Source: an uncultured Candidatus Saccharibacteria bacterium
GTDB lineage: Bacteria; Patescibacteriota; Minisyncoccia; Sungbacterales; HO2-52-23
Length of the DNA stretch: 64,000 nt
Direction of reading: 5' to 3'
Assembly: GCA_964412615.1 (NCBI GenBank)
Contig: CAYPPK010000001.1
Span: forward strand, 54,983-118,982
Positions 1 to 64,000 of this stretch are shown piece after piece. The notes beneath the pieces were generated by a model. That model saw only the letters and a program-made list of their open reading frames with translations, was not told the origin of the DNA and did no database searches. How positions within the stretch are numbered: position 1 is the stretch's first letter; each line of letters starts with the position of its first letter. A program made the translations under genes and the position numbers.

Positions 1-1
1 T

Positions 2-343
2 CCCGAACAAAAAGCCGAACTTAAAGAAAAAGGATTTTTCACTCATCCTACTCCCCAGCCCAATTCACGCCCATACATTCGTATTGCCCGTGAATTTATA
101 GCCGAGCGTGAATCGGTTGACCAAAAATCAATTCTGCAAAAAATTAAGGTTCCAGTGCTCATTATTCAGGGGGATAGGGATTCAGTAGTTCCATTGAAAG
201 AATCGCGGGAGGCCATGCAATATTTACCCGCGGGTTCACGCCTGGAAATAATTCCGGGCGCGGAGCATCGTTTTGGTGAATCTTTAGCGGCTGCAATCAA
301 GCTTACTGCGGGTTGGTTTAATGACCACCTGCGGGCAAGTTAA
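2..343 (+). CDS. alpha/beta hydrolase-fold protein, C-terminal part (gene starts upstream of window)
   Basis: Open frame runs from window edge to stop at 343; C-terminal motif VLIIQGDRDSVVP...GAEHRF typical of dienelactone hydrolase/peptidase S9-like alpha/beta hydrolases. Confidence 0.5.
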   Translation, partial: PEQKAELKEKGFFTHPTPQPNSRPYIRIAREFIAERESVDQKSILQKIKVPVLIIQGDRDSVVPLKESREAMQYLPAGSRLEIIPGAEHRFGESLAAAIKLTAGWFNDHLRAS

Positions 344-353
344 GTTATAGTGG

Positions 354-1436
354 GTGATGAGAATTTCTTCCGTTGACACTTACACACTCGCAGTTCCCTT
401 GCCGTACCCGATATCGCTTGAAGCCAAGGAGCATCGGCTAGTTGTTGCCGAAATAAAAACCGACGAAGGTGTCTCCGGACTTGGGTATACGCTTTGTTTC
501 GGCGGGATGGCGGCCGATGTCATCCGGCTGTATTTGGAAACGCGCCTTAAACCGCGGCTTTTAGGCGCGGACCCGGAGAATATCGGCGCGCTCTGGGAGA
601 AAATGTTTAGAGCCGACCAGAATGTGCGCAAAGTCGGCATTGGCGGATATGCTTTGAGCGTTCTGGATATTGCTCTTTGGGACTTGAACGGAAAAATTAA
701 AGGTCTTTCTCTCTACAAACTCTGGGGAGGAAAAAACAACAAGGTTCCGGCCTACGGCAGTGGCGGCTGGCCCAAGTATTCGGTAAAGGAAATTATTGAG
801 GAAGCGGAGCGTTACGGGGAAAAAGGATGCGAATTTTATAAATTTAAGCTCGGCAGCAAGGATTTTTCCGAGAACCGCCAGCGGCTTGAAGAAGTGGCAA
901 AAATTCTGGGAGGCAGGTTCAAGTTGATGGCAGATGTAAATCAGCGGTTTAGCGTTGAGGAAAATATTGAACAAGCGCGCCTGCTTGATGATTTCAATCT
1001 TTTTTGGTATGAGGAGCCGGTGTTGGCCGATGATTTCCCGGCCTGTGAGAAGGTTGCCAAAAACATTAAAATCCCGGTGGCTACCGGCGAAAATAATTAC
1101 ACCAGATACGAATTTAAGGAACTTATTGACAGAGAAGCTGCCAAATTCTTGATGCCCAATGTTACCCGAGCCAATGGTTTTAGCGAGGTTGCGAGAATAG
1201 CCCAAATGGCTGCCACCGCGGGCATTCAGATAACTCCTCATCTGGTGCATGAACTTTCCATACAACTTATGGGAGCGATACCCAACGGTTTTGCGGTGGA
1301 ATTTGTGGATTGGATTCCTGACGACCTTTTTGAAAATCAGCCAAGATGCGCGGACGGTCGCTTCACTATTCCGGAAACTCCCGGCCACGGATTGAAATTT
1401 ACCCCTACTGCCTTAGAAAAATATTCAGTAAGCTGA
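354..1436 (+). CDS. enolase-superfamily enzyme (mandelate racemase/muconate lactonizing enzyme family, sugar-acid dehydratase-like)
   Basis: 360 aa; KTDEGVSGLGYT N-terminal capping domain and ADVNQRF...EEP barrel metal-ligand motifs characteristic of MR/MLE family. Confidence 0.7.
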   Translation: MMRISSVDTYTLAVPLPYPISLEAKEHRLVVAEIKTDEGVSGLGYTLCFGGMAADVIRLYLETRLKPRLLGADPENIGALWEKMFRADQNVRKVGIGGYALSVLDIALWDLNGKIKGLSLYKLWGGKNNKVPAYGSGGWPKYSVKEIIEEAERYGEKGCEFYKFKLGSKDFSENRQRLEEVAKILGGRFKLMADVNQRFSVEENIEQARLLDDFNLFWYEEPVLADDFPACEKVAKNIKIPVATGENNYTRYEFKELIDREAAKFLMPNVTRANGFSEVARIAQMAATAGIQITPHLVHELSIQLMGAIPNGFAVEFVDWIPDDLFENQPRCADGRFTIPETPGHGLKFTPTALEKYSVS

Positions 1437-1440
1437 AACT

Positions 1441-2130
1441 ATGCGCATTTTGATTACCGGTTCGGAAGGATTAGTCGGAGGCATACTTTTTAAGGCGCTA
1501 GCAAAAGAGCATGAGCTTTTCGGTTTAGACGCGAAAACAGGAGAAGATATTGCCGAGTTTGATAAGGGTCTAGAGATTTTCCGCAAGTTAAAGCCGCTGG
1601 ATGCGGTTATGCATCTGGCCGCCGATTCCGGGGCCGAGGCGCCGTGGGGATCGGTATTGAAAAATAATATTATCGGTACGCGCAATGTCTATGAAGCCGC
1701 GAGGGTGACTGGCGTAAAAAGAATCGTTTTGGCGAGCTCTAACCGGGTTACCGAGGGCTATGAGAAAGAGGCGCCAAAAATTATTTTTACCGAAGGCCCG
1801 GTCCGTCCGGATAGCTACTACGGAGTAAGCAAGGTATTCGGCGAGGCGCTGGCCCGGATGTATTGGGAAGCGTACGGTCTGGAATCAATTTGCCTCCGTA
1901 TCGGCAGCGTTAGAGCCGATGACGATCCGCGGACAAGTCCGCGCTACGCCAAGACCTGGCTCTCTCATCGTGATTTGGTTCAGCTTTTTCAAAAAGCGCT
2001 GGTTGCCAAGGTTCCCTTTGGAATATATTATGGCGTATCCGCGAATAAAAGCCGATTTTGGGATATAGAAAACGCGAGGCGCGAACTGGGGTATGAGCCG
2101 CAAGATGACGCCGCTTCTTATAAGCATTAA
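1441..2130 (+). CDS. NAD-dependent epimerase/dehydratase family protein (short SDR-like)
   Basis: 229 aa; N-terminal ILITGSEGLVGG Rossmann motif, YxxxK-like YGVSK motif. Confidence 0.6.
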   Translation: MRILITGSEGLVGGILFKALAKEHELFGLDAKTGEDIAEFDKGLEIFRKLKPLDAVMHLAADSGAEAPWGSVLKNNIIGTRNVYEAARVTGVKRIVLASSNRVTEGYEKEAPKIIFTEGPVRPDSYYGVSKVFGEALARMYWEAYGLESICLRIGSVRADDDPRTSPRYAKTWLSHRDLVQLFQKALVAKVPFGIYYGVSANKSRFWDIENARRELGYEPQDDAASYKH

Positions 2131-2140
2131 CTAGCCAATA

Positions 2141-2857
2141 ATGAAAAATCCGCAAAAACGCGCCGTTGCTTATATGACCGCGGAGGAACGACGGGGCCGC
2201 AAGGAGGAGGTTAAAAAAATTATAGGTATGGCAGATAACGATACTCCTACCAATCTTGACCGGCTTTATGCCGACAGTCGCTTTCTTTCCGTTTTGGAAA
2301 AATATTTTAAGCCATCGGGGCCGACTTTGGATGCCGGAGCTGGCCAAGGGATTTTTTTAAGCATGCTTCATCGCCTAGGATTTACCGAAACTTACGGGGT
2401 GGATATTGACGATTATCTTACCCTCGCGCGGCCTACCAGAGAGTTCAAAATTGCCGATTTTAATTTTGACCGCCTGCCCTGGAGCAATAATTTTTTCCGC
2501 AATGTTGCCGCCATAGAAGTCATGGAACATCTGGAGAATCCGTATCACTTCCTGCGCGAAGTCGCGAGAGTCCTTGCACCCGAAGGAATTTTCATCCTGA
2601 CTACCCCTAATCCGGAGCATCTTTGGAACAAAATTTCATTTTTCCGCAAAGGCGAATTTTACCGGTTTCTCAAAGGCAATGACCATTTAACTCTTTTTGC
2701 CGATCCGGTACTCAAGAAGGGGGCTCTTGGTTATTTTAAATTAAGGGAAACCAAATATAGTTTTGGGACATTTCCTTACCGCCTGTTCCGCTTTTTTACG
2801 TATCCTGCCAACAAATATTTCGGACACTCCGTTATTTACGTGTTTCAGAAAAAATGA
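2141..2857 (+). CDS. class I SAM-dependent methyltransferase
   Basis: 238 aa; DAGAGQG motif I, VMEHLENP motif, typical Methyltransf_11/23 layout. Confidence 0.65.
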   Translation: MKNPQKRAVAYMTAEERRGRKEEVKKIIGMADNDTPTNLDRLYADSRFLSVLEKYFKPSGPTLDAGAGQGIFLSMLHRLGFTETYGVDIDDYLTLARPTREFKIADFNFDRLPWSNNFFRNVAAIEVMEHLENPYHFLREVARVLAPEGIFILTTPNPEHLWNKISFFRKGEFYRFLKGNDHLTLFADPVLKKGALGYFKLRETKYSFGTFPYRLFRFFTYPANKYFGHSVIYVFQKK

Positions 2858-4239
2858 CTATTTTTGTGACAATTGAAGATTCAGTTACGGCAAGAAACAT
2901 ATTTTCCACCCCGTTTTGGGAGTCATTTTTGGCAAATAATCGGAGGGAAAGAATAGTGGTGCTGACTCTTCCCGGAAATAAAGAGCGCTATACGAGGATG
3001 TTTGGAACTTCGGCCGGAAACGTTACCGTTGAGGCGCTAAATCCGCAATTCCATTCCCGCTTCGCGGGTTTGGTAACGTCGCTGCAGCGATCGGCGATTA
3101 ACTCCCACACCAATCTTTGGTCAAAAATGCGCGCCTATGAACGCGGCCAGACCGGCTTTATGGTTACGTTTCTCAAGCGGTTTCTTACCTGGATTTTAGG
3201 CGGTTTTCCCCCTTATAAACGTTTTTTGCGATATCTCTTGCTGAAGGCAAAACCCAGCCGAAGAGTAAGGGAAATTTTTAATAAATATAAGCCGGATTTG
3301 CTGCTTGCAAGTTATATCGCCAACTTTAATTTTGACGTTCCTTTGGTCTGCGAGGCCCAAAGAAGGGGAATAAAAACTGTGGGGATTACACGAGGATGGG
3401 ACACCTTGTCCAGTCACGGACTTCTTCGCGTGGTTCCGGACAAGCTAGTAGTGCAAAGCGGATTTCTTAAAAAAATGGCCCTGACTTATCAAGGGGTAAA
3501 AGAGGAAAAAATTACGGTTATGGGCAGCCCCTTTTATGATGTGATGTTCAAGAATCTTCCTTCTCTCTTGGAGGCGCGGGAAAAATTTTTCGCCAAACTC
3601 GGCCTTGATCCCCAAAAAAAGTTTATCCTTTACGGGGCCATGGGAGATTTTCTTTTTCCCTGCGAGGGATGGATTGCCGATGTCCTGGAAGAGTTGATTA
3701 CAAAAGGAGCGATTGCCTATCCGGCTCAAGCGATTTTCCGCCCCCATCCCAAATTTGAAAGCCCGGTGGAACGCCTGGGCAATTTCAAGCATATCCGGCC
3801 GGATCGGGACCTGAAACACTTTGAGAACAACCACGAACGCACGGATACGGAACTTGCGGATACGGGCCATCTGCTGAACCTTATTTACCACAGCGATGTG
3901 GTTGTTACCGGAGCATCCACCATTGCGCTGGACGCCGCGGTGTTCGGGAAGCCGGTGATTTGCGTAGGATTTGACCCCGGCGGATGCCGGCCGAAATACT
4001 GGCACTCGGTTAGGAGATTTTACGACCATTACACGCATTTTGAAGCGTTTATGGAAACCGGCGCGGCCCGCCTGGCCCGCACGCCGGAGGAACTTGCCAA
4101 GCACATCAACGCGTATTTGCCTAATCCCGCGCTGGACGAGGAAAAAAGAAAAGAGGCCGTCCGCCTTTTTGCCGAGCCGCTTGACGGAAAGGCAAGCGAG
4201 CGTCTGGAAAAAATTCTTTCTGAGGAAATTAGGGCATAA
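2854..4239 (+). CDS. putative TagF/capsule-biosynthesis-like glycosyl- or glycerophospho-transferase (paralog of 7827..9206)
   Basis: 461 aa; clear paralogy with ORF 7827..9206 (GI.TVG.T.GWD..SS..LRV.PD); C-terminal GT-B-like region; 4-bp overlap with upstream gene. Confidence 0.45.
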   Translation: MTIFVTIEDSVTARNIFSTPFWESFLANNRRERIVVLTLPGNKERYTRMFGTSAGNVTVEALNPQFHSRFAGLVTSLQRSAINSHTNLWSKMRAYERGQTGFMVTFLKRFLTWILGGFPPYKRFLRYLLLKAKPSRRVREIFNKYKPDLLLASYIANFNFDVPLVCEAQRRGIKTVGITRGWDTLSSHGLLRVVPDKLVVQSGFLKKMALTYQGVKEEKITVMGSPFYDVMFKNLPSLLEAREKFFAKLGLDPQKKFILYGAMGDFLFPCEGWIADVLEELITKGAIAYPAQAIFRPHPKFESPVERLGNFKHIRPDRDLKHFENNHERTDTELADTGHLLNLIYHSDVVVTGASTIALDAAVFGKPVICVGFDPGGCRPKYWHSVRRFYDHYTHFEAFMETGAARLARTPEELAKHINAYLPNPALDEEKRKEAVRLFAEPLDGKASERLEKILSEEIRA

Positions 4240-4309
4240 AAAATCACAAATTTATATTTTGTCAAACAAACCTTTCTTAAGTCAATCTTGTTCTAATATA
4301 TATACACGC

Positions 4310-4702
4310 ATGACGTTCATTATTACCAAAGAAAAAATAGAGGAAGCAGCATCCTCAATTCCCGAAGGGGTAAAGAAGTCGGTCTTGCTCTCTGGCTCCA
4401 AAGAAGGTCCCTACTCGGTGATGACCGTGGTAGTAGACAATGTCTTGCCAAAAGCCGAGGTGCACGAAAAGTCGGCCGATGTATGGCAGGTGCTTAAAGG
4501 AGAGGCTCTATTTATTATCAGCGGAGAGCTGGAAAATAAAACTCTGCATAAACCGAATGAATGGGTGGCCGACTCGATCCAGGGAGGACGTGAGTACTCC
4601 GTCAAGACCGGAGATGTGATTGATATTCCAGCGGGAGTCCCTCACCAAATTGACGCGAGGGGCCGAAGAGTTGAGCTCTTAATAGTAAAAATCAATAGCT
4701 AA
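4310..4702 (+). CDS. cupin-domain protein
   Basis: ORF-track entry 3971..4702 overlaps the preceding gene; internal ATG at 4310 gives a 130-aa protein with cupin beta-barrel motifs (G.V.DIPAGVPHQ). Confidence 0.5.
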   Translation: MTFIITKEKIEEAASSIPEGVKKSVLLSGSKEGPYSVMTVVVDNVLPKAEVHEKSADVWQVLKGEALFIISGELENKTLHKPNEWVADSIQGGREYSVKTGDVIDIPAGVPHQIDARGRRVELLIVKINS

Positions 4703-5421
4703 TGATTAAAAACTATAAAATACTCGCTTTAATTCCCGCCCGGGGAGGATCCAAACGCGTACCCAGAAAAAATATTAAAGAACTTGGCGGTAAGCCGTTG
4801 CTCGCTTATACCATTGAGCAGGGCAAAGCGTCCAAATACATTGACCGTTTGATTGTTTCCACCGATGACGAAGAGATTGTCAAAGTTGCCAAAGAGTACG
4901 GCGCGGAGGTTCCGTTTACTCGGCCAGCAGAACTTGCCGGGGATGCCGTTACTGATTTTCCGGTGTTCGTGCACACTCTTGAATGGCTCCGCGACCATGA
5001 ACAGTACCGGCCGGATATTGTAGTCCAATTGCGCCCCACTCATCCGCTGCGAAAACCGGAAGACATTGACCGAGCAATTGAGCTTTTGGCCGAACATCCG
5101 GAGGCGGATTCGGTGCGAACCATAAAGGAGCCGGATCAGACACCGTATAAAATGTATAAAATTGGCGATGGGGAATTTCTTGAACCGCTGCTTCCCATTC
5201 CCGGCGTCCCGGAATCGTTCAATCTGCCCCGTCAGAAACTTCCCAAGGCCTATGAGCATGTTGGAGTAGCAGATGTGATGTGGCATCGCACGCTCATGGA
5301 GAAAAAGCAAATGACAGGAGCAAAAATAATTCCCCTTGTTCTTGAGGATTATCCTTATAGCGGCATAAACACCCTGGAGGACTGGGAAAAATATGAGTAT
5401 TGGATCGGCAAGAAACGATGA
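4702..5421 (+). CDS. N-acylneuraminate (CMP-nonulosonate/CMP-KDO type) cytidylyltransferase family protein
   Basis: 239 aa; N-terminal ILALIPARGGSKRVPRKN motif diagnostic of CTP_transf_3 family. Confidence 0.7.
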   Translation: MIKNYKILALIPARGGSKRVPRKNIKELGGKPLLAYTIEQGKASKYIDRLIVSTDDEEIVKVAKEYGAEVPFTRPAELAGDAVTDFPVFVHTLEWLRDHEQYRPDIVVQLRPTHPLRKPEDIDRAIELLAEHPEADSVRTIKEPDQTPYKMYKIGDGEFLEPLLPIPGVPESFNLPRQKLPKAYEHVGVADVMWHRTLMEKKQMTGAKIIPLVLEDYPYSGINTLEDWEKYEYWIGKKR

Positions 5422-6032
5422 TAATTTATTTGGTAAGACACGGAAAATCAGAATCGCGGAACGGCTTGGGGGACACGGAGGCCGCTGATAAAATACCCTT
5501 GTCCAAGTTTGGCATAATGCAGGCCAGGGCTCTCGGCCGCAAACTTAAGAAAAGAAAGATAGAGGCGGTTTACTCCAGTTCCATTTCGCGCGCCAGAGAA
5601 ACAGCCGAAATTATTTCCGCCGCTTGCGGCGTTAAAGTCCGGGAGGATTCCCGGCTTAACGAGCTAGTCATCTCCAGGACAATTTCAGATAAAGCTTCGC
5701 GCCGGCCGCTGCGTGCGCGGACTTTTCAGGAAAGGAATTTTATCCCTCCTTACGGCGAATCATTCAATCAATCCGTGGCGCGCTTTCTTGCTGCTCTGCA
5801 GGACATCGGGCGGTCCAGCCTAAATTCGGCCTGCTTAGTTTCGCATCGTGAGATTATGCAAAATGTACTGATGGATTTATTTTCTTTTGCCTCACCCCCT
5901 CCTATTCATGAGACGAGCGTTACCACGATTGTTTTCAACGGCGGTAAGTTTGAACTTATTTCTGTCAATGAACGCACTTGGTCGCCGGAAATACTCTGGC
6001 AAAAGCTAAGGGATAAATTATTTAAGTCGTAA
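5418..6032 (+). CDS. histidine phosphatase family protein (phosphoglycerate mutase-like)
   Basis: Start taken at internal ATG 5418 (4-bp overlap); LVRHGKS catalytic RHG motif. Confidence 0.6.
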   Translation: MIIYLVRHGKSESRNGLGDTEAADKIPLSKFGIMQARALGRKLKKRKIEAVYSSSISRARETAEIISAACGVKVREDSRLNELVISRTISDKASRRPLRARTFQERNFIPPYGESFNQSVARFLAALQDIGRSSLNSACLVSHREIMQNVLMDLFSFASPPPIHETSVTTIVFNGGKFELISVNERTWSPEILWQKLRDKLFKS

Positions 6033-6036
6033 GAAG

Positions 6037-7830
6037 ATGGATATTAAAGCCACAAAAACAATTCTGCTTCTCTGGAGAGCTTTCCGGGAATACCGCTACC
6101 GGATTGTTTTTTTTGTGATTTTAGGATTTTTGGCAAGTATCTTGGCTGGAGTCGGCGTTACGGTCGTTATTCCTCTTTTTGCCCTGCTGGTCGGCAACCA
6201 GGGCGGGGAAGCGGGCGACATTACCAGGTACTTTTTGCAAATTTTCAATATTCTACCTTTTGCTCTTACGCCTCGGATCCTGATCTTGGGAATTGTGTCC
6301 TTGTTTGTTTCGCGGGCGGCAATTTTATATCTATTCAGCTATGTTCGTTCCCAGGCAAGATTTGATTATCAAAACAAAGCCATGTCGGAAACTTTTTCCG
6401 GGCTGCTGGAAGCGCGCTGGCCGTATTTGCTCAAGCAGAAGCTGGGGCATGTGCAGATGGCTTTGGGCCGCGATATCCAGCAAAGCTCAACTCTCTTGGA
6501 AAATTCCGCGGAAATTCTTTTTTCTTCCGCGAGCATCATAACTTTTCTGGCCTTTGCCATGACTATTTCTCCGCAAATTACTCTTTACACAGCGGCGGCA
6601 GGGGCTCTTCTACTCGGGGGGCTTCGGCCATTGGTGGTGGCCACTAAGAGAAATGCCCGGCTTTCTACTTTTCAGGAAAGACAAGTAGCCCACTTTGTTG
6701 CCGAAAGCACCCTGGGCTTAAAAACCGTTAAAACACTTGGTGCTGAAACAGCGCTATTCAAGAAAGGCGGGGAATTTTTTAAGGTTTTGCGGGATTTGAA
6801 CTTGAAAAGGGCTCTTACCGTCTCTTTATCCAGAATATCCGGAGAGCCGGTCAGCGTTGTTTTTATTTCTGCCATCTTCCTGCTTTCTTATCGCAGCGGA
6901 GGATTTGATTTTGCGGTTTTTGCGGCGGCGATTTATCTGATCCAGCGCATTTTCGTGAATCTGCAGGCCGCCCACGATGTGTTCCAGGCCATGAATGAGC
7001 GTCTTCCCCATCTGGAGAATTTTTTGAAATTCAAGGAAACGCTTGAGGAAGAACGGGAAGAGAACAAAAAAGAAGGATTATCGTTCGGTTTCTCGCGAGA
7101 GATTATCTTCAAAGACGTTTCTTTTGCTTATGAGGAGAGAACGCCGGTTTTGCAAGGAATGGGTATGGTTCTAAAAAAAGGAGAGATGCTTGCCCTCATC
7201 GGTCCTTCCGGGGCGGGCAAGACCTCGGTTGCTGATTTGCTGCTGCGGCTATTCAAACCCGGCAACGGCGCAATTTTTTGTGACGGAACTGAAGCAGAGC
7301 GTTTTGACTTAGGCGGCTGGCGCCGGTCTTTGGGGTATGTGTCGCAAGATCTCTTTTTGTTCAATGATTCAATCCAAAATAATATTAGATTTTACAATCC
7401 GGAGGTGAGCGACAGCGAGATTATTGAAGCAGCCAAGCAGGCGAATTCGTTTGAATTTATATCCAAACTGCCGGAAGGATTTCAAACCGTGATCGGTGAG
7501 CGGGGAGTCATGCTTAGCGCCGGTCAGCGTCAGCGAGTGGTTCTGGCGCGCGTGCTTGCCCGTCGCCCCCAGATTCTTATACTGGATGAAGCAACAAGCG
7601 CTCTGGATGCCGAGTCCGAGGCCTTGGTTCAGAAATCCATCCAGGCCCTTCGCGGCTCCATTACCGTTTTTGTCATCGCGCATCGGCTATCCACGGTGGT
7701 TGATGCCGATCGGGTGCTGGTACTTGATCAAGGAAAAATAATTGAAGAAGGGGATCCGCAAAAACTTCTTGCTGATAATAATTCATATTTTCACAGAATG
7801 TACTATCTGAAGGAAGAACAGAAAAAATGA
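6037..7830 (+). CDS. ABC transporter, fused permease/ATP-binding exporter (MsbA-like)
   Basis: 597 aa; 6 N-terminal TM helices; Walker A GPSGAGKT, signature LSAGQRQR, Walker B ILILDEATSALD. Confidence 0.8.
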   Translation: MDIKATKTILLLWRAFREYRYRIVFFVILGFLASILAGVGVTVVIPLFALLVGNQGGEAGDITRYFLQIFNILPFALTPRILILGIVSLFVSRAAILYLFSYVRSQARFDYQNKAMSETFSGLLEARWPYLLKQKLGHVQMALGRDIQQSSTLLENSAEILFSSASIITFLAFAMTISPQITLYTAAAGALLLGGLRPLVVATKRNARLSTFQERQVAHFVAESTLGLKTVKTLGAETALFKKGGEFFKVLRDLNLKRALTVSLSRISGEPVSVVFISAIFLLSYRSGGFDFAVFAAAIYLIQRIFVNLQAAHDVFQAMNERLPHLENFLKFKETLEEEREENKKEGLSFGFSREIIFKDVSFAYEERTPVLQGMGMVLKKGEMLALIGPSGAGKTSVADLLLRLFKPGNGAIFCDGTEAERFDLGGWRRSLGYVSQDLFLFNDSIQNNIRFYNPEVSDSEIIEAAKQANSFEFISKLPEGFQTVIGERGVMLSAGQRQRVVLARVLARRPQILILDEATSALDAESEALVQKSIQALRGSITVFVIAHRLSTVVDADRVLVLDQGKIIEEGDPQKLLADNNSYFHRMYYLKEEQKK

Positions 7831-9206
7831 CGCCTACGGAAATGAAAACAATATTTATTACCGTTTCCTCCGGTGCGGAAATTAAGAATTTCATGCTGGG
7901 TGATTTTTATAAATTGGCTAAAAATAGCGATGATATTCGCTTGGTGGTCTTCGTACCTGCGGAAAAAATTATCCGGTATAAGCAGGAATTTAACCACGAG
8001 CGCTGTATAGTGGAGCCGATGCCTGACTTTGGCGGCGGCAAAGCCAAGCAGTTATTTCAGGTCCTGACTCTAGCCAGTATTCCCACGGCAACCATCCGCT
8101 CCCGCCAAAGGTTTACTTATCTGAGCGGAGGATCGCTTTTGGCGTTTTGGGGCAAGCGGTTGATCTGGCTCCTGGGCCATCGGAAAATTTTTCGCGCCCT
8201 CCTGCGTGCCGTTGATTATCATCTCTTTCGCGAAGACCGCGTCTGGGAGGCGTACTTTATCCGCTATAATCCCGATGTTGTATTTGCTCCGGCCTTAAAG
8301 TTTGAGGAATCAATGGCGCTTATGAAGGCCGCTAAGCGTCAGGGAATTCCATGCGTGGGTATGACCGGAGGATGGGATAACATATCCTCCAAACTTTTTT
8401 TGCGCGTGCACCCGGACCTTATGCTCGTGCAAAATCCGACTATGCTCCGTGAACTTATGGAGCTCAACGATTATCCGGCAAAAAAAATACGGGTGGTTGG
8501 CTTTCCGCAATGGGACCACTATAAAGACCCGGCCTGGGAAATGAGCAAAGCCGAGGTAGCAAAAATCATCGGTGTGAATCCGGAAAAGCGCTGGATTACC
8601 TATTTTACCGGCGGGCTACTAATCGGGGGCTTAACCATGGAGGACTTGAGAGACCAAGCCGATATCTTAACCAAAGCTATAGAGTCGGGTGAGATCCAAA
8701 ACGCTCAGCTCCTGGTCCGCATACATCCTCTGGACAAAGTAACCTTGGAGGCAAAGAATCCCAGCAGCAAAGTTCTTGATTTTGGCAAAGGATTTAATTT
8801 CAGCACGGACGACATAAAGCTGCTGGCCAATCTGGTTCGCTTGAGCGAGGTGACTATCAATTTCGGCTCCACCATGACTTTGGAGGCGGCAATTTTTGAT
8901 CGGCCGGTTATTTCCATCGGCTTTAATGGATATAACGATAAAAAAATTCCTGTTTTTAAACGGCTTTCCTACGCCCTTGATAACGCTACGCATTATTTTC
9001 CCATTGAAAAAAGCGGGGGAGTGTGGCGCGCCAAAAATCCCCGGGATTTCGTGGAAGCGGTAAAAAATTATCTCCAAAATCCCCAATTGCATCACGAAGG
9101 GCGGTTAGCCATTATGCGAGACTTGGTAGGGCCGCAGGACGGCAATTCCAGCCGGAGGGTTCTGGAAGAAATTGTTGGCTTGATAAAACCAATGACCCCG
9201 AAATGA
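7827..9206 (+). CDS. putative TagF/capsule-biosynthesis-like transferase (paralog of 2854..4239)
   Basis: 459 aa; paralogous to 2854..4239 over the full length; ATGA overlap with upstream ABC gene. Confidence 0.45.
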   Translation: MTPTEMKTIFITVSSGAEIKNFMLGDFYKLAKNSDDIRLVVFVPAEKIIRYKQEFNHERCIVEPMPDFGGGKAKQLFQVLTLASIPTATIRSRQRFTYLSGGSLLAFWGKRLIWLLGHRKIFRALLRAVDYHLFREDRVWEAYFIRYNPDVVFAPALKFEESMALMKAAKRQGIPCVGMTGGWDNISSKLFLRVHPDLMLVQNPTMLRELMELNDYPAKKIRVVGFPQWDHYKDPAWEMSKAEVAKIIGVNPEKRWITYFTGGLLIGGLTMEDLRDQADILTKAIESGEIQNAQLLVRIHPLDKVTLEAKNPSSKVLDFGKGFNFSTDDIKLLANLVRLSEVTINFGSTMTLEAAIFDRPVISIGFNGYNDKKIPVFKRLSYALDNATHYFPIEKSGGVWRAKNPRDFVEAVKNYLQNPQLHHEGRLAIMRDLVGPQDGNSSRRVLEEIVGLIKPMTPK

Positions 9207-10450
9207 AAATTTTATACATAAATAATTTTTTGAAGGGGCATAACGTCAAGCCTCTGACCGGAGGCAGAAATAAAATGGCTTTTCTCCTGATGCAGTATTT
9301 TGCCGGCGTCAAGACGTATAAGCCGGAGAAAGGTTTAGCCGGATACGAAAGCCATGAAGTTTTTATTTTCCCGTGGGGGGAGAGGGTAATGGAAGTGCTA
9401 AATTTTAGTCTGGGAGACGGACTTGTTGCAACCGTGTTGCCGACAGTTCCACCCTTTTCTTTCCGGAGGTTAATCAAGGCCATACCGAGATTAATCGCGG
9501 GCCGGGGACTGTCGCTTCGCCCTTATAAACGGGTATGGGAGTGGGCTAAGAGTGTTGTTTTTGACCAAGGGGCTGCTTTATCCTTGGCCATTGAAAAGAT
9601 AAAACCGGATATCGTCCACTCCCATCTCACCGCGTCTGACCTTCCTTTTGTCTACCGCAAATTAGGGATCAAAAGGCCTTTTATACTTACGCATCATGCG
9701 CCCGGGGAAGGAAGCGGTTTGGAGTTGTATGACTATGTGATATTTCCTTCGGAATTTCAGCGCCGGGAAATTTTACGAAAATATCCTTCTTTGGCCGGTA
9801 AATCCAAGACAATATACAACTACCTGGATAACGGATTTTGCGCCTGCCCGGGAGAAGGCAAGGACATTGTTTTTATTGGCAATCTGGGGAATAACCGTAA
9901 GGGCCTGGATATTGTGCTTAAGGCCTATACGCAAGACCCGTTTCTCAACCGCTGGAAATTTGTAGTGATAGGAGACGGTACAATGAGAGCCGAATACGAA
10001 AATTTTGCGAAAGAAAAAGAGCTTAACATTCATTTTGTCGGCAGATTGTCCGCAGCGGGCAACGCCGAAACAATGCAAAAAGCGGCCCTTTTTGTTATGC
10101 CCTCCCGGGCCGAGGGTTTTGCCATAGTATATCAGGAAGCCATCTGCTCCGGTCTTCCCGTCATAGGATATCCGCCGAATGTCAGTGAGCTTAGCGAGAT
10201 TTTGAAAATGCCGGTTGGTTTGCCTTTTGACGCCTCACGCGACAGTCCGAAAAAATTGGCGGAACTTATTAAAACAATGATGACTCCCGAGAGCGGATTT
10301 GGCCTGGAAATAAGGCAAGAAATAGCCCGGCGAGCGAGGAAGATTTTTTCTCTGGAAGGGTTCGGGTCGGAGCATGTTAATCTTTACCAAGCAGTAAGAG
10401 CCGAAGTCCTTAGAAAAGAGCATTTAAGCACGGTTCTGATTCAGGATTAA
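9203..10450 (+). CDS. glycosyltransferase family 4 (GT-B, Glycos_transf_1)
   Basis: Start at internal ATG 9203 (ATGA overlap with preceding stop); C-terminal E..G.PVI motif of GT1/GT4 retaining transferases. Confidence 0.7.
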   Translation: MKILYINNFLKGHNVKPLTGGRNKMAFLLMQYFAGVKTYKPEKGLAGYESHEVFIFPWGERVMEVLNFSLGDGLVATVLPTVPPFSFRRLIKAIPRLIAGRGLSLRPYKRVWEWAKSVVFDQGAALSLAIEKIKPDIVHSHLTASDLPFVYRKLGIKRPFILTHHAPGEGSGLELYDYVIFPSEFQRREILRKYPSLAGKSKTIYNYLDNGFCACPGEGKDIVFIGNLGNNRKGLDIVLKAYTQDPFLNRWKFVVIGDGTMRAEYENFAKEKELNIHFVGRLSAAGNAETMQKAALFVMPSRAEGFAIVYQEAICSGLPVIGYPPNVSELSEILKMPVGLPFDASRDSPKKLAELIKTMMTPESGFGLEIRQEIARRARKIFSLEGFGSEHVNLYQAVRAEVLRKEHLSTVLIQD

Positions 10451-10466
10451 TTTTAAAGCAAAAATT

Positions 10467-11042
10467 ATGAATAAAATCTTCGCGCAAGATAAAATAATAA
10501 TTTTTGATACCGAATATACCACTTGGGAAGGAGCACAAGAAAGAAAATGGTCAGGTCCCGGGGAACACCGCGAGATCGTGGAAATCGGAGCAATCCTGGC
10601 CGATACGGAAAATTATCAAGAGCTGGATTCGTTTACTATTTTCGTAAAACCAAAGAAAAATCCCATACTCTCCGAATATTTTATTAAACTTACGGGAATT
10701 ACCCAGGAAAAAGTGGACCAGGAAGGAATTGATTTTCCTCTGGCTATTAAAAAATTCTCGGAATGGGCCGAGAATTTTCATCTTTATTGTTTCGGCAGTG
10801 ATTTAAAAGTATTGCAGGAAAACTGCGAACTTTCCGGGATTGAGCTGCCGTTCTCCACCGAGTATTTTCATAATCTGCGCGATACTTTTTCTTCTTACGG
10901 CATCGCGAGTGAAAATTATATGTCCAGCACCATTGTAGAGGCCTTTGGCGAAAAGCCGAAGCGCGAAGGCCATGACGCCTTAAACGATGCCCGCACGCTT
11001 TTGGACGGCCTGCGTTTGCTTGCTAAAAAAATTAAGGGTTGA
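10467..11042 (+). CDS. DEDDh-type 3'-5' exonuclease domain protein
   Basis: 191 aa; FDTEYT (Exo I), H..DA.ND (Exo III with His) motifs. Confidence 0.6.
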   Translation: MNKIFAQDKIIIFDTEYTTWEGAQERKWSGPGEHREIVEIGAILADTENYQELDSFTIFVKPKKNPILSEYFIKLTGITQEKVDQEGIDFPLAIKKFSEWAENFHLYCFGSDLKVLQENCELSGIELPFSTEYFHNLRDTFSSYGIASENYMSSTIVEAFGEKPKREGHDALNDARTLLDGLRLLAKKIKG

Positions 11043-11097
11043 CTTTTTAAGATCATTGTGTAACAATTTCTGCGGACTGTTCTGAGGGAGGATAAAA

Positions 11098-12240
11098 GTG
11101 AATACAACGGCTCCTCGTGTGCTTATTATTGTAGGTGATGCGCTAGATGCAGAGAGTCTAATTCCCGTATACTGGCATCTAAGCCAACTTGGAGTATACG
11201 TAGAAATGTGTGCCGACCCCAAGGGAATTGCTAAAAAAATCTTGGAACGGCAAGAAGTTCCTTTTTCGGCCGTAGATGAAATCCCTAATTGGGATCGGGT
11301 GCGCATGGTGGTATGTGCCACTTCCAGCAAGGCAAAGGAACTAGCAGTTAGGGCTCTTTATGGGGCTCGCGCCGTGAATGCTCGGCTTCCTGGGTCTGAA
11401 GCTATTATCAGAGTGGGGGTTGAGTGTCTCTACGGAGATAGCAGCAAATGGGAACGTGAAGATATTGGGTTATTTGGCTGGATGATCGTTATGGATGAAC
11501 TGGCCAAGGCCTCATTTCTTGCCAACCAGCCAAGTTTCCAAGAAGGAAAGATTCTCGCTCTTGGCAATGCCAGCTTTGATAATCTCTCCTTGCTTCACCA
11601 GCAAAAAGAAAATTTGCGGGCAAGTGTTCGTTCTGCTTGGTCAATTCTTCCTGGGAAAAAAGTGGTGGTGTTCTTTGCTTCCGATTCCCGCCAGATTGAT
11701 ATGAGCGAAGGACTGGATCAAGTGCTGGCCGCTGTTGCCGATTCGGATGCATTATTAGTTGCCAAGTTCCATGAGTCAGATCCAGAACGAGAGCGGTGGA
11801 TCAATTACGTGCGGGAAAAGTTTACCGCCAAAGGCCATTTAATTACTGATACTCCGGAGTTCAACAATGAGCAGTTAATTTGCGCAGCAGATCTAGTGGT
11901 GGGACACTATTCAACTCTGCTTATTCGCTCCTCACTCCTTTCCGTGCCAACGCTCTTTCTTCTCCTGCCATCTTCGCGCAGCTATTTGGAGGAACAAAAA
12001 AAGCTGCGGTCTCCATACTTTTCGCAAGTTGATACCTCGGCCCTTGCCGCGAGAACTGTTGAGAATATACGATTGCTCCTTGCGGCATGTCTTGGATGTC
12101 AAGATACAGCGCCCTACGTTAAGGCAATGGAAAACACAAATAGAAATCTATTTGCCGGTTTGGTAGATGGAAAAGCAACCGAACGTATTGCGACACTACT
12201 CCATCGGCTTCTGTTGGAACAGCAGTCAATTTCATTGTAA
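11098..12240 (+). CDS. hypothetical protein, possibly GT-B-fold transferase; GTG start
   Basis: 380 aa ORF starting at GTG preceded by GGGAGGA spacer; codon style differs slightly from neighbours; followed by strong intrinsic terminator. Confidence 0.35.
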   Translation: MNTTAPRVLIIVGDALDAESLIPVYWHLSQLGVYVEMCADPKGIAKKILERQEVPFSAVDEIPNWDRVRMVVCATSSKAKELAVRALYGARAVNARLPGSEAIIRVGVECLYGDSSKWEREDIGLFGWMIVMDELAKASFLANQPSFQEGKILALGNASFDNLSLLHQQKENLRASVRSAWSILPGKKVVVFFASDSRQIDMSEGLDQVLAAVADSDALLVAKFHESDPERERWINYVREKFTAKGHLITDTPEFNNEQLICAADLVVGHYSTLLIRSSLLSVPTLFLLLPSSRSYLEEQKKLRSPYFSQVDTSALAARTVENIRLLLAACLGCQDTAPYVKAMENTNRNLFAGLVDGKATERIATLLHRLLLEQQSISL

Positions 12241-12266
12241 GGTCCGACTTTAAGTCGGCCTTTTTT
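12241..12266 (+). terminator. rho-independent terminator
   Basis: GGTCCGACTT-TA-AAGTCGGCC hairpin followed by TTTTTT. Confidence 0.6.
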
Positions 12267-12300
12267 GTTAGATTTAGCGGGAAACAAATTTTAGTGCTTT

Positions 12301-13056
12301 TTGGTTATATTTTTATATATGACCGCAGACAAAAAACTTGAAGTCTTGGGAATTGTGGGCGCGCGCTCCGGCTCCAAAGGCATGCTGCATAAAAACATTA
12401 CCCCTCTGGCCGGCAAGCCGCTTATGGCCTGGATTATGGAAACGGCCCAAAAATCCCGTTATATAAATCGCTTGATTCTCTCCACGGATTCTCCGGAATA
12501 TGCCGAAGTGGGAAAAAAATACGGAGCCGAGGCGCCTTTTTTGCGTCCTGCCGAACTTGCGGCAGATACCTCCATTGTGGGAGAGTTTATTTTGCATGCG
12601 CTGGAATGGCTTGAAAAAAATGAATCGTACACCCCGGACTTGGTGGTTTATCTTTCTCCCACTGTTCCTCTGGTGCGCTCCGAGGATATTGACACGGCCA
12701 TAGAACTTCTGCTGTCGGACGAGAAGGCCGATTCCGCAATTTTGGCATCTCCCAGCCATGGCAGTCCGCACAAAATGGTGAAGCTGGCATCCGACGGGAA
12801 GGGCGTTGTTTCTTATATCACCAGAAATTCACGGGATGTCGCGGCGTCCAATCGGCAGGCGTATGAAAAAGCTTTTAACCGCGAGAGTTTGCCGATAGTC
12901 AGCCGGGTCTCGTCACTGCGGCGACTGAAGTCTCAATCCGGAGACCGGGTTCTCCATCATCTAATTTCTCAGGAGTCCGCGTTTGATATTGACACTCCGA
13001 CAGATTTTTTTATCGCCGAACAGCTTATGCTGCGCAAACTTAATGACCCTTCCTAG
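12301..13056 (+). CDS. second CMP-nonulosonate-type cytidylyltransferase family protein (paralog of 4702..5421)
   Basis: 251 aa; LGIVGARSGSKGMLHKN motif; clear paralogy with 4702..5421; true start may be ATG 12319. Confidence 0.7.
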   Translation: MVIFLYMTADKKLEVLGIVGARSGSKGMLHKNITPLAGKPLMAWIMETAQKSRYINRLILSTDSPEYAEVGKKYGAEAPFLRPAELAADTSIVGEFILHALEWLEKNESYTPDLVVYLSPTVPLVRSEDIDTAIELLLSDEKADSAILASPSHGSPHKMVKLASDGKGVVSYITRNSRDVAASNRQAYEKAFNRESLPIVSRVSSLRRLKSQSGDRVLHHLISQESAFDIDTPTDFFIAEQLMLRKLNDPS

Positions 13057-13921
13057 TATTTTAAAATCCTGGGTCCGCCCACTGGTTGCTTGGGTAGCCA
13101 AGCCCTATCTGGAAAGCTACGCCGGCCTGGAGGATGTTTTTTACCGGAGAAACCATATCGTTGCCTTTGACCTGGAGGATGTGCGGATGAATGTTCGCTC
13201 CCCCTGGAATCCACCTCCCGAAGTCGGGGAATACATAAAAAACGGCCTGCTTTCCAGACCTCCGCTTTATGACGGTCTTTCTCTTAAGTTATGGTCTTTT
13301 GCTTTTGATCGCGGCACGGGGGTTCTTAATCTGGAAGTAAGCTACGGCTGCTACAGCCAGTATTTTTTTACTAACCTTGACGATGAATTTCGGAGGAAAT
13401 TTTCTAACTCGCGATATTGGTTCAATGCTTTAAATATCGGCGCTTTGTTGATTACCGCCGACAACAAATTACGCCTGCATAAGAGATCGCCTGATGCCCG
13501 GCAGTCACCTGGTAAACTGGATACTCCTTGCGGGCACCCCACCGGGATGAAAGAAGTTCCCGCCAAGGAACTTATTCCGGCTGCTTTGGAGGCAATTTTA
13601 AAAAAGGAGTTGGGTTTTGCGGTAACCATAACTTCAACCCTTCCCTTGGTGGCTTTTATTGCTCATCCCAATTTAGATTTTAATTTGATGTATTTGGTCA
13701 AAGTAGCCGAGACCGGCAAAGAATTGGAGGCGCGAAAAATGGCTTTATCAGGCGAGAAGCACAAAGAGGTTTACTTTATTGACGCGGCTACGGAAAACCT
13801 TACTTCTTTTCTTAAATCCAGGCGGCGGGAATTAAGCCGTTCTTTGCCCGAAGCCATACTTCATCTTATTCGCCGAGAGCGTCTGAAAATTCGCCATTCC
13901 CAAAATTCTAAGATGGCATAA
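13043..13921 (+). CDS. hypothetical protein
   Basis: Internal ATG 13043 avoids long overlap with preceding gene; no family recognised with confidence. Confidence 0.35.
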   Translation: MTLPSILKSWVRPLVAWVAKPYLESYAGLEDVFYRRNHIVAFDLEDVRMNVRSPWNPPPEVGEYIKNGLLSRPPLYDGLSLKLWSFAFDRGTGVLNLEVSYGCYSQYFFTNLDDEFRRKFSNSRYWFNALNIGALLITADNKLRLHKRSPDARQSPGKLDTPCGHPTGMKEVPAKELIPAALEAILKKELGFAVTITSTLPLVAFIAHPNLDFNLMYLVKVAETGKELEARKMALSGEKHKEVYFIDAATENLTSFLKSRRRELSRSLPEAILHLIRRERLKIRHSQNSKMA

Positions 13922-15255
13922 CTCGCCAGAACAAAAATAAAGGCGTTTATCGGATAACGATGCCGGCCCTGGTCCGAAAAGCCGGCCGCCAGCGATCCTC
14001 CGGCATAAATCAAAATTATGGCGGCCAGAACAAGGCTGACGAAACGCTCGCGGCCTACATTCCTTAAAGCAAAAATGGCGCCGGCAATCCAGAGTAAGGT
14101 AAGCGCTATCCAGAAAGCGCGCCCGAGGACAGGGATGACGGCAAGCAGCCCCATCGTACTCCAGACGCGGCTGGCAAGCTCCAACGGGCCTTCCCGCAGA
14201 AGCAGCACCGAAGGAGAAAAATCAATCGGGAAATGAGGGATAACTTTAAAGTAGCGAAGATAGGTCGTATAGAGGTCCTGGGTGAAAAAGGAGTTGGCGG
14301 TAATTGCCAGAGTCGCAGCGGTCGCGCGAGGATGCTCAAGCATAATCCGAAAACCTTCTTTGGCCAGCACTGGCCCCAGCGCCGGATTTTCACTGATATC
14401 TTTGGGATCTACGCCGAGACGCTGGGCGAGTGAAAGTTTTAGCTCTTCTTCCACAAGGTGATAGGGGCGCCCCGTGCGATAGGTTTCAACCGAAACCGCT
14501 AGGTCGGTATAAATATTGCGCGCCCCGGTGGTAGTTCCGGAAAGTGAACCGAACTCGGCGTAATTTCTTGTCAGCCACGGAGACATTACGGCGATAAAAA
14601 TCAGCGGAAAAATCAAAACGGTCTGCCAGGAAAGCTTTTTAAATAATGCAGCCAGGAGAAGAAATAACATGGCAACCGGGAAAAGATAATATGGTTCCGG
14701 ACGAGTAAGAGCCGCCAGAGCCAAGACAAGACCGGCAAGGAGAGCGTATACTCTTGAATTATTTTGGACAAATCGGATGAAAAAAAGCGCGGCTAAAGTA
14801 AGAAAAAATACGGCGATGGCGTCAGTCAGCACCGTAAAACTCCAAAGCATGCCTAAGGGCTCAAAAGCGGTAAGGCCCGCGGCTATAAGCGGAACTTTTT
14901 CTCTCTCAGTCAGTTCTAATCCGATTTTCCATACTAAGATCGGCATGAGCGCGGAAAGGATAATTTGAAAAAATATCAAAGGGACTACCGAGTTGCTTAA
15001 GAAAAGAGACGCTGAAACAAGCAAAGAGTAAAGTGGAGGAAAAAAAGCGCTCGCCCGGAAAGGTTCAGAAATATCACGGGAGAAGCCGCGCCCCTCAAGT
15101 AAATTTTGCGCGGTTTGGTAGAATCCTTGGGAATCGGGAAGAAAAAAACCCTGTTCTCCGAAATTGAAAAAAACAAGTCCAGCTAAGGCCAGTCGTATCA
15201 AAAAAGCGCCTATAATTAGGAATAAGAGAAGACGCTGATTCTTGAGCATAATCAT
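13861..15255 (-). CDS. GT-C-fold membrane glycosyltransferase (ArnT/PMT-like, polyprenol-phosphate-sugar dependent)
   Basis: 464 aa, >10 predicted TM helices, layout typical of GT39/GT83-like GT-C enzymes. Confidence 0.55.
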   Translation of the reverse strand: MIMLKNQRLLLFLIIGAFLIRLALAGLVFFNFGEQGFFLPDSQGFYQTAQNLLEGRGFSRDISEPFRASAFFPPLYSLLVSASLFLSNSVVPLIFFQIILSALMPILVWKIGLELTEREKVPLIAAGLTAFEPLGMLWSFTVLTDAIAVFFLTLAALFFIRFVQNNSRVYALLAGLVLALAALTRPEPYYLFPVAMLFLLLAALFKKLSWQTVLIFPLIFIAVMSPWLTRNYAEFGSLSGTTTGARNIYTDLAVSVETYRTGRPYHLVEEELKLSLAQRLGVDPKDISENPALGPVLAKEGFRIMLEHPRATAATLAITANSFFTQDLYTTYLRYFKVIPHFPIDFSPSVLLLREGPLELASRVWSTMGLLAVIPVLGRAFWIALTLLWIAGAIFALRNVGRERFVSLVLAAIILIYAGGSLAAGFSDQGRHRYPINAFIFVLASYAILEFWEWRIFRRSRRIR

Positions 15256-15314
15256 AAAATACTCCAGAAACCACGCTCTTGTCCAGATAGTTGTATAGTT
15301 GTAAATTTGTCAAA

Positions 15315-15447
15315 ATGAATCCCACACATAACTTGCACAATTTATGTAAACAAAGGTCTATCGGCCATAAATATCACTTGCCTGACAGCTTTGTATACTC
15401 CACAGGAGGATACAGAATTTCTCAGTGCAGGTTATGTGTGGGATGAA
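15315..15447. repeat. palindromic intergenic element family A, copy 1 (133 bp)
   Basis: ATGAA-TCCCACACATAAC ... GTTATGTGTGGGA-TGAA; termini identical to copies at 43543 and 59556; inverted repeat extends to about 19 bp with one mismatch. Confidence 0.8.
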
Positions 15448-16549
15448 GATTCCGCAACTTAATTTAACGCGGTACATGAATTCCGTAAAGAAAGATTGGC
15501 TCTCCCAAATAGAAGAGATTATTTCGTCAGGGAAAATAATCAACGGGCCCCATAAGCAGGGATTTGAAGAAGAATTTGCAAAATTTCTAGGTGTAAAGCA
15601 TGTTCTGGGAGTTGCTTGCGGCACGGATGCTATTGAATTATCACTCCGAGCATTAGGCGTAGGCCCTGGAGACGAAGTCATCACTCATGCCAACGCCTTT
15701 ATTGCCGCCATAGAGCCAGTGGTGGCTTTGGGCGCCAGACCGGTTTTGGTAGACATTTCTGCCGTTGACTACGGGCCTGACCCGGAGGCAATCAAAAAAG
15801 CGATAACTCCCCGCACCAAAGCAATTATTGTTGTACATCTCCTGGGTTTGCCGGTGGACTTTGATGCAATTAACACTGTTGCTCGCCAAGCCAATATTCC
15901 TGTCCTGGAAGATGCCTCGCACGCCCAAGGAGCCGTATATAAAGGAAGAAGAACGGGTGCCTTGGGAGAAATAAATGCCATCAGTTTGGGTCCGGTTAAA
16001 AATCTTTCTACTGTCGGCGATGCCGGTTGTGTCGCAACTGACAGCGATGAACTTTTTGAAAAATTGCGCTATCTTCCGGTTCACGGACAGGTTAAGAAAT
16101 ATAAGCACGCGCTTTACGGCAAAAACAGCCGATTGGACGAAGTGCACGCGTCTTATCTTCGCCTCGGCTTGAAGACCCTGGATGAAAGAAATCAGCGCCG
16201 GAGAGAAATTTATGCCAAGTATAAAAGTGATCTTGTTGATTTGCCATTATCTTTCATACCGGAATTTCCAGACCGAACAGCAGTTTTCCACCAGGCGGTT
16301 ATACATACAGACCAACGCGATCAACTGCGGGAATATCTAAAGGAGCAAGGAGTGGAAACGGGAATGTACTATCCTGATGCCCTGCATGAACAGGAGGCGT
16401 GGAGTAACGCCGGCTTTCCCGGGGGAGGGAATTTCCCCCGAGTTGAAAAGTATGTAAAAACCAACTTATCGTTGCCCATATTTGCCGAGCTTACCGATCA
16501 AGAAGTGGAACACGTGATAAGTTCTGTCCGCTCGTTTTTTGGAAAATAG
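15443..16549 (+). CDS. DegT/DnrJ/EryC1/StrS-family PLP-dependent sugar aminotransferase
   Basis: Start at ATG 15443 (inside right end of repeat); PLP-lysine region and family-typical motifs; ORF track used GTG 15425. Confidence 0.8.
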   Translation: MKIPQLNLTRYMNSVKKDWLSQIEEIISSGKIINGPHKQGFEEEFAKFLGVKHVLGVACGTDAIELSLRALGVGPGDEVITHANAFIAAIEPVVALGARPVLVDISAVDYGPDPEAIKKAITPRTKAIIVVHLLGLPVDFDAINTVARQANIPVLEDASHAQGAVYKGRRTGALGEINAISLGPVKNLSTVGDAGCVATDSDELFEKLRYLPVHGQVKKYKHALYGKNSRLDEVHASYLRLGLKTLDERNQRRREIYAKYKSDLVDLPLSFIPEFPDRTAVFHQAVIHTDQRDQLREYLKEQGVETGMYYPDALHEQEAWSNAGFPGGGNFPRVEKYVKTNLSLPIFAELTDQEVEHVISSVRSFFGK

Positions 16550-16553
16550 TAAA

Positions 16554-17519
16554 ATGTCCATCTTAGGAACAAAAATACAAGAAAGTCCGGAAAAAATTCA
16601 AGGTTTAGCGGTGTCCGGGCCAGAAATATCTGTCGTGGCGGCCATGCATAATGAAGAAGATAATGTCCTGCCTCTCTATCAAGCCCTGGAAGAAACTTTG
16701 GGCAAAATGGGACGGGACTATGAGATCATTTTTGTAAATGACGCTTCCCAAGACCGAACGCTGGAAGAAATAAAAAAAGTAAAAGCGAAGAACCCTCGAT
16801 TCCGTTACTGCGACCTGGAGTACAATGCGGGTGAGAACTGGGCATTTTTAGCTGGCTTTAGCAAAGCGCGGGGAGATATTATCGCTACTATTGACGGCGA
16901 TTTCCAAAACGATCCCAAATTTCTTCCTCGCCTCATACGCAAAATTGACGAAGGTTATAAGGCGGCCAGCGGCTGGCGGAAAAATCGCGTGGGTGGTTTT
17001 TTTGACCGCATCCTTCCCTCGGTAGCTGCCAATTTCCTTATCTCGCTTGTCAGTGGGGTGCGGATACATGATTGCGGCTGCGGCCTCAGGGCCTTTCGCA
17101 GAGAAGTAGTGGCTAATAAATTTGTGCCAAGGGGGTTTATGAACAGATTTGCGCCAATAATCTTTGGCATAAAACAGCATGAATTTTGCGAAGTGGAGGT
17201 GGAGGATCGCATGCGCGTTGCCGGAAAATCGCATTACGGACTGGAGAGGATTTTTATCGTATTCAATGACATTCTTGCTCTGCCTTTTATATTGCGCGGA
17301 CCGGAAAGAGCAATTGGCACAGTTAAAATATGGCAATCGGCTGGCGCCGGACTTTTCGCGGTTTCCGTTTTCGGGGCAATTGTCTATTCTGCCTGGTGGT
17401 GGACTCTTGTCTTTATGGGTTTGCTTTTTTGGGCGGCGTTCACCAGCATAAGATGGAACCTTAATCGTTTTATCGCTGTCAAAGCAAAACCGGAATTTAA
17501 GATTAAAGATTTTAATTAA
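16554..17519 (+). CDS. glycosyltransferase family 2 (polyprenol-phosphate sugar transferase, DPM1/ArnC-like) with C-terminal TM segments
   Basis: ISVVAAMHNEEDN...DYEIIFVNDASQD GT-A DxD-type motifs; C-terminal hydrophobic helices. Confidence 0.7.
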   Translation: MSILGTKIQESPEKIQGLAVSGPEISVVAAMHNEEDNVLPLYQALEETLGKMGRDYEIIFVNDASQDRTLEEIKKVKAKNPRFRYCDLEYNAGENWAFLAGFSKARGDIIATIDGDFQNDPKFLPRLIRKIDEGYKAASGWRKNRVGGFFDRILPSVAANFLISLVSGVRIHDCGCGLRAFRREVVANKFVPRGFMNRFAPIIFGIKQHEFCEVEVEDRMRVAGKSHYGLERIFIVFNDILALPFILRGPERAIGTVKIWQSAGAGLFAVSVFGAIVYSAWWWTLVFMGLLFWAAFTSIRWNLNRFIAVKAKPEFKIKDFN

Positions 17520-17523
17520 AGTT

Positions 17524-18477
17524 ATGGAAAAATTACGGGTAGGCATCGTCGGATTGGGATACTGGGGCCCTAAATTAGTGGAATCGTTCAGGGGCATGGC
17601 TGGAGCGGAGGTAACTCAAGTTTGTGATCTCAATCCGCAGCTGCTTGGCGAAATTGCTCAAAAATATAATCTTGCCGGAACAACTTCTTTTGCTGAATTG
17701 CTTGCAGACCAGACGGAGGCCGTAGCCATTGCCACTCCGCCTTCCACTCATGCGGTCCTGGTCCGCCAGGCGCTGGAGGCGGGGAAACACGTATTTATTG
17801 AAAAGCCGCTTGCGACGGATTTTGACGAGGCACGATCACTTGCCGAACTTGCCAAGAGCAAAAATCTAGTTTTATTCGTAGACCATACCTTCTGTTACGA
17901 CGAAGCATTTGGCAGAGTGCGCGAACTGGTTCAAAACGGAGACCTGGGTAAAATACAAAAAGCGAGTTTTGAATGGTTGGGAGCGCGTCCCAAGCCCCGC
18001 GGTCCGGATGTTTTATGGGATTCCGGGCCGCATGCGGTTGCGGCCATGAATTTTGTCATGAATCAATCGGCCACCTTAATTTCAGCCGAGGTGCTTGCGC
18101 GCCTGGAGACCGGAGTTCCTTCGGCTTTGTCCGCGAAATTTACGTTTCCGGGCGGAAGCAAGGCAGATGTACTGCTTGCCTGGAAAGACCAGGAAATTGA
18201 CGGCAGTCCCGTACCCAAGGCCGCCCGCGTAGTTCTATCTGGAGATAAGGAACTTGTTTTTGAAGGAAGTTTTGGCGCCAGAGCTGTTTCGGTGCGCGAA
18301 AATGGAGTAGCTCATCCGCTGGCCGGATTGACTTTTGCCGATGAGCCGTTGAAGAGTGCTTTGGGGGCGTTTGTGGATGCTGTTAAATACGGCAAAAAAA
18401 TTCCTTCCGATGGCAAATTCGGGGCAGAAGTGGTAAAGATTTTAGAAATGACGGCTAAATCCGCGGGCTTGGTTTAG
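17524..18477 (+). CDS. Gfo/Idh/MocA family NAD(P)-dependent oxidoreductase
   Basis: LRVGIVGLGYWG Rossmann motif and EKP motif typical of the family; could be a WbpB-like UDP-sugar 3-dehydrogenase partner of the adjacent DegT aminotransferase. Confidence 0.75.
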   Translation: MEKLRVGIVGLGYWGPKLVESFRGMAGAEVTQVCDLNPQLLGEIAQKYNLAGTTSFAELLADQTEAVAIATPPSTHAVLVRQALEAGKHVFIEKPLATDFDEARSLAELAKSKNLVLFVDHTFCYDEAFGRVRELVQNGDLGKIQKASFEWLGARPKPRGPDVLWDSGPHAVAAMNFVMNQSATLISAEVLARLETGVPSALSAKFTFPGGSKADVLLAWKDQEIDGSPVPKAARVVLSGDKELVFEGSFGARAVSVRENGVAHPLAGLTFADEPLKSALGAFVDAVKYGKKIPSDGKFGAEVVKILEMTAKSAGLV

Positions 18478-18483
18478 ATTTAC

Positions 18484-20199
18484 ATGAGCAGAGGGTCGTA
18501 TTTAAAAATTATTTTTTCCAGCGCTGTTGCCGCGGTTATTTTTTATTTTCTGTTCAGCCGTTTTGCAGGAGCGGACCTGAAAACAAATCTTATTCAATTT
18601 AATTGGGAGTTAGGCATCTTGGCCTTAGCCATGTATGGACTATCGCTTGCGTTGAAAGCATTGCGTTTTAAATTCTTTCTTGGAAGAGCGATTGCTTTCC
18701 GGACAATTTACGGCATTACGGCCATCCACAGCTTCTGGAATAACCTGCTCCCGTTCCGCGCCGGAGAACTTGCTTATTTTTATTTGTTAAAAAAAGGAGG
18801 CACGGTTTCCGGCAGCGCCAATGTGGTATCGCTCCTGGTGGCGCGCCTTTTTGATGCCGTGGTGGTGTCGCTGCTGGCCGTTATCTCGGCATCTTTTCTT
18901 TTTACTGCCGCCGACCAGCTTTTAGGCGAGTTTTTAAGATATATACTTCTCGGCTCGGCCTTCGCGGTGCTTCTGGTTTTGGCCATAGCGTCTAGGTGGA
19001 GCGAAAAGTTTTCCCTATTTTTAGGTAATTTTACCGGAGGGAGGGAAAAGTCAGTGACGGTTGTGATTTTAAGCCGGATTCGCGAGGCGCTAGCGGCACT
19101 CTCTACTCTTAAAAGTTTTGCTAAGTTCGCTGTATTTTTGCTGCTTTCTCTGGCTATTTGGTTCGGTGACTTTTTGTTTGTCTGGACGGCTTTTAAAGCC
19201 GGCGGTTTAAATCTTACTCCTCTGCAAGGTTTATTTATCACTGCTTTTCCGGTAATTGCCATTATGATCCCCTTGCAAAGCCCTGCCGGCCTAGGGACTT
19301 TTGAGGGAACGCTGCTGGTCGGACTCCTCGCTTTGGGGATCAGCGGGGACGTTGGTCTGGGGGCAAGTGTTTTTTTACACGGGCAACTGCTTTTATTTTC
19401 CTTCTTATCGTTTTTGATCGCTACCTGGTTTCGCCGCCGCGATTCCGGGAATATGGAAACGCCGCGCACCAACTCGGACCTTTATGCTTCATTTTCCGAT
19501 CCAGAAAAAGATTTCCGCAACGCCAATCTTTCCGATCTTATTATCACTTTCGCTAGAGGAAATACGCTTCTGGATATTGGCTGCGGCTACGGACAATTGC
19601 TGAAGAAAGCCGCTAAATTGGGATTTGCGGCTTTGGGTGTTGAGCCCGATCCCGTAGCGCGGGAAATCGCCCGCCAGCATTATCCCGAGGTTGAAATAAT
19701 TCCAATTGAGGCAAAGAATTTCACGGCCGAACATTGCTTTGATACGGTGACCGTGCTGGACGTACTTGAGGATATAAAAGAAGACAAACAATTTTTGCAG
19801 AAGGCAGGTAATTTCGTGTGTCCCGGCGGGCGGCTTATAATTTCCGCTCCTGCTTTTCCAGCGCTCTACGGAGAGCGGGATCGCATGATGGGTTATTTCC
19901 GCCGTTATGACGCTCAGAACTTGGAAGCGATGCTTAAAAATCTAGGTTTTAATATCCGCCTGCGCAGATACTGGAATACGTTAAGTTTTGCGCCATATTT
20001 TATCCTTTATAAAGTGTTGAGGCGTTCTACGCACGCAGCAAAGCTTAGAGGGGGAAATACCAAAGGGTTTTCAGGCGGCCTTATCTCCCGCGTACTCTTT
20101 TGGTGGTTTAAAAACGTGGAGAATAAGTTCAATTTCGGTTTTGGCTTAACGATTATTTTGGTTGCCGAGAAAACGGGGGTTGCCAAGATGAAAAATTAA
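18484..20199 (+). CDS. fusion protein: N-terminal flippase-like/lysylphosphatidylglycerol-synthase-type TM domain + C-terminal class I SAM methyltransferase
   Basis: About 300 aa with 8 TM helices followed by LLDIGCGYGQL (motif I) ... VLDVLEDI methyltransferase domain. Confidence 0.5.
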   Translation: MSRGSYLKIIFSSAVAAVIFYFLFSRFAGADLKTNLIQFNWELGILALAMYGLSLALKALRFKFFLGRAIAFRTIYGITAIHSFWNNLLPFRAGELAYFYLLKKGGTVSGSANVVSLLVARLFDAVVVSLLAVISASFLFTAADQLLGEFLRYILLGSAFAVLLVLAIASRWSEKFSLFLGNFTGGREKSVTVVILSRIREALAALSTLKSFAKFAVFLLLSLAIWFGDFLFVWTAFKAGGLNLTPLQGLFITAFPVIAIMIPLQSPAGLGTFEGTLLVGLLALGISGDVGLGASVFLHGQLLLFSFLSFLIATWFRRRDSGNMETPRTNSDLYASFSDPEKDFRNANLSDLIITFARGNTLLDIGCGYGQLLKKAAKLGFAALGVEPDPVAREIARQHYPEVEIIPIEAKNFTAEHCFDTVTVLDVLEDIKEDKQFLQKAGNFVCPGGRLIISAPAFPALYGERDRMMGYFRRYDAQNLEAMLKNLGFNIRLRRYWNTLSFAPYFILYKVLRRSTHAAKLRGGNTKGFSGGLISRVLFWWFKNVENKFNFGFGLTIILVAEKTGVAKMKN

Positions 20200-20206
20200 C
20201 TGTATA

Positions 20207-22465
20207 GTGGCCTTCATGCGCGCATCATCTTGGGAAAAAGCTTTGCTTCTGACCATAAAAATCGGCATCTGGATTTTGCCGATTTTGCCGCTATATATTT
20301 CCGGAGGAATGCTTTTCCCTTTTATAGCCGGAAAAAATTTTTTCTTCCGCATCATCGTGGAGATTGTATTTGCGCTTTGGGTGAGCCTGGCCATAATCCG
20401 GCCATATTACCGTCCTAAATTAACGCCTCTTTTTAAAGCCGCGACTATTTTCATCACTATCCTTTTCCTGGCTGATCTTTTCGGACCCAATCCTTACCGT
20501 TCCTTTTTTTCAAATTACGAGCGCATGGAAGGATTTATGATGCTCTCGCACCTTTATCTTTATTTCGTGGTACTCGCAAGCGTATTTAAAACCAAAAAGG
20601 ATTGGCTGACTTTTTTGCATATAACTTTGGCCGTAAGTTTGGTTGTATCCTTTATCGGTCTTATGCAGCGTTTCGGCTGGCGGGTGTCTTTGCAGGGAGG
20701 ATACCGAGTTGATTCTACCATCGGCAACCCCGCCTATTTGGCCTCCTACCTCTCTTTCCATATCTGGCTTCTATTAATTCTTATCAAGCAATATTGGCAT
20801 AAACAGGGGCTACGGGTATTTTATTTATCGGCATTCTTTTTTGAATTAGTCATCATTTATCTTACCGCCACCAGAGGGGCGATATTGGCGCTGCTCGTTG
20901 GAGCAATATTATTGCTTGCCTCCACGGTGATCTGGTGGGGAAAAATGTTCCCTTCCTTTCCGGGATTAAGAAAATGGGCGGCTATACTGCTTGCGTTTAT
21001 TGTCCTTATGCCGATGGGCGTCTGGCTTTTGCGTGACACCCCGTTTGTCCGCTCTCAGCAGATTCTAAATCGTATGACTTCCATTTCTCTCAGCGATAAG
21101 ACAACGCAGGCGCGCTTTCTTATCTGGAATATGTCGCTTAAGGGGGTACTGGAGAGGCCGGTTTTGGGCTGGGGGCAGGAAAATTATTATCTTGTTTTTC
21201 AGAAATACTATAATCCCGCCCTTTATGGACAGGAACAATGGTTTGATCGCTCCCATAATATATTCTTTGACTGGGCCATCCATGCCGGCATCCTTGGACT
21301 CTTGAGTTTTCTTGGCATAGTCGCGGCTGTCTTGTGGAGAATAATACGGGCGCTTCGGGCCTCACAACTCCCTGCCTGGGAGGGAGTGATTCTTGTTCTG
21401 GTATTCGTGGGACACTTTTTTCAGGATCTTTTTGTCTTTGACAACCTCAATACCTATCTTTTATTTTTCGGATTCCTGGCCTACAGCCAATTTAGAACCG
21501 ACGGGGAAACCGTAGAAAAACCAGTGCCTCCGAATCGGACAAATGCCTCTCGCGCCTATCCGGCAGTCGCCGTTTTGCTCGCTATAGTTGTCGTGGCCGG
21601 ATATTATCTGCATTGGAAGCCGATGGCTGCCTCTAGAAACCTGGTTCGGGCGCTGGCGGCCTATCAAAGCAACCGCCCCTTGTCCGAAATTCAGGCCCTA
21701 TTTGCTCGGGCCTTGTCATACCATACTTTTGGAAATACGGAAATCAGAGAGCAGATGAGCAATATTGCCAGGGATGTGCTCATTGATACTCGCGGAACCG
21801 AGGAGGAGCGGGCTCAATTTATCCCCTTTGTGGCAGAAGAGCTGAGAAAAGAGACGGCATCTTCCGCCAAAGATATAAAACATATGGTTTTTCTGGCCTC
21901 GATTCTTGGCCGCGCGAAATCAATCAATCCGGCTTATCCGGCTGAAGCGGAACAGATTCTTAAGGAGGCCATCTCGCTTTCTCCCGGAAAGCAGATGCTT
22001 TACTTTGAACTGGCCCAGCTTTATCTTTCACATAACCTGACTGACCAATCCATTGAAACCCTGCGCCAGGCCCTGCGTCTTGATCCTACTTATCCGCGAG
22101 CGATTCTAAATCTTGCGTTTATGGGATATACGGCCAAGCGGCCCGAAATAGTGGCCGAAGCAGAGCCTTATTTTGGTTATATTAAACTTGGAGCGCTCAA
22201 TGAAGACGAAATTAGGATACTCGCTAGACTCCATAGTGATTCTGGAAACCTTGCGGCTGCCCGCGATACTTATTTTTATTTGATAGAAATTAACCCAAGC
22301 AATCCTCATTATCGCGCCATAGTCGCGGCTTTCTTGGCGGAACTGGGAGAGTTTGATCGTGCTATTGAGGAAGCCGAGGTTGCCGGTCGCCTGGACCCCG
22401 GATTTGCCAGGGAAGCGGAGGTTTTTATCAATCAGGTAAAAGCAAAACAAGCCGCCACTAAGTAG
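20207..22465 (+). CDS. O-antigen ligase/polymerase-like (Wzy_C) membrane protein with C-terminal TPR repeats
   Basis: 752 aa; about 10 TM helices then soluble C-terminal TPR-like repeats. Confidence 0.55.
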   Translation: MAFMRASSWEKALLLTIKIGIWILPILPLYISGGMLFPFIAGKNFFFRIIVEIVFALWVSLAIIRPYYRPKLTPLFKAATIFITILFLADLFGPNPYRSFFSNYERMEGFMMLSHLYLYFVVLASVFKTKKDWLTFLHITLAVSLVVSFIGLMQRFGWRVSLQGGYRVDSTIGNPAYLASYLSFHIWLLLILIKQYWHKQGLRVFYLSAFFFELVIIYLTATRGAILALLVGAILLLASTVIWWGKMFPSFPGLRKWAAILLAFIVLMPMGVWLLRDTPFVRSQQILNRMTSISLSDKTTQARFLIWNMSLKGVLERPVLGWGQENYYLVFQKYYNPALYGQEQWFDRSHNIFFDWAIHAGILGLLSFLGIVAAVLWRIIRALRASQLPAWEGVILVLVFVGHFFQDLFVFDNLNTYLLFFGFLAYSQFRTDGETVEKPVPPNRTNASRAYPAVAVLLAIVVVAGYYLHWKPMAASRNLVRALAAYQSNRPLSEIQALFARALSYHTFGNTEIREQMSNIARDVLIDTRGTEEERAQFIPFVAEELRKETASSAKDIKHMVFLASILGRAKSINPAYPAEAEQILKEAISLSPGKQMLYFELAQLYLSHNLTDQSIETLRQALRLDPTYPRAILNLAFMGYTAKRPEIVAEAEPYFGYIKLGALNEDEIRILARLHSDSGNLAAARDTYFYLIEINPSNPHYRAIVAAFLAELGEFDRAIEEAEVAGRLDPGFAREAEVFINQVKAKQAATK

Positions 22466-22481
22466 GCGTTATAGAAGGCGT

Positions 22482-23432
22482 ATGGTTCAGCCATATAAAA
22501 TAGGCATTATCGGAGTAGGGATGGTTGGTACGCCTCTGAAGCGCTATTTTGAGGAACTTTGCGGATTTGAGCGCGGAAAGAATCTTTTTGTGTTTGATAT
22601 TGATCCCCATAAGGGATATCAAGACGACGTCAACAAGGCGGATGTTATTTTTATCTCCGTTCCCACTCCTCGTTCCCCGCAAGGTTCGGCAGAACTTTCC
22701 GCGGTTGAGTCAGCTTTTGGCCGCATCAAGGGAGAAAAGATAGTGGTCATTAAATCAACCGTTCCTCCGGGTACTACCGAAGCATTTCAAAAAAAATTTC
22801 CCCAGCATAAAATTTTATTCAATCCGGAGTTTCTTACCGAGAAGCAAGGATGGTACGATTTTATCCGGCCCGATCGCCAGATAGTCGGATTTACCAGCGT
22901 GAGCATAGACGCCGCTTATGCCGTATTATCTCTGCTGCCCAAAGCTCCCTTTATGTCTCCTTGGGGTTCCCACACTTATCGTTCTACGAAGATTACGGCG
23001 ACCGAAGCGGAAATTATCAAATATGGGGGAAATGTGCACTTCGCGCGAAAAATAAATTTTGCCAATTCGCTGGCCTTGCTTGCGGATTCGCATGGCGTCA
23101 ATTATGAAAATATCCGGGCCGGCCTGGCTGCGGACTTTCGCATAGGGGACTCGCACCTGGATGTTAACCACGGAGGATACAGAGGATTTGGAGGATACTG
23201 TTTCCCCAAAGACCTGCACGCGCTTCTCTCCCATTTCGAGCAGAGGGGGCTTAAAGAATGCGCGGATCTCCTGCGGAATGACTGGGAATTTAACGAAGAG
23301 CTTCTCCTGAAACAGGGGCTTACGGTTGAGGATGTCAGTGTGCACGACCATGAATGGATAAAACGCAAGCTGGAGGCAATAAATAAGAATCAAGAAGCGA
23401 GGATTACCGACGCGGTATCCCTTGATTCTTAA
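22482..23432 (+). CDS. UDP-glucose/GDP-mannose dehydrogenase family protein (short form)
   Basis: IGIIGVGMVG Rossmann; central domain motifs of UDPG-DH family; only 316 aa so the C-terminal UDP-binding domain may be reduced. Confidence 0.55.
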   Translation: MVQPYKIGIIGVGMVGTPLKRYFEELCGFERGKNLFVFDIDPHKGYQDDVNKADVIFISVPTPRSPQGSAELSAVESAFGRIKGEKIVVIKSTVPPGTTEAFQKKFPQHKILFNPEFLTEKQGWYDFIRPDRQIVGFTSVSIDAAYAVLSLLPKAPFMSPWGSHTYRSTKITATEAEIIKYGGNVHFARKINFANSLALLADSHGVNYENIRAGLAADFRIGDSHLDVNHGGYRGFGGYCFPKDLHALLSHFEQRGLKECADLLRNDWEFNEELLLKQGLTVEDVSVHDHEWIKRKLEAINKNQEARITDAVSLDS

Positions 23433-23451
23433 CTCTTGATTTCTAATTCTA

Positions 23452-24375
23452 ATGAAGATACTCATCACCGGCGGTTCCGGCTATATTGGTTCGGAAGTCA
23501 GAAAAAATCTAGGGCATACATTTTCTTTTGTTAATTTTGATATCCGCCAAAACCCCAAAGATGACGTGCGTAATCTTGCTCGGCTGTGCAAAGCAGTGAG
23601 AAAGGTGGATGGAGTTCTGCATTTTGCCGCTATTTCGCGTCCAAAATGGGGATATGAAAATCCCCATCTTTGTTTGGATACGAATATTCGCGGAACCTAT
23701 AACTTGCTTGAGGCGGTACGACGGGAAAATCCCAAGGCCTGGGTTATCTTAGGGTCAAGCCGGGAAGTATTTGCCGGACTGGCAAAGTTTCCCCTAACCG
23801 AAAAAGACCCGAAATTTCCGCTTAATGCTTATGGCGTCTCCAAAGCAACCGGAGAGGATCTGCTTAAACAATATGCGGAGAACTATAATTTGCGAACGCT
23901 GGTAATTCGTTTTTGCGGTGTCTATACGGGCAGGAAAGATATTTTAGACCGGGTTATTCCGCGATTTATCGGACAAGCAATTAAAGGCAAAAAACTGGTA
24001 ATTGAGGGAGATGGAAAAAAGAAGGCGTATGATTATGTCTACATAACCGATGTGGTGAGAGCCATAGAAAAAGCCGCTAATTTTATCAATAAAAAACCGA
24101 AAGGTTTTTTTGAAGATATCAACCTGGTTGCCGATGCGCCCTTAACCATGTTTAATCTCGCGCGATTGATTATTGCGCTGGCAAAAAGCAAGAGCAAAAT
24201 ATCTTATTTGCCGGAACGATCTTATGATACCGGCAGGGGATTTACCGGCAGCTACCGCAAGGCGCAAAAATTACTATCCTGGTCTCCCCGGGTTGGTTTT
24301 AAAGAAGGACTGACTCGCTCTATTGAGGAACTAAAACCTATCTTTGCCCGAGGTGGTTATAAAAGTGATGAATAA
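23452..24375 (+). CDS. NAD-dependent epimerase/dehydratase (extended SDR)
   Basis: ILITGGSGYIGS motif, YGVSK catalytic motif. Confidence 0.65.
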   Translation: MKILITGGSGYIGSEVRKNLGHTFSFVNFDIRQNPKDDVRNLARLCKAVRKVDGVLHFAAISRPKWGYENPHLCLDTNIRGTYNLLEAVRRENPKAWVILGSSREVFAGLAKFPLTEKDPKFPLNAYGVSKATGEDLLKQYAENYNLRTLVIRFCGVYTGRKDILDRVIPRFIGQAIKGKKLVIEGDGKKKAYDYVYITDVVRAIEKAANFINKKPKGFFEDINLVADAPLTMFNLARLIIALAKSKSKISYLPERSYDTGRGFTGSYRKAQKLLSWSPRVGFKEGLTRSIEELKPIFARGGYKSDE

Positions 24376-25285
24376 AGCAGGGGCAAAAGTAATCGTAACT
24401 GGAGGAGCGGGGTTTATCGGTTCGCATCTGGCTGATGTTTTGGTCAGTCAGGGATATGAAGTGCATGTCATAGACAATCTTCTGGGCGGCAAACGCGAGC
24501 GAGTGCATCGGGAAGCAATATTCCATGAGATGGATATCCGCGATTTTTCCAAGATAGCTCCGGTATTTTCCGGCGCTAATTACGTATTTCATACTGCCGC
24601 TCTGCCAAGAGTGCAGCCTTCTATTAAAGATCCCCGCACCACCCATGACATCAATGTTACCGGCACCCTCAACGTGCTTCTGGCCTCGCGTGACGCAGGA
24701 GTAAAAAGGGTTATCTATTCGGCTTCTTCATCTGCCTACGGAAACCAGCCAGTCCTACCTTTGCGGGAAGACATGCCCGCGCGGCCCTTAAGCCCCTACG
24801 GCCTGCAAAAATACATGGGTGAACAATTAGCGGCGCTATTCTCGGAAATTTACGGTTTGCAGACAGTGTCTCTCCGCTATTTTAATGTTTATGGTCCGCG
24901 TGCCTCATCCGAGGGCGCTTATGCGTTGGTTGTCTCCCGCTTTCTTGACCAGCGCAAGCGCGAGGAGCCGTTAACCGTGGTGCCTGATGGTTTGCAGTCC
25001 AGGGACTTTACTCATGTGAGAGACGTGGTAAGAGCAAACATCCTGGCTGCCGAATCCCCTAAGGTTGGAAGAGGTGAAGTGATAAACATTGGAGGAGGCA
25101 GAAACCGGACCGTTCTGGAAGTTGCCGACTTGATCGGGGGCCCCAGGATTTTCGTTGAACCGCGCCTGGAGCCAAAACATACGCTGGCCGATATTGCCAA
25201 AGCCAAAGAACTTCTGGGCTGGGAACCGCAAGTACTGTTTGAAGATGGTATTAAGGAGTTAAAAAAGCTTTACCAACTGGCATAG
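24368..25285 (+). CDS. NAD-dependent epimerase/dehydratase (UDP-glucose 4-epimerase/UDP-glucuronate decarboxylase-like)
   Basis: Start at internal ATG 24368; VIVTGGAGFIGSH, YGLQK motifs. Confidence 0.7.
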   Translation: MNKAGAKVIVTGGAGFIGSHLADVLVSQGYEVHVIDNLLGGKRERVHREAIFHEMDIRDFSKIAPVFSGANYVFHTAALPRVQPSIKDPRTTHDINVTGTLNVLLASRDAGVKRVIYSASSSAYGNQPVLPLREDMPARPLSPYGLQKYMGEQLAALFSEIYGLQTVSLRYFNVYGPRASSEGAYALVVSRFLDQRKREEPLTVVPDGLQSRDFTHVRDVVRANILAAESPKVGRGEVINIGGGRNRTVLEVADLIGGPRIFVEPRLEPKHTLADIAKAKELLGWEPQVLFEDGIKELKKLYQLA

Positions 25286-25321
25286 AAGTTTAAGGAAAGT
25301 TGGGCCGATTAAAATTTTAAT

Positions 25322-26689
25322 TTAACGGCCTTCGCGGCGAAGAAGGGTAAACATAGTTTTAAGTGCGATCAGAAGATCGAGCAGGGGCGCTCGATTTTTT
25401 ATATAGTAAAGATCATACTGCAGTTTCTCGGTGGCATCTTCCACGGAAGCATCATTTTCCATATGAATTTGCGCCCAGCCGGTGATTCCCGGGGGAACTA
25501 GAAGGCGCATCTCATAAAAAGGTGTTTTTTGTTTCAATTGGGCCACGTATTCCGGACGTTCCGGCCGCGGCCCAATAAAAGACATGTCTCCTTTCAGAAT
25601 ATTTATTATTTGGGCAAGTTCGTCTAGGTAATTTTTACGCAAGAAACTGCCCACCCGGGTATGGCGCAAGTCACGTCCATTGCCTTTGTAGCCGTTAAGA
25701 TTTTCAGCGTTTTTTACCATGGAGCGGAATTTAATTAATTCAAATTCTTTGCCGCCCCTGCCTACTCTTTTTTGGCGGAAAAATATAGGCCCTTCCGAGT
25801 CCAGTTTGATGGCCAGGGCGATAAAAGGGAAAAACAACAAAGCCAAGAGGCCAAGCATGCCCCCTAATGTAATATCCAGACCGCGCTTAAAAAATTCGTA
25901 ACTTGTTTTTTTAACCCCCACCAGGTTTTCCAAAAACCACACTTCCCCGATCAAGGAAAGGGGAATTTTGCCGATATTCATCTCGTAAAATTTGGGCAGC
26001 TCCACTACGCCAATGCCCAGAGGAATAAGCTGAAATAAAGTTGCCACAAAAACCCGGTTTTCTTTCAGTTCGGGTGAAATAACTACCGTGTCCACGGCAA
26101 AATTCTTGATGATCGGAGTTAAATCCTGCTGCGGTTCGAAGTGGGGAAGCGGCATCGGGGTCGGCGGATTTTCCCCGGGCAGGACCATAAAGGCAACCGG
26201 CGCAAATCCCAATTGGGGATTTCTTAGAAGATATTCAACCAACTCTCTGGCATCAGAACTTGTTCCCCAAAATAAAACTTTGGCGCTCGGAGCGCGAATT
26301 ATGGCCAGGTTAAAAAGATAGCGCCAAATAAATATGAACAAGGTAGAAATAATCGCCACCAGGAAAAGATTTCGTCTTGGCTCAATTTCAAACGCCGGAA
26401 TCAGATAAAATACCAATATGGAAATAACCAGGTTGGTTGCCATGGCGCGCAGCAGCCGGTAAAGAAAGCGCTTGTTGTTTTTAATGAAACGGAAATCGTG
26501 CAGGCCGAAAGCCACAAAAAGAATGATCCAAAGCAAAAAAATCACCGAGAAAGGAAAGAAATGTCTGGCAATAAGATCCGGTTCCGCGGAGTTGGCGTAA
26601 CGAAGAAGCAGGGTAACAAAAAGCGCCAGATACAGAAGCAGGATATCTCCGACTATCAGTATAAAAAGTTTAAGCCGGCGGTTATTCAT
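25322..26689 (-). CDS. polyprenyl-phosphate sugar phosphotransferase (WbaP/bacterial sugar transferase family), initiating enzyme
   Basis: 455 aa; N-terminal TM helices, C-terminal KRGLDI...IKLDSEGPIFFRQKRVGR...KFRSM family signature. Confidence 0.75.
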   Translation of the reverse strand: MNNRRLKLFILIVGDILLLYLALFVTLLLRYANSAEPDLIARHFFPFSVIFLLWIILFVAFGLHDFRFIKNNKRFLYRLLRAMATNLVISILVFYLIPAFEIEPRRNLFLVAIISTLFIFIWRYLFNLAIIRAPSAKVLFWGTSSDARELVEYLLRNPQLGFAPVAFMVLPGENPPTPMPLPHFEPQQDLTPIIKNFAVDTVVISPELKENRVFVATLFQLIPLGIGVVELPKFYEMNIGKIPLSLIGEVWFLENLVGVKKTSYEFFKRGLDITLGGMLGLLALLFFPFIALAIKLDSEGPIFFRQKRVGRGGKEFELIKFRSMVKNAENLNGYKGNGRDLRHTRVGSFLRKNYLDELAQIINILKGDMSFIGPRPERPEYVAQLKQKTPFYEMRLLVPPGITGWAQIHMENDASVEDATEKLQYDLYYIKNRAPLLDLLIALKTMFTLLRREGR

Positions 26690-27857
26690 AAATATTTATG
26701 GTATTTTCCAGCATATTTTTTATGGAGAATTTTTCCTGGATTTTATGGGCGGCTTTTTGGATCATTGCCTCACTTTGGGTTCGGTTATTTATGGCTTGCA
26801 TAATTGCGTCAGCCAAGGCAGTCGTATTCCGAGTTGATACTAAATATCCTTCTTGACCATCGGTAATTAAATCCGGCAGCCCTCCCACCCTGGTAGCTAT
26901 AATCTGTACCCGGGCAGCCATGGCTTCCATGACCACGTAGGGCAACCCTTCCTTTAGGGAAGGAAGAACTAGCAGATCAAATCCTTTAAGGTATTGCCTT
27001 GCTTCCGGGACAAAGCCGGTAAGCTTTACAAATTCTTCCAACTTGAGGTCCTTTATTTTTTGCTCCAGGTTTTTCCTTTCTTTCCCTTCTTCCCCGATAA
27101 TAAATGTCATCCATTTCACCTGCGGAAACCGGCGTCTAACTTCACCAACGGCTTCAATTAAGTAAGCCAGTCCTTTGTTGGAAGTATACTCGGCAATGGC
27201 GCCAATGATCACGGAATTGTCCGAAACCTTTTCTTTCGTAAATTTAAATAAGAAATTGTGCGCCTCTTCTTTGGACAAAAAATCAAACGCCGCCAAACCG
27301 TTAAAAATTAAGTGCAGCTTTTTACGGGGAATAAATTTTTTGCCGATCTTAAAATCCTTGCTGTTTATGGTTATGACCGAGTCCTGCAGAATAGTTCCGA
27401 TCCAGGTCAAGAAAAAAATAATTGCTTTTTGCCAATGGGGCCTTGGCTCCAGAAACGGCCAGCCGTGGGCGGTGAAAATTATCTTGATATGATGGCGGAA
27501 GGAAATGCGGGAAAGGCGCGCAGCCACCGCTCCTATGCCTCCTATCTTGGAGCTATTCAGATGAACGATGTCGGGTTTCTCGCGGCGGAAAATGGAAATG
27601 AGTATGAAAAATGCCTGCAGGTTGCGAAAAGAAAAAAGAACCAACCAGAAGCCATTTCCTTTTTGCAGCAAAGGCAAGGCAATGGTCCGGATTCCGGCAC
27701 CAGCCAACTTCTCAACCAAGGGCCCTTTGCCTCCGGTTATTACTGCCACCTCAAATTGGTCCGGGGGCAGGTGAGTAGCCAAATCAAACACATAGCGCTG
27801 TGCTCCTCCCCAGTTGGATTTGGTTATGATATACAGGACCTTCTTTCGTTTCTGCAT
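26682..27857 (-). CDS. glycosyltransferase family 4 (GT-B)
   Basis: GT1/GT4 C-terminal EG.P motif region; start taken at ATG giving MQKRKKVLYI. Confidence 0.65.
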   Translation of the reverse strand: MQKRKKVLYIITKSNWGGAQRYVFDLATHLPPDQFEVAVITGGKGPLVEKLAGAGIRTIALPLLQKGNGFWLVLFSFRNLQAFFILISIFRREKPDIVHLNSSKIGGIGAVAARLSRISFRHHIKIIFTAHGWPFLEPRPHWQKAIIFFLTWIGTILQDSVITINSKDFKIGKKFIPRKKLHLIFNGLAAFDFLSKEEAHNFLFKFTKEKVSDNSVIIGAIAEYTSNKGLAYLIEAVGEVRRRFPQVKWMTFIIGEEGKERKNLEQKIKDLKLEEFVKLTGFVPEARQYLKGFDLLVLPSLKEGLPYVVMEAMAARVQIIATRVGGLPDLITDGQEGYLVSTRNTTALADAIMQAINNRTQSEAMIQKAAHKIQEKFSIKNMLENTINIYE

Positions 27858-27966
27858 ATATACAATATAACGCAAAACAAGAGGGGATAGTTATGACAAA
27901 ACGTCTACCTTTCTCCTTTTAATTTAAGCAGATGGTCAAGCCCATGCAACTGTTTATATCCCCCGC

Positions 27967-28100
27967 TTGACTTTTTTCTCCCGATCTGCTACTAATAGGG
28001 GCAGTGTGAGTGTCTTTTAGGAGGTGCCCAGCTGCAAAGCGGGGTATTCCTAAAACTCCAATTTGTCCGGTAAAAACCCCGCAAGGGGTTTTTGCTTTTT
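27967..28100 (+). ncRNA. candidate small transcript: sigma70-like promoter (TTGACT-17-TACTAA) to intrinsic terminator (AAAACCCC-GCAA-GGGGTTTT-TGCTTTTT), about 100 nt
   Basis: Promoter-like hexamers with 17-bp spacer at 27967..27995, perfect 8-bp hairpin + T-run at 28072..28100, no ORF between; function unknown. Confidence 0.25.
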
Positions 28101-28162
28101 AAGGGCTTGGCCTAAAATTTCAAGTACTGAAGCACGACGAAATTTTAGCTGCCAAACCTTAA

Positions 28163-28313
28163 CCCCGCTCTAATTTTGCAATATAAGACGGCCATGAGAT
28201 ACTATGGGAAAAAGAATTTGATTGTTTATAGCGGCCCGCGTGCAGCGAATAGCTGCTTACCTTTATGGGAGAAGCGGGCCGTATAAAATATATCTCGCAA
28301 AATTAGAGCGGGG
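28163..28313. repeat. hairpin repeat family B, copy 1 (17-bp perfect inverted repeat CCCCGCTCTAATTTTGC, arms 113 bp apart)
   Basis: Left arm CAAACCTTAACCCCGCTCTAATTTTGC is near-identical to 62544..62568; right arm is its reverse complement. Confidence 0.6.
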
Positions 28314-28326
28314 TAGCACAAAATTT

Positions 28327-29451
28327 ATGAAATCAAAAGGTATCATTCTTTTATATGGCGCTACCGAAATTGGCTCATCACATTTTTCAGCCGATCTTTT
28401 GTGGCGGACTAAATTCAGGGCTCCTGATCCTTTTTTCTTGATGGAAGGTAAAGATAAAACCTATCTTTTTGCTTCTGCCTTGGAGCGAAACAGGGCGATG
28501 CGCGAAGCTGAAGTTGATGCCGTTTTACCGATTGCAAAGCTGAAGGACGTTGTTACCTTTCTTAAGCATTTGAAAATCAACAAAATTGTCGTTCCTTTTT
28601 CTTTCCCCCATGGTTTGGCAAAGTTTTTAGCACGTCATTTTCTGGTAACGATAAATAATCATCTTTTTTATCCGGGACGTTTTCAAAAAACTCCTTTTGA
28701 GATCAAGGAAATAAAAAAAGCCCAGGCCGCGGCCGAGGTGGCCTTTCTTAAAGCCCGGAATATTTTGCAGAAAAGCAAAATAAAAGAAAAAGGAATTTAC
28801 TTTGGCAAAAAACTAGTTACTTCAGAAATGCTGCGTGAAATCATAGATGAAGATCTTTTTGCCAAAGGATTTTTGGGAATAGGTACGATCGTAGCTTCTG
28901 GAATTCAGGCTGCTGATCCTCATGCTCTTGGCCGAGGGCCGGTAATTCCCCATACGGCAATTGTTTTTGATGTTTTTCCGGTCTCTCGTTCTTCACATTA
29001 TTTTGCCGATATGAGCCGTACTGTCTTTAAAGGAAGGCCAAACGATAGGCTTATAGAAATGTACGAAGCGGTGCGTGCCACTCAAGAGAAATCAATAACT
29101 ATGGTTAAAGCAGGGGCAGATGGAGCAAGGATTTATAATTGGGCAAAAAATAATTTTGCCAGGCTGGGATTCCCGACAGAATTTAAAAAAGAAAAACCAG
29201 AAGGGTTTTTCCATAGTTTGGGACACGGCGTGGGTTTGGATATTCACGAGCCGCCGAATCTGGGCAGTATTTCTTGCCGGCTGCAAAAAAGAAATGTGGT
29301 GACGGTTGAACCCGGTCTTTACTACCGGGAGAACCGCAAAAATATATCTGCGGGGGGTATAAGAATTGAAGATATGGTATTAGTGGAAAGAGACAGCTGT
29401 CAAAATCTAACAAAAATGCCCAAATCCATAGCTTGGGCCGTAATTCCATAG
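28327..29451 (+). CDS. M24-family metallopeptidase (Xaa-Pro aminopeptidase/creatinase-like)
   Basis: Start at ATG 28327 (MKSKG...); C-terminal metal-ligand motifs (HGVGLDIHE, VEPG). Confidence 0.7.
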   Translation: MKSKGIILLYGATEIGSSHFSADLLWRTKFRAPDPFFLMEGKDKTYLFASALERNRAMREAEVDAVLPIAKLKDVVTFLKHLKINKIVVPFSFPHGLAKFLARHFLVTINNHLFYPGRFQKTPFEIKEIKKAQAAAEVAFLKARNILQKSKIKEKGIYFGKKLVTSEMLREIIDEDLFAKGFLGIGTIVASGIQAADPHALGRGPVIPHTAIVFDVFPVSRSSHYFADMSRTVFKGRPNDRLIEMYEAVRATQEKSITMVKAGADGARIYNWAKNNFARLGFPTEFKKEKPEGFFHSLGHGVGLDIHEPPNLGSISCRLQKRNVVTVEPGLYYRENRKNISAGGIRIEDMVLVERDSCQNLTKMPKSIAWAVIP

Positions 29452-29606
29452 CCAATTTCAGCCAAGGTTACTTTAGAGGCACGAGAAGGGTTTTAACTCC
29501 AAAGCTTTGTCCTTATGTGAGTACCTGCTACTCGTGCCACTGAAGCAGCCGAAATCTATGTTTAAGATATTGTATCTGCCTGAATTTTGCAATAGAATTT
29601 CACTAC

Positions 29607-30551
29607 ATGAAGCTTGCCATCCAGGAACAAGTTTCCTTAGCGCCGCACACTATTTATAAAATCGGAGGTCCGGCGCGTTTTTTTGCTGAAATCAAAAATA
29701 CCGAGGAACTGCGGGAGGCAGTTCATTTTGCCCAAACCGGCAATCTGCCTATTTTTATTTTGGGAGCTGGTTCAAATATTTTAATTGCCGATAGCGGTTT
29801 TGCCGGACTGGTGATTCATCTTCGCCAAGGAACAGTAGCGGCGGAAAATAATAAACTGATAGTGGGAGCGGATGTCATGATGGCCCAAGCCGTCCTAAAG
29901 GCGGCAGCCGCCGGACTTAGCGGTTTTGAGTGGGGGATTGGCGTGCCGGGAACTGTCGGCGGATCAGTCCGAGGCAATGCCGGCTGTTTTGGCGGCGAGA
30001 TGAAAGATATAGTGGAGGAAGTTTCAATTTTCAATTTGCAATCGGGAGCAAAGGAAGAATTAAATCGGCAGCAATGCCAATTTGGCTACCGGGATTCTAT
30101 CTTCAAGAAGCATCCGGAATGGTTCATTCTTTCCGTAACTTTAAAATTGCGTCCGGGTGAGGTCAAACAAATCCAGGAGGCAATCAGGCGTATCAGCACG
30201 GAGCGCACCGAAAAACAAGATATTGGAACCAAATCTTGCGGCTGCATTTTCAAAAATGTTGCCTGGAATCGGCCTGACCTCAACAAAAATAAATTGCTGG
30301 AAAAATTTCCTGAACTGCGGAATTTCAAAGATCGGGAGAATATTCCTGCTTCTTTCCTGCTGGATGCGGCGGGACTGAAGGGGAAACAAATAGGAAAAGC
30401 GGCAATTTCTTCCCGGCACGCCAATTTTTTTATCAATGAAGGCGGCGCCACGGCGGAAGAAGTAATAATGCTAATAGCTGCAGCTAAAGAAACAGTGAAG
30501 AGGAAGTTCGGGATTGTTCTGGAAGAGGAAATTCAATATGTAGGTTTCTAA
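29607..30551 (+). CDS. murB: UDP-N-acetylenolpyruvoylglucosamine reductase
   Basis: 314 aa; FAD-binding GAGSN motif, GGSVRGNAGCFG motif, MurB C-terminal domain. Confidence 0.8.
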   Translation: MKLAIQEQVSLAPHTIYKIGGPARFFAEIKNTEELREAVHFAQTGNLPIFILGAGSNILIADSGFAGLVIHLRQGTVAAENNKLIVGADVMMAQAVLKAAAAGLSGFEWGIGVPGTVGGSVRGNAGCFGGEMKDIVEEVSIFNLQSGAKEELNRQQCQFGYRDSIFKKHPEWFILSVTLKLRPGEVKQIQEAIRRISTERTEKQDIGTKSCGCIFKNVAWNRPDLNKNKLLEKFPELRNFKDRENIPASFLLDAAGLKGKQIGKAAISSRHANFFINEGGATAEEVIMLIAAAKETVKRKFGIVLEEEIQYVGF

Positions 30552-30602
30552 CTTTTTGTTTTTTTAGCATTAAAATCTTTGCTTTTCCTAAAATTTTGCA
30601 AA

Positions 30603-30628
30603 ATATCCGCACCGGCGGATATTTTTTG
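30603..30628 (+). terminator. rho-independent terminator after murB
   Basis: ATATCCGC-ACCG-GCGGATAT hairpin + TTTTTT. Confidence 0.65.
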
Positions 30629-30659
30629 TGATGGCAGCGCTAAAATAGTTGACATTTAG

Positions 30660-30688
30660 TTGACAAAGAATGAAAATAAAACTAAAAT
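30660..30688 (+). promoter_or_regulatory. sigma70-like promoter (TTGACA-17-TAAAAT)
   Basis: Consensus -35 (duplicated TTGACA) and -10 with 17-bp spacer, about 35 nt upstream of ATG 30722. Confidence 0.5.
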
Positions 30689-30721
30689 TACTGAGGCTAA
30701 GGTATTTTTAAGAAATTTTGC

Positions 30722-32059
30722 ATGGCAGAACACCCTAACGGCAACGGTTCGGGCAAAAACGGATTTAAAACGCCGCTAAAATTTTTATTTGTATCGCTGG
30801 AAAGTTTAAGCGGCGATCTGGCTTGGACCGTAAAAAAAGAAGGACACGAAGTTAAGGTCTACATTAAAGAAAAAGGCGATGCTGATGTCTATAATGGTTT
30901 TGTAGACAAGGTTAATAAATGGGAAGAGTGGTCTGACTGGGCGGATGTGATAGTTTTTGATGATGTGGAATTCGGCGATATAGCTGAAAAATTGCGGAAA
31001 AAAGGCAAATTAGTGGTGGGAGGGTCTCCTTATACCGACAAACTGGAAATAGATCGCGAATTTGGACAAGCGGAAATGAAAAAATACGGCGTAAATATTT
31101 TGCCCAGCTCCAACTTCACTGCTTATGATGATGCTATCGCCTATATAAAAGAAAACCCTGCTCGTTATGTTTTTAAACCTAGCGGCAACACGCCCTCGGG
31201 GGGAAAAGGACTTCTCTTTATAGGTCAGGAGGAAGACAGTAAAGATTTAGTGGAGCTGCTGGAGCAGAACAAGAATGTCTGGCAGAAAAAAGCCCCTACT
31301 TTTATTCTGCAGAAATTTGTGGCCGGTGTGGAGGTGGCGGTGGGAGCTTATTTTAACGGCAAAAATTTCATTTATCCCATCAATGTCAATTTTGAACACA
31401 AACGGGTGTTCCCGGGTGACATCGGCCCTTTTGCCGGCGAAATGGGCACGCTTTGTTTTTGGAGCGAACCCAATGAATTGTTCCGGGCCACTTTGGGTAA
31501 AATGCTTCCGGCTCTGCAGGAATCTGGTTATGTCGGCTACATAGACATAAACTGCATCGTTAACGGCCGCGGAATTTACCCCCTAGAATTTACTTCCCGC
31601 CTCGGTTATCCGACTATTTTTATGCATTTAGAGGGGATCCAGATGCCGGCAGGAGAGTGGTTCTGGCGAATGGCTAAAGGGGAAGATTTTGAATTAAAGA
31701 CCAAAAAGGGATTTCAAATCGTGGTGCGGATCAGCGTTCCTACCTTTTTTGCTAAAGCCAAGGACCGGGAAACGGTTGAAATGTATCGCGATCTGCCTAT
31801 TCTTTTTAAAAAATCTTCCAATTTAGACGGCATTCATATTGAAGACGTAAAAATAGAAGACGGGGTTTGGCGCATAGCCGGGGAATCGGGCGTAATTTTA
31901 TCCGTTACCGGTTCAGGCACTACGGTTGAGGAAGCTCGCCGTCAGGTTTATGCCCGCGTGCAAAACATCATGCTTCTTAATATGTTTTATCGAACCGATA
32001 TTGGCGCCAAGTGGGGCGAGGATTCGGACAAGTTGCACACCTGGGGCATACTTGATTAA
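30722..32059 (+). CDS. ATP-grasp enzyme of the PurD (phosphoribosylamine-glycine ligase) family
   Basis: 445 aa; alignable to PurD across N, ATP-grasp and C domains (e.g. NFEHKRVFPGDIGPFAGEMG vs PurD SQDHKR..GD.GPNTGGMG). Confidence 0.55.
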   Translation: MAEHPNGNGSGKNGFKTPLKFLFVSLESLSGDLAWTVKKEGHEVKVYIKEKGDADVYNGFVDKVNKWEEWSDWADVIVFDDVEFGDIAEKLRKKGKLVVGGSPYTDKLEIDREFGQAEMKKYGVNILPSSNFTAYDDAIAYIKENPARYVFKPSGNTPSGGKGLLFIGQEEDSKDLVELLEQNKNVWQKKAPTFILQKFVAGVEVAVGAYFNGKNFIYPINVNFEHKRVFPGDIGPFAGEMGTLCFWSEPNELFRATLGKMLPALQESGYVGYIDINCIVNGRGIYPLEFTSRLGYPTIFMHLEGIQMPAGEWFWRMAKGEDFELKTKKGFQIVVRISVPTFFAKAKDRETVEMYRDLPILFKKSSNLDGIHIEDVKIEDGVWRIAGESGVILSVTGSGTTVEEARRQVYARVQNIMLLNMFYRTDIGAKWGEDSDKLHTWGILD

Positions 32060-32067
32060 ATTATATT

Positions 32068-32484
32068 ATGCGCGTCACTATTCGCCAGAAAAATTTAAAA
32101 ATCACTCCCGTTCTGATGCGCTACATTGAGCAGAAAATACTAAAACCAATCCGCCGGCTGCTGAAAGAAAATACCGCTCAAGAATTGCCGATTTTAGACT
32201 TGGAGTTCGGGCGTACAACTCGCCATCATCGCAAAGGAAAGGTATTTCGCGCCCAAGCCAATTTAACCTTGGGAAAGTATTTGCTGAGGGCGGAAGTGGA
32301 TGAGGAGGATATCCGCGCGGCTTGTGATTTGCTGGAAGAGGAATTGGAGGAAGAAATAAGAACTTTCAAAGGCAAGTCTTTCTCTTTGTTAAAACGGCAA
32401 GGACGTTCCATTAAAGGAGAATCTCGTTACCATCCAGCGGCCCGATTTCGCCGCGCCAGCCGGGTGCGCCAAGAAGGCCGGTAA
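32068..32484 (+). CDS. hpf: ribosome hibernation promoting factor / RaiA family (sigma-54 modulation protein S30EA)
   Basis: 138 aa; N-terminal V.I.QKNL.ITP.L..YIE.K pattern typical of HPF/YfiA. Confidence 0.6.
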   Translation: MRVTIRQKNLKITPVLMRYIEQKILKPIRRLLKENTAQELPILDLEFGRTTRHHRKGKVFRAQANLTLGKYLLRAEVDEEDIRAACDLLEEELEEEIRTFKGKSFSLLKRQGRSIKGESRYHPAARFRRASRVRQEGR

Positions 32485-32556
32485 AGCTCTTATCCACAGT
32501 GCAGAAAAAATTTTTTGCTTCTATACTTATGGCAGAACCTTGTGGGAGGATAAGCC

Positions 32557-32940
32557 ATGCAAGCACTTGGCCAGCACTTGCTTTTAGAATTGTTTGATTG
32601 CGATCCGAGTTCAATCAATAACTTAACCGAAATAAAAGCAATTTTAGTGGAAGCCGCCAAACGGGCGCGAGCCACCATTGTTGATTTAGTCTTTCATGAG
32701 TTTAATCCTTTTGGGATCAGCGGAATAGTTATAATTGCCGAATCTCACCTCTCCGTGCATACTTGGCCGGAGTATCGCTATGCGGCTGCAGATATTTTCT
32801 CGTGCGGAAAAAATATGCAGGTAGAAATCGCGGCTGATTATATAATCACGGAATTTAAACCAGGACGAGTTAGCATAGTAAAATTTCCACGCGGAACTTT
32901 TATGGATTTGCCTGCTCAAAAACAGGCGATTCATTCCTAA
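32557..32940 (+). CDS. speH: S-adenosylmethionine decarboxylase proenzyme, class 1B
   Basis: 127 aa; conserved ESHLSVHTWPE self-processing serine motif; GGGAGGA RBS upstream. Confidence 0.75.
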   Translation: MQALGQHLLLELFDCDPSSINNLTEIKAILVEAAKRARATIVDLVFHEFNPFGISGIVIIAESHLSVHTWPEYRYAAADIFSCGKNMQVEIAADYIITEFKPGRVSIVKFPRGTFMDLPAQKQAIHS

Positions 32941-32941
32941 T

Positions 32942-32968
32942 TCAGCCCTTCCGGGGCTGATTTAAATT
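32942..32968 (+). terminator. rho-independent terminator after speH
   Basis: TCAGCCC-TTCC-GGGGCTGA hairpin + TTTAAATT. Confidence 0.55.
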
Positions 32969-33054
32969 AAAAAAACCAGCTTGGTGTTGAGGTGGTTTCT
33001 GCCCATTGTTTTTCTCTTTAAAAAAGGCGGAATTTGTGCTACACTAATCCCGAC

Positions 33055-35805
33055 GTGTCAATCTTCGGGAAAATTTTTGGGGATGCCAACGAGCGCTATG
33101 TAAAATCGCTGGAATCGGTAGTGGAGGAAATAAATCGCCTGGAAGCTGAATTTACTAAACTTTCTGATGAGGAATTAAAAAATAAAACCCCCGAATTTAA
33201 AAGCCGCCTGCAGGCCGGGGAAGAATTAGATCAAATTCTACCAGAAGCTTTTGCGGCGGTGCGGGAGGCGGGCAAACGCACTTTGGGTCTGCGGCATTTT
33301 GACGTGCAATTGGTCGGCGGCGTGGTTTTACATCAGGGTAAAATCGCCGAGATGAAAACCGGGGAAGGAAAGACCCTGGTGGCCACTCTTCCTTTATATT
33401 TAAATTCTCTTGAGGGCTCGGGAGCGCATCTGGTTACCCCCAACGACTATCTTTCCCGCATTGGCGCGGGCTGGATGGGCCCTTTGTATCACGCGCTTGG
33501 CGTATCAGTGGGGGTGGTGTCGCACGAATGGTCCGGTATTTATGATTCTGATTACACTGATCCTGCTCCGCATGGAGACGAGCGACTTTTGCATTTCCGG
33601 CCGGTTTCGCGTAAAGAGGCCTATCACGCGGATATTACCTATGGAACCAATAATGAATTTGGTTTTGACTATCTGCGCGATAATCTTGAATATCTGCCTG
33701 ATGCTTTGCGTCAGCGAGAACATCATTTTGCCATTGTGGATGAAGTTGACTCTATTTTGATTGATGAAGCGCGGACTCCTTTAATTATTTCCATGCCGGA
33801 TGCTGACTCCGCGGATCTATACAACGTATTTGCCCGCCTTACTCCCCAGCTGAAAGAAGGAGCTGATTACAATGTGGATGAAAAAATGAGAGCTGTTTCC
33901 ATCACCGAAGAAGGGATAAATAAGATAGAGAAGATTTTAAACGTTGATAATATTTACGAAGAAAAAGGAATTAGTTTTGTCCGGCACCTGGAGCAAGCCC
34001 TGCGGGCGCAAGCCCTTTTTCATCGCGACAAGGACTATGTAGTTAAAAACGGCGAAGTAATTATTGTGGATGAATTTACCGGGCGGCTCATGCCGGGACG
34101 CAGATGGTCCGAGGGCTTGCACCAGGCAGTAGAAGCCAAGGAAGGAGTGGAAATTCAAAAAGAATCCAGGACGCTGGCCACCATAACTTTTCAAAATTAT
34201 TTCCGCATGTATGAAAAGTTGGCGGGCATGACCGGAACCGCGCAAACCTCCGCCGAAGAATTTCATAAAGTATATAAATTGGACGTTATCACCATTCCCA
34301 CCCATCGGCCCATGATCCGAAAAGACAAAGCCGATCTGATATTTCGGACAACCAAAGGCAAGTTTCAGGCAGTGGCGCGGGAAGTGAAAGAACGGCATCA
34401 AAAAGGCCAGCCGGTTTTAATCGGCACGGTTTCCATTGAAAAAAATGAACTTCTTTCCAAAATTTTGGAGATGGAGGGAGTTAGGCATGAAGTGCTGAAT
34501 GCCAAAAACCATGAACGAGAAGCGCTGATCATTGCCCAAGCCGGCCGCCAAGGCGCGGTTACGGTTGCCACCAACATGGCCGGCAGAGGAGTGGACATTA
34601 TCCTCGGAGGAACGGCCTCCGAGGAGGATAAAATTCAAAAGACCCCACACCAGAACAAGTTCGGGATGGGGCAGGTAAAAGATAAAAATGCCGACGGAGA
34701 CGAGGTCAGGGCATTAGGAGGCCTGCATGTCATTGGAACCGAGCGGCATGAAGCGCGGCGAATTGACAACCAGCTTCGGGGCCGCGCCGGAAGACAAGGA
34801 GATCCCGGCTCTTCGCAATTTTTCGTTTCCATGGAAGATGACCTGATGCGTATTTTCGGCTCGGACAAAATAAAGCGCATGATGGAAACACTCGGCCTGC
34901 CGGAGGACCAGCCGATTGAAAATAAAATGGTGTCCCGGGCCATTGAAGCATCCCAAGCCAAGATTGAGGGCTTTCATTTTGACAGCCGCAAGCATGTGCT
35001 GGAATTTGATGATGTTTTAAATAAACAAAGGGACTCCATTTATAAAATGAGAAAGGAAATTCTCTTTGCCGGTGATCAGGCAGTTCTAAAAGAGAAAATT
35101 TTTAGGATGTTTGAAGAGGAAATCGCGAGATTGGTTGAATTTCATACCCAAGCAAATGCGGCGGAAGAATGGAATCATGAGGAAATTTTTGAAACGATCA
35201 AGGCCATGTCCGGCGTCTCTGATGAAGTGCACCAGAAATTGCGCGATATTGCTAGCGCGGATTCGGAAGACCAAAGAACGGAAATGGAGCAATATCTTCT
35301 GGATACTCTTAAGAATCTTTATGAAGAAAGAGAAAATAAAATCGGCTCTCAAGGCATGCGGAATATTGAACGCGCGGTAATGCTTAGAGCCATAGATATG
35401 CTTTGGATGGATCATCTGGACCAGATGGAGCATTTGCGCGATTCCGTGCGTCTGCGCGCTTACGGCCAGCGTGATCCTTTGGTAGAGTATAAGCACGAGG
35501 GGGCAAAACTTTTTCGCGAATTACAAGCCGCCATCCGCAGCCAAATTGTCAGCTCCATCTTTAAAATCGGCGGTGCTCCGGAGGCTGATACTCCTAGGAA
35601 AGTTGAAGAGCGAAAACCCGAAACTGCTGAAATTATGAATAAGGAATTGGGAATTAGGGAAGCGGTTACTGCTAATCAGCATAGCAAACAACCTGAACCC
35701 GAAATAGGCAGAAATGAGTTATGCCCTTGCGGGTCAGGTAGAAAATACAAACGCTGCGGACTTTTGGAAACAGAGGAGCATAAGAGATTTGTGGCACGAA
35801 AATAA
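33055..35805 (+). CDS. secA: preprotein translocase ATPase SecA
   Basis: GTG start at 33055 gives canonical (M)SIFGKIFGDANER N-terminus; DEAD-like motor motifs; C-terminal CPCGSGRKYKRC zinc-binding tail. Confidence 0.9.
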   Translation: MSIFGKIFGDANERYVKSLESVVEEINRLEAEFTKLSDEELKNKTPEFKSRLQAGEELDQILPEAFAAVREAGKRTLGLRHFDVQLVGGVVLHQGKIAEMKTGEGKTLVATLPLYLNSLEGSGAHLVTPNDYLSRIGAGWMGPLYHALGVSVGVVSHEWSGIYDSDYTDPAPHGDERLLHFRPVSRKEAYHADITYGTNNEFGFDYLRDNLEYLPDALRQREHHFAIVDEVDSILIDEARTPLIISMPDADSADLYNVFARLTPQLKEGADYNVDEKMRAVSITEEGINKIEKILNVDNIYEEKGISFVRHLEQALRAQALFHRDKDYVVKNGEVIIVDEFTGRLMPGRRWSEGLHQAVEAKEGVEIQKESRTLATITFQNYFRMYEKLAGMTGTAQTSAEEFHKVYKLDVITIPTHRPMIRKDKADLIFRTTKGKFQAVAREVKERHQKGQPVLIGTVSIEKNELLSKILEMEGVRHEVLNAKNHEREALIIAQAGRQGAVTVATNMAGRGVDIILGGTASEEDKIQKTPHQNKFGMGQVKDKNADGDEVRALGGLHVIGTERHEARRIDNQLRGRAGRQGDPGSSQFFVSMEDDLMRIFGSDKIKRMMETLGLPEDQPIENKMVSRAIEASQAKIEGFHFDSRKHVLEFDDVLNKQRDSIYKMRKEILFAGDQAVLKEKIFRMFEEEIARLVEFHTQANAAEEWNHEEIFETIKAMSGVSDEVHQKLRDIASADSEDQRTEMEQYLLDTLKNLYEERENKIGSQGMRNIERAVMLRAIDMLWMDHLDQMEHLRDSVRLRAYGQRDPLVEYKHEGAKLFRELQAAIRSQIVSSIFKIGGAPEADTPRKVEERKPETAEIMNKELGIREAVTANQHSKQPEPEIGRNELCPCGSGRKYKRCGLLETEEHKRFVARK

Positions 35806-35807
35806 TT

Positions 35808-36212
35808 ATGCTTCTTATAAAAACAAAACTTAAAGAGAGTAGTATTCACGGCATCGGCTTATTTGCCGATGAATTTATACCTAAAGGAACGAAAATCTGG
35901 AAATTCATGCCGGGATTCGATCTTGCTTTTACTCCAAGAGAATTGCAAAAATTTCCTGAAACAGCAAGAAAATTTATTCATTGGTATGGCTATAGAAGTT
36001 TACATAGTGGACGATATATCTTGTGTGCCGATGATGCTCGGTTCTATAATCATCACGAAATTCCTAATACTATCGGCATAGATTTAGAAGGAACCGAAGA
36101 GGAGGGAGCGGATATCGCAGTACGAGATATACAAAAAGGTGAAGAGATAACATATAACTACAAAGATCCAAAAGAAGGAGATGCGGATTGGAAAATAAAG
36201 CTTTCCCGCTGA
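35808..36212 (+). CDS. SET-domain protein (putative lysine methyltransferase)
   Basis: 134 aa; GIGLFA, RFYNHHEIPN (NHSCxPN-like) and GEEITYNY (ELTxDY-like) SET motifs. Confidence 0.6.
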   Translation: MLLIKTKLKESSIHGIGLFADEFIPKGTKIWKFMPGFDLAFTPRELQKFPETARKFIHWYGYRSLHSGRYILCADDARFYNHHEIPNTIGIDLEGTEEEGADIAVRDIQKGEEITYNYKDPKEGDADWKIKLSR

Positions 36213-36251
36213 GTATGCCCGAAACCATCTGTATCATACGTCAAAAATCCT

Positions 36252-36647
36252 ATGGGCAATAATTATCAAGGCGCAATAATTGAAGAAAGCTTGGAAGATA
36301 AAAATATCTTGAAAGATATGCGGATTTTAAATACGAAAGTTGAAAAGGTGACCGAAGAACATAAAACCCCCTGGATTGAACAATGGACTTTGCACACCGT
36401 GGAGATTCCGGCAGAGAAAGCCCTAGTAGTAGCAGAAAAAATCAGCAGGTCGCTTGATTCAAAACACGCCTGGTATGCCGATTTCAAAAATGATCACTAC
36501 CACTACATTATTTTCCGTGACAAGGTTTTTTTCGTTGATCGGCAAAGCAAGGAGCAATACGATAAAGCAAGCCAATACGGGATTTCTCTCGGTATCCCAG
36601 AATATCAGGTTGATTTTCATCCCGAGGTAAAAGGATGGGAGAGGTGA
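36252..36647 (+). CDS. hypothetical protein
   Basis: 131-aa ORF, no recognised family. Confidence 0.3.
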   Translation: MGNNYQGAIIEESLEDKNILKDMRILNTKVEKVTEEHKTPWIEQWTLHTVEIPAEKALVVAEKISRSLDSKHAWYADFKNDHYHYIIFRDKVFFVDRQSKEQYDKASQYGISLGIPEYQVDFHPEVKGWER

Positions 36648-36650
36648 TTT

Positions 36651-36953
36651 ATGAAATATAACAAACTCGTTCGCGACAAAATCCCGGAGTACATTCGGAG
36701 CAAAGGAGGACACCCGGTAACCCATATTGCGGATAAGATGGAATATTGGGAAAAATTGAAAGAAAAGTTGCTGGAAGAAATTGAGGAGTTTAGGAAAGAC
36801 GAAAGTCCCGAGGAATTTGCCGATATTCTTGAAGTAATTGATGCAATAGCTGAATATAAAAAATTTGATATGAACGAAGTAAAAGAAATAAAAGAAAAGA
36901 AAGCCAAAGAACGAGGAAAATTTAAGGGTCGCATTATACTGGATGAATCTTGA
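36651..36953 (+). CDS. MazG-like nucleoside triphosphate pyrophosphohydrolase domain protein
   Basis: 100 aa; KLVRDKIPE ... EE.EE..E ... E.ADILEVI pattern of all-alpha NTP-PPase (MazG/PRA-PH) family. Confidence 0.5.
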   Translation: MKYNKLVRDKIPEYIRSKGGHPVTHIADKMEYWEKLKEKLLEEIEEFRKDESPEEFADILEVIDAIAEYKKFDMNEVKEIKEKKAKERGKFKGRIILDES

Positions 36954-37016
36954 TCGCGCGTACCGGAACGAAAAAAATTCAAAGGTCGGTTTATATTTAA
37001 TAACTTTAGCAAAGCT

Positions 37017-37403
37017 ATGGAAATTATTTTACTTATAGGAAGAATTCTTTTCGGCGGGTTTTTTGTAATGAATGGGATAAATCATCTTGTGAAGTCAGAC
37101 ATGCTTACTGTTTATGCCCAGTCCAAGGGCGTTCCCGCTGCCAAAGTCACAGTTCTATTAACCGGCCTTTTGATTCTTTTCGGGGGACTGGGCGTGATCT
37201 TGGGCGTATGGATTGAGTGGGCGGTTTTGGCACTGGTTATTTTTCTGGTCGGTGTTTCTTTCAAGATGCACAACTACTGGGCGGATCAGGATCCGAACAT
37301 GAAGATGGCTAATATGGTGAATTTCACCAAAAATATGGCCCTGGCCGGAGCATCTTTGATGCTGCTTGCTGTTCCTACTCCCTGGCCTTACAGCTTGTTT
37401 TAG
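37017..37403 (+). CDS. DoxX-family membrane protein
   Basis: 128 aa, 4 TM helices, RILFGG..V.NG motif. Confidence 0.55.
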   Translation: MEIILLIGRILFGGFFVMNGINHLVKSDMLTVYAQSKGVPAAKVTVLLTGLLILFGGLGVILGVWIEWAVLALVIFLVGVSFKMHNYWADQDPNMKMANMVNFTKNMALAGASLMLLAVPTPWPYSLF

Positions 37404-37542
37404 CAAGTATTGCGCCGATTTTGAGGCAGGGGTAAACCCCTCCCTTAATTTTGTGCAGTATTTTCCCAACGGTAAAGACAATAAAACTATCAGGGCAAAG
37501 GAACGGATAAGCGCCTTGCCCCAAGGTTAAGGCAGGGGTAAA

Positions 37543-37572
37543 GTTGAAGCAAGAAGCAGCTTCAACTTTTTT
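37543..37572 (+). terminator. intrinsic terminator-like hairpin (GTTGAAGC-8nt-GCTTCAAC + TTTTTT)
   Basis: Perfect 8-bp stem and T6; ends 6 nt before ATG of UDG gene; intergenic region also has duplicated GGCAGGGGTAAA motif (37428, 37534). Confidence 0.5.
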
Positions 37573-37578
37573 CATATT

Positions 37579-38190
37579 ATGTCTGCGGAAACAAGCGACA
37601 ACCGAACCGAGCAACTGCGGCAGATTAAAGAAGAGGTGATTAATTTCAAAGAATCGCCGCTTTACCAAGAGCGGATACGGAATAAAGTGTTTCCGGTGAT
37701 CGGGGAGGGCAATCATTATGCCCAAATCATGTTTGTGGGCGAGGCGCCGGGCAGGGTGGAGGCCGCGACCGGTCGGCCTTTTTCCGGCCCTGCCGGAAAA
37801 ATCCTGGATGATCTCCTGAAGCAAATCGGGATTGAGCGCCAAGACGTCTATATAACTAACGTGGTAAAGGATAGGCCGCCTAATAATCGGGATCCGTTTC
37901 CGGATGAGATTGCGCTTTATGCGGCTTTTCTTGATCGGCAGATTGAGATTATACAGCCAAAAATAATTGTGGCTCTGGGGCGCCATTCCATGAAATATCT
38001 TTTGCAGAAGTTTGGGCTTCCTTTGGCGCAATCCATAAGTAAAATTCATGGCCAGGTTTTTGAAGCGGAAACAAAATACGGGAAAATAAAATTCATGCCT
38101 TCCTTTCATCCGGCTACCGTGCTTTATAATCCGGAAGCAAGAAAAGAATTGGAGGAAGATTTCCAAACTCTTAAGAAGTTGCTTGCCTAA
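37579..38190 (+). CDS. udg: uracil-DNA glycosylase, family 4
   Basis: 203 aa; GEAPG..E...G.PF.G.AG..L motif A and HPA motif B region of family-4 UDG. Confidence 0.75.
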   Translation: MSAETSDNRTEQLRQIKEEVINFKESPLYQERIRNKVFPVIGEGNHYAQIMFVGEAPGRVEAATGRPFSGPAGKILDDLLKQIGIERQDVYITNVVKDRPPNNRDPFPDEIALYAAFLDRQIEIIQPKIIVALGRHSMKYLLQKFGLPLAQSISKIHGQVFEAETKYGKIKFMPSFHPATVLYNPEARKELEEDFQTLKKLLA

Positions 38191-38242
38191 TTTTTAGGAT
38201 AGGTTTAATATTTCCGCAGATAGTTCACATAGAGGAAAAGCC

Positions 38243-38524
38243 ATGGTGAGAGAGGTTTCTTCAGGCGGATTTGAGGTAAAGCCCAATGAACACGCCTTTG
38301 CGGTTAGAAAAAAGGCAAATAACGGCCATACTCCTGGACGAAATCCACAGGTAAGGGCACAGAAGCGGAATAATACCCGGTTGCTACTGCTGGCGATCCT
38401 AGCTGCCCTAATTGTCTATTTCCTCTTTTTTCCCGATGCCGCCAGCAATAAAATCATCACTCCCGATCCTTTAGTATCGCCTTTTTGGCATAGAATTATT
38501 GAAATACTTATGCCCAGAACATAG
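38243..38524 (+). CDS. hypothetical small membrane protein
   Basis: 93 aa, single TM helix; followed by terminator at 38527..38554 (GGTGCTTC-ACCG-GAAGCATC + T7). Confidence 0.3.
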   Translation: MVREVSSGGFEVKPNEHAFAVRKKANNGHTPGRNPQVRAQKRNNTRLLLLAILAALIVYFLFFPDAASNKIITPDPLVSPFWHRIIEILMPRT

Positions 38525-38626
38525 CGGGTGCTTCACCGGAAGCATCCTTTTTTTGCGGGGCGGAAAACTTGGTTTGCTTTTATTGAGTTATCCTGTTAGA
38601 GTAAGAAAATAAAATTAAATAATAAT

Positions 38627-38818
38627 TTATCAAGAGTGCGGGCGCTCCGACACGAGGTTGGAGCGGAGGAACTGGCCTCTCAATCCGCCGACAACTTGCC
38701 ATCGATATTAATGGTAAAGTGCCAAATCCAGCCTTGTCCGCCGGAGCTTTAGCGAATGGCGGGCCGCAAGGAGAGATAAGTGTTGTCGCCTCTTCTTGCC
38801 GAAGGCGATTATTTTTTT
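38627..38818 (+). promoter_or_regulatory. SAM-I (S-box) riboswitch with intrinsic-terminator expression platform, 5' leader of metK
   Basis: UUAUCAAGAG...GGAGGAACUGGCC...GCCGACAAC...GGUAAAGUGCCAAAUCCAGCC...AAGGAGAGAUAAG matches SAM-I consensus (P1-P4, kink-turn); followed by GTCGCCT...AGGCGA hairpin + TATTTTTTT at 38783..38818. Confidence 0.85.
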
Positions 38819-38830
38819 AACTTTAAAATT

Positions 38831-39892
38831 ATGAGATCTACTTATACCGTAGAAAGTGTTACTGCTTCTCATCCGGATAAAATGTGCGATCAAATATCAG
38901 ATGCCATCCTGGATGCTTATCTTGCTCAAGATCCGCAAGCGCGGGTGGCCATGGAAACCTTTGGCGCGCATGACCTTTTGGTAATTGGAGGTGAGGTAAC
39001 TGCTAAAGCCCGAGTTGACGCGGCCGAAATCGCGCGCAAAATTTATCATAATGAAATCGGCTACCAAGAGCCGCTTTCCATAGTAACCAATATCATTCAG
39101 CAATCCCCGGACATCGCCCAAGGGGTAGACACCGGCGGAGCAGGAGACCAAGGTATAATGTACGGTTATGCTACTAATGAGACCCTTGAACTTCTGCCCA
39201 GAGGAGTAGTGTTTGCGCATCGTCTGGCCAAAAAACTGGAAGAGCTTGGGCAAGGCGATCCTGAATGCGCTTGGCTGCGTCCGCAAGGAAAGGCCCACGC
39301 TAAAACCCAGGTTACTATGCGGAACGGAAATGTTGTTTCTGCATTAGTTTCCTGCCAGCATTCCGAGGAAATATCGCAATCGGAAATTCGGGCTGCGCTG
39401 GTTAAAAAATTGTTCCAACCGGTTTTGGAAGACACTAAGGATGTGGAAATTTTGGTAAATCCTACCGGGAAATTTGTAGTTGGCGGTTTTGTGGCCGACA
39501 CTGGCCTGACCGGCAGGAAAATAATGGTTGATACTTACGGAGGGTTGATTCCCCATGGCGGCGGCGCATTTTCAGGCAAAGATCCCACCAAAGTTGACCG
39601 CTCGGCCGCTTATATGGCCAGATTCGCGGCCAAAAACCTGGTGGCCAACAATTTTGCCAAAGAATGTTTGGTTTCCGTGGCTTATGCCATTGGCAGAGCA
39701 GAGCCTTTAATGATCCATGCCGAAACCGAAGACGGCCGGGATTTAGGCCCTTTGGTAAGCAAGAAATTTGATTTCCGGCCGCGGGCGATTATTGAGCGCC
39801 TGAATCTGCGTCGGCCCATATATCAAGCAACTGCCTCATACGGACATTTCGGCAAAGCAGGCCTGCCCTGGGAAGAAGTCGTATCTATATAG
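38831..39892 (+). CDS. metK: S-adenosylmethionine synthetase
   Basis: Start at ATG 38831; SHPDKMCDQISDAILDA motif, GGGAFSGKDP P-loop, MetK central and C-terminal domains. Confidence 0.9.
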   Translation: MRSTYTVESVTASHPDKMCDQISDAILDAYLAQDPQARVAMETFGAHDLLVIGGEVTAKARVDAAEIARKIYHNEIGYQEPLSIVTNIIQQSPDIAQGVDTGGAGDQGIMYGYATNETLELLPRGVVFAHRLAKKLEELGQGDPECAWLRPQGKAHAKTQVTMRNGNVVSALVSCQHSEEISQSEIRAALVKKLFQPVLEDTKDVEILVNPTGKFVVGGFVADTGLTGRKIMVDTYGGLIPHGGGAFSGKDPTKVDRSAAYMARFAAKNLVANNFAKECLVSVAYAIGRAEPLMIHAETEDGRDLGPLVSKKFDFRPRAIIERLNLRRPIYQATASYGHFGKAGLPWEEVVSI

Positions 39893-39963
39893 TAGATGTG
39901 GATAAGGCGGATTGAATTTTGCGCCTAATTAGGGATAATGAAGTATATTCTAAGATAGCCATT

Positions 39964-40788
39964 ATGAAAAAAATCGTATCACTGGTAGCGAGCTTTGTTT
40001 TGTTTGTGCAATTAATGCCTTTGGCAGTTATGGCATCGGTACAGGATGACTTGCGGGAAAGAAGGGAAACAGCCAAACAAGAAGTGGAATTGCGGCGGGA
40101 ACAATTTCTACAGGAAGTAGAAAATAAGCGTGATGGTTTTCGTTCCGAGACCGAAAGAAAAAAAGAAGAAGCAAGAAAGTTGCTGGAAACAAAAAAAGAA
40201 GAGCAGGAAGCGCTCCGGCAAAAAATTAAGGAGGAAATTAAAGAGCGGCAGGAAGAAGTAAAACAGAAACGAGAAGTTGCCAAAGAAAAAATAAAGGAGT
40301 TGCGCCAGCAGTTTGAGGACGAGAAGCGAAAAAGGAAAGAGGAGCTTAAGAAAAAATTAGGGCAGGAGCGGGCCGAAAGAGTGGAAGATTTTTTTGCGCA
40401 AATGGTTCGGAAATTTGAAGCCGCCATTGAACGGCTTGATAACTTCGCGGATAGGATAGAAGAGCATATTGCCAAGGCGGAAGAGAAAGGAATAGACACC
40501 AATAACGCAAAAAGTCAACTTTTAACGGCCCGGGAAAAAATAGTAGAAGCGGAAAGGGCCCTGGAAGATGCGAAGACAAAGTACCATGAGGCTGTTCAAA
40601 ACCCGGATCTTAAAAAGGCCTTTGAAAAAGTGAGAGAACTGGTGAAGCAAGTTTCCGAGAAAGTAAGAGAAGCGCACAAAACCCTGGCCGAATCAGTTGC
40701 GGCACTGAAAGGATCAGTCAATGGAGAAGATGACGAAGAAAGTGAAACCGAATCGGAATCAGCAACCAGCAGCCAAACTAATCAATAA
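39964..40788 (+). CDS. secreted coiled-coil protein (Glu/Lys/Arg-rich), hypothetical
   Basis: Signal-peptide-like N-terminus MKKIVSLVASFVLFVQLMPLAVMA, then about 230 aa highly charged heptad-like sequence. Confidence 0.4.
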   Translation: MKKIVSLVASFVLFVQLMPLAVMASVQDDLRERRETAKQEVELRREQFLQEVENKRDGFRSETERKKEEARKLLETKKEEQEALRQKIKEEIKERQEEVKQKREVAKEKIKELRQQFEDEKRKRKEELKKKLGQERAERVEDFFAQMVRKFEAAIERLDNFADRIEEHIAKAEEKGIDTNNAKSQLLTAREKIVEAERALEDAKTKYHEAVQNPDLKKAFEKVRELVKQVSEKVREAHKTLAESVAALKGSVNGEDDEESETESESATSSQTNQ

Positions 40789-40808
40789 ATTTAAACTAAT
40801 ATTCTTTT

Positions 40809-41228
40809 ATGGAAGAATATCAATTTCAGCCACCTCCTCAACCAACTCTTTCTAACCCGGAATCTTCAACTCAAATGCCGTCTCAGCCGCAGCCGGCCCC
40901 GGTGCGGACGCCGGAATTGCCGCCGCAAACGCCACCGGCAGTCCCCAAGCCGGAACCTCAACCCAATTTATCTAAAGAATATCCATTGCTGCTTGAGCCC
41001 CAAAAACGAAATAAAGTTTTGTGGATTCTATCGGGAATCATGGCGCTGGCGGTATTATTTGTAGCATTTGTAATCTACTATGGCTCTTTGCCCGAACCGG
41101 GTGATACCGGGGCTCAAGCGGGGACTCCGGAAGCAATTACTAATCTTGAAGCAGAATTGCAGGCGGTGGACTTGCAGGACTTGGGCACGGAGCTGGAAGA
41201 CATAGAAAAAGAACTGCAAGGATTATAA
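40809..41228 (+). CDS. proline-rich single-pass membrane protein, hypothetical
   Basis: N-terminal P/Q-rich low complexity, one TM helix; followed by terminator 41232..41270. Confidence 0.35.
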   Translation: MEEYQFQPPPQPTLSNPESSTQMPSQPQPAPVRTPELPPQTPPAVPKPEPQPNLSKEYPLLLEPQKRNKVLWILSGIMALAVLFVAFVIYYGSLPEPGDTGAQAGTPEAITNLEAELQAVDLQDLGTELEDIEKELQGL

Positions 41229-41326
41229 AAAACAAAATCAGCCCGACTCTACCGGACTGATTTTGTTTTTATTTAAAAATCCGGTGTCAAATTGATTCTC
41301 CTGCGGTCATAAGATAAACTGAATTC

Positions 41327-41689
41327 ATGCTGTTTAAGAATGACAAATATATTTGGACTCATCATTCTCGCGATAAAATGCGTTATTACCGATTGACCGA
41401 AGCAAGAGTAAAAAGAATTATTCGGCATCCGGCCAGGATAGAGGAGGGAATCTTGGAGGAAGGGATCGCCTGCATGCAGCCCGCCCATGGCAGTGGGCGA
41501 GGCTTACCCATTTCTGCTGGGCGGCCGGCTAAGAATTACTCCGAGATCTGGGTCATGTATGTGCTGGCCAATACCAATGATAAAAGTAAAAAGATAAAAG
41601 TTATAACCGCTTGGCGCTATCCCGGTAAAAGCCCGGAGCGAGATCCAATACCGGTAGAAGTTTTAAAAGAAATAAAAAAATTGATATGA
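41327..41689 (+). CDS. DUF4258-domain protein (toxin-like)
   Basis: 120 aa; YIWTHHSRDKMRYYRLTEARVKRII ... VITAWRYP matches DUF4258 pattern (W..HA..RM.ERGI.....ITVY.P). Confidence 0.5.
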   Translation: MLFKNDKYIWTHHSRDKMRYYRLTEARVKRIIRHPARIEEGILEEGIACMQPAHGSGRGLPISAGRPAKNYSEIWVMYVLANTNDKSKKIKVITAWRYPGKSPERDPIPVEVLKEIKKLI

Positions 41690-42351
41690 ATCAACTCATC
41701 AAAGTTTCGCCATCCGGCATCAGTTACTTATTGGAATGCCCCCGCTGTCTTTGGCTGCATTTTAACGAAAGCGTAAAACGCCCGCGGGGCGCTTATCCCT
41801 CGCTGCCGGACGGCATGGACAATGTTTTCAAAAAATATTTTGACGAATATCGGGGCAAAGAGGAGCTTCCGCCTGAGATTGCAGGGAGAATCACCGGAAA
41901 ACTTTATACTGATCTTAAGCAACTTCACCAATGGAGGGAATTTAATTTCGGCAGGGGAGGAATACGCGCCGAATTTCCGGAGATGAATATGATGGTATCG
42001 GGCGCCATAGATGAATTAATGATTGCGCCGGACGGCAAATTTATTCCTTTTGATTTCAAAACCAGGGGCTATCCCACCAAAGAAGACACGCATGAGCATT
42101 ATCGCCATCAGCTTGATCTCTATGCTTTGCTTTTTGAGAAAAACGGCCACCAGCCGGCAGAACACGGTTACTTGCTTTTTTTCTGGCCCGAAACCTACGG
42201 CTTGGGGCAGGCATCGTTTAAAACCAACTTGGTTAAAATGGATGTTTCTCCCAGCCGCGGCTATGGGGTTTTGCAGAAAGCGCATCAAATTATCACAGGT
42301 CCTCAACCGGATGTTCATGCGGATTGCGAATACTGCGCTTACAGGGGCTAA
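41686..42351 (+). CDS. PD-(D/E)xK nuclease, Cas4/RecB-like with N- and C-terminal Cys pairs
   Basis: 221 aa; CPRC near N-terminus, D..(AIDEL)...FDFK motif II/III, Q..LY motif IV, CEYCAY C-terminus; ATGA overlap with DUF4258 gene. Confidence 0.55.
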   Translation: MNQLIKVSPSGISYLLECPRCLWLHFNESVKRPRGAYPSLPDGMDNVFKKYFDEYRGKEELPPEIAGRITGKLYTDLKQLHQWREFNFGRGGIRAEFPEMNMMVSGAIDELMIAPDGKFIPFDFKTRGYPTKEDTHEHYRHQLDLYALLFEKNGHQPAEHGYLLFFWPETYGLGQASFKTNLVKMDVSPSRGYGVLQKAHQIITGPQPDVHADCEYCAYRG

Positions 42352-42435
42352 ACATCACAAAGTGATGTCGCCCGATCTTTGCCGGTGCAGCAAAGATTTA
42401 GGGAAGTTAAAAGGCGGCTGGTTAGCCGCTATTCT

Positions 42436-42735
42436 CTATATAAATATAAACCCCTTAAGATTATTGCCTAGTAGCCAAAGAAGGGTGCTTCCCCGGGCTC
42501 TTGTTTCAACATCATCGGTATATTCTCCGGACTTGGTTTTTCGGGGAATAATTTTTTTTCGCACCAAAATCAAATCTTTTCTGATACCATCTTCCGTATG
42601 GCCGTTTTTTAAGGCAGATTCTAGCACTTCCTTTACTTTTTCGTAAAAACTCGGATTGTTTCCTTTTTCAAGATTGGCAGCAATAAGGATATCACAAGCG
42701 TAAATTTGAAGCTGAATTTCTTCCGGGGTACGCAT
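42436..42735 (-). CDS. hypothetical protein
   Basis: 99-aa ORF convergent with the nuclease gene; followed on minus strand by GCGGCT-AACC-AGCCGC hairpin + CTTTT. Confidence 0.3.
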   Translation of the reverse strand: MRTPEEIQLQIYACDILIAANLEKGNNPSFYEKVKEVLESALKNGHTEDGIRKDLILVRKKIIPRKTKSGEYTDDVETRARGSTLLWLLGNNLKGFIFI

Positions 42736-42806
42736 TTTTATGTCCTTTTGACGGGTCTAGTTACTTATGGTATTTTTATTTGGTAAAAAGTCAACCCTGC
42801 ATCAGT

Positions 42807-43541
42807 ATGCCGGTACTTGAAGTTAAAAATTTGGTGAAGATTTATAAGGACTTGGAAGCAGTCCGGGATATTTCTTTTGCGGTGGAAGAAGGAGAAATAG
42901 TGGGGCTTCTGGGGCCCAATGGCGCGGGGAAAACCACTACCATTAACATGATCCTGGGGCTGCTTACACCAACTTCCGGATCAATCAAAGCCTTCGGAAA
43001 AGATTTTGGGAAAAATCGGGAAGAAATTTTAGGGAAAGCGAACTTTGCCGCGGTTTATGCCCAACTGCCAGGCAATCTTTCCGTCTGGCAGAATCTTTTT
43101 ATTTTTGCTTTGCTTTATGGCGTACCTAGTCCAAGCGCGAAGGTGCAACAATTACTTGAAGAATTTGACCTGCAACAATTTTCCCATTCCCGCAGCGGTT
43201 TTCTTTCTTCCGGCGAACAGTCCCGGCTTAATTTAGCCAAAGCCTTGCTGAATAATCCCAAACTTTTGCTTTTAGACGAGCCTACTGCTTCCATTGATCC
43301 TAGCAACGCGCAAATTTTGCGGCAAAAAATCAAACAATATGCAAAGCAATTTAAGGCCGGAATTCTTTGGACCTCGCATAATATGAATGAAATTGACGAA
43401 GTATGCGACCGCGTCTTATTTATCTCCCACGGAAAAATCTTGCTGGGGGGCAACCCGCGTGATCTTCCCGGACAATACGGCAAGAAAAATCTGGAGGAGC
43501 TTTTCATCGCGGTAGCCAGAGAACCCTTATCTTTGCAGTAG
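42807..43541 (+). CDS. ABC transporter ATP-binding protein
   Basis: Walker A GPNGAGKTT, signature LSSGEQSR, Walker B LLLDEPT; start likely ATG 42807 (MPVLEVKNL). Confidence 0.8.
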   Translation: MPVLEVKNLVKIYKDLEAVRDISFAVEEGEIVGLLGPNGAGKTTTINMILGLLTPTSGSIKAFGKDFGKNREEILGKANFAAVYAQLPGNLSVWQNLFIFALLYGVPSPSAKVQQLLEEFDLQQFSHSRSGFLSSGEQSRLNLAKALLNNPKLLLLDEPTASIDPSNAQILRQKIKQYAKQFKAGILWTSHNMNEIDEVCDRVLFISHGKILLGGNPRDLPGQYGKKNLEELFIAVAREPLSLQ

Positions 43542-43542
43542 T

Positions 43543-43679
43543 ATGAATCCCACACATAACTTTCGCTGTGCTTTGCACCAGGAAAAGCCAGTGTGGGAAG
43601 GATAATAAATTTACCAAACCTTTCGTGATTTCTTGGAAAATTAAACCAGGTGGATTGCGAAAGTTATGTGTGGGATGAA
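43543..43679. repeat. palindromic intergenic element family A, copy 2 (137 bp)
   Basis: ATGAA-TCCCACACATAACTTTCGC ... GCGAAAGTTATGTGTGGGA-TGAA; terminal inverted repeat extends to 18+ bp in this copy. Confidence 0.8.
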
Positions 43680-44469
43680 TTTCAAACGTGCGTTCACAAT
43701 TTTTCTCCGTCAAATTTTCCTGCTCAAGAGGAGTTTTCACCGCCTGCTCGGAATTTTTTATTGGTCCATACTGGAACTCTTTTTATGGGGCTTTCTTACC
43801 GTGTATCTTAACCGGGTGGGCGAGAACCGCTTAAGTTTTATTACCGTGGTCATAGGCACGGTAATACTTTGGAACTTTTTGAATCGGATTCAGCAGGGAG
43901 TGGCCATATCTTTTCTCGAGGATGTGTGGGCCAGAAATTTCATGAATCTCTTTGCCTCTCCCCTGAACATTAAGGAATATGTGGGAGGATTGGTTCTGGT
44001 CAGTATCGTAAGCTCCACGGTATCTATTGCTGTCATGGCCCTAGCGGCTTGGCTGCTTTTTGCTTACAATCTTTTTCAATTTGGATTTCTGATGCTTCCC
44101 TTCATTGCCGTGCTCTTTTTATTCGGGCTGGCGCTTGGTTTTTACACTACGGCTATGATCTTACGCTTTGGCCCTTCTTCAGAAATTTTGGCCTGGTCCA
44201 TTCCGGCTCTTCTGCCTCCTTTCTCGGGAGTATTTTATCCTATCGCTACCCTGCCCGGCTGGATACAGCCCATCGCCAACCTCATTCCCATCTCTCATGT
44301 ATTTGAAGGCATGAGAACCATAGTAATTTCCGGCACTTTTGACCCCAACCGGCTTATTTTTGCCTCTTTGCTCGCGGCTTTCTTTTTAGTGGTTTCTTAT
44401 TGGCTGCTTTTGCGCACTTACCGTTTTGTGTTGCGTGAAGGACGGCTAACTCGCTTTCAGGTGGAATAA
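43675..44469 (+). CDS. ABC-2 type transporter permease
   Basis: 6 TM helices, ABC-2 family layout; start ATG 43675 is supplied by the right end of the repeat (ORF track started at ATG 43666 inside repeat). Confidence 0.65.
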   Translation: MNFKRAFTIFLRQIFLLKRSFHRLLGIFYWSILELFLWGFLTVYLNRVGENRLSFITVVIGTVILWNFLNRIQQGVAISFLEDVWARNFMNLFASPLNIKEYVGGLVLVSIVSSTVSIAVMALAAWLLFAYNLFQFGFLMLPFIAVLFLFGLALGFYTTAMILRFGPSSEILAWSIPALLPPFSGVFYPIATLPGWIQPIANLIPISHVFEGMRTIVISGTFDPNRLIFASLLAAFFLVVSYWLLLRTYRFVLREGRLTRFQVE

Positions 44470-44522
44470 AACTCCACTGTGGATAAAATCGCTTCTTAAG
44501 GTGAAGATTTCTATTATAATGA

Positions 44523-44804
44523 ATGGCATTACTATTAATGTCTTTATTTATGCCTGAAGAAAAGAAAGATATAGCTAAATGGGTTATAGTTTTTATCTCC
44601 TTGGCTGTCGGTTTGGGCGGCGGGTATTATTTTGGTCTTAATCGCGGGGTGGCTAAAGAAAAAGCAGCGGAAGAAGCAAGAAAACTTGAGGCAGAAAAAG
44701 CAGCGGCCAAAGCCGTGAATCCTTTTGAGCAGGTTTCCAGCAATCCTTTTGAAAAAGCCCCAGTAAATCCGTTTGAAAATGTTAAGACGAATCCGTTTGA
44801 ATAA
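44523..44804 (+). CDS. small membrane protein with four C-terminal NPFE repeats
   Basis: 93 aa; TM helix then (V/S/T)NPFE x4. Confidence 0.3.
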   Translation: MALLLMSLFMPEEKKDIAKWVIVFISLAVGLGGGYYFGLNRGVAKEKAAEEARKLEAEKAAAKAVNPFEQVSSNPFEKAPVNPFENVKTNPFE

Positions 44805-44808
44805 CTTT

Positions 44809-46761
44809 ATGCAGAAAAAAAATCTCATATTTGCTTCTGCTATTTTTGCATTAGCGCTAAGCTACTCCGCGTTCATCTATGCGCAGGAGTTCACTTATCC
44901 TGTTCCGGAGCTTGGGAACTGCGAATCGCAGGAAGCATGTAAGGCATATTGCGACGATTCTAGCCACCTTGACGAATGCGTACAATTTGGAGAGAAGCAT
45001 AACCTTCTGGATAAAGAAGAGTTAAAAAAAGCCAAAGAGTTTGAGGGGCAGACCGGCCCCGGCGGATGCCAAGGCGCCAACGAGTGCCGCGCTTATTGCG
45101 AGGACTCCAGCCATCAAAATGAATGTCTTGAGTTTGGCCAACGCAAGGGATTAATCTCCGATCAAAACGCTGAAGTCACTCGGCGCGTGCGCCAGGAAGG
45201 CGGTCCGGGAGGATGCAAAGACGAAAAAGAATGCCGTGCCTATTGCGAAGATCCGGCCAATCTTGATCAATGCTTTGCGTTTGCCGAGACCAATGGATTG
45301 ATTTCCGGAGAAGAAGCCAGCCGCCTTAAAAAAATGGCTTTAGTTTCCGGCCCCGGCGGCTGCAGGGGAAATGAATGCCGAACTTATTGCGAGGATCCCG
45401 GCCACCAACAGGAATGCATTGCGTTTGCGGAGGAAAACGGATTGATGTCTAAAGAAGAGGCGGAGCGGGCCAAAAAATTTGCCGGGAAAACCGGTCCGGG
45501 AGGATGCCGGGGAGAAGAATGCCGCACTTTTTGCGAAAATCCGGAAAGTGCGGGAGGCTGTCTGGATTTTGCGGCCAAAGAAGGATTGATGCCTCCGCAA
45601 GAATTGGAAAGAGCCCGGAAATTTATAAAAGTGTCGCAAGAAGGAGGTCCGGGGGGATGCAAAGGAGGGCAATGCCGGGAATTTTGCGCGGATCCTGCCA
45701 ATCAAAACCAATGTTTTGAGTTTGCCAAAAAGCAGGGGCTCATTAACCCCGCAGAGGAAAAACAGTTTGAGGCGGGAATGAAAATAAGGGAAAAATTGGA
45801 AACGACCGGCGGTCCGGGAGGATGTAAAAATGAAAATGACTGCCGCGCGTATTGCGCCGATCCTGATCGCGTGGAAGAATGCGTGGCCTTTGGCGCTGCG
45901 CATGGCGGCATTCCCGAAACGGAAGCGCGTGAAATGCTGAAAAATTTTCAAGAAAAGCGTTTTGAATTGCGCCAGGAGTTTCGGCCGCCGGAAGATTTTG
46001 CCCGATTTAAAGAGGAGGCGGAAAGAAGGTTTGAGGAATTTAAGCAGCTGGAAATACAATTTCGCAATCGGCCGGAATTAATGGGTCCACCCGCGGGCGG
46101 AGAATTTCCCGCGGGCAGCGGAGCTGAAAGCGGGCAAGTCGGGCCCGGCGGATGTTCTTCAGCATCGGAGTGTATAAAATATTGTTCCGAGCATAAAGAA
46201 GAATGCTTTAGTTTCGGACCGGCAGGAAAACCAGACGTGCTGCCTCCGCAGGGGGGAATTCCTCCCGGACAAGATGGATCTGCCGGCAGATCGGATTTTC
46301 CGCAACTGCGCCAGGATGCCGTGCAATTACGTCCTAGATTAGAACCACGGCCGAAAGATTTAAAAATTGAGCCGCAGCTCAAGAAAGAATTGGAGCAGCG
46401 TTTTCCTGAAGAATTTGAAAGGCGTTCGCCAGAAAATTTTTCGCCTTCTCCCGAAAATATTCAGCCACCCCAGATGAGAACTTTTCCTGCTCCGCCGGAA
46501 GGATTCAAGCCGTCAGATTTACCGTCTGTTTCGCCAAGACCGGAATCATTTTCGCCCCCAGCTGATAATTTCTCGCGTCCGCCTGACAATTCTTTCCTGC
46601 CGCCACCGGTATCGGCACCTCTGCCCAGCGGTTCATTTGAGCAGCAATTCACTCCCGCACCGGACAGCACCGGAGGAGAACAAGCACCGCCGCCTCCGCC
46701 TCCCAGCAGCAGCTTAAATAGCGGTTTTCTGGCCAGTATTATCCATTTCTTTGTCTGGTAA
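44809..46761 (+). CDS. secreted protein with about 9 tandem Cys-rich repeats (GPGGC..ECR.YCEDP....C..F) and Pro-rich C-terminal region
   Basis: Signal peptide MQKKNLIFASAIFALALSYSAFIYA; about 40-aa unit with 4 conserved Cys repeated about 9 times (tandem 120-bp DNA repeats 45040..45900); C-terminal P/S-rich region and hydrophobic tail. Confidence 0.5.
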   Translation: MQKKNLIFASAIFALALSYSAFIYAQEFTYPVPELGNCESQEACKAYCDDSSHLDECVQFGEKHNLLDKEELKKAKEFEGQTGPGGCQGANECRAYCEDSSHQNECLEFGQRKGLISDQNAEVTRRVRQEGGPGGCKDEKECRAYCEDPANLDQCFAFAETNGLISGEEASRLKKMALVSGPGGCRGNECRTYCEDPGHQQECIAFAEENGLMSKEEAERAKKFAGKTGPGGCRGEECRTFCENPESAGGCLDFAAKEGLMPPQELERARKFIKVSQEGGPGGCKGGQCREFCADPANQNQCFEFAKKQGLINPAEEKQFEAGMKIREKLETTGGPGGCKNENDCRAYCADPDRVEECVAFGAAHGGIPETEAREMLKNFQEKRFELRQEFRPPEDFARFKEEAERRFEEFKQLEIQFRNRPELMGPPAGGEFPAGSGAESGQVGPGGCSSASECIKYCSEHKEECFSFGPAGKPDVLPPQGGIPPGQDGSAGRSDFPQLRQDAVQLRPRLEPRPKDLKIEPQLKKELEQRFPEEFERRSPENFSPSPENIQPPQMRTFPAPPEGFKPSDLPSVSPRPESFSPPADNFSRPPDNSFLPPPVSAPLPSGSFEQQFTPAPDSTGGEQAPPPPPPSSSLNSGFLASIIHFFVW

Positions 46762-46822
46762 TTAATTTTGACCGCAATCCGCCTCTTTCCGTAAAGGGGC
46801 GGATTTTGTATAATTTTTTTGT

Positions 46823-47905
46823 ATGTTTGGCAAAGTTTTCATTTCGGTTTTTGTTTTGGGAATTATTGCGGCAGCTGCTGCTTTCTTTTCCTTGGTTCCA
46901 ATTTCTAAAGAAACGGCAAAAAATTCGGAGAGAACACCAGCCACTATTCCCTTGGCTGAACCGGCGAAAGAAAATCCTCCTGAGGTTCGCCAAGTTGAGA
47001 TTGCCCTGCCGCCAATGGAATTGCCTCCGGTTGCTGCTCCGGTACTGCCTCAAGCTGCAGCAACCACTAATCCGGAAGTTCCAGCAAAAATTGAAATAAA
47101 AGCAGAGGATCCGCCAACCGGTCCGCCAGCTGGCGGACTAGAAAATATACCGGAAAAACCAACACTTCCTCCTTTGCGGGAAACGGAAATTTTAAAAGCA
47201 GTAGTAAAAATTCAGTGTCCAACCACAGACGGCCTGGGTAAGTATGTCGGTTCCGGATTTGTTATGGCCGGCGGTACGGTAATTACCGCCGCGCATGTGC
47301 TTAAGGATTCCAGTAGCAGAAATTGTGATGTTATCTTCCCGAATGACCGAAGACCTGTTCATTACTTGCGCGGCATTACCGAGGACTTGGAAATCATCCG
47401 CCAGCGGCATGATAAAGAGGGGATTGATGTGGCATACCTTACTCTGCCTGCTTTGGATTCTTATCCGGAAGCGGCTGCTATTTTCAGCAGTTATCCGAAA
47501 ATTTCTTATCCGATTTGCTCTGAACCGGAAATGCTTAATGATCGGCTGCTGCACTTTGGTTATCCTTCCAACTATGCGGATCAGTCATATCTTTCCCGAC
47601 AAGAAGGCAAAGCCGTAATTTATGCTGATATTAAAAGCGTAAAGAACCAGCTTTCTGAGGATCAAACCTATATCTATAGAACTCCTGTTTTTGCCTATAC
47701 CTATGATCAAAGTGAAATGCGTTCGTATATGGTAAGCCAAGTGGCTTCTTTTTACGGCGATTCAGGGGGTCTGGCTTTCAACGCGGATAAGCAATGCGTC
47801 ATCGGCCCGCATCGGGGAGGAACCATCGGCAAAGCAGCCGGAGAAAATTATTCCGTATTCATGAATTTGGGCTGGGAAAAAGCAAAATCCGTTTTGCCTA
47901 ATTAA
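46823..47905 (+). CDS. trypsin-like serine protease (S1 family) with N-terminal TM anchor and Pro-rich linker
   Basis: TAAHV (His), GDSGG (Ser) catalytic motifs; N-terminal hydrophobic helix. Confidence 0.65.
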   Translation: MFGKVFISVFVLGIIAAAAAFFSLVPISKETAKNSERTPATIPLAEPAKENPPEVRQVEIALPPMELPPVAAPVLPQAAATTNPEVPAKIEIKAEDPPTGPPAGGLENIPEKPTLPPLRETEILKAVVKIQCPTTDGLGKYVGSGFVMAGGTVITAAHVLKDSSSRNCDVIFPNDRRPVHYLRGITEDLEIIRQRHDKEGIDVAYLTLPALDSYPEAAAIFSSYPKISYPICSEPEMLNDRLLHFGYPSNYADQSYLSRQEGKAVIYADIKSVKNQLSEDQTYIYRTPVFAYTYDQSEMRSYMVSQVASFYGDSGGLAFNADKQCVIGPHRGGTIGKAAGENYSVFMNLGWEKAKSVLPN

Positions 47906-47995
47906 TGTTTGACATCTTTTTTAACACCCTGAGGGTACTTGACTTTTTTGGGCCGTAGTGTAAACCGGTATTTAGAACATGAACAAGGAGACGCT

Positions 47996-49618
47996 ATGGC
48001 AAAGCCCTCTGCGGAATATTGGGAATCTCGAGGAATTCCAAAAGAACTGTGTGAAGCCTATAAAGTTTTCTATGATGCCTGCAGGGTAATAAAAGTAGGC
48101 GGGGTTGATTGGCGTATCTTCCCTGGCGTGCCGGCAACTGACTCAATGGATGAAGGTCTCAAGAGACTGGATGAATTTGGCTTAGCCATTAGACTGGGGT
48201 TTTATTCAATTCTTTTGGGTCCAAATGAGGAAGCGACAAAATTTTTGGATAGTATGCAATGGGATGAGAGAAGAGTTGTTCTTTACAGGGTAGGTATGGA
48301 ATTTGCTAGGTCAAACATGGACGGAGGATTGAAATCTCCTGTTATACTTAGACATGCCGGCCAATTGCTCGGGGATAGTCCTTTATTAAATGAGGTTAGA
48401 GACCTGATACGTCAAGCGGCCCTGAGACCTATTACCGTTGTCCTAGAAGGAGATACTGGCACAGGCAAAGAACTGGTTGCCCGTCTTCTGCATAACGACA
48501 GCGATAGGAGAGAGCAACCATTTGTACCCATAAACTGCGCGGCGGTCCCCGAAACTCTTATGGAAAGCACGCTCTTCGGTCACGAAAGGGGTGCTTTTAC
48601 CGGCGCCGTAAATCGGCATCACGGTGTTTTTGAACAAGCAAATCACGGGACTCTCTTTCTAGATGAGATTACCGAACTTCAGTTGCACCTCCAGGCTAAG
48701 CTCCTGCGGGTTCTGCAGGAAGGAAAAATCAGAAGAGTTGGGGGGAAAGAAGATCTTGTAGTTGACGTGCGAGTGGTCGCGGCTACCAATAAAGGCCTTC
48801 TTAAAGCGCTTGCCGAAAGGACTCTCCGCCAGGATCTTTTCTATCGGCTGGACGTGGTGAGAATCCACATGCCTTCGCTAAGGGACCGTCCAGAGGACAT
48901 TGTCCTCTTGGCTCAGCATTTTTTGCTAAAAACATGCGCCTCCTGGGGAATTAATCCTCTTCCGGGGTTTTCTCCCGAGGCAATAGCTGCAATGCGTCTG
49001 CATTCCTGGCCGGGCAATGTCCGGGAGCTGGAAGCATGCGTTACTCGGGCACTGGTTAAGCATACGGGCGGCGTGATCGCCGAGAAGGATTTGGGAATCA
49101 ACGGCAAAAATACGGGAATTGAATCAGAACCGGATGAAGCGGAAGTGCTAAAGACATATTATGAGGTTCAGAGGGGACATGTTCTGCGGGTGCTAGAAGC
49201 CTGCAACTGGAACAGAACACATGCGGCTAAGATCTTGGGGGTTACCGTGAGGACTATAAGAAACAATCTGCGCAGAGAGAAAGAAGAAAGGATGCGCCGT
49301 GGTCAAAAAGGACTTGTGATTCCAGCCGGAGGCGATGGTCGCTCAATATCGGGGGTTCCAAGACCAGGGTTTGAAAAAGAGATTAAGAAAGGCGTAAGCA
49401 AACTTTTGGGTGATAAAGATTTTGGACCGGTTCATAAGCAAGATTGGCCTCCAAGAGGAGATAAAGGTTCCGATGTTACTAGAATTAGACTATTGCTTGT
49501 CGCACGAGCTCTCCGCCAAACAGACTTCCAAAAACGAAAAGCAGCCGAGTTACTAGGTATTTCGGAAGGCACTCTCGCTGCTTGGGCGAGCATGATTCGA
49601 AGGGTATACAGCCGATAA
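47996..49618 (+). CDS. sigma-54-dependent transcriptional activator (bacterial enhancer-binding protein), Fis-type HTH plus extra C-terminal HTH
   Basis: AAA+ domain with Walker A GDTGTGKE, GAFTGA loop, Walker B LFLDEI, R-finger; HTH LEACNWNRTHAAKILGVTVRTIRN; second HTH-like AAELLGISEGTLAAW; start ATG 47996 preceded by AAGGAG. Confidence 0.75.
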   Translation: MAKPSAEYWESRGIPKELCEAYKVFYDACRVIKVGGVDWRIFPGVPATDSMDEGLKRLDEFGLAIRLGFYSILLGPNEEATKFLDSMQWDERRVVLYRVGMEFARSNMDGGLKSPVILRHAGQLLGDSPLLNEVRDLIRQAALRPITVVLEGDTGTGKELVARLLHNDSDRREQPFVPINCAAVPETLMESTLFGHERGAFTGAVNRHHGVFEQANHGTLFLDEITELQLHLQAKLLRVLQEGKIRRVGGKEDLVVDVRVVAATNKGLLKALAERTLRQDLFYRLDVVRIHMPSLRDRPEDIVLLAQHFLLKTCASWGINPLPGFSPEAIAAMRLHSWPGNVRELEACVTRALVKHTGGVIAEKDLGINGKNTGIESEPDEAEVLKTYYEVQRGHVLRVLEACNWNRTHAAKILGVTVRTIRNNLRREKEERMRRGQKGLVIPAGGDGRSISGVPRPGFEKEIKKGVSKLLGDKDFGPVHKQDWPPRGDKGSDVTRIRLLLVARALRQTDFQKRKAAELLGISEGTLAAWASMIRRVYSR

Positions 49619-49627
49619 TTCATCCTT

Positions 49628-49656
49628 GCCAGAGGGAGAACCCTCTGGCCTTTTTT
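49628..49656 (+). terminator. rho-independent terminator (GCCAGAGGG-AGAA-CCCTCTGGC + TTTTTT)
   Basis: Perfect 9-bp stem, T6; adjacent second hairpin AAGAACCC-GGAA-GGGTTCTT (49659..49678) probably terminates convergent guaA. Confidence 0.7.
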
Positions 49657-49686
49657 AAAAAAATTTAAAAGAACCCGGAAGGGTTC

Positions 49687-51291
49687 TTAATGTTGTTCGG
49701 TCGTGGCAAGTGGTTTTGGCGATATGTCAATCCAGATGCCAACAATGCGAGTACCATCCGCCATTTGAACTTCATGTGCAAGACGCCAGTAGATCTCACG
49801 AGCTACTTCCGGGGTCGGGAAGAATGGGTTTACGGTAGCATATGTTTCTCTCCCGGAAGTAACTAATCTTACCCCCAATTGAAAACCGTCTATGCGCATA
49901 TCACCAAATAGACCGCGTCGCCACAAAGGCATAAAACAAACATAGTATTGCTGCGGTCGTTCCCGCGGATCCGGATAGTATTTTATTATAATTTCTCCAA
50001 GAATCCGGTTGGCCTTATTTACTACATTGGCGACTCCTCTAGTCATGGGGCCGTAAGCTCGGATAGCGCTTCCTGGGCCAGGAGAAGGTTGGCGATACAC
50101 CTCTTCCTTAGTAAAGCGAAGGGGAATGGCAATCAGACGAATCTCAGTCTTATACAAGCCGGCCAAGGGCTCAACTGTATCAAATCCTATTTCTTCCGGC
50201 AGTCCTCCTACGTTATGGTGATCCACCAGTTTAGTTTGGCTGCTAATGATATCAGAGTAGTTGGTCCCCATAACCAGTTTAAATTTTCTACCCAGTTTCC
50301 TCGCCTCTTTCTCAAAGACCCTGATGAATTTCCAGCCGATTACTTTTCGGAGCTTGTCGTAATAATGCCTGTCATCCCAGGAAAACGGAACGGCTTCTAC
50401 GGCTTGGTAAAATTCTTCTGCGGCATCAACAAAAAGCATGTTTTGTCTATCACGGAATCTTTCTTGCAGTGCTTCAAATTCTCCTTCTACCAAAAAACCA
50501 TTATTCACCACGACGGCAACTACTCTTGGAGCGCTGAGGGCTCTGACTGCTAACTCATAGGCAACAGAAGAATCTACTCCGCCGGAAAGTCCCACCAATA
50601 GGTCATCGTTTCCCGCCGCTTCTTTTATAAAGGCGCAGGCCTTTTCCACAAACAATAGGGGATTAAAGAAGTAATCCTGTCTGCAGCCGGCAGTATCAAA
50701 GAGTATATTTTTTAGGAATTTATCTCCGTTCATCGCATCTCCCATTTCCGGATGCCATTGCGTGCATATGATTGCGCGGTCCTCTCGGCCAAAGAGGGCA
50801 TGATGACAACTTTCGGTGCTTCCAAAGTTTTTCCATCCCGGTGGAAGAATTGATACTTCATCTCCATGGTTCATCACCACCTGGCCGCCGAAGTATTCAG
50901 CAAAATCACTTGTAATTGTAAGTTCAGTAGGTCCTGATTCTGTTTGTGCCGCTCTTTTTACGGCTCCACCAAAGAGATCAGCCAGCAGCTGGGCACCGTA
51001 ACAAATTCCCAGAAATTTTACTCCGCGCGTGAGCAGCTGTTCAACAATCTCTTTTGGAATTCTTAAGGCATTATGTTGATAAATACTGTCTGGGCCGCCT
51101 GATAAAATTACTATCCGAAGATTGCTTGCCCTGAGGGCTTCTTTGCAGAATTCCTCAACCGTATAAATCCTTGCGCACATTCCTACCTCTCGGCAGGCCT
51201 CTGCAATTAACGGCATAGATTTTGAACGGCAATCTACAATTGCAATATCTGCATCTTGCTTGATTCCCCAGGGGAATCTATGGGCCTTCAT
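49687..51291 (-). CDS. guaA: GMP synthase (glutamine-hydrolysing)
   Basis: Class I GATase domain (GICYGAQL, H/E) + ATP-PPase SGGVDSS P-loop + GMP synthase C-terminal dimerisation domain; start at ATG 51291 (AAAGGAG RBS), the longer ORF-track extension would contain the upstream hairpin. Confidence 0.85.
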   Translation of the reverse strand: MKAHRFPWGIKQDADIAIVDCRSKSMPLIAEACREVGMCARIYTVEEFCKEALRASNLRIVILSGGPDSIYQHNALRIPKEIVEQLLTRGVKFLGICYGAQLLADLFGGAVKRAAQTESGPTELTITSDFAEYFGGQVVMNHGDEVSILPPGWKNFGSTESCHHALFGREDRAIICTQWHPEMGDAMNGDKFLKNILFDTAGCRQDYFFNPLLFVEKACAFIKEAAGNDDLLVGLSGGVDSSVAYELAVRALSAPRVVAVVVNNGFLVEGEFEALQERFRDRQNMLFVDAAEEFYQAVEAVPFSWDDRHYYDKLRKVIGWKFIRVFEKEARKLGRKFKLVMGTNYSDIISSQTKLVDHHNVGGLPEEIGFDTVEPLAGLYKTEIRLIAIPLRFTKEEVYRQPSPGPGSAIRAYGPMTRGVANVVNKANRILGEIIIKYYPDPRERPQQYYVCFMPLWRRGLFGDMRIDGFQLGVRLVTSGRETYATVNPFFPTPEVAREIYWRLAHEVQMADGTRIVGIWIDISPKPLATTEQH

Positions 51292-51362
51292 CGCATGCTC
51301 CTTTAAAGGGTCTACTTTTTTCTTACTATAATTTTTTTCCAATGGCAATTTTTTAAATCTTG

Positions 51363-51383
51363 CCAGAGGGGTCGCCCTCTGGT
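51363..51383. repeat. GCCAGAGGG-GTCG-CCCTCTGG hairpin, second copy of the stem found at 49628
   Basis: Same 8-9 bp stem sequence as terminator at 49628; lies 15 nt upstream of secD start in the guaA/secD divergent region. Confidence 0.6.
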
Positions 51384-51397
51384 ATTTTGATTGGGTC

Positions 51398-52777
51398 ATG
51401 GCAAATGCCAAAAAAGGCAAAAAAGGATTAAAGCCCGGATTGGCGCGTATTTTTGGCGTTGTCTTTTTACTGCTGGGATTGGGTCTGGGTATTTTTGACT
51501 TTGCCGATTATTTTGGGAAAATGACCGGTTATAATTTGCCGCCACCGTTTAATTTTCCCTATCGTTTGGGATTAGATATCCAAGGCGGGACGCATTTGGT
51601 ATATAAGGCCGAGGTGGAAAATATCCCGGCCGGGGAGCGAGCTGAATCCATGGAGTCGGTGCGCAATGTTATTGAACGCCGGGTAAATCTTTTCGGAGTG
51701 GCCGAACCAGTGGTGCAAGTTGAGCGCGCTGGAGAGGAACAGCGGTTGATTGTAGAGCTTGCCGGCATCAAAGACGTAAATGCCGCAATTCAGTTAATAG
51801 GAGAAACCCCGTTTCTGGAATTCAGAGAAGAACGGGGGATTGAAGAGGTGGAAGCAATCTTAAAAACACAAAACGAAGGGGAACTTACGCCGGAAGCAAA
51901 TGTTTTATTTAAACCGACTGCGCTTACCGGCAGATTTGTAAAAAAAGCAACTCTGGAATTTGATTCTACTTCCAACCAACCATATATCGGCCTGGAGCTG
52001 ACTTCTGAAGGAGCGGGAATTTTTGCGGAACTAACGGCGCGTAACATTGAAAAACGCTTGGCTATTTTTCTTGACGGAACTCCTATTTCCGCTCCCATAG
52101 TGCGGGAAGAAATCAAAGACGGGAAAGCGCAAATCTCCGGCGGCTTTACGCCGCAGGAAGCAAAAGAATTAGTGCAGCGCCTTAATGCCGGCGCCTTGCC
52201 GGTTCCCATTTCCTTAATCGTCCAGCAGACCGTGGGTCCTGCTTTGGGGCAGGAATCCTTGCAAAGAAGCATACAAGCGGGAGTTTATGGATTCCTGGCG
52301 GTGGCACTTTTTATGATTTTTTGGTATCGCCTGCCGGGGATTCTCGCAGTGTTTGCTCTTCTTTTTTACGCAGCTATTGTTTTGGCCGTATTTAAGTTGA
52401 TTCCGGTAACACTGACCATAGCCGGCATTGCCGGATTTATTCTTTCAGTGGGTATGGCCGTAGACGCCAATGTGCTTATCTTTGAACGGTTAAAAGAAGA
52501 ATTAAAAAAAGGAAAAGCACTGGAGGAAGCGGTAAAAGAAGGATTTGGTCGCGCCTGGACTTCTATTCGCGATTCCAATGTTTCCAGTTTAATAACTTCG
52601 GCCATTCTTTATTGGATGGGCACCGGCGTGGTGCAAGGATTTGCTTTGACCCTTTCTATTGGAATTCTGGTTTCCATGTTTTCCGCCATTTGGGTCACCA
52701 GAACTCTTTTGCTCGCGGTTATGACTAGAAAATTACAAAACTGGAAAGTTCTGTTCCTGAGCGGAGTTACTAGATAA
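51398..52777 (+). CDS. secD: protein-export membrane protein SecD
   Basis: 459 aa; N-terminal TM, large periplasmic domain, C-terminal 5-TM bundle with SecD signature region. Confidence 0.85.
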   Translation: MANAKKGKKGLKPGLARIFGVVFLLLGLGLGIFDFADYFGKMTGYNLPPPFNFPYRLGLDIQGGTHLVYKAEVENIPAGERAESMESVRNVIERRVNLFGVAEPVVQVERAGEEQRLIVELAGIKDVNAAIQLIGETPFLEFREERGIEEVEAILKTQNEGELTPEANVLFKPTALTGRFVKKATLEFDSTSNQPYIGLELTSEGAGIFAELTARNIEKRLAIFLDGTPISAPIVREEIKDGKAQISGGFTPQEAKELVQRLNAGALPVPISLIVQQTVGPALGQESLQRSIQAGVYGFLAVALFMIFWYRLPGILAVFALLFYAAIVLAVFKLIPVTLTIAGIAGFILSVGMAVDANVLIFERLKEELKKGKALEEAVKEGFGRAWTSIRDSNVSSLITSAILYWMGTGVVQGFALTLSIGILVSMFSAIWVTRTLLLAVMTRKLQNWKVLFLSGVTR

Positions 52778-52784
52778 ATCTAAT

Positions 52785-53702
52785 ATGAATATCATCAGTA
52801 AAAAATATATCTTTCTTTCCATCTCCGGTTTTTTGGTATTGGCAAGCATCGTTGCCGTTTCCGTCTGGGGCCTCAATTTTGGTCTTGATTTTACCGGGGG
52901 ATCTTTGCTGGAAATCAGATTTTTGCAGGATCGTCCTTCCGGCGCCGCTGTGCGAGAAAACTTGGCTTCCATAATAGACGGCGTGCAAATTCAGCCTAGT
53001 GGGGAAAAAGAAATGATTTTGCGTTTCCGGCATGCCAGCGAAGACGAACATCAAGCTATTTTAAATAAGTTGAAGGCTTTTGGCGAAGCGGAAGAATTGC
53101 GGTTTGATACCATTGGTCCAACTATCGGCGCCGAGCTTAGGCAAAAAGCAATTCTGGCGTTAGCTTTGGCGATTGCGGCAATAATTTTGTATATTGCCTG
53201 GGCTTTCCGCAAGGTCTCTAACCCGGTGTCTTCCTGGAAATACGGAGTGGTGGCAATTATCGCTTTGATCCACGATGTTGTTATACCCACCGGTATTTTT
53301 GCTTTTCTGGGAGAATGGAAAGGAGTTGAAGTGGATACTCTTTTTATCACCGCTCTCTTGACAATTCTGGGCTTTTCCGTACACGATACCATAGTAGTAT
53401 TTGACCGAATCAGAGAAAATCTGCGTAATCAAAAAGCCTTGGCAGGATCAGAAATGCGGCCGGAAGTATTTGCCTTAATAGTAAATGCCAGCATAAAAGA
53501 GACTGTTGCTCGTTCTCTTAATACGTCTTTAACGGTGCTGTTAGTTTTGTCTGCTGTCTTTATACTGGGAGGGGAAACTACTAAATATTTCTCTTTAGCC
53601 TTGATGCTGGGAATCATTTTTGGAACCTATTCTTCCATTTTTGTCGCCAGCCCTTTGCTGGTGGTGTGGAATAACTGGACCCAGCGGCAAAGAAGGGTCT
53701 AA
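52785..53702 (+). CDS. secF: protein-export membrane protein SecF
   Basis: 305 aa; SecF topology and conserved TM region; immediately downstream of secD. Confidence 0.85.
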   Translation: MNIISKKYIFLSISGFLVLASIVAVSVWGLNFGLDFTGGSLLEIRFLQDRPSGAAVRENLASIIDGVQIQPSGEKEMILRFRHASEDEHQAILNKLKAFGEAEELRFDTIGPTIGAELRQKAILALALAIAAIILYIAWAFRKVSNPVSSWKYGVVAIIALIHDVVIPTGIFAFLGEWKGVEVDTLFITALLTILGFSVHDTIVVFDRIRENLRNQKALAGSEMRPEVFALIVNASIKETVARSLNTSLTVLLVLSAVFILGGETTKYFSLALMLGIIFGTYSSIFVASPLLVVWNNWTQRQRRV

Positions 53703-53764
53703 ATTTGGCGCGGGGTAGACAAAAAAGAAGTAATGTGATATTCTTGCTTTGCTAATATCAATAC

Positions 53765-54805
53765 ATGACTCAACTCATGTTACCCATAAGACCGGAGGAG
53801 GCGACCCGAACGCTACTAAAAAAGCTGCCTACTAAGCGTATGCGCGACGTGGTGGAAAAACGCTTTGGTCTGCGGGGAGGGAAAAAGAAAACTTTAGAAG
53901 CAATCGGCCGGGAATACAAAATTACCAGGGAGCGAGTGCGCCAAATTGAAGCCGATGCTTTAAAACATTTGGCTAAACCTGAAAACTATCAGGAAATAGA
54001 GCCGACTTTGGCTGCTCTGGAAAATCATTTTCAAAATTGGGGAGGAGTCATTGCCGAACATCATTTCATTGCTATGGTTGAAAATTCTCGGCAAGTTCCG
54101 CATCTGGTTTTACTTTTAAAAATAGGGAAAGCATTTTCCGAGCTGCCTGAAAACAATCATTTGCATCGTCGCTGGGCGACGGATAAAAATGCGGCTTTGG
54201 CAGCGGAAAAAATAGTAGAAAAAGCTAAAACTCATTTAATGGAATGCGGCCAGCCTTTGCCTCGGCCCGAGCTGCAAGGGGTGGTGGCAAAATTCGCCAC
54301 TGAAATTTTTGGAAAGGAATTAACGCCCAATATCCACGAAGCGCAGCTTGGAATATCTCGGGACATCCGCAAAAATCCTTACGGCGAATACGGTTTGACC
54401 AGCTGGCCAACCATAAACCCCCGAGGGGTGAAGGACAAAGCTTACTTGGTACTTTCTAAAACCAAAAAGCCCATGCACTTCCGGGAAGTCGCTGATGCCA
54501 TTAATCATCTGGGCTGGAACAAACGCAAAGCTCATCCGCAAACCGTGCACAACGAACTGATTAAAGACAACCGTTTTGTTTTGGTGGGAAGAGGGCTCTA
54601 TGCTTTGCAAGAATGGGGTTATGAACCGGGAACCGTGCGAGAAATCCTGGTATCGATATTTAAACAAGCCGGCAAACCATTAAGCAAAGACGAAGTTATA
54701 AAAAAGGTATTGGAAAAGAGGTTTGTCAAACCACCCACTATTTTGCTCAATCTGCAAGATAAATCTTTATTTAAGCGGGCTGACGACGAATACACCTTGG
54801 CCTAG
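53765..54805 (+). CDS. hypothetical protein with N-terminal sigma-70 region-4-like HTH
   Basis: EAIGREYKITRERVRQIEADALKHL resembles sigma-70 r4 HTH; remainder unassigned. Confidence 0.4.
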   Translation: MTQLMLPIRPEEATRTLLKKLPTKRMRDVVEKRFGLRGGKKKTLEAIGREYKITRERVRQIEADALKHLAKPENYQEIEPTLAALENHFQNWGGVIAEHHFIAMVENSRQVPHLVLLLKIGKAFSELPENNHLHRRWATDKNAALAAEKIVEKAKTHLMECGQPLPRPELQGVVAKFATEIFGKELTPNIHEAQLGISRDIRKNPYGEYGLTSWPTINPRGVKDKAYLVLSKTKKPMHFREVADAINHLGWNKRKAHPQTVHNELIKDNRFVLVGRGLYALQEWGYEPGTVREILVSIFKQAGKPLSKDEVIKKVLEKRFVKPPTILLNLQDKSLFKRADDEYTLA

Positions 54806-54855
54806 AGTCCTGGGCTATTTAACAAAAACCTGGTATAATTATACCAGGTTTTTGT

Positions 54856-56169
54856 TTGGCCATGCTTGACCTATTGCAAATAATTTTTGCGGTCCAAACC
54901 TGGATCTTTTCGCTCTGGTGGCTTTGGCTTTTTCTTGTTTTGGTTTATTTGGCATTTTCTATCTGGATGGCCTACGTGCAGGATTATTTTAAAAAATCCA
55001 TTAAGTGGGTGATGCTGGAAATGCGCGTTCCTCGCGAACTCCGCAAAAGCCCCCGGGCCATGGAGCAGATTTTTATGTCCATGCACGCCATGAGAAATTC
55101 TCCCGGCCAAGTGAAAGATAAGTATTGGGAAGGAGAGACCTCCATGTGGTTTTGCTGCGAAGTGGTTAGTTTTGGCGGAGAGATCCATTTTTATTTGCGG
55201 GTTCCGGAAAAAAATAAAAACATGGTGCAGTCGGCTTTTTACGCCCATTATCCGGACATTGAAATTACCGAAGTAGGTGAAGATTACATCCATCGTTTTC
55301 CCGAAAAAGTAGAAGAGGTGGAAGCGCTTGGTTATAATTTTTTTGGCAACGAGTTGATCTTGGCTAAACAAGACGCTTATCCTATCCGCACTTTTTACGA
55401 TTTTGAAGCAAATGAGGAAGAGCAGCAGCTGGATCCGGTGGCAACCCTGCTGGAAAACTTAAACAAACTTACGCCGCAGGAAAATATTATGGTGCAGATT
55501 TTAATTCGCCCTACCGATGATTCTTGGAAAAAGGAGTCGGAAAAATTAGTACAGGTATTAAAAGAGAAAGTTAGGACCGAATTTTCTACGGCCAGCGGCA
55601 AAATTGCTTTTACCGAGCGGACGCCGGGGGAAATGGAAACCATGAAGGCAATTGAGCGCAATATCAGCAAGCCCGGCTTTGATACGGTTATTCGCTATCT
55701 TTATATTGCTAAGAAAGAAGTATACAGCATGCATTTTGCCAGGCGGGGAGTTTTTTCCTCTTTTAATCAGTATGCTTCCGAAGCCTTAAATAAATTCAAG
55801 CACAATGTAAAAGCTTGGACCACTTCCAGCATGTGGGACCCTCCTTATGTTTTCCCCAAACACAGGGTCAAAGATAGAAAAGACCGTATTTATGCTAATT
55901 ACCGCCAGCGCTGGATGCATGAGGACACTTTTACCGGCAAATTGCTGCAAATGAAATTTGCTGACTGGGGTTTTACCGGTCAGCGCAAAGAAGCAAGTTA
56001 TGTGCTTAATGTGGAGGAGCTAGCCACTATTTATCATCCGCCAACCAACATAGTTCTGACTGGGCCCCTTATTAAGCGAATAGAAGCCAAAAAAATTGGT
56101 CCTCCGGCTGGTTTGCCTATTTACGGGGAAGAAGGGGAAGAACCTAATCTGCCTGGAATTAAAAAATAG
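54856..56169 (+). CDS. membrane-anchored hypothetical protein (2 N-terminal TM helices), upstream partner of VirD4/TraG-like ATPase
   Basis: 437 aa; 5-bp gap to next gene (likely operon). Confidence 0.35.
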   Translation: MAMLDLLQIIFAVQTWIFSLWWLWLFLVLVYLAFSIWMAYVQDYFKKSIKWVMLEMRVPRELRKSPRAMEQIFMSMHAMRNSPGQVKDKYWEGETSMWFCCEVVSFGGEIHFYLRVPEKNKNMVQSAFYAHYPDIEITEVGEDYIHRFPEKVEEVEALGYNFFGNELILAKQDAYPIRTFYDFEANEEEQQLDPVATLLENLNKLTPQENIMVQILIRPTDDSWKKESEKLVQVLKEKVRTEFSTASGKIAFTERTPGEMETMKAIERNISKPGFDTVIRYLYIAKKEVYSMHFARRGVFSSFNQYASEALNKFKHNVKAWTTSSMWDPPYVFPKHRVKDRKDRIYANYRQRWMHEDTFTGKLLQMKFADWGFTGQRKEASYVLNVEELATIYHPPTNIVLTGPLIKRIEAKKIGPPAGLPIYGEEGEEPNLPGIKK

Positions 56170-56174
56170 ATAGC

Positions 56175-57629
56175 ATGTCTATGCCGAAAGAAGGCAGGAT
56201 ACATCTAAATAAATACGCTCCGCCGCCTCCCGAGTTGCCGGTCTACCAGCAAATAGATCCGCGGGAGGTTTCTTTTATCGGCCGCACCAATTACGAGGCG
56301 CCTCTGGAATCCAAGAAATATATTTTTGGCATCAGGCGCAAAGACCGCCGGCGCCATGTTTATATCGTGGGCAAGTCCGGAGTGGGCAAATCAAAACTTT
56401 TGGAACTTATGGCACGCCAGGATATTGCTTACGGCCATGGGGTTTGTTTGATTGACCCGCACGGAGACGTGATAGAAGAAGTTTTAAAATTTATTCCGGA
56501 AGAGCGCGTTGGAGACGTGATTTTGATTGATCCGGCCGACGCCGATTGGCCTATTTCTTTTAACCCCTTGCAAAAAGTGCCGCCTGATTTAAAGCATCAA
56601 ATGGCGCAGGGTTTGATTGAAGTCATGGAAAAACAATTCGGAGCCAACTGGACCCCGCGCCTGGAGCATGTTTTTCGCTTTACAACCTTGGCTTTATTGG
56701 ATTATCCCGAGGCGACTTTGCGGGGTATGATCTCCATGCTAACTGACCGACCGTATCGCCAAAAAGTCATTGAATACATTACCGATGACATGGTAAAGCG
56801 CTTTTTTGCGGTAGAATTCGCCGATTGGTCGGAGAAGTTTGATACTGACGCCATCATTCCTTTGGTAAATAAACTCGGCCAATTTCTTTCCATGCCCATG
56901 CTGCGCAATATTTTTGCCCAGAAAGAAAATAAAATTGACTTGGAGGAGATAATGAACAATAAAAAAATCCTTCTGATTAACCTTTCCAAGGGCAAACTGG
57001 GAGAGGAAAATTCCAGTTTCTTCGGTTCCATGTTTATTACCAAGATCAAACAGGCCGGCATGGCGCGGGCCGGCATGCCGGAGGAAAAACGAACGGACTT
57101 TTATCTATATGTAGACGAGTTCCATAATTTAGTAACCGATTCTTTTACCAATCTTTTTTCTGAAGCGCGCAAGTACGGGCTTAACCTTACCGTCGCTCAC
57201 CAATATACCGCTCAGCTTTTACCTGAAGTGCTGGCTACTGTTTTGGGTAATGTGGCCAATATTATTATTTTCCGGGTTGGGGGCGATGACGCGGCCAAAC
57301 TGGAATCCGAAATGACTCCGGTTTTCAAGGCCAAAGACATGATTAACTTAGGCACGCAGGAATTTTATATCAAAGAAACAATTGACGGAGAGACCTATGA
57401 TCCTTTTTCTGCCGAAACTCTTAAGATTCTTCCGGCTCCGCATCCTTCTTACAAAAGCAAAATTATAGAGGCTTCCCATCAAAAATACGCCATGCACGTG
57501 GAGGAAGTTAAAAAAATGCTCAAAGAGGAAGAAGAGGCGGTGATTTTCAGGAAAAATGGCAATACTTCTTCTGCCACTTCCGCCGACAATGCGAATGGCT
57601 ACGAGTCTCCACCCGAACCACTGATTTAA
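56175..57629 (+). CDS. VirD4/TraG/TraD-like P-loop ATPase (DUF87/TraG-D_C type, 'type IV secretion DNA-binding domain' family)
   Basis: Walker A GKSGVGKS, Walker B FYLYVDEFHN, AHQY motif; paralog of 60508..62505. Confidence 0.6.
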   Translation: MSMPKEGRIHLNKYAPPPPELPVYQQIDPREVSFIGRTNYEAPLESKKYIFGIRRKDRRRHVYIVGKSGVGKSKLLELMARQDIAYGHGVCLIDPHGDVIEEVLKFIPEERVGDVILIDPADADWPISFNPLQKVPPDLKHQMAQGLIEVMEKQFGANWTPRLEHVFRFTTLALLDYPEATLRGMISMLTDRPYRQKVIEYITDDMVKRFFAVEFADWSEKFDTDAIIPLVNKLGQFLSMPMLRNIFAQKENKIDLEEIMNNKKILLINLSKGKLGEENSSFFGSMFITKIKQAGMARAGMPEEKRTDFYLYVDEFHNLVTDSFTNLFSEARKYGLNLTVAHQYTAQLLPEVLATVLGNVANIIIFRVGGDDAAKLESEMTPVFKAKDMINLGTQEFYIKETIDGETYDPFSAETLKILPAPHPSYKSKIIEASHQKYAMHVEEVKKMLKEEEEAVIFRKNGNTSSATSADNANGYESPPEPLI

Positions 57630-57631
57630 TT

Positions 57632-57802
57632 ATGACTGCAAATCTCACGAAACGCATTTGGATTTTTTTATCCGCCTATGGTGTCTTTTTTGCGCTGCTT
57701 TCCTTTAGTCAGGAAATTTGGACCAAAGGTCTTTGGTGGAAAGGACTAGGCGCGTTAGCCCTTGGTTTTATTTTATACCGGGTTGTGATACATAAAGTGT
57801 AA
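57632..57802 (+). CDS. small hypothetical membrane protein (56 aa, below ORF-track cutoff)
   Basis: ATG 57632 to TAA 57800-57802, TAATG overlap with next gene; two hydrophobic segments. Confidence 0.25.
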   Translation: MTANLTKRIWIFLSAYGVFFALLSFSQEIWTKGLWWKGLGALALGFILYRVVIHKV

Positions 57803-59559
57803 TGAACCAAGAAACCAAAATTTGCCAAAATTGCAAACAAAACTTCATCATTGAGCCGGAAGATTTTGCGTTCTATGAAAAAATTAAAGTTCCTCCGCCG
57901 ACTTGGTGCCCGGAGTGCAGATTTCAGCGGCGGGCAGTATCCAGAAACGAGCGCAATCTTTTTCGGGTGAAAGACGCGCATGACGGGAAAGAAATCTTTT
58001 CCGGCATTCCGCCGCAGGCCAACCTAAGGGTTTATGAGCGTGATTTCTGGTGGTCAGACGGTTGGGATCCCATGGACTACGGTCGTGATTATGATTTCTC
58101 GCGGCCTTTCTTTGAGCAGTTTAGAGAACTGATGCACGAAGTACCATTTCCTGCACGCAATATACTTCGCCTGATAAATTCGGATTATTCTGATAATTGT
58201 GGAGATTCGAGGAACTGCTATTTGTGTTTTAACGTCGGGAATATAGAAGATTCTCTGTATATGGTTAGTGCCTATAACTGCCGGAATTGTTCTGACATTA
58301 GTATGACTTCAGAAACCGAACTTTCCTATGATTCTTTTGAAGTCGGCAATTCGTACAAGATATTTTTCTCTCATCATATAGATGATTCAAACAATATCTG
58401 GTTTTCTAAGGACCTTACGGGCTGTTCTTATTGTTTTGGATGTATAAATCTGCGCGGCAAGCAGTACTACATTTTTAATCAGCCGTATTCTAAAGAGCAA
58501 TATTTTGAGGAACTCAATAGAATAGATCTTGGCTCCTACGCAAATTTAGTTTCTATCGCTAAACGTGTAGAAAGTTTTTGGCAAAGTAATCCGAAAAAAT
58601 ATTATCATGGAGTACACAATGTTAATTCTACCGGAGACCATATCCATAACAGCAAAAACGTCCAGTGGTGTTTTGGCGTAACCGAGACCGAGGACTCAAA
58701 ATATTGCCAGGAAGTTTATAGAGGAGTGAAAGATTCCTATGACTATATGGACTGGGGGGATAAGTGTGAATTAATATACGAAGCCTGTGAGGTTGGACTT
58801 GGCGGGAGAGAAGTCAAATTTTCAACAGTATGCTGGCCGGAGGTTTTTGATATTGAGTATTCTATGAGATGCGGGTCGTCCTCTAATCTATTTGGTTGTA
58901 TTGGACTACGCAACAAGCAATACTGCATCTTGAACAAGCAATACTCAAAGGAAGATTATTTTAATCTTCGGGAAAAAATTATTAAACACATGGACGAGGT
59001 GCCGTATCAGGATAATAGAGGACATATTTATAAATATGGCGAGTATTTTCCTCCGGAATTTTCCTTAATTGCTTATAACGAAAGCTTAGCGCAAGATTAT
59101 TTTCCGCTAACAAAAGAAGAAGCACTCCGGCAGGGATACTTATGGCGAGATCCAAGCCCTCACGAGTTTCGAACCACAATTGCTGCCGAGGAACTTCCTG
59201 ATCATATAAAAGATGTAACCGACTCCGTCTTGAAAGAAATAATAAAATGTTTCAGTTGCGGCAAGGCTTATCGTTTTATTGAGCCCGAATTTTCTCTTCT
59301 CAAACAAAATGGAATCCCTCTCCCGCGGCTTTGTTGGATTTGTCGGCACAATCGTCGCCTAAAACTCCGTAATTATCCCCACTATTTTAGGAGAAAATGT
59401 ATGTGCGGTGGGACAAAAAGCAAGGATGGAAAATATGAGAATCAAGCCTCTCATTTTCACGGCCAGCAGCATTGCCCGAATGATTTTTTTACAACATTTA
59501 AATCTGACCGGCCTGATATAGTTTACTGCGAGCCATGTTATCAAGCAGAAATTCTATGA
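57802..59559 (+). CDS. Cys-rich protein with homologous N- and C-terminal zinc-ribbon modules and internal duplicated LFGCI.LR.KQY motifs, hypothetical
   Basis: 585 aa; CQNC...CPECR at N-terminus and CFSCG...CWICR at C-terminus flanked by similar FIEPE...P(P)..C motifs; about 30 Cys total. Confidence 0.4.
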   Translation: MNQETKICQNCKQNFIIEPEDFAFYEKIKVPPPTWCPECRFQRRAVSRNERNLFRVKDAHDGKEIFSGIPPQANLRVYERDFWWSDGWDPMDYGRDYDFSRPFFEQFRELMHEVPFPARNILRLINSDYSDNCGDSRNCYLCFNVGNIEDSLYMVSAYNCRNCSDISMTSETELSYDSFEVGNSYKIFFSHHIDDSNNIWFSKDLTGCSYCFGCINLRGKQYYIFNQPYSKEQYFEELNRIDLGSYANLVSIAKRVESFWQSNPKKYYHGVHNVNSTGDHIHNSKNVQWCFGVTETEDSKYCQEVYRGVKDSYDYMDWGDKCELIYEACEVGLGGREVKFSTVCWPEVFDIEYSMRCGSSSNLFGCIGLRNKQYCILNKQYSKEDYFNLREKIIKHMDEVPYQDNRGHIYKYGEYFPPEFSLIAYNESLAQDYFPLTKEEALRQGYLWRDPSPHEFRTTIAAEELPDHIKDVTDSVLKEIIKCFSCGKAYRFIEPEFSLLKQNGIPLPRLCWICRHNRRLKLRNYPHYFRRKCMCGGTKSKDGKYENQASHFHGQQHCPNDFFTTFKSDRPDIVYCEPCYQAEIL

Positions 59560-59664
59560 ATCCCACACATAACCCTGGGCAAGATATACAATCAGCTTTG
59601 CATAAAATACTTATAGCTACTTTGTTGTTGGGGAAAACCGGCACAAAGTTATGTGTGGGATGAA
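59556..59664. repeat. palindromic intergenic element family A, copy 3 (109 bp)
   Basis: ATGAA-TCCCACACATAAC ... GTTATGTGTGGGA-TGAA; left ATGAA contains the TGA stop of the upstream gene, right end supplies ATG 59660. Confidence 0.8.
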
Positions 59665-60079
59665 AAAAAAGAAGGTAATGGTTTTTGGGGTTTTTGATAA
59701 ATTGCATCAAGGGCATATTTATTTTCTGAAGCAGGCAAAAAAATACGGTGAAGTTGTGGCCGTGGTGGCTCCTCATAAAGTTGTCGCTCAACTTAAAAAA
59801 AAGACGCTACTTCAATCAGAAAAAGAGAGAATGCGGGCCTTGAAAAAACTGGTTGCCAAAGCAATTTTGGGTGATAAAGTACAAGGTAGTTATATGGTGT
59901 TAAAGAGGTATAAGCCGGATATTATCTGCCTGGGGTATGATCAGAAGTGGTTAAAAAAAGACCTTAAAGAGAAGATAAGGAAGAGGGCAATTCCTCGCAT
60001 TCTATTGATTGATATAAAGTCTTATTTTCCAGAGAAATTTCATTCTTCTTTGTTAAGAAAAGTCCCCATTAAAAATTAA
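59660..60079 (+). CDS. cytidylyltransferase-like nucleotidyltransferase (HxGH family; FMN adenylyltransferase/glycerol-3-P cytidylyltransferase-like)
   Basis: FGVFDKLHQGH motif of the nucleotidyl-transferase alpha/beta phosphodiesterase superfamily; start ATG 59660 from repeat. Confidence 0.55.
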   Translation: MKKKKVMVFGVFDKLHQGHIYFLKQAKKYGEVVAVVAPHKVVAQLKKKTLLQSEKERMRALKKLVAKAILGDKVQGSYMVLKRYKPDIICLGYDQKWLKKDLKEKIRKRAIPRILLIDIKSYFPEKFHSSLLRKVPIKN

Positions 60080-60110
60080 AAGGTCGCTAGTTAGGAGGGA
60101 GATCAAATTT

Positions 60111-60410
60111 ATGGTTTTCCTATATATTACTTGTCATAACGAAGAACAAGCAAGATCGCTGGGCAAAGCTTTGCTGGCTCGCCGAGCCGCGGGGAATATT
60201 CATTTTTTTCCCGCTTTTGCCATGAACCGCGGCAAGGGCGAAGCAGCAGAAACAAAAGAGATAGTAATGCTGGTGCAGACTGTTGATCAAAAAGTGCAGG
60301 AAATTGAAGACATCATCAGAAATATGAAGGCCGTGCCAAAAATCTGCGTGATTGCCATGTCCCGCCTAAGTCGTGAACATAAAGAATGGCTGACAACTCA
60401 AATTTCTTAA
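60111..60410 (+). CDS. cutA: divalent-cation tolerance protein CutA-like
   Basis: 99 aa; alignable to CutA1 (ferredoxin-like fold trimer) over full length. Confidence 0.6.
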   Translation: MVFLYITCHNEEQARSLGKALLARRAAGNIHFFPAFAMNRGKGEAAETKEIVMLVQTVDQKVQEIEDIIRNMKAVPKICVIAMSRLSREHKEWLTTQIS

Positions 60411-60507
60411 TTTTACAGTGGTAAAAGAGTTCATCCTTTCCATGCCTACCCTAGAAGCTAGGGTTTAAATGCTTGGCCAAAAATGTTATAATATAGCGAC
60501 CTGACCC

Positions 60508-62505
60508 ATGGCCAAAAACGAAAAAGATATTATTTATATAGGCAAATGCAATTTCCGCGGCAATGAGCGGGTTTTTGGCATTAAAACCAAAGATCGCCGC
60601 CAGCATATGTATGTAATCGGCAAGACCGGAGTGGGCAAGACCGCGCTTCTTAAAAATTTAGCGCTGCAAGATATCCGAGCGGGAAGAGGTTTGGCCATAA
60701 TTGATCCGCACGGTGAATTCGTGGAGGAAGTTCTCTCGCAAATTCCGCCAGAGCGAACCAACGATGTAATTTATTTCAATCCCGTTGATACGGAATTTCC
60801 CATCGGATTTAATGTTTTGGAAGTACCGGATCAAAAATACAAACACTTGGTAGTGTCTGACTTGTTGGGCATTTTTACTAAAATCTGGGCCAATGTCTGG
60901 TCGGCCCGCATGGAATACATTCTGCAAAATTGCATCATGGCCCTTTTGGATACTCCCGGCACCACGCTTTTGGGGATTCCGCGTCTTTTGGTAGACAAGG
61001 ACTATCGGCAAAAAATAATTGCCAACGTCAAAGATCCGGTAGTAAAATCCTTCTGGGTGCATGAATACGAGACCTGGCGGGATCAATTTAGAAACGAAGC
61101 CATAGTTCCAATTCAAAATAAGGTAAACCAGTTTTTAAATACCGCTTTTATCCGCAATATCGTAGGCCAGCCCAAATCCACGCTTAATATCCCAGAGATC
61201 ATGAATTCCCGGAAGATCCTTCTGGTTAATGTTTCCAAGGGAAGAATAGGAGAGGATAATTCCGCGCTCTTGGGCGCCATGATTATTACCAAAATACAAC
61301 TCGCGTCCATGGAACGCGTGAGAATTCTGGAAGACGAACGGGTGGATTTTTATTTATATGTGGATGAGTTCCAGAATTTTGCTACCGATTCTTTTGCCAG
61401 CATTTTATCCGAAGCAAGAAAATACCGACTAAACATTATTATCGCGCATCAATATGTAGGGCAGTTGGTAACTGATGTCTCCACTAAAGTCCGCGACGCG
61501 GTATTTGGTAACGTAGGAACTATGATTACATTTCGGGTGGGAGCTACGGATGCCGAATTTCTGGAGCCGGAATTTACTCCCGAGTTCATGGGACAGGATA
61601 TAATAAATCTTCCCAACCATCATGTTTATTTGAAATTAATGGTGGATGGAGTTACTTCTCGGCCGTTTTCTTCCGTTACGCTGCCCCCTTTGCAGTTTGA
61701 AACCGATCCGGAAGTGCGGGAGAAAATCATCAAGGTTTCGCGGCAGCGTTATGCTAAACCAAGAGTAGAAGTGGAAGATAAAATTTCACGCTGGAGTGGA
61801 CTTTCTGGAGAATTAGAGGAGAGGGGGAGCAGCGGAACCCCAGCTCTGCCGCCAGGCCAACTTATAGAAACTCCTTGCTGGAACTGCGGCAAAACCGCCA
61901 CCGTGCCGTTTAAGCCCGATGGCCGCCGGCCGGTTTATTGCATGTCCTGTCTTAAGCAGATAGAAGAGGGCAAACTTATTCCTATTCCCGAACGCATGCC
62001 TAAAGTTGGCCGGGAAAAATACAGCCAGTCTCTAGAAGGACTGGGAATTGAATTTGGAGCAGCAAGTAAGGAGACTCGGCCTTCTTATAACCAAAACCAA
62101 GATAGAAAGGAGCCAATGGCAGTTCCTGATAGAATTGGGAATCGTCCCGCTATGCCCAAAGGAAATAATTTTCAGCGCAATAAGCGACGGGAGGATGAAC
62201 GCGTGAAAACGCCCAGCAAAAAGGAAGAAATAAAAATGGGGATACGCTCGCAACCCGTGGTGCGGTCGGCTTCGGGAGTAAAGCCTATTTCACTTTCTTC
62301 TTTGGAGCCCAAAATAGAAGAAGAAAGTCCGACGAACGAAGAAAAAAAATCTCCAAATAAATTTCCCGGATTAAAAGAGCTTTTGCGCGAAGTACTCAAA
62401 ACTGATCAAAATCATAAAGAAGAAATAAAAACGACAGAAAATAAAAAAAGAGAAGCAAAAGAAAATAGCAAAATAGTAAAACCCGGAGATGTAATAAAAT
62501 TTTAA
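60508..62505 (+). CDS. VirD4/TraG/TraD-like P-loop ATPase with C-terminal zinc-ribbon and Lys/Glu-rich tail (paralog of 56175..57629)
   Basis: Walker A GKTGVGKT, Walker B FYLYVDEFQN, AHQY; C-terminal CWNCG...CMSC zinc ribbon and low-complexity K/E-rich tail. Confidence 0.6.
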   Translation: MAKNEKDIIYIGKCNFRGNERVFGIKTKDRRQHMYVIGKTGVGKTALLKNLALQDIRAGRGLAIIDPHGEFVEEVLSQIPPERTNDVIYFNPVDTEFPIGFNVLEVPDQKYKHLVVSDLLGIFTKIWANVWSARMEYILQNCIMALLDTPGTTLLGIPRLLVDKDYRQKIIANVKDPVVKSFWVHEYETWRDQFRNEAIVPIQNKVNQFLNTAFIRNIVGQPKSTLNIPEIMNSRKILLVNVSKGRIGEDNSALLGAMIITKIQLASMERVRILEDERVDFYLYVDEFQNFATDSFASILSEARKYRLNIIIAHQYVGQLVTDVSTKVRDAVFGNVGTMITFRVGATDAEFLEPEFTPEFMGQDIINLPNHHVYLKLMVDGVTSRPFSSVTLPPLQFETDPEVREKIIKVSRQRYAKPRVEVEDKISRWSGLSGELEERGSSGTPALPPGQLIETPCWNCGKTATVPFKPDGRRPVYCMSCLKQIEEGKLIPIPERMPKVGREKYSQSLEGLGIEFGAASKETRPSYNQNQDRKEPMAVPDRIGNRPAMPKGNNFQRNKRREDERVKTPSKKEEIKMGIRSQPVVRSASGVKPISLSSLEPKIEEESPTNEEKKSPNKFPGLKELLREVLKTDQNHKEEIKTTENKKREAKENSKIVKPGDVIKF

Positions 62506-62554
62506 GGGCTTTGTCCAAAAATCCGAGCCATCAGGCGACGGATTTTTGGTTACA

Positions 62555-62653
62555 AAACCTTAACCTCGCTCTAACTCAAAGAAATACTCAGATGTCCGAT
62601 CGGTAAGCCGAAGGCGTTGCCGCGAGATAACCCTATACCGCAAAAGACGGAGT
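62555..62653. repeat. hairpin repeat family B, copy 2 (degenerate)
   Basis: Left arm CAAAACCTTAACCTCGCTCTAACTC about 90% identical to 28153..28179; right arm GAGTTAGGGCGTGG is imperfect reverse complement; lies between convergent genes (TraG-like ATPase and efp) and may act as a bidirectional terminator. Confidence 0.5.
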
Positions 62654-62664
62654 TAGGGCGTGGA

Positions 62665-63234
62665 TTAGGCCTTTTTTACCCTCTCCACATACTCTCCTTT
62701 TTCCGTATTGATGCGAATTATATCCCCCGTATTTATAAATAAGGGCACTTGAACAGCGGCTCCGGTTTCCAGGGTCGCTGTTTTTGTTCCGGCAGAGGAA
62801 CGGTCGCCTTGAACCCCCGGAGGAGCTTCGGTAACTTCAAAATCCATCTTGATTGGCAAAATAATAGTAAGCAGCTCTTCATTAAAGAATACGGCAGTAA
62901 TTTCGGTATTTGGTTTTAGCCATTTTTTGTTCTCGCCAATAAATTCTTCCCTCACAGGAAAGCGCTCATTCGGCTTTTGCGGATCTATAAATGTATATTC
63001 ACCCCGATGTTGGAATAAAAACTTCAAAGGGCGTTTTTCCACATCAGCCTCCTTAAACATATCTGCCGGCTTGAAGTTGCGCGAAAGAACCTGTCCGGTT
63101 TTCAAATGCCGGATTTTGGTCTGCACCGAAGACCCGCCCCGGCCAATGTGCTGGTGGGCAACTTCAAGAACCTGATAGGGGACACCGTCAAGTTCAATTA
63201 GGGAACCTGGTTCTAAGTCGTTTATGGAAAGCAT
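62665..63234 (-). CDS. efp: elongation factor P
   Basis: 189 aa; KOW-like N-domain with conserved loop (KTGQVLSRNFK), OB domains II/III. Confidence 0.85.
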   Translation of the reverse strand: MLSINDLEPGSLIELDGVPYQVLEVAHQHIGRGGSSVQTKIRHLKTGQVLSRNFKPADMFKEADVEKRPLKFLFQHRGEYTFIDPQKPNERFPVREEFIGENKKWLKPNTEITAVFFNEELLTIILPIKMDFEVTEAPPGVQGDRSSAGTKTATLETGAAVQVPLFINTGDIIRINTEKGEYVERVKKA

Positions 63235-64000
63235 AACGATTTTAAATTACAAATTATATTGACTTTTTCCACTGCAGGTGCCCGGCTGGCGCGATAGCGC
63301 TGTTCAACCAGGCCGGTGTCGAAGGGCCTGTGACTGGGGAGGAGATCAAGAAGCATTTCCTGAACGGCTCACCTGAGCCGATTCAAATCGGTCGAGAACC
63401 AATTCGTGCTTCCAGCCTTCCCGGAAGGAAGAAATAACACGCCCGCGACGAGCCCAGCGCTCCTCGCGGGCTTCGTCATTTTTACGGCAGCTTTTGAGCT
63501 GCTACCACAAGAAAAATCTTTTAGTGAACGGTCTGCTAGAGCTGTTCTGCTCGTATGCGAACTTGCGTAGCTCGGCTACAAATTACCGAAGCAAGGAGGG
63601 CTGGGAAACAGGGGCTCCGCCAAACAATCTCTGTCTATTTCCTCTAATTCAGACCTATAAATTTAAAGATACAAACATTTAAAGGTTTCAGCTAAGCGGA
63701 GAACACTGAGGGGCTCCCACCGACGAGCGAGGATAATTTGTCCAAGCGAAGCAGGCTAAGCACTAGAGCAGACGGCGGGAAAGCAGACAAGCGAGCGGAC
63801 TCTGTGGATAACTTTTCTTTATTACTTCTACCGGAATATTATAATGAAATTAAGCCATTAAATCAACTCGCTTTTGCCTTGCGGGAAAAGGTCGTACCCT
63901 TGTTTGGGGTAAATCATGGTAGATGGTTATTGTGCACAATAACTTTTATTCTTAATTTTTTATTTTTAATTGAATAACCTATGGTATTACAAACTTGGGG
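63235..64000. other. ORF-less, locally high-GC (about 55-58%) region of unknown nature; contains a start-less open frame fragment (63245..63433) and several strong hairpins
   Basis: No convincing CDS; composition differs from neighbourhood; hairpins GCCCGCGA-15nt-TCGCGGGC + T-run (about 63411..63460) and CCGAT-TCAA-ATCGG; no tRNA/tmRNA/RNase P signatures could be confirmed by eye. Confidence 0.3.

Follow-up and report, generated by a model that had tools for sequence, protein, structure and literature searches.

The three hairpin-forming elements present in 64,000 nucleotides of DNA from an uncultured Candidatus Saccharibacteria bacterium (the window) are probably non-autonomous, MITE-like members of a family of hairpin-ended GIY-YIG nuclease cassettes in Patescibacteria (CPR); we put the probability of this reading at about 0.7. 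If they are relatives of such cassettes, they are not DDE-type MITEs, riboswitches or invertons. More tentatively, and at clearly less than even odds, our analysis of the full-length relatives leads us to propose that the cassette of about 290 bp, composed of 19-bp inverted repeats around an 85-aa GIY-YIG gene, is an autonomous transposable element parasitising start codons. It would move by Ssn-type hairpin-guided single-strand cleavage, place its nuclease on the translation start of the host gene and return the ribosome to that gene via a rebuilt ATG.

Start-codon elements in the window and their relatives

Over the whole window, the 13-mer TCCCACACATAAC has exact plus-strand matches at 15320, 43548 and 59561, and its reverse complement GTTATGTGTGGGA ends at 15443, 43675 and 59660. 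These six exact matches compare with 0.73 expected, and none of 100 shuffles contained as many. All three copies, which measure 100-128 bp, have ATGAA on the 5´ side and TGAA on the 3´ side. The sequence-only reading, made earlier from this DNA, had reported three copies with identical 13-bp termini between these flanks, and the description is exact at 6 of 6 termini. The same reading supposed that every copy folds into a hairpin, which agrees with the long hairpins predicted on either strand (z = -6.8, -5.9 and -3.9 for copies 1, 2 and 3), the stem halves lying 74-102 bp apart. Its further statement that the inverted repeat extends beyond the 13-mer in every copy applies to copies 1 and 2, where copy-specific bases bring the total to 19 bp, as in most copies of the family (about 19 bp), but hardly to copy 3, where there is almost no extension.

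Copy 1 starts with the left direct repeat ATGAA (15315..15319, plus strand), read as the original DegT start codon and two further nucleotides, TGAA being the duplicated part. The left stem arm (15320..15338, plus strand) combines the 13-bp TCCCACACATAAC with the copy-specific 6 bp TTGCAC and is followed by a non-coding interior of 86 bp (15339..15424, plus strand), in which we found no nuclease ORF and sites resembling promoters or terminators no more often than by chance. The right arm (15425..15443, plus strand) consists of GTGCAG and GTTATGTGTGGGA and ends in the A with which the rebuilt ATG (15443-15445) of the host gene begins, a gene for a DegT/DnrJ/EryC1 aminotransferase (15443..16549, plus strand); the right direct repeat TGAA occupies 15444-15447 of the same strand. 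Since the neighbouring gene upstream (13861-15255) is encoded on the minus strand, the two genes on either side of copy 1 are divergent.

Copy 2 (43543..43679, plus strand) is built of ATGAA (43543-43547), left arm (43548-43566), interior (43567-43656), right arm (43657-43675) and TGAA (43676-43679). The TAG stop codon of an ABC ATPase gene stands just upstream of it (43539-43541), and an ABC-2 permease gene (43675..44469, plus strand) starts at the rebuilt ATG. Copy 3 (59556..59664, plus strand) has a stem that is essentially the 13-bp arms alone: ATGAA (59556-59560), whose TGA is the stop of an upstream 585-aa ORF, and the left arm (59561-59573) on one side, the right arm (59648-59660) and TGAA (59661-59664) on the other. 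The gene of a cytidylyltransferase-like protein (59660..60079, plus strand) begins at its rebuilt ATG. The earlier picture of each copy inserted between a stop codon and a start codon is thus correct for copies 2 and 3 and does not apply to the divergent arrangement at copy 1.

A search beyond the window, proposed as a check in the sequence-only reading, revealed a widespread family. Scanning one genome per species for paired 13-mers separated by 61-121 nt, we obtained 64 further copies in 61 loci spread across CPR classes, that is, 67 copies with the three of the window; the fetched contigs of some MAGs carry a dozen. Every taxonomically named MAG with copies belongs to the Patescibacteria, and the host classes are widely diverse (Saccharibacteria, Paceibacterota, Sungiibacteriota, Azambacteria, Yanofskybacteria and Wolfebacteria). 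The paired-repeat pattern gave no match in viral contigs. Rfam 15 gave no match in the window at the gathering threshold and none of relevance at E <= 1 in five loci. Our literature searches on the terminal sequence, on MITEs in Patescibacteria and on GIY-YIG proteins in connection with CPR or start codons returned nothing relevant; the 13-mer itself matched papers on eukaryotes and vectors that appear unrelated.

Comparison with close relatives at the sites of copies 1 and 2 indicates that the elements are insertions. At the site of copy 2, the ABC-2 permease orthologues of loci L063, L064 and L065 have no element, the closest of them (L063, 90% identity) reading ...caaTGAtATGAGcccc. In L062 (83% identity), the start codon occupied by copy 2 in the window carries instead a 106-bp element of a different repeat family (TCCCGTTAGTGAC...GTCACTAACGGGA), again flanked by ATGAA and TGAA. 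The copy 1 site is empty in L157 and L158: the 76% identical DegT orthologue of L157 reads atccATGAAAATCCCC and has the N-terminus MKIPQL as in the window, with the element absent, and a 67% identical orthologue is likewise devoid of it. In a 100%-identical strain the contig starts exactly at ATGAATCCC, as assemblers do at repeats, and contig L156 starts exactly at the element boundary. Short copies at separate loci may also be identical or nearly so (85/85 and 84/86), and some copies are nested in others (L007, L041, L034). These empty sites, together with near-identical copies at different loci, speak for the mobile, MITE-like nature proposed earlier.

The position of the copies relative to genes is strikingly constant. 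An ORF of 90-1000 aa follows 57 of the 67 copies, starting from the ATG formed by the last A of the element and the adjoining TG; several of the exceptions are nested copies or copies cut at the end of the locus. Among these 57 start-codon copies, the five bases of the left flank are A, T, G, A and A in 46-54 cases each. The 4-mers on the left and right are equal in 50 of 67 copies (TGAA in 41, TGGA in five, TGAG in two, TTGA in two), and one copy flanked by TTGA on both sides (L008) precedes a 459-aa ORF with a TTG start. Since the variant left and right flanks covary, the flank behaves as a 4-bp target-site duplication, and since the element ends in A (...GGGA), the start codon is regenerated. 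The fixed 5-bp duplication considered in the sequence-only reading is accordingly right as to the duplication, which on the sequences compared is best read as 4 bp (TGAA) and not fixed: direct repeats of 3-5 nt occur in some copies and of 7 nt in another repeat family. In the same way, the right end does supply the A of the downstream ATG, but it appears to restore an existing start codon and not to create one. A ribosomal-protein operon contains two identical copies, one where rpmC begins and one where rplX begins, so that essential genes can be expressed with an element inserted.

Part of this preference could come from the target itself. ATGAA is the most frequent start pentamer in the window (14 of 54 genes, or 17 at corrected starts), where, among sites at which insertion would disrupt no gene, 46% of those reading ATGAA and 20% of those reading TGAA are located at start codons. 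If the window is taken to represent all genomes, and with crude gene calls, target preference and purifying selection would thus place 20-46% of copies at start codons, against 85% observed. We therefore rejected them as the full cause: the enrichment at start codons exceeds what target preference and avoidance of gene disruption would give. Two other candidates were discarded as well. A Shine-Dalgarno-like motif in the element lies 35-44 nt upstream, too distant from the ATG, and such motifs are rare in the window genome (8 of 54 window genes), which speaks against the element as a source of Shine-Dalgarno sequences. A conserved uORF starting from the left ATG is contradicted by its length and frame, both of which vary among copies.

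Full-length cassettes with a GIY-YIG nuclease gene

In two cases among the fetched loci, the paired 13-mers are separated by 287 and 295 bp and the flanks are unchanged; full-length elements sharing these ends and flanks are present in L036, L037, L066, L074 and L075. This presumably autonomous form measures about 285-305 bp and holds one gene between inverted repeats of about 19 bp, the stem halves being about 260 bp apart. The stem is made up of invariant TCCC...GGGA tips, 9 bp specific for the repeat family and 6 complementary bp specific for the copy. The encoded protein is a predicted single-domain GIY-YIG nuclease of 85-93 aa, nearly the whole of which is spanned by the Pfam domain PF01541 (E = 1e-16 to 1e-19); its best PDB matches are SLX1 and UPF0213 (E ~1e-3). 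In L037 the nuclease ORF starts at the ATG of the left flank and reads through the left repeat (MSPTHNLRWYFVY...), and it ends with a TAA inside the 6-bp extension of the stem, 12 nt ahead of the rebuilt host ATG, whose frame it shares. The start codons of tig, pilM and a third gene provide three independent cases of the identical layout, and in one of these the arms show a compensatory change (ATACC/GGTAT). The protein database contains 92 clusters of close homologues, many of which start with MNPTHN, the translated left repeat, and some of which end with KLCVG, the right repeat in translation.

A metagenome scan yielded at least 493 relatives of the nuclease. Cassette statistics were taken from the loci of the best 80 of these at least 493 relatives and from the context loci of tig, pilM and the third gene. 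They comprise 64 non-redundant cassettes, all of 282-358 bp save for two shorter ones (214 and 216 bp) with doubtful repeat calls, enclosed by inverted repeats of 11-23 bp which belong to many repeat families. The tips of the inverted repeats are CCC...GGG in nearly all 64 cassettes. Direct repeats of at least 4 bp surround 29 of the 64, compared with none of 64 when the right flank was displaced as a control. Repeat families flanked by TGAA are located at start codons; a repeat with G as its last base gives a rebuilt GTG start. Start codons are not the sites of the GCCCCTCACC-repeat family, whose direct repeats are 7 bp long and variable in sequence (CAATTAG, CCTATAG, CGCGTAG, CACTTGG). Of 31 cassettes, 20 have their nuclease stop codon 14-15 nt ahead of the rebuilt ATG; in two, the stop and the start overlap as ATGA, an arrangement of some repeat families.

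Short and long forms have in common the 13-mer, the flanks and the 6-bp extension (TTACAC/GTGTAA, TTACGC/GCGTAA), in places also up to 11 further subterminal bases. That both forms possess the same ends and use the same targets is therefore shown at the level of the sequences compared. Derivation of the short copies from the long ones by internal deletion is only suggested, because the homology of their interiors is weak: nhmmer gave one match between short and long interiors with E = 0.003 and several marginal matches on the same strand, three of them at the same part of the ORF. We found no GIY-YIG gene in the window, and the cognate enzyme in the window genome is for this reason assumed.

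Stem covariation and alternative explanations

The covariation check envisaged in the sequence-only reading gave a clear outcome. Complementarity of the arms continues past the 13-mer for a median of 6 bp; these inner bases form 27 distinct 6-mers, in which 386 of 410 pairs are Watson-Crick. When other repeat families are included (71 distinct arm pairs), 15 of 19 stem pairs vary on both sides and the outer TCCC/GGGA is the sole invariant part of the stem. Paired cells amount to 93.5% in this set, against 73% in shuffles and 33-52% with the partner slid, a comparison in which alignment columns 6-16 were pre-selected for pairing by the scan and columns 17-24 were not. Among the stem mismatches, G.T and A.C are equally frequent (seven each). 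This equality argues for a constraint acting on DNA and not for selection on one transcribed strand; we accordingly set aside an RNA stem selected on one strand.

The interiors are not conserved across the family, as had been noted earlier, and the (C)AGCTTTG core thought to be shared by the three window copies is no family feature. The interiors are not featureless, either. Their polarity relative to the host gene is constant, A exceeding T in 45 of 57 copies (p = 1e-5), and TGTGGG, a partial copy of the right arm, is found in the left interior of 27 copies in forward orientation versus two in reverse complement. The interior of copy 3 is identical in 45 of 62 positions to that of L017, a different locus. 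A promoter or terminator within the window copies was considered and dropped, the signal not exceeding the shuffled expectation.

How do other explanations fare against this evidence? Terminal inverted repeats, a short duplicated flank, small size, high copy number and nested insertions are all in line with a classical MITE, an internally deleted derivative of a DDE-transposase IS with a 4-bp TGAA duplication, in which the GIY-YIG gene would be a passenger of some copies. But such an origin is quite unlikely. A search for an IS transposase gene with the same ends, recommended in the earlier reading, brought none: the longer elements that share these ends, as present in about 770 kb of fetched loci, have a GIY-YIG ORF as their sole content, so that the partner gene is a nuclease and not a DDE enzyme. 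Moreover, each of the 64 non-redundant GIY-YIG genes lies within its own repeat family, and gene and ends thus co-vary, which is not the pattern of a passenger. The inner 6 bp are complementary in 27 variants as well, and a transposase binding the two ends separately needs no such complementarity. A hairpin that acts primarily in RNA or in cis where translation starts (as translational operator, as a site of RNase III processing or as a stabiliser between cistrons), spread by duplication and with mobility a secondary matter, would account for the strong predicted folding, the invariant place at the AUG with fixed polarity relative to the gene, the copies inside an essential ribosomal-protein operon and the enrichment at start codons above the neutral expectation. 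We nevertheless hold it to be unlikely, as close orthologues do without the element and keep their N-terminus, the interiors are not conserved, the mismatch symmetry (G.T = A.C = 7) bears no sign of selection on one strand, neither an Rfam match nor a promoter or terminator signal was obtained, and the full-length forms code for protein. The structured-RNA or cis-regulatory module offered as an option in the sequence-only reading is hence disfavoured as the primary explanation by mismatch symmetry, non-conserved interiors and the Rfam result; some elements may secondarily have been co-opted as regulatory hairpins at the RNA level.

Two further possibilities find far less room. Inverted repeats that enclose some 100 bp immediately before genes, some of polysaccharide type, recall an inverton, that is, an invertible promoter turned by a site-specific recombinase. 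This is very improbable, given that the interior keeps one orientation relative to the gene across copies and has no promoter-like sites, that no recombinase gene was seen adjoining the copies, and that duplicated direct flanks, empty sites and the nuclease ORF of the long forms do not fit. Integron-like attC sites, with a conserved outer stem and a variable centre between cassettes, resemble the elements superficially in the inner ends ...ATAAC / GTTAT..., the variable centre of 60-100 nt and the intergenic place. The elements are, however, scattered among housekeeping genes (SecA, ribosomal proteins), their stems are perfect and free of extrahelical bases, the order of motifs is opposite in the second repeat family, and the flanks are duplicated with no integrase context seen; we give this explanation practically no credit. 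The MITE-like members of a GIY-YIG cassette family described above remain our preferred account of the three window elements.

Ssn nucleases, a possible mode of insertion and other hairpin systems

The nearest known counterpart is the Ssn system. Ssn enzymes are single-domain GIY-YIG proteins of about 94 aa which bind TCCC...GGGA hairpin repeats (NTS/dRS3/SRM) and cleave ssDNA strand-specifically just upstream of the hairpin (Chenal et al., Nat Commun 2025, PMC11893778). They also cut when the hairpin is assembled from two separate halves, and ssn genes are often located between their repeats, a layout that the authors likened to an insertion sequence with mobility not shown; their paper makes no mention of CPR or start codons (PMC11893778). 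The cassette nuclease is likewise a small (about 90 aa) single-domain GIY-YIG protein. In both systems the stems begin with TCCC and end with GGGA, a short conserved non-palindromic flank gives orientation (GTCA-TTCCC in NTS, TTCA-TCCC on the bottom strand of the CPR elements), genomic copies are many and rarely lie within genes, and the gene is bracketed by its own repeats. In a comparison by hhalign, the cassette nuclease matched a CPR protein preceded by a near-perfect NTS with 98.5% probability and 36% identity; judged by this alignment, the homology between the two proteins, the latter NTS-flanked and Ssn-like, is clear. Canonical NTS hairpins coexist with the elements in some of the MAGs.

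The differences are equally distinct. SRMs are complete short-loop hairpins on each side of the gene, whereas the stem halves of the CPR elements flank the gene itself or an interior of 60-100 bp; complete short-loop hairpins of 20-50 nt around the gene, which define SRMs, are lacking in the CPR elements. A single minimal short-loop hairpin was seen in L026. Unlike Ssn/NTS, the CPR elements have a stem of 19 bp, 13 bp of which are family-specific, and occupy start codons exactly; they are flanked by duplicated TGAA and have empty sites in relatives. The cassette nuclease also differs from Ssn in its C-terminal tail, which is highly conserved (REKSLKLHAQGLRRLKERLR); in view of the homology and of this different tail, it is a candidate member of the cd10448 clade.

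By analogy with Ssn and NTS, the cognate nuclease would recognise the stem formed by the two arms in ssDNA and cut beside its foot, and host replication or repair would then complete excision and insertion. Host functions would be needed because GIY-YIG enzymes, as far as we know, hydrolyse DNA and are not known to rejoin it. The short copies, which retain stem and flank, could for that reason be mobilised in trans. In some full-length copies, the nuclease ORF begins at the old host ATG and continues through the left repeat (MNPTHN...), but no more than 3 of the 31 full-length DNA copies have the nuclease in frame with that ATG. Where a full-length copy precedes the host gene, ribosomes would reach this gene by termination and reinitiation; behind a short copy, translation would begin directly at the AUG marking the hairpin's 3´ foot, Shine-Dalgarno sequences being mostly absent from the genome.

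Ssn-type nucleases were reportedly characterised in 2025, with speculation by the authors on the insertion-sequence-like order of repeat, gene and repeat. Should our reading hold, these nucleases would gain a biological role as the engine of a mobile element, one with an unusual insertion logic: the element would settle on a start codon, duplicate it and restore the ORF. We know of no IS as small as the cassette of about 290 bp, and we see a realistic chance that the full-length form represents a new, exceptionally small class of autonomous mobile element; no published description of a start-codon element carrying a tiny GIY-YIG nuclease as its sole gene was found in the literature searched. 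If this is true, gene-less derivatives, those of the window included, would populate even essential operons of the reduced CPR genomes. For genome analysis, the family is a source of assembly breaks (as at contig L156) and of mis-called N-termini such as MCGM... and MNPTHN... in CPR. It also offers natural pairs of nucleases and stems with differing specificities, and it makes translation start beside a 19-bp hairpin without a Shine-Dalgarno sequence a directly testable question.

Other hairpin-associated systems share some of these traits. IS200/IS605 and REP/RAYT (REPIN) elements resemble the CPR elements in their short specific target at the hairpin foot, in the fixed orientation to this target and in the abundance of gene-less palindromes, as well as in enzymes recognising ssDNA hairpins, a property which the CPR cassettes would have on the analogy above. 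Their HUH/Y1 transposases work through covalent intermediates, the target is not duplicated, and REPs carry GTAG; the CPR cassettes, in contrast, encode a predicted GIY-YIG hydrolase and have duplicated flanks. Correia elements, the MITEs of Neisseria, are similar in size (100-150 bp), terminal inverted repeats, duplicated target and high copy number. Correia elements form long hairpins and are co-transcribed with adjacent genes, but their repeats are of 26 bp, their duplication is TA and they have no tie to start codons; a GIY-YIG-encoding parent of Correia elements is not known to us. Homing endonuclease genes (those of the T4 Seg proteins and I-TevI) are likewise selfish GIY-YIG genes, placed between or overlapping other genes with minimal harm to the host. 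Homing endonucleases possess DNA-binding domains and their genes are copied into the same allele by recombination, whereas the CPR cassettes have terminal inverted repeats and target duplications at unrelated loci.

Related GIY-YIG cassettes and classical hairpin repeats

Cassettes of a sister family, with repeats of the type GCCCCTCACC..., were found at metagenome loci L125, L141, L145 and L146. Their direct repeats are 7 bp long and vary in sequence (CAATTAG, CACTTGG, CGCGTAG, CCTATAG), and their right end is without a gene start. This family shows clean target duplications and a target rule unlike that of the start-codon family. A third repeat family, CCCCGTAGTGAGAATCCGAT...ATCGGATTTCTACTACAGGG, surrounds a GIY-YIG ORF in another fetched locus (L012:3253-3566). 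Since ATG is duplicated at either side of this cassette, which is preceded by ATATG and followed by TATGGCAGAA, the start codon is targeted here in a different register.

MAGs of the candidate phyla radiation also hold canonical Neisseria-type NTS hairpins of the pattern GTCATTCCCGCGAA[AG]GCGGGAATC[CT]AG, located at L029:241 (minus strand), L029:555 (plus strand), L036:982 and L053:6358 (minus strand). One of these immediately precedes a GIY-YIG gene of the typical Ssn-like kind; the start-codon cassettes therefore exist side by side with the classical Ssn/NTS system.

Nested, minimal and degenerate hairpins

At three fetched loci (L007:6104-6241, L041:4284-4449 and L034:7183-7271; Saccharibacteria MAG CAYJWH01), a copy-3-like element hosts a small hairpin element with TAAAACC at both its flanks, resulting in composite L-R'-R layouts with two alternative right arms. 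The element can also be minimal: 28 bp at L026:1573-1600 consist solely of the two 13-mers linked by AA, with TAAA at each flank, away from any start codon and adjoining a terminator-like GC hairpin. A degenerate short-loop form of the same hairpin, TCCCACACATAATTTATGTATGGGA, is located at L021:5006-5033 within an RNase P RNA gene (L021:4972-5349, minus strand), which Rfam assigns to bacterial RNase P class A with 116.7 bits. This may be a structural RNA that contains a helix of element origin.

Gene starts, annotation and surroundings of the window copies

Only 8 of all 54 genes called in the window are preceded by a Shine-Dalgarno-like motif, and the upstream regions are A/T-rich. Judging from these sequence features, most translation in this genome appears to start independently of Shine-Dalgarno pairing. 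Within the right repeat, a further ATG (window 15434, 43666 and 59651) precedes the rebuilt start by 9 nt and is in frame with it (ATG TGT GGG ATG), and ORF finders therefore give three unrelated window proteins a spurious MCGM N-terminus. Nuclease homologues are likewise annotated with repeat-encoded ends, MNPTHN or ...KLCVG.

The start of one Logan contig (SRR12113383_2516483, L156:1), from a strain whose DegT gene is identical to that of the window, coincides with the exact first base of ATGAATCCC, which suggests that short-read assemblies break at the element. The ORF at window 60508-62505, a short way downstream of copy 3, encodes a treble-clef zinc finger together with coupling-protein domains of the TrwB/TraG type, which hints that a type IV secretion or DNA-transfer system lies close by.

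Follow-up and report, generated by a model that had tools for sequence, protein, structure and literature searches.

CPR bacteria (Patescibacteria) have tiny genomes that are regarded as poor in mobile DNA. In the rRNA genes of these bacteria, GIY-YIG-encoding insertions unlike either group I or group II introns have been described, together with many short (<200 bp), ORF-less and uncharacterised insertions, and the insertion sites are not conserved (PMC11270868). That survey covered rRNA genes only, and a hairpin or closing-stem architecture is not described in it (PMC11270868). In the literature, no earlier description of MITEs in CPR bacteria, or of GIY-YIG genes with hairpins, was found.

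The 64-kb stretch of DNA analysed here (the window) carries two copies of a non-coding module of roughly 165-215 bases, termed family B, and its hairpin (H1) and closing stem (P1) are also present in four related Parcubacteria genomes or assemblies. The module shares with the CPR rRNA insertions the bacterial radiation, the association with PF01541 and the occurrence of an ORF-less class beside an ORF-bearing class, and one family B homologue is located in a 23S rRNA leader. Unlike the rRNA insertions (PMC11270868), with which they are compared by description, the window copies are located at protein-gene junctions. Several junctions within the 64 kb bear structured inserts, and one family of them is linked to the gene of a minimal GIY-YIG nuclease. 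With this analysis, the "uncharacterised" GIY-YIG insertions of CPR rRNA genes and the short ORF-less ones gain a concrete architecture and two covariance models, and related elements are placed at protein-gene junctions, beyond the rRNA genes.

Architecture of the family B module

A perfect 17-bp inverted repeat is formed by CCCCGCTCTAATTTTGC at 28163-28179 and GCAAAATTAGAGCGGGG at 28297-28313, as described in the sequence-only reading, with a spacer of 117 nt instead of the 113 bp given there. The arms lengthen to 24 nt with 92% complementarity (28162-28185 / 28291-28314). Even when up to 3 mismatches are tolerated, AACCTTAACCYCGCTCTAA has no matches in the window other than 28155-28173 and 62556-62574, and two matches of this sequence were found in 0 of 100 shuffles. 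This match and the right arm GAGTTAGGGCGTGG bear out the second, degenerate copy reported near 62.6 kb between convergent genes. A partial match at 60463-60490 was considered as a third copy and rejected as a promoter-like AT-rich stretch. The block common to the two copies begins at TTTTAAGGGCTT (28097 / 62500), approximately 65 nt further 5´ than the arms noticed at first reading. Each copy comprises two parts, the hairpin H1 followed by the closing stem P1, with zero spacer between them. Whole-unit fold prediction, one of the checks that had been proposed, gave structures far better than those of shuffled sequences (z = -7.2 for the 28-kb copy and z = -4.5 for the 62-kb copy).

H1 is 62-64 nt long and consists of a 5-7-bp base (6 bp in the window copies), an internal loop, a 5-bp helix, a 2-nt bulge and a 10-11-bp A/U helix, and the base, loop, helices and bulge are all present in both window copies. 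The internal loop (GC/A in the window copies) and the bulge on the 3´ side are fixed features. In the predicted fold of copy 1 (28099-28162, + strand), the hairpin reads UUAAGG/GC/UUGGC/CUAAAAUUUC...GAAAUUUUAG/CU/GCCAA/A/CCUUAA. In copy 2 (62502-62563, + strand), the folded hairpin shares its first 5´ bases with the TAA stop that closes the TraD-like gene. The covariance model R1 describes H1 plus the arm and was built from 3 seed sequences that include both window copies, which it scores at 93 bits (copy 1) and 98 bits (copy 2). Many stem positions differ between the window copies, and all differences are compensated. Over nine distinct sequences in a model-fitted alignment, pairing extends to 96.8% of the cells, with changes on both sides in 13 of 21 pairs; these values were matched in 0 of 500 shuffles, and slid controls reached at most 55% pairing. 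The MAFFT alignment of three sequences is 100% paired, with 10 compensated pairs. U-G accounts for a single cell out of 186, and one-sided variation is absent from all pairs. The 62-kb H1 is closer to the H1 of the L022 GIY-YIG cassette (84% identity) than to its 28-kb paralogue (70%), and its apical mini-hairpin GCC-AUCA-GGC is also found in relatives, for example in the 23S-leader unit of L015.

P1 lies immediately 3´ of H1. It is a closing stem of 14-24 bp that begins ACCCC/ACCUC, is found in both window copies, and has arms that are not palindromes individually. In copy 1, the left arm ACCCCGCTCTAATTTTGCAATATA (28162-28185, + strand; inverted repeat and R2 match) abuts H1, and the right arm TATCTCGCAAAATTAGAGCGGGGT (28291-28314, + strand) ends 12 nt before the ATG of the M24 peptidase gene at 28327, in agreement with the earlier placement of this copy just 5´ of the peptidase start. 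Between the arms, approximately 105 nt are predicted to fold into a branched GC-rich sub-hairpin region (28186-28290, + strand). A reading frame is open from 28222 on into the peptidase gene. Copy 2 occupies the entire 159-nt spacer between the TraD/TrwB-like ATPase gene (60508-62505, + strand) and the convergent efp gene (62665-63234, - strand). Its left arm CCTCGCTCTAACTC (62564-62577, + strand; fold and alignment) pairs with the right arm GAGTTAGGGCGTGG (62650-62663, + strand; fold) with one U-U mismatch and one G-U pair, and the right arm stops 1 nt short of the efp stop codon on the minus strand. The 72-nt interior of this copy (62578-62649, + strand; alignment and R2) holds GGTAAGCCGAAGGCGTTGCCGCGAGA at 62602-62627.

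The P1 of family B aligns with closing-stem elements of L015 (CP066690.1), a complete 923-kb Sungiibacteriota genome, with the arm consensus AYCCCNCNCYAAYUC / GRAUURGNGNGGGRU. In the alignment of the 62-kb copy with L015, P1 and two small hairpins of the interior contain 18 predicted pairs, of which 7 are compensated. The interior motif GUAAGCC..GGCGYUGCCGCGRA is common to the 62-kb copy and three L015 closing-stem elements, and thus to two genomes. A second model, R2, was built from these four sequences with the 28-kb copy left out. R2 matches the untrained 28-kb P1 at 28161-28318 (23 bits, E 1e-4), and scores 91 bits on the 62-kb copy, which is in its training set. Both strands of the family B units fold equally well, so strand asymmetry is uninformative as an RNA indicator for this family; for two of the L015 closing-stem elements, the plus-strand fold is better by about 9 kcal/mol.

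The interiors of the two window copies do not align to each other. The copy-1 interior (28186-28290) has no detectable similarity to other copies or to the GIY-YIG gene, and its short ORF has no similarity in BLASTP. The suggestive start MRYYGKKNL... led to this interior being considered as a decayed GIY-YIG ORF; with BLASTP and tblastn empty, this candidate was rejected. The best tblastn match of the GIY-YIG ORF in the 64-kb window has E = 1.3, with nothing within the elements. No promoter or terminator was found inside the family B unit, and no U-tract terminator occurs in or after the element.

Homologues in relatives and the GIY-YIG cassette

Relatives were reached via the flanking proteins, and proteins encoded nearby assign the window to Parcubacteria, near Candidatus Sungbacteria. 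Exact-pattern scans with AACCTTAACCNCGCTCTAA gave three genome matches, one metagenome match and no viral match, all in coding or unrelated sequence, and a blastn search of the 28-kb unit against phages and plasmids gave nothing relevant. The further copies that the sequence-only reading had proposed to seek elsewhere were therefore not recovered by exact sequence; with R1, they were recovered in four other genomes or assemblies. Independent R1 matches score 62-68 bits in L015 and in seven of the loci L022-L029, and 51 bits in L030. In L015, the inverted repeat CCCCGCACTAATTCT / AGAATTAGTGCGCGG is preceded by a hairpin of the H1 architecture (unit z = -7.05). This H1 (14486-14562; R1 94 bits) is followed, in the leader of the 23S rRNA, by a P1 domain without an ORF, and the unit, which is the third ORF-less copy, lies directly 3´ of a terminator-like hairpin.

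A fourth H1, at 8104-8181 of L015 (R1 62 bits), is located directly 5´ of a GIY-YIG ORF (8187-8444). The ORF is enclosed by ACCCTCTCACTCGAAAA and TTTTCGAGTGAGAGGGT, with the pairing partner at 8445-8461, and is followed by an inverted hairpin, H1´. The order of the cassette is accordingly H1, arm, 85-aa GIY-YIG ORF, arm and inverted H1´. The same layout is present in all eight P0253 loci (L022-L029), which encode an identical protein behind two different upstream genes; R1 scores H1 at 64-68 bits in seven of them and at 31 bits in L023, and H1´ at 36 bits. The cassette of L030 has an H1 of 51 bits, an H1´ of 26 bits and 22-bp perfect arms, and L016 carries a GIY-YIG cassette with the same arms and a diverged H1. 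H1´ is inverted and diverged, such that the cassette has complex inverted ends of roughly 90 nt. The 5´ end of H1 coincides with, or closely follows, the stop codon of the upstream gene or the T-run of a terminator, H1´ ends directly at the next ATG, and the cassettes are co-oriented with the host operon in all cases. Neither window copy encloses the 85-aa ORF within P1, and both are ORF-less variants. An inverted H1´ was not found beside either of them with R1 on the minus strand with filters off, where the segment 28299-28363 scored only 13.5 bits.

The encoded protein is a bare 85-aa domain of the UPF0213 type (PF01541; PDB relatives 1zg2 and 1ywl) and has no DNA-binding domain. Its identity is 70-82% across dozens of CPR contigs, versus 50-68% for the M24 peptidase among the nearest relatives; conservation of the GIY-YIG gene thus exceeds that of the single housekeeping enzyme used for comparison, and the gene stands behind two different upstream genes. 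Many database calls of this protein (P0243, P0247, P0251, P0255 and others) are 98-126 aa long. The called ORF of P0243 (L030) starts upstream, in the P1 arm and H1, and in L022 all frames upstream of the GIY-YIG ORF are closed; these observations suggest that the longer calls are annotation artefacts. Gene callers can be misled by such inserts and extend ORFs across them, and short-read assemblies may also be broken by them.

For each of the three ORF-less copies, one syntenic relative lacks the element. At the 28-kb site, L006 (peptidase 68% identical) has the same order of glycosyltransferase, sRNA-like unit with terminator, peptidase and murB, with just 35 nt from the terminator to the peptidase ATG and no family B element, and L007 and L008 have different hairpins upstream of the peptidase; the 28-kb copy is therefore not a conserved peptidase leader. 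L030 has the same convergent traD-efp junction as the 62-kb copy, with a 92-nt spacer that contains no H1/P1. L013 has the same 23S leader as L015, with 11 nt replacing the ORF-less unit. Across one syntenic neighbourhood (sigma factor, DUF8128, two TraD-like genes and efp), H1 units are found at different junctions in the window, L015 and L030. The flanks of the three ORF-less copies are CTTTT..AGCAC, AATTT..TTAGG and TTTTC..TTACC, with no direct repeat between them that would indicate a target-site duplication, and the relatives are too diverged for the exact empty-site junction to be defined. With regard to placement at gene ends or upstream of genes, about which the sequence-only reading had asked, the 62-kb copy is located between convergent genes, the 28-kb copy before the peptidase gene and the L015 copy in the 23S leader.

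Other structured elements of the window and its relatives

Several further structured elements were observed. A conserved sRNA-like unit is located between the glycosyltransferase and peptidase genes (window 27967-28098, + strand; L006 9843-9973; L007 1-88). It has a putative promoter (TTGACT, 17 nt, TACTAA), ends in an intrinsic terminator, and contains a 3´ half, TATTCCTAAAACTCCAATTTGTCCGGYAAAARCCCCGCAAGGGGTTTTTGCTTT, that is nearly identical in relatives with proteins only 64-68% identical. No Rfam match beyond the terminator was found for this unit. A conserved structured motif 5´ of murB, AGAGGCAC.AGA.GGGTTTAACTCCAAA..TTTGTCCTT.TGTGAGTGCCTGCT.C..GTGCCAC, looks like a riboswitch or leader and corresponds to no Rfam family; it is single in the window (29470-29540, + strand) and L006 (11131-11195), and a tandem duplicate in L007 (1480-1615) and L008 (1240-1385). 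The segment 38640-38779 (+ strand), upstream of the gene at 38780, is GC-rich and strongly structured (z = -3.5 for the 255-nt spacer) and has no match in Rfam. Searches of Rfam 15, including group I/II introns and self-cleaving ribozymes, gave nothing but weak chance-level matches in the window and the relatives, with gathering and relaxed thresholds, and a hammerhead-like resemblance noticed by eye was dropped on checking.

Family A comprises three closing-stem elements in the window (15319-15444, 43547-43676 and 59560-59661) with the form ATGA/ATCCCACACATAAC...GTTATGTGTGGGAT/GAA. Each copy is flanked by direct ATGA(A), so that the downstream start codon is contained in the right arm, and the interiors appear unrelated by eye. 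One of the elements lies between ABC ATPase and permease genes. R2 detected none of the family A window copies. In L015, the ortholog of the gene upstream of family A copy 3 is followed by two tandem elements with AATCCCAC...GGGGGATGA ends. L007 contains a 109-nt closing-stem element, ACCCCATTAGAAAG...CTTTCTAACGGGGT, inside murB after codon 3 (1720-1828); its flanks show a GTCA/TCAA direct repeat, and an internal in-frame ATG would give a 22-aa N-terminal extension. A related element of L008, CCCGTTAGAGAT...ATCTCTAACGGG, converts, with its last G, the start codon of the peptidase gene to GTG.

The 23S rRNA gene of L015 is flanked and interrupted by hairpins built from AGTTTAA-like heptads, and near its 5´ end a stem with 22-nt arms encloses 153 nt and looks like an intervening sequence (hairpins and stem at 14919-14993, 15441-15510, 17579-17644, 19219-19345 and 15155-15351). 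A 266-nt direct repeat of the window with 71% identity (56964-57229 and 61213-61478) is explained by two paralogous TraD/TrwB-like ATPase genes (56175-57629 and 60508-62505), a gene pair that is conserved in L015 and L030.

Origin of family B and comparison with known systems

Family B is probably, if by no wide measure, derived from a mobile, GIY-YIG-associated cassette that inserts at gene boundaries, and would be a non-autonomous form without an ORF. This reading builds on the demonstrated architecture, GIY-YIG-cassette homology, compensatory conservation, presence/absence and gene-boundary placement. The window copies, which keep H1 and P1 around short non-coding interiors, would be mobilised, or would once have been mobilised, in trans. 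The hairpin ends would act in cis, and the maintenance of pairing despite sequence drift would thereby be explained. Spread would be driven by the GIY-YIG protein, either through break-and-repair or through structure-specific nicking of extruded hairpins. On host transcripts, P1 would fold the insert away; its stems of 14-24 bp are predicted to be long enough for RNase III, of which the insert may be a substrate like rRNA intervening sequences. Against a mobile origin, the 64-kb window contains neither a GIY-YIG gene nor a recognisable remnant, the window copies have no H1´, and only two copies are present in the window, with sequences identical in other samples of the same organism, among which no segregating insertion was seen. 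The nuclease is a bare domain without a DNA-binding domain, and its action on the H1/P1 ends is one that we infer. The interior motif shared with L015 hints at an RNA-level function, which plain selfish DNA does not explain.

It is conceivable, albeit doubtful, that H1/P1 is the recognition partner of the 85-aa nuclease, which would be guided by the extruded DNA hairpin or by the RNA of the element, with the cassette inserting at operon junctions and being folded or cut out of transcripts, and with family B as its satellites. The near-absence of G-U pairs in H1 and the equal folding of both strands lean towards complementarity at the DNA level. An RNA-level role is possible in view of the invariably sense orientation and the conservation of the interior motif, and the plus-strand preference of the two L015 elements may also point to it. 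A nuclease directed by nucleic-acid structure would, if true, represent a new type of selfish cassette, and substrate finding by a bare GIY-YIG domain can be tested in this system.

A host-serving structured RNA module at operon junctions, in which P1 is cut (e.g. by RNase III) or protects mRNA ends and thereby uncouples or stabilises messages or releases a small RNA, is a possible but less probable explanation, and one that is partly compatible with the mobile derivative. Co-orientation with local transcription in eight of eight known contexts, placement exactly at stop/start or terminator boundaries, the interior motif in four elements of two genomes, the plus-strand folds of L015 and the strong compensatory conservation of pairing would all suit such a module. 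The unit is missing from orthologous junctions of close relatives, however, and hence dispensable there; no promoter, terminator or Rfam family was found for it; and the strand-indifferent folding, together with H1 helices nearly free of U-G and of one-sided variation, is unusual for an RNA helix and fits complementarity at the DNA level. We consider it improbable that the units are classical MITEs, or REP/BIME/REPIN repeats moved by a DDE or RAYT (Y1) transposase. They are short, non-coding, hairpin-forming, dispersed and variably present among relatives, the P1 arms resemble inverted repeats with covarying sides, and an IS200/RAYT-like Y1_Tnp gene occurs in the syntenic relative L030; yet this gene (2918-3598, - strand) is flanked by TGTTTGAAGTC.GACTTCAAACA palindromes that are unrelated in sequence to H1/P1, and the GIY-YIG nuclease gene is the only gene found repeatedly inside the ends described here. 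No terminal inverted repeat spans the H1+P1 unit, in which P1 is internal with H1 outside on one side, no target duplication is visible, and the copy interiors are unalignable, unlike those of MITE copies. A GTAG-type REP unit is equally absent, as are inverted pairs of a 20-40-nt palindrome that carries a conserved 5´ tetranucleotide. Of the hairpin-repeat family that had been proposed from the sequence, the dispersed, bounded and insertion-like character is thus retained, with three syntenic absences, and the affiliation with REP/BIME repeats, for which a GTAG unit is lacking and no RAYT link was seen among the ORFs annotated, or with classic MITEs is not.

The sequence-only reading had also offered a leader, attenuator or sRNA of the peptidase gene. 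A cis-regulatory leader (attenuator, riboswitch or thermometer) would benefit from the strong structure 12 nt upstream of the ATG and from the frame that opens at 28222, but it is very unlikely, since L006 retains the upstream sRNA and terminator with its 35-nt interval and no element, L007 and L008 have different hairpins in that position, the sister copies lie between convergent genes and in a 23S leader, and the stems lack a terminator-like U-tract on their 3´ side. An integron attC-like recombination site is scarcely credible. With 100-150 nt, an imperfectly palindromic sequence and a variable centre, the unit is reminiscent of attC, and the 62-kb copy (CTCTAAC...GTTAGGG) agrees at 6 of 7 positions with each core site (RYYYAAC ... 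GTTRRRY). Nevertheless, the 28-kb and L015 copies have AAT/ATT in place of the required AAC/GTT, so the core fails in two of three copies; the neighbours are housekeeping genes rather than cassettes, and no integrase is present among the ORFs examined.

The proposed mobile derivative of a GIY-YIG cassette can be compared with several known systems. Like free-standing homing-endonuclease cassettes, such as those of phage T4 (seg/mob), the GIY-YIG cassette places a small co-oriented nuclease gene between host genes, is variably present among relatives, and has a nuclease gene of higher conservation than the sequence around it. Unlike these, it has a bare 85-aa UPF0213-like domain, structured inverted ends of ~90 nt and ORF-less derivatives, and its homing is putative. 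Intervening sequences of 23S rRNA, which are processed by RNase III, share with family B the long closing stem, the variable interior, the horizontally scattered distribution and the harmlessness when transcribed; the window copies differ in that they are located outside rRNA, H1 has no counterpart there, and the cleavage of P1 is putative.

Among repeat families, Correia elements, Rickettsia palindromic elements and ERIC/RU sequences are likewise non-coding, hairpin-forming units of 100-200 nt that are intergenic or in-frame and are tolerated in transcripts; the related closing-stem element in murB of L007 is an in-frame case. In contrast to them, family B has no unit-spanning terminal inverted repeats, visible target duplication or interior similarity, its structure is kept by compensatory change, and it is linked to a GIY-YIG gene and not to a transposase. 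REP/BIME/REPIN-RAYT systems resemble family B in that their hairpins are extragenic and dispersed and their arms are better conserved than the spacer, whereas no RAYT association of family B was seen among the ORFs annotated, and H1 contains a fixed asymmetric bulge. A selfish cassette of the homing-endonuclease type, or a MITE-like one, is the best-supported placement for family B and its cassette, and the GIY-YIG-encoding and ORF-less insertions of CPR rRNA genes are the nearest published description (PMC11270868).

Follow-up and report, generated by a model that had tools for sequence, protein, structure and literature searches.

A stand-alone Cas4-like nuclease gene and an overlapping BECR-fold gene as a probable housekeeping pair in Candidatus Sungbacteria

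Characterised Cas4, AddB, Dna2 and Exo5 nucleases carry one N-terminal cysteine together with a C-terminal CxxCx5C motif (1+3 spacing). In bacteria of the CPR, numerous conserved genes lack an assigned function, and little is understood of how these organisms repair DNA. Stand-alone Cas4 proteins (solo-Cas4) are over-represented in CPR genomes, where their inheritance is mainly vertical (Hudaiberdiev et al., 2017; PMC5704561). A second relevant group is DUF4258 (PF14076), a family with about 6K Pfam members (PMC11980606) that is grouped with Ntox49 among the colicin-like BECR toxins. The published colicin-like topology consists of a pre-alpha helix, an alpha helix and four strands (beta1-4), with the active-site His located within the pre-alpha helix.

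Within the 64,000-nucleotide stretch of DNA analysed here (the window), which comes from a genome of Candidatus Sungbacteria (Parcubacteria/CPR), groundwater bacteria with very small genomes, two neighbouring genes encode proteins that resemble these groups. ORF1 (41327..41689, + strand) encodes a small basic protein of 120 aa with a predicted colicin-like BECR (RelE/BrnT/colicin E5) fold, a remote DUF4258 relative, and ORF2 (41686..42351, + strand) encodes a putative stand-alone Cas4-like/RecB-type PD-(D/E)xK nuclease of 221 aa with the four-cysteine signature CPRC...CEYC. The ATGA stop/start overlap between them (41686..41689, + strand), claimed in the initial annotation, can be read straight from the junction sequence, ATTGATATGAATCAA, with the TGA stop of ORF1 at 41687-41689 and the ATG start of ORF2 at 41686-41688. 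The reported coordinates hold for ORF1, ORF2 and the convergent ORF3, and the closest relative, L085, has an identical 4-bp ORF1/ORF2 overlap. ORF1 and ORF2 are real genes and no chance ORFs, as they have 484 and 436 database homologues (best E 1e-54 and 1e-154, respectively) and, by codon score, their own frame is the sole coding-scoring frame. Two further ORFs that overlap ORF2 were rejected, the first (42023-42646, + strand) with an own frame that scores as non-coding and the second (42016-42318, - strand) with an own-frame score of 0.02 vs. 0.128 for the opposite-strand ORF2 frame.

An intrinsic-terminator hairpin with a U-tract is located 3' of the upstream 139-aa gene (41228..41270, + strand) and sets ORF1 apart from the transcription of that gene; its RNA fold has -24.5 kcal/mol (z = -3.6), which none of 200 shuffles equalled. 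On the other side, a GC-rich hairpin (42413..42430), which the terminator scan scored on both the + and - strands, is placed between the stop codons of ORF2 and ORF3. With terminator-like hairpins flanking both ends, ORF1 and ORF2 make up a unit of two genes. It is probable, though well short of certain, that this unit consists of vertically inherited housekeeping genes of the Candidatus Sungbacteria chromosome, pairing an active repair nuclease with a domesticated BECR protein.

The ORF2 protein matches Pfam PDDEXK_1 (PF12705) above the cutoff (38.6 bits vs. 22, E 1.5e-9), and its distant relatives in other clades reach 51-54 bits. The family that it matches best, phrog_31195, is uncharacterised, and an exact-sequence look-up returned no record. 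The catalytic motifs are D109, D123-F-K125 and Q142-xxx-Y146, and among 64 homologues D109, D123, K125, Q142 and Y146 are invariant. The above-cutoff match and these invariant motifs uphold the initial annotation of a Cas4-like PD-(D/E)xK nuclease without CRISPR context; of the motif set it proposed (D, E.K, Q..Y), the first and last elements stand, while the "E.K" is actually a D.K. In addition, one chain of AdnAB (PDB 6ppu_B) can be aligned over the block GxID...DxK...QLxxY, which likens ORF2 to the nuclease domains of the end-processing enzymes AdnAB/AddAB, Dna2 and Exo5, although ORF2 consists of one 221-aa domain, lacks a helicase and has a different cysteine spacing. The protein shares the 3D fold of the Fe-S RecB-type nucleases (Cas4, AddB, Dna2, Exo5) and is a stand-alone Cas4-like PD-(D/E)xK nuclease, presumably of the Fe-S type.

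The paired terminal cysteines described earlier are present as CPRC (C18, C21) and CEYC (C214, C217). All four are kept in 99% of sequences in a CxxC plus CxxC arrangement, and the CPRC...CxxC signature is retained in relatives of just 25-31% identity. The first cysteine aligns with the CPR cysteine of the Cas4 protein Pcal_0546 (PDB 4r5q). However, the CxxC...CxxC arrangement, with the protein ending four residues past the last cysteine, differs from the C...CxxCx5C layout of Cas4, AddB, Dna2 and Exo5. As in those nucleases, a metal cluster is probably bound by the N- and C-terminal pairs, pinning both ends of the fold together; zinc may take the place of an Fe-S cluster at the four cysteines. 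ORF2 is presumably active as a stand-alone Cas4-like RecB-type nuclease, most likely resecting or trimming DNA ends or flaps during repair and recombination. It belongs to the solo-Cas4 type, and its closest described counterparts are the solo-Cas4/pfam12705 (PDDEXK_1) proteins of CPR bacteria and DPANN archaea, which likewise stand alone with no CRISPR-cas context, carry PD-(D/E)xK motifs and four conserved cysteines, are passed on clade by clade and apparently vertically in environmental bacteria with small genomes, and have relatives recruited by phages (PMC5704561). As a difference, ORF2 falls below the cutoffs of the Cas4 models (16.9 bits vs. 22.7 for PF01930 and 35.3 vs. 65 for TIGR00372).

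Direct sequence searches with ORF1 gave no match in NCBIfam, PADLOC or PHROGs, and nothing was found when PDB sequences were searched with the family profile. Against DUF4258, ORF1 reaches 12.3 bits (E 0.22), which is sub-threshold at a cutoff of 25 bits. Matches to DUF4258 at E<=1 are found for 76 of the 96 close homologues (best E 4.7e-5), and at E<=1e-3 for just 9 of 118 diverse representatives. DUF4258 is the sole Pfam family that recurs across the ORF1 family, and it always does so below threshold. The structural model (pLDDT 84) has a helix at residues 12-20, a second helix at 25-33 and then four strands. Because two helices followed by four strands match the published layout, ORF1 is assigned the colicin-like topology, and it fits the full pattern of pre-alpha helix, alpha helix and beta1-4 with a conserved His in the pre-alpha helix. 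The model thus places ORF1 in the BECR toxin-fold superfamily. The earlier description of ORF1 as DUF4258-type is borne out at the level of this superfamily and by the recurring matches, but not as membership of the Pfam family itself.

Conservation within the family is consistent with this placement. His13, in the first helix, is invariant in the 96 close homologues and conserved in at least 90% of the 118 diverse representatives, and its conservation alongside Glu39, Glu73 and Tyr98 looks like that of an active site. As a His is kept at the catalytic-His position of the colicin-like branch, ORF1 most likely acts on RNA as an enzyme or binds it, with RNase activity a prediction from the modelled fold. 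A low-complexity insert spans residues 54-66, and at least half of the 120 homologues listed have a gap there. The depositor annotated ORF1 as a 78-aa protein (P0124); since family conservation is highest in the 42 residues omitted, the 120-aa length given in the initial annotation is correct and the depositor's gene model is truncated.

Several features separate ORF1 from the described BECR toxins. Among 1.84 billion representatives, a search with the ORF1 profile retrieves no more than 342 clusters at 50% identity, suggesting that the family does not merge into the much larger DUF4258 family. ORF1 shares with DUF4258 and Ntox49 the order of helices and strands and the His in the first helix, whereas it lies below the Pfam cutoff (best homologue E ~1e-5), extends past the BECR core with a conserved C-terminal tail, WRYPGxSPxRDPIP, followed by a helix, has no upstream antitoxin, and occurs in a gene context that tracks the ORF1 tree and is not scattered. 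Compared with the type II toxins RelE, YoeB and BrnT, identity is at most 16%, there is no cognate antitoxin, and the two helices before the sheet are colicin-like, not RelE-like. These proteins constitute a newly defined, compact BECR-fold family that is not covered by Pfam, has no antitoxin and is inherited clade-wise.

Members of the ORF1 family occur in at least 248 species genomes. Eighty ORF1 loci were kept, each on a separate contig record and with one ORF1 per locus. In the Sungbacteria clade the ORF1-nuclease pair occupies one chromosomal position, in the order UDG - MetK - ... - ORF1 - nuclease - ABC transporter. In the window, this block includes a uracil-DNA glycosylase superfamily gene (37579..38190, + strand; Pfam UDG 1e-35) and the syntenic housekeeping neighbour MetK, an S-adenosylmethionine synthetase (38780..39892, + strand), assigned from the Pfam families of its L001 and L085 homologues and by HMM mapping. 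In 22 of 30 Sungbacteria-clade loci ORF1 is followed by a nuclease gene of the same strand, and the two genes overlap or abut in 9 of these 22 pairs. The initial annotation had held that a housekeeping nuclease with the same partner in all related genomes would argue against a defence role, and this is largely the picture found in the clade. The stable placement of a solo Cas4-like family with an unusual 2+2 cysteine signature beside repair genes is in favour of an earlier proposal, in which solo-Cas4 of CPR organisms functions in repair and not in immunity.

Outside this arrangement, neighbours vary with clade, and the ORF1 tree splits by gene context. The nuclease is absent from 5 Sungbacteria-clade loci and from most other clades. 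In the Azambacteria-containing clade, the nuclease is located upstream of ORF1, with a 3-methyladenine glycosylase (Mpg) downstream in some loci, and in the Jorgensenbacteria-containing clade the order is dnaX / PEBP / ORF1 / glycosylase / YchF. Ten loci with dnaX-PEBP-ORF1-YchF have no Mpg. Upstream neighbours comprise the 139-aa Pro-rich protein, PEBP or the nuclease, depending on clade, and downstream neighbours the nuclease, Mpg, YchF or others; the GTPase-family gene YchF is an equally frequent nearby neighbour. A member of the nuclease family or Mpg directly adjoins ORF1 in the same orientation in 52 of 83 non-redundant loci, two of which (L031, L041) are nuclease-ORF1-Mpg triplets, and neither enzyme adjoins it in the other 31. 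No ORF1 copy was found in plasmids or GenBank phages (tblastn) or in IMG/VR, and no conserved antitoxin was found beside ORF1 across the family loci. Judging from its tree and gene contexts, the family is passed down clade lines across Parcubacteria.

This distribution bears on whether the pair is instead a toxin-antitoxin or defence module, in which ORF1 would be a DUF4258-type RNase toxin and ORF2 its partner, immunity protein or co-effector in addiction or anti-phage activity. The BECR toxin fold of ORF1 with its recurring weak DUF4258 matches, the listing of DUF4258 among type II toxin families (PMC11980606), the overlap of the two genes, and the match of ORF2 to Cas4-family models of PADLOC (E 1e-7 to 1e-11, in a library without curated cutoffs) would all suit such a module. 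ORF2 relatives of 38-39% identity are also present on two viral contigs, and on the one examined, L086, a terminase gene lies ~1.5 kb away; a tblastn search of GenBank phages with ORF2 gave no match. However, the same chromosomal position recurs through the Sungbacteria clade, the ORF1 tree follows clade and context, and the partner of ORF1 switches between nuclease, Mpg, YchF and none, which indicates that a cognate antitoxin is lacking. In the gene order published for DUF4258, the antitoxin lies upstream, where the present locus has a terminator and a Pro-rich 139-aa protein. Furthermore, ORF1 has neither a PADLOC match nor plasmid or phage copies, and ORF2 keeps all of its catalytic residues, unlike an antitoxin. 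A toxin-antitoxin or defence module is therefore very improbable, and the small defence or addiction island of the initial annotation is not supported, given the recurrent chromosomal setting, clade-wise inheritance, lack of a conserved partner and absence of ORF1 from phages and plasmids. Its alternative, in which a nuclease for DNA repair has an unusual partner, comes near to what the evidence shows. In genome surveys, ORF1-ORF2-type pairs should not be counted as toxin-antitoxin or defence systems.

It is less clear-cut whether the two proteins work together. Clade-wise inheritance as a single copy in each of the kept loci, with no conserved antitoxin, suggests that ORF1 is domesticated, and its recurrent, co-oriented position beside DNA-damage enzymes (the nuclease upstream or downstream, or Mpg) suggests co-expression with the processing of nucleic-acid damage; the ORF1 and ORF2 proteins may also be functionally coupled. 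As ORF1 persists both without the nuclease and without Mpg, its function cannot depend on either enzyme, and its adjacency to them may be mere synteny of very compact genomes. In that case, ORF2 would be a repair nuclease and ORF1 an unrelated RNA- or translation-directed housekeeping factor, with the overlap reflecting tight CPR gene packing; a tRNA- or rRNA-processing RNase and a ribosome-binding protein are examples of such a factor. Most clades have ORF1 without the nuclease, ORF1 overlaps whichever gene comes next (including Mpg in many loci), YchF is often nearby, and tRNA is the main target of the characterised colicin-like BECR enzymes according to published work, all of which favour this explanation. 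A further point in its favour is one representative, P0291, in which the ORF1 domain is fused to a methyltransferase with an NPPY motif, which we take to be HemK/PrmC-like. However, this fusion was set aside as a functional clue, as it stands on one 5.4-kb contig of ~6x coverage, and neither the window nor the vicinity of ORF1 in 84 other loci contains a similar methyltransferase. Passive synteny alone also hardly explains why the nuclease adjoins ORF1 in two arrangements, downstream in the Sungbacteria clade and upstream in the Azambacteria-containing clade, with nucleases that are only 25-31% identical. The direct adjacency of a DNA-damage enzyme in 52 of the 83 loci likewise speaks against it. 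Synteny alone is possible but rather unlikely as the whole explanation.

Two more specific roles of ORF1 can be considered. One, a rival to the favoured explanation, is that of a catalytically inert nucleic-acid-binding subunit or regulator that loads, restrains or targets the adjacent nuclease or glycosylase, similar to ParE-type BECR proteins, which work through protein binding and not through RNA cleavage. The many conserved basic residues (including K17, R22, R27, K29, R30, R33, R37, R97 and R105), the conserved tail and helix past the BECR core, and the adjacency to two different repair enzymes fit this role. However, the conservation of His13, Glu39, Glu73 and Tyr98 is active-site-like, and ORF1 persists in the 31 loci where neither enzyme adjoins it, leaving this role with only the slightest probability. 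The other, itself improbable in so specific a form, is that the family descends from a colicin-like RNase and was domesticated, either as an RNase or as a derivative that binds nucleic acids, to act as a housekeeping part of nucleic-acid damage handling in Parcubacteria. Such a protein would be co-expressed with the solo Cas4-like nuclease and/or the 3-methyladenine glycosylase, and could, for example, remove stalled complexes or damaged tRNA or rRNA during repair of the lesion by the DNA enzymes. Substrate specificity or the conserved C-terminal tail of the protein itself, and not an antitoxin, would keep it from doing harm. A point against the favoured housekeeping explanation is that the catalytic His is kept in a protein of a toxin fold, yet no inhibitor is visible. 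Should ORF1 prove to be active as an RNase, it would exemplify the conversion of a toxin fold into a housekeeping enzyme, and if the domesticated RNase also acts in damage handling, a fold of conflict systems would have been recruited into the core metabolism of reduced genomes.

The remaining contents of the window agree with the initial annotation in that neither a CRISPR array nor another cas gene is present. The array scan found none, and among 56 window proteins there was no cas or defence match besides the Cas4-like ORF2; in the related loci examined, neither a CRISPR array nor another cas gene was seen. A strong PADLOC match in the window, RtcR_PspF2--CARF_AAA_HTH, was rejected as a CRISPR-ancillary gene because it covers the AAA+/HTH part alone, leaving the CARF part unmatched. 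Scanning the window for Rfam families and tRNAs gave no match.

ORF3 (42436..42735, - strand; 99 aa) converges on the nuclease gene as first described, but is a strain-specific orphan and was dropped as a member of the module. It has no homologue except itself among 5.8 billion clusters, no family match in Pfam, NCBIfam, PADLOC or PHROGs, and no tblastn match in 84 related loci. Its codon score of 0.155 equals the gene mean, exclusively in its own frame, and its GC content is 0.39 vs. ~0.46; ORF3 is probably coding, though outside the conserved module. L085 is without ORF3, and its next + strand gene begins 8 bp past the nuclease; this gene is an unannotated contig-end fragment, assumed to be an ABC ATPase by analogy with L001. 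In the window, the syntenic downstream neighbours are an ABC transporter ATPase (42780-43541, + strand; Pfam ABC_tran 1.6e-32) and an ABC-2 permease (43666-44469, + strand; Pfam ABC2_membrane 2e-11), and the same order of ATPase and permease is common to L001, L005, L009, L030, L032 and L056.

The three genes described in the initial annotation, ORF1 (41327-41689, + strand, 120 aa), the nuclease gene ORF2 (41686-42351, + strand, 221 aa) and the convergent ORF3 (42436-42735, - strand, 99 aa), were all located where it had placed them. The ATGA overlap that it reported is likewise real, as the ORF1 stop codon TGA (41687-41689) and the ORF2 start codon ATG (41686-41688), read from the sequence ATTGATATGAATC, share bases. 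Codon-usage scoring, trained on 35 long genes of the window, was positive for ORF1, ORF2 and ORF3 in their own frames only. Two alternative ORFs overlapping ORF2 were rejected: that on the + strand scores as non-coding in its own frame, and that on the - strand scores 0.02 in its own frame versus 0.128 for the opposite ORF2 frame. A strong hairpin with a U-tract (41228-41270; -24.5 kcal/mol, z -3.6) lies directly 3' of the upstream 139-aa gene, and a GC-rich hairpin with a terminator score on both strands (42413-42430) separates the stops of ORF2 and ORF3. Together with the ATGA overlap, these hairpins make ORF1-ORF2 look like a self-contained bicistronic unit. In the deposited annotation of the source contig, ORF1 starts at codon 43 and spans 78 aa (P0124). 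Because the 42 residues left out contain the family's most conserved positions (W10, T11, H13, K17, Y21, R37 and E39), this gene model is truncated.

The initial assignment of ORF1 to DUF4258 and of ORF2 to Cas4-like PD-(D/E)xK nucleases holds in outline. For ORF1, the DUF4258 match is only sub-threshold (E 0.22), as are those in 76 of 96 close homologues (best E 4.7e-5), and matches at E<=1e-3 occur in only 9 of 118 diverse family representatives; no family other than DUF4258 recurs among the homologues. According to a 2026 preprint, the colicin-like BECR branch is defined by a pre-alpha + alpha + beta1-4 topology, and its active-site His sits in the pre-alpha helix; DUF4258, equated with Ntox49, is placed in this branch. 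The predicted model of ORF1 has exactly the same topology. His13 lies in its first helix and is invariant in close homologues and kept by 90% or more of the diverse homologues, with similar conservation of T11, K17, Y21, R37, E39, E73, W75, W96, Y98, P99 and G100. A search of 1.84 billion representatives with the ORF1 family profile yielded no more than 342 clusters (E<=1e-3), and the family is therefore read as compact and distinct from the bulk of DUF4258. ORF1 represents a new, compact family of a known fold superfamily, and its setting, housekeeping and without an antitoxin, is unusual.

ORF2 exceeds the Pfam PDDEXK_1 cutoff (38.6 bits versus 22) and falls under those of the Cas4 models PF01930 (16.9 versus 22.7) and TIGR00372 (35.3 versus 65); PADLOC Cas4 models match it at E 1e-7 to 1e-11, and among full-length family matches the best is to the uncharacterised phrog_31195 (1e-37). 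Residues D109, D123, K125, Q142 and Y146 are invariant in a 64-sequence alignment, and C18, C21, C214 and C217 each occur in 99% of the 120 homologues listed. The nucleases with which ORF2 was compared (Cas4/AddB/Dna2/Exo5 type) are the iron-sulfur RecB-type nucleases, and the N-terminal "SPS..CPR" segment of the ORF2 family profile aligns with the Cas4 Pcal_0546. Characterised iron-sulfur RecB-type enzymes carry their cysteines as C...CxxCx5C, whereas ORF2 has a 2+2 spacing, CxxC...CxxC, with the last Cys four residues before the protein end. This signature is kept in relatives from other clades at only 25-31% identity, which likewise exceed the PDDEXK_1 cutoff, and may form a metal site for Fe-S or Zn. 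ORF2 is a known kind of nuclease, and its cysteine signature is a variant. It has no match in GenBank phages; relatives at 38-39% lie on two IMG/VR contigs, and in the one examined (L086) the nuclease gene is ~1.5 kb from a terminase gene, consistent with published evidence that mobile elements recruit Cas4-like genes (PMC5704561). ORF2 also agrees with what has been published on solo-Cas4/pfam12705 genes: CPR genomes are enriched in them, their inheritance is vertical and a role in repair is suspected (PMC5704561).

Named homologues of ORF1 and ORF2 come from MAGs of Candidatus Sungbacteria and other Parcubacteria. When one genome per species was scanned, ORF1 relatives turned up in 248 stretches, from which 80 loci, each on a separate contig record, were kept. 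By HMM mapping of neighbours and an ORF1 tree, the gene contexts fall into four classes, and these match the clades. In the Sungbacteria clade the nuclease is downstream of ORF1, in the order UDG (uracil-DNA glycosylase superfamily) - (MetK, S-adenosylmethionine synthetase) - coiled-coil protein - small protein - ORF1 - nuclease - ABC ATPase - ABC-2 permease, exactly the gene order of the window. Among 30 loci of this clade, the nuclease is downstream on the same strand in 22, nearby on the opposite strand in 2 and absent from the flank in 5, while a contig edge cuts off the remaining one. Spacing in the 22 pairs varies from -13 to +4 bp (overlapping or abutting, 9 pairs) through 41-128 bp (9 pairs) to gaps >300 bp (4 pairs); translational coupling is thus not a family constant. 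The Azambacteria-containing clade has a distant nuclease of the same family directly upstream of ORF1 and, in some loci, the 3-methyladenine glycosylase Mpg (Pfam 1e-47) downstream. The Jorgensenbacteria-containing clade has the order dnaX(-) / PEBP / ORF1 / Mpg / YchF, in some cases without Mpg, and the Spechtbacteria-containing clade has neither nuclease nor Mpg at ORF1. Nuclease-ORF1-Mpg triplets occur in two loci of the Azambacteria-containing clade (L031 4333-5975, L041 2966-4601), the most repair-like context in the ORF1 family; their three genes are co-oriented and tightly packed, and the nuclease carries CPRC...CxxC.

The initial annotation had considered the pair a possible defence or addiction island, a reading that fails. 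Its observation stands, and part of its interpretation is supported. The locus shows synteny and an inheritance that follows the clades, and the active site of the nuclease is complete. ORF1 changes its neighbour from clade to clade and so lacks a cognate antitoxin; no small partner recurs in all four context classes. Furthermore, a terminator lies upstream of ORF1, where the published DUF4258 order has the antitoxin. Searches for ORF1 in GenBank phages, PLSDB plasmids and IMG/VR gave no match. The best reading of ORF1 is that of a colicin-like BECR protein that has been domesticated and is probably still directed at RNA. Its position beside the nuclease family in two arrangements, and beside Mpg, suggests a functional tie to DNA-damage enzymes; one or the other directly adjoins ORF1, co-oriented, in 52/83 non-redundant loci. 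This tie is not proven, since ORF1 persists without either (31/83). The main rival is that adjacency reflects only compact-genome synteny and ORF1 acts independently on RNA or the ribosome, which is weakly favoured by a single fusion of ORF1 to an NPPY-motif methyltransferase. None of these findings is a strong surprise, but in the ORF1 family CPR bacteria offer a clean candidate for the recruitment of a toxin fold to core functions.

The fusion (P0291; L088 3798-4778, one contig) joins the ORF1 domain in frame to the methyltransferase, read from its motif as HemK/PrmC-like; at ~6x coverage, it may be real or an artefact of assembly or of a frameshift. Directly upstream lies the gene for an ATP-cone + AF1548-like (restriction-endonuclease-fold) protein.

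ORF3, which is flanked by the nuclease gene and the ABC transporter genes and shares a bidirectional terminator with ORF2, has gene-like codon usage and a lower GC of 0.39. It matched only itself among 5.8 billion clusters and is encoded in none of 84 related loci (tblastn). In L085, the closest relative, whose nuclease shares 85% identity, the nuclease is followed after 8 bp by the next + strand gene. This gene is an unannotated contig-end fragment and, to judge from the related locus L001, presumably encodes the ABC ATPase. We conclude that ORF3 is a strain-specific orphan insertion outside the module.

Elsewhere in the window, three large proteins (6037-7830, 18484-20199 and 60508-62505) have weak to moderate PADLOC "mad2/mad3/mad8" matches (E 1e-13 to 1e-29), probably generic domain matches and not a defence system, as the region looks like glycosyltransferase and cell-envelope genes. 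A 484-aa protein (56175-57629, + strand) with TrwB/HerA-type ATPase domains resembles type IV coupling proteins (Pfam 2.7e-10) and is probably the source of the HerA matches in the PADLOC scan. A 559-aa protein (47939-49615, + strand) matches the PADLOC model RtcR_PspF2--CARF_AAA_HTH (E 2.5e-105) over model positions 167-477 only, the AAA+/HTH part, leaving the CARF part uncovered, and its first 140 residues carry no assignment; a PspF/sigma-54-activator-type AAA+ protein would seem unusual in a CPR genome. Finally, a 662-aa protein (44773-46761, + strand) has about eight Cys-rich repeats (GPGGC...C(R/K)xYC...C..F) followed by a Pro-rich tail, and related Sungbacteria loci have homologues of it, 818-881 aa long, in syntenic position.

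Follow-up and report, generated by a model that had tools for sequence, protein, structure and literature searches.

A probable non-autonomous, hairpin-ended mobile element at the start codon of an ABC transporter permease gene in Patescibacteria

A 137-base spacer (positions 43543-43679) separates the ATPase and permease genes of an ABC transporter operon in the 64-kb window, by which we mean the whole stretch of DNA analyzed here. This spacer is the second of three gene-less element copies in the window, and copy 2 probably belongs, as a non-autonomous, MITE-like derivative, to a family of tiny hairpin-ended mobile elements that is found across Patescibacteria. Complete elements of this family are ~285-300 bp long; their termini, T-CCCACACATAAC...GTTATGTGTGGG-A, form a stem of 18-20 bp, and their single gene codes for an 84-93-aa single-domain GIY-YIG protein. 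The elements sit at gene start codons with duplication of 4-5 bp ((A)TGAA for copy 2; TGGA, TGAG, or TTGA elsewhere), such that the upstream repeat keeps the original translation-start context of the host and the downstream repeat, lying straight after the hairpin, is the host start codon.

An inverted repeat within a direct repeat at the permease start codon

The preliminary description of this region reported perfect inverted repeats of 18 nt, placed precisely between the two transporter genes. We confirmed the placement (Table 1) and the two arms (CCCACACATAACTTTCGC, 43549-43566, and GCGAAAGTTATGTGTGGG, 43657-43674), although the true perfect repeat is 20 nt long (ATCCCACACATAACTTTCGC, 43547-43566 and 43657-43676), with 90 nt between its arms. 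From the end of the ATPase gene, the locus reads ...TTGCAG TAG, T, ATGAAT, CCCACACATAAC TTTCGC, 90 nt, GCGAAA GTTATGTGTGGG, ATGAATTTCAAACG, and the terminal A of the right arm doubles as the first base of the permease start codon. The permease N-terminus read from this codon aligns with full-length 264-aa orthologues; the automatic ORF list starts the permease at 43666, within the right arm. As is typical of MITEs, copy 2 is short and non-coding with terminal inverted repeats, spanning 137 nt with its direct repeats included. Its sole ORF is a mini-ORF of 20 codons running from the upstream ATG, the first six codons of which are the translated left arm and give the same N-terminus (MNPTHN...) as that of the GIY-YIG proteins in full-length elements. 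An identical locus is present in two Logan contigs, which we therefore take to be the same strain.

Table 1. Coordinates of copy 2, its host genes, and its sister copies in the window
Feature	Position	Strand	Remarks
ABC transporter ATP-binding gene, upstream host gene	42807-43541	+	Pfam PF00005, E = 1.5e-32; stop TAG 43539-43541; from translation
Direct repeat ATGAA, upstream copy	43543-43547	+	Original start-codon position, 1 base past the ATPase stop
Mini-ORF from upstream ATG, MNPTHNFRCALHQEKPVWEG	43543-43605	+	20 codons, stop TAA 43603-43605; read from sequence
Left arm	43548-43566	+	Terminal T, 12-nt core CCCACACATAAC (43549-43560), copy-specific extension TTTCGC (43561-43566)
Interior (loop), 90 nt	43567-43656	+	Shares no detectable similarity with sister copies 1 and 3 or with the GIY-YIG gene
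Internal partial copy of right arm, GTGTGGG	43591-43597	+	Can pair locally with left-arm CCCACAC
Right arm	43657-43675	+	Extension GCGAAA (43657-43662), core GTTATGTGTGGG (43663-43674), terminal A (43675)
Direct repeat ATGAA, downstream copy	43675-43679	+	Start codon used by the permease
ABC-2 permease gene, downstream host gene	43675-44469	+	Pfam PF01061, E = 2e-11
Sister copy 1	15315-15447	+	122-nt element, ATGAA/ATGAA; start codon of DegT/DnrJ/EryC1 aminotransferase gene, divergent intergenic region
Sister copy 3	59556-59664	+	98-nt element, ATGAA/ATGAA; start codon of cytidylyltransferase-like gene

The three window copies lie 5' of genes, 16-28 kb apart, and follow a common plan, ATGAA-T-CCCACACATAAC...GTTATGTGTGGG-ATGAA, in which an inverted repeat sits inside a direct repeat. 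In all three, the second ATG is the start of the downstream gene, and the first ATG lies where that start would sit without the element; the upstream repeat of copy 3 overlaps the stop codon of the preceding gene as ATGA. Their interiors are mutually unrelated, with a best interior identity of 57%. The exact 12-nt core occurs six times in the window, as three pairs (15321/15431, 43549/43663, and 59562/59648), and the 18-mer with up to three mismatches has five matches against 0.02 expected, a number reached by none of 100 shuffles. Copy 2 folds at -51.8 kcal/mol as RNA (z = -4.95) and at -28.8 kcal/mol as DNA (z = -5.3); in each case, none of 200 shuffles folded as well. A tRNA/tmRNA scan found none, no GIY-YIG gene was found in the 64-kb window, and a search of viral contigs for the 18-mer returned no copy.

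Orthologous operons without the spacer

The spacer had been interpreted as an inserted element rather than an ordinary intergenic region conserved among related genomes, a choice to be settled by comparison with orthologous ABC operons. A permease search gave graded orthologues, from which four loci were read (L050, L051, L052, and L053); an initial scan of metagenomes using the permease protein had found no relatives. The closest orthologue (L050, 90% identity) has an empty site that reads ...CTTCAA TGA T ATGAGCCCC, with the order stop-T-ATGAG and no spacer. Two further loci (L052, 74%; L053, 71%) are also empty, the latter with an ATGA overlap, and their ATPase stop and permease start are adjacent or overlapping. 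At the fourth (L051, 83%), 109 nt fill the site at this start codon, and they form an element of another repeat family, ATGAA-T-CCCGTTAGTGAC...GTCACTAACGGG-ATGAA. With three sites empty and another element in the fourth, an identical spacer is therefore not common to the relatives, and the comparison of these operons shows the copy 2 spacer to be an insertion and not a conserved intergenic region. The same permease start site has apparently been struck twice, by two repeat families. Presence and absence at orthologous sites is a further MITE trait, seen here as a filled site in the window and empty sites in L050, L052, and L053. A precise empty site for copy 2 would read ...TAGTATGAATTTCAAACG.

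Locus-specific direct repeats flank the short copies

Species-representative genomes were scanned once for two cores 74-104 nt apart, which yielded 43 loci. Adding the three window copies gives 50 elements with identical 12-nt cores, an invariance that is partly a retrieval effect because the search pattern demanded exact 12-nt cores. Apart from this window, the host MAGs are Paceibacterota, Azam-, Sungii-, Yanofsky-, and Wolfebacteria, and some labelled Saccharibacteria. Gene-less elements of 98-128 nt number 49, and solo hairpins with 2-3-nt loops also occur; the copies precede unrelated genes.

In 37 of the 50 elements the 5-mers on the two sides match exactly, and in another six they differ by one base. 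They are mostly ATGAA, with ATGGA, ATGAG, GTGGA, and ATTGA at other loci, and where the host gene starts with something other than ATGAA there is a matching upstream copy in 11 of 13 cases. Related elements can also have different repeats, with ATGGA in L004 and ATGAA in L006, and ATGAG in L007 and ATGAA in L038. Since the repeat varies by locus and differs between close element relatives, it belongs to the site and is thus a target-site duplication. In 46/50 elements, an ORF of 60 aa or more begins at the downstream repeat. When the element is removed in silico and a gene-start-like site is defined as one with a long ORF downstream and an in-frame stop no more than 15 codons upstream, 74% of the element sites are gene-start-like, compared with 8.3% of background ATG[AG][AG] in the same loci.

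A duplication of 4 bp (TGAA-like), leaving termini T...A that pair with each other, is slightly favored; read in this way, the copy 2 duplication is TGAA at 43544-43547. Some elements have termini C...G together with a downstream GTG (L013, L079/L096/L098, and one solo hairpin in L033), and L080 and L099 have TTGAA upstream and ATGAA downstream. Under the 4-bp reading, the element would supply the first base of the host start codon. We rejected a 2-bp (AT) duplication, under which the permease would be one residue longer than its 264-aa orthologues and which leaves the ATGGA/ATGGA and ATGAG/ATGAG pairs unexplained. Translational bypass, as in T4 gene 60 and the yeast mitochondrial byp elements, was rejected also: the repeats extend two bases beyond the codon, element length has no mod 3 bias, and duplication accounts for the matched repeats.

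Near-identical short copies occur at different sites within a single MAG (L042, 100%; L008/L029, 98%; L018/L021, 90%), and these indicate recent spread of copies that carry no gene.

The stem covaries

The element ends were aligned (n = 52), and at each of stem positions 13-18 we found four to five standard pair types, as in TTGCAC/GTGCAA, AAAGAC/GTCTTT, GAGGAC/GTCCTC, and TTTCGC/GCGAAA. Of the stem cells, 92% are paired, the observed covariation was reached by none of 500 shuffles, and pairing falls to 30-52% in slid registers and ends after 18 bp. The core arms of variants have compensated changes too (CCCTCACA/TGTGAGGG, CATAGC/GCTATG, CCCCCACA/TGTGGGGG, and CATACC/GGTATG), and, judged from these aligned ends, the hairpin is shown to be under selection. 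Among the covarying positions, G.T and A.C mismatches are equally frequent (5:5), and the constraint is therefore without visible sense-RNA specificity; folding at the DNA level, or a factor recognizing both ends, explains it no less well than a sense RNA would.

These data bear on the idea that copy 2 would be a conserved cis-regulatory RNA selected for the ATPase:permease ratio, either an intra-operon attenuator or stabilizer, as suggested in the preliminary description, or a processing hairpin. The RNA fold is very stable (see above), the stem covaries and covers 18 nt before the permease start codon as well as its A and U, and a perfect 20-bp RNA duplex is the type of substrate cut by RNase III, as for the Neisseria Correia elements. 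Even so, we consider such a role unlikely: the spacer is missing from three orthologous operons, copies stand before unrelated genes, their interiors are unrelated, the equal G.T and A.C counts give no sense-strand signature, and flanking target duplications are not expected of such an RNA. There is no terminator-like site either, with nothing within 43543-43679 in the terminator/promoter scan and a 90-nt loop and a stem followed by ATGAATTTCAAACG, which is not the form of an intrinsic terminator or attenuator, where a G+C-rich stem with a short loop precedes a T run. Rfam searches of the whole window at gathering thresholds matched no family, and at E values up to 1 gave only one chance-level lncRNA match at the copy 2 locus. 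We favor a mobile element for copy 2, any influence on expression being at most a side effect.

Complete elements code for a small GIY-YIG protein

A longer coding element with the same ends is another MITE trait, and such elements, 282-302 nt long with the same arms and flanks and a GIY-YIG gene, are present in this family. The L029 element, 285 nt long with these arms and flanked by ATGAG on both sides, contains an ORF that begins at the upstream repeat (MSPTHNLR...) and codes for a 92-aa protein matching PF01541 over residues 10-76 (E = 2.3e-16); an 85-aa relative, P0069, matches PF01541 over residues 1-68. No domain of another fold was detected in these GIY-YIG proteins. A protein search gave 93 clusters of 50-106 aa, of which 15 have the N-terminus MxPTH, corresponding to the translated left arm, and two have the C-terminus LCVG or LCGG, corresponding to the translated right arm. 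When homologues were checked in DNA, six of seven lie within the repeat at a start codon (L029, L046, L048, L049, L054, and L060), the exception being L033; the L046 element is between nusA and tig and the L054 element is before pilM.

When metagenomes were scanned for arms separated by 250-280 nt, 48 elements of 282-302 nt bounded by inverted repeats were recovered, and all 48 have a GIY-YIG ORF and nothing else. The ORF is intact (84-93 aa) in 42 and decayed in the other six. Among the intact elements, it starts at the upstream repeat in nine (MNPTHN...) and at an internal ATG in 33, and in 29 of the 42 the nuclease stop lies exactly 12 nt ahead of the host ATG; the stop codon is therefore formed by stem positions 13-15 (TAA pairs with TTA). 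The ORF is co-oriented with the host gene in 43/46 despite the symmetric ends, and the upstream repeat of long elements matches the downstream repeat in only 14/46. A second repeat family (CCCGTTAG...) likewise surrounds a GIY-YIG gene and adjoins an ATGAA start. The link between these ends and a small GIY-YIG gene is shown in these elements.

Terminal inverted repeats together with a target duplication of 4-5 bp classically point to DDE transposases, and GIY-YIG enzymes are hydrolytic, with no joining or strand-transfer step that we know of. Copy 2 could thus be an ordinary MITE moved in trans by an unseen DDE-type transposase, the GIY-YIG gene being a passenger or an independent selfish user of the ends, although we regard this as improbable. 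The GIY-YIG ORF is the only gene in 48/48 long elements and is found in the second repeat family too, and the ~400 kb of fetched loci contain no unpaired or widely spaced arms that would bound a larger element. Moreover, positions 13-18 are free to vary as long as they pair, which fits recognition of structure better than sequence-specific binding.

Relationship to Ssn modules and other known systems

A literature search for this element found no description, the only relevant paper being that on Ssn nucleases (Chenal et al. 2025, Nat Commun; PMC11893778). Ssn is a 94-aa single-domain GIY-YIG protein that binds a hairpin repeat, NTS (CGTCATTCCCGCGMAVGCGGGAATCYRG), and cuts adjacent single-stranded DNA (ssDNA) site-specifically and on one strand only, being inactive on double-stranded DNA and RNA; Ssn genes are bracketed by hairpin repeats in an architecture that its authors call identical to that of insertion sequences, drawing a parallel with IS200/IS605, and report no duplications or empty sites (PMC11893778). 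From an N. gonorrhoeae chromosome filed as a plasmid, we obtained an SsnA homologue followed by two NTS hairpins. P0069 has 39% identity to this homologue over 64 aa (E = 2e-12), covering the catalytic core; it has comparable similarity to the UPF0213 (1zg2, E = 1.8e-4) and SLX1 structures, and its C-terminal region differs from that of Ssn, so that placement in the Ssn clade (cd10448) is tentative.

The two systems share a single-domain GIY-YIG protein of ~90 aa, a gene bracketed by hairpin-forming inverted repeats, and many gene-less intergenic copies. Their termini are also alike, TCCC...GGGA with a CAT/ATG flank, the junction (marked by a slash) being CGTCAT/TCCC in NTS and TTCAT/CCC here on the complementary strand. 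They differ in that the gene described here lies within one long-range hairpin made of two half-sites, whereas Ssn lies between two complete hairpins, and in the locus-specific 4-5-bp direct repeats, empty orthologous sites, and start-codon location found here. Some nuclease ORFs here begin at the duplicated host ATG, and the C-terminal motif is different (SLKLHAQGLRRLKERL versus KKWNRAWKLQLIEENN...). By inspection, the published SRM pattern HGTCWY...RNCYNB does not match our elements, in which the flank is TTCAT, the complement of ATGAA, rather than GTCWY, the stem of 18-20 bp is longer, and the loop of the 98-302-nt elements far exceeds the 0-5 nt allowed. The hosts are of the phylum Patescibacteria, which is absent from the main text of PMC11893778.

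In N. meningitidis, NTS/SsnA limits incoming ssDNA in natural transformation and the repeats cluster near envelope genes (PMC11893778), and the window copies flank genes of envelope-glycan type (DegT aminotransferase plus GT2, ABC-2 exporter, and cytidylyltransferase), yet it is very unlikely that our elements are a domesticated system of immobile hairpin marks kept by the host to restrict incoming ssDNA, given that the envelope-gene association is based on three copies only and that presence/absence in close relatives, near-identical copies at separate loci of one genome, and locus-specific duplications point to recent mobility.

Four other types of element resemble the family in part. The Neisseria Correia elements are ~100-155 bp, non-coding, and co-transcribed as a long hairpin, with terminal inverted repeats and a target duplication, and to our knowledge have no cognate enzyme. 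Size, inverted-repeat ends, target duplication, and lack of coding capacity are thus common to both, but in Correia elements the duplicated target is TA, the interior is conserved, and there is no tie to start codons. IS200/IS605, REP/RAYT, and PATE elements move as ssDNA in a hairpin-dependent manner that is specific for strand and orientation, have a short specific target, and give rise to tiny non-autonomous derivatives. Unlike our elements, they use an HUH/Y1 transposase and a covalent intermediate, with neither element-spanning terminal inverted repeats nor target duplication. Integron attC sites are imperfect 57-141-nt hairpins with conserved ends (RYYYAAC...GTTRRRY) and a variable interior that work as folded single strands. 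The element ends (...CATAAC...GTTATG...) and variable interior recall them; however, attC sites need IntI plus attI, sit 3' of cassettes in arrays, and do not duplicate start codons, whereas ACATAAC/GTTATGT is one base off in each end and the window copies are widely spaced and 5' of genes. Lastly, free-standing GIY-YIG homing endonuclease genes (phage seg genes and relatives of I-TevI) are likewise selfish nuclease genes wedged between host genes, but they have extra DNA-binding domains, spread only to homologous sites, and lack terminal repeats and target duplications; here, many unrelated genes have been struck.

Proposed mechanism and implications

Copy 2 has no detectable GIY-YIG gene, and any movement would thus need nuclease supplied from elsewhere. 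We put at about even the chance that the GIY-YIG protein recognizes the folded ends on ssDNA and drives strand-specific movement, a view that agrees with the biased orientation of elements whose ends are symmetric. On a broader and more tentative reading, to which we give slightly less than even odds, the family would comprise the smallest autonomous bacterial transposable elements yet seen, at ~290 bp: one hairpin plus an 85-aa Ssn-like GIY-YIG ssDNA nuclease, inserting strand-specifically at start codons, borrowing the start signals of the host, and returning translation to it 12 nt later.

The 20-bp stem of copy 2 would hide the permease start codon. Ribosomes ending at the ATPase stop codon, or translating the mini-ORF, could melt the left arm and free the permease start, and ancestral stop-start coupling would thereby be roughly preserved; alternatively, the perfect duplex might undergo processing of the RNase III type. 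An effect on permease translation or mRNA processing is plausible as a side effect of a stem lying over the start codon.

The Ssn study saw the look of an insertion sequence without evidence of movement (PMC11893778), and our elements supply it in the form of filled and empty orthologous sites, duplications that differ by locus, and near-identical copies within one genome. Mobility signatures and start-codon targeting appear to be new relative to nuclease-plus-hairpin modules of the Ssn type as published (PMC11893778). If our reading is correct, this would be the first evidence of truly mobile Ssn-type modules, and of hydrolytic GIY-YIG-driven transposition with target duplication. The setting is the small, gene-dense genomes of Patescibacteria, and insertion at a start codon suggests a way into an operon without breakage, as the start codon is regenerated. 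Gene callers will misplace start codons at these sites, many small ORFs of Patescibacteria assigned to the 'GIY-YIG nuclease family' may be re-read as mobile-element genes, and the nuclease/hairpin pairs are candidate reagents for site-defined cutting of ssDNA.

Interiors of the short copies

One subgroup of short copies (L031/L022/L019/L017/L045) retains sequence from the 3' part of the nuclease gene (z = 5-8), and most short copies do not. We rejected derivation of the copy 2 interior from a GIY-YIG gene, as local alignment against four full elements was not significant (z = 1.9); its descent from a full element is therefore argued from the shared ends and flanks only.

An internal partial copy of the terminal motif near 43588 was previously attributed to past rearrangement. 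The motif is real (GTGTGGG; Table 1), although instead of a local rearrangement it reflects a family-wide, oriented TGTGGG. This hexamer is found in the interior of 13 of the 49 short copies, in all cases in the 5' third, 16-43 nt from the 5' end, compared with 0.43 expected, and its complement, CCCACA, never occurs in the 49 interiors (13:0). The internal TGTGGG could form a compact left-end hairpin. We also rejected as a selected feature a coupling mini-ORF that runs from the upstream ATG to a TGA overlapping the host ATG, for which there is no enrichment. The interior is stop-free in the ATG frame in 13/49 copies, compared with five and eight in the other forward frames and eight, three, and 13 in the reverse frames; the copies of exactly 122 nt are all open in the ATG frame.

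Unusual arrangements and a second repeat family

Besides complete and gene-less copies, the main family of short, hairpin-ended elements at gene start codons includes solo hairpins (see the table), in which only 2-3 nt lie between the arms and the flanks are ATAAA/ATAAA or ATGAA/GTGAA; in one of them the arm changes are compensated (CATAGC/GCTATG). These may represent either footprints of excision or minimal copies. A GIY-YIG nuclease gene of the same family that lacks a recognisable left arm is found directly upstream of a 122-nt gene-less element, and this arrangement may be decayed or composite. Elsewhere, two identical copies are spaced 1 kb apart; one of these is flanked by ATTCA/ATGAA with an outward-facing start codon on either side, which suggests either inter-copy recombination or a divergent gene pair.

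The arms of a second repeat family are CCCGTTAG(TGAC/AGCC), and the family has in common with the main one its TCCC...GGGA termini and its position at an ATGAA start codon.

Locations of variant elements and repeated motifs (L handles denote loci outside the window; bare positions are window positions)
Feature	Location	Remarks
Main family, solo hairpin	L022:1574-1599	
Main family, solo hairpin	L033:1740-1766	
Main family, solo hairpin	L017:5007-5030	
Main family, GIY-YIG gene	L033:3893-4150	no recognisable left arm
Main family, two 121-nt copies	L042:2726-2846 and 3742-3862	100% identical
Second family, gene-less 109-nt copy	L051:660-775	at same permease start codon as copy 2
Second family, copy enclosing GIY-YIG gene	L010:5690-6012	
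Inverted-repeat element unlike copies 1-3	28162-28314	arms ACCCCGCTCTAATTTTGCAATATA / TATCTCGCAAAATTAGAGCGGGGT
Motif copies (~23-34 nt) in 662-aa ORF	45035, 45473, 45791, 46132	

Start codon of the permease gene

Mechanical ORF calling begins the ABC-2 permease gene directly 3' of copy 2 at ATG 43666, within the right arm (ATGTGTGGGATG); the N-termini of orthologues back a start at 43675. Gene callers likely misplace start codons at such elements.

Other features of the window

The remaining inverted-repeat element has 24-nt arms of 92% complementarity around a 105-nt loop, and ATGAAA begins 12 nt past its end. Its left flank and left arm are repeated at 62536-62574 (82% identity); a direct repeat is not obvious, and there was no Rfam match.

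Among the genes, a 662-aa ORF (44773-46761) without a match in a Pfam search probably codes for a repetitive protein, since a motif ending in CCGG(C/G)GGATG recurs inside it. A cysteine-rich 585-aa ORF (57802-59559) with many CxxC pairs likewise had no Pfam match; its stop codon and the upstream repeat of copy 3 overlap. We also note a 266-nt direct repeat (56964-57229 and 61213-61478; 71% identity), shared between a 484-aa ORF and a 665-aa TrwB/TraG-like coupling-protein gene, each of which holds one copy; the two copies are probably paralogous ATPase domains.

Source of the Neisseria sequences

The homologue of SsnA, the hairpin-specific single-stranded-DNA nuclease used for comparison, and its NTS repeats were read from a Neisseria gonorrhoeae chromosome filed in PLSDB, where NZ_CP119140.1 and NZ_CP119142.1, entered as plasmids, are two 2.17-Mb chromosomes of this species.
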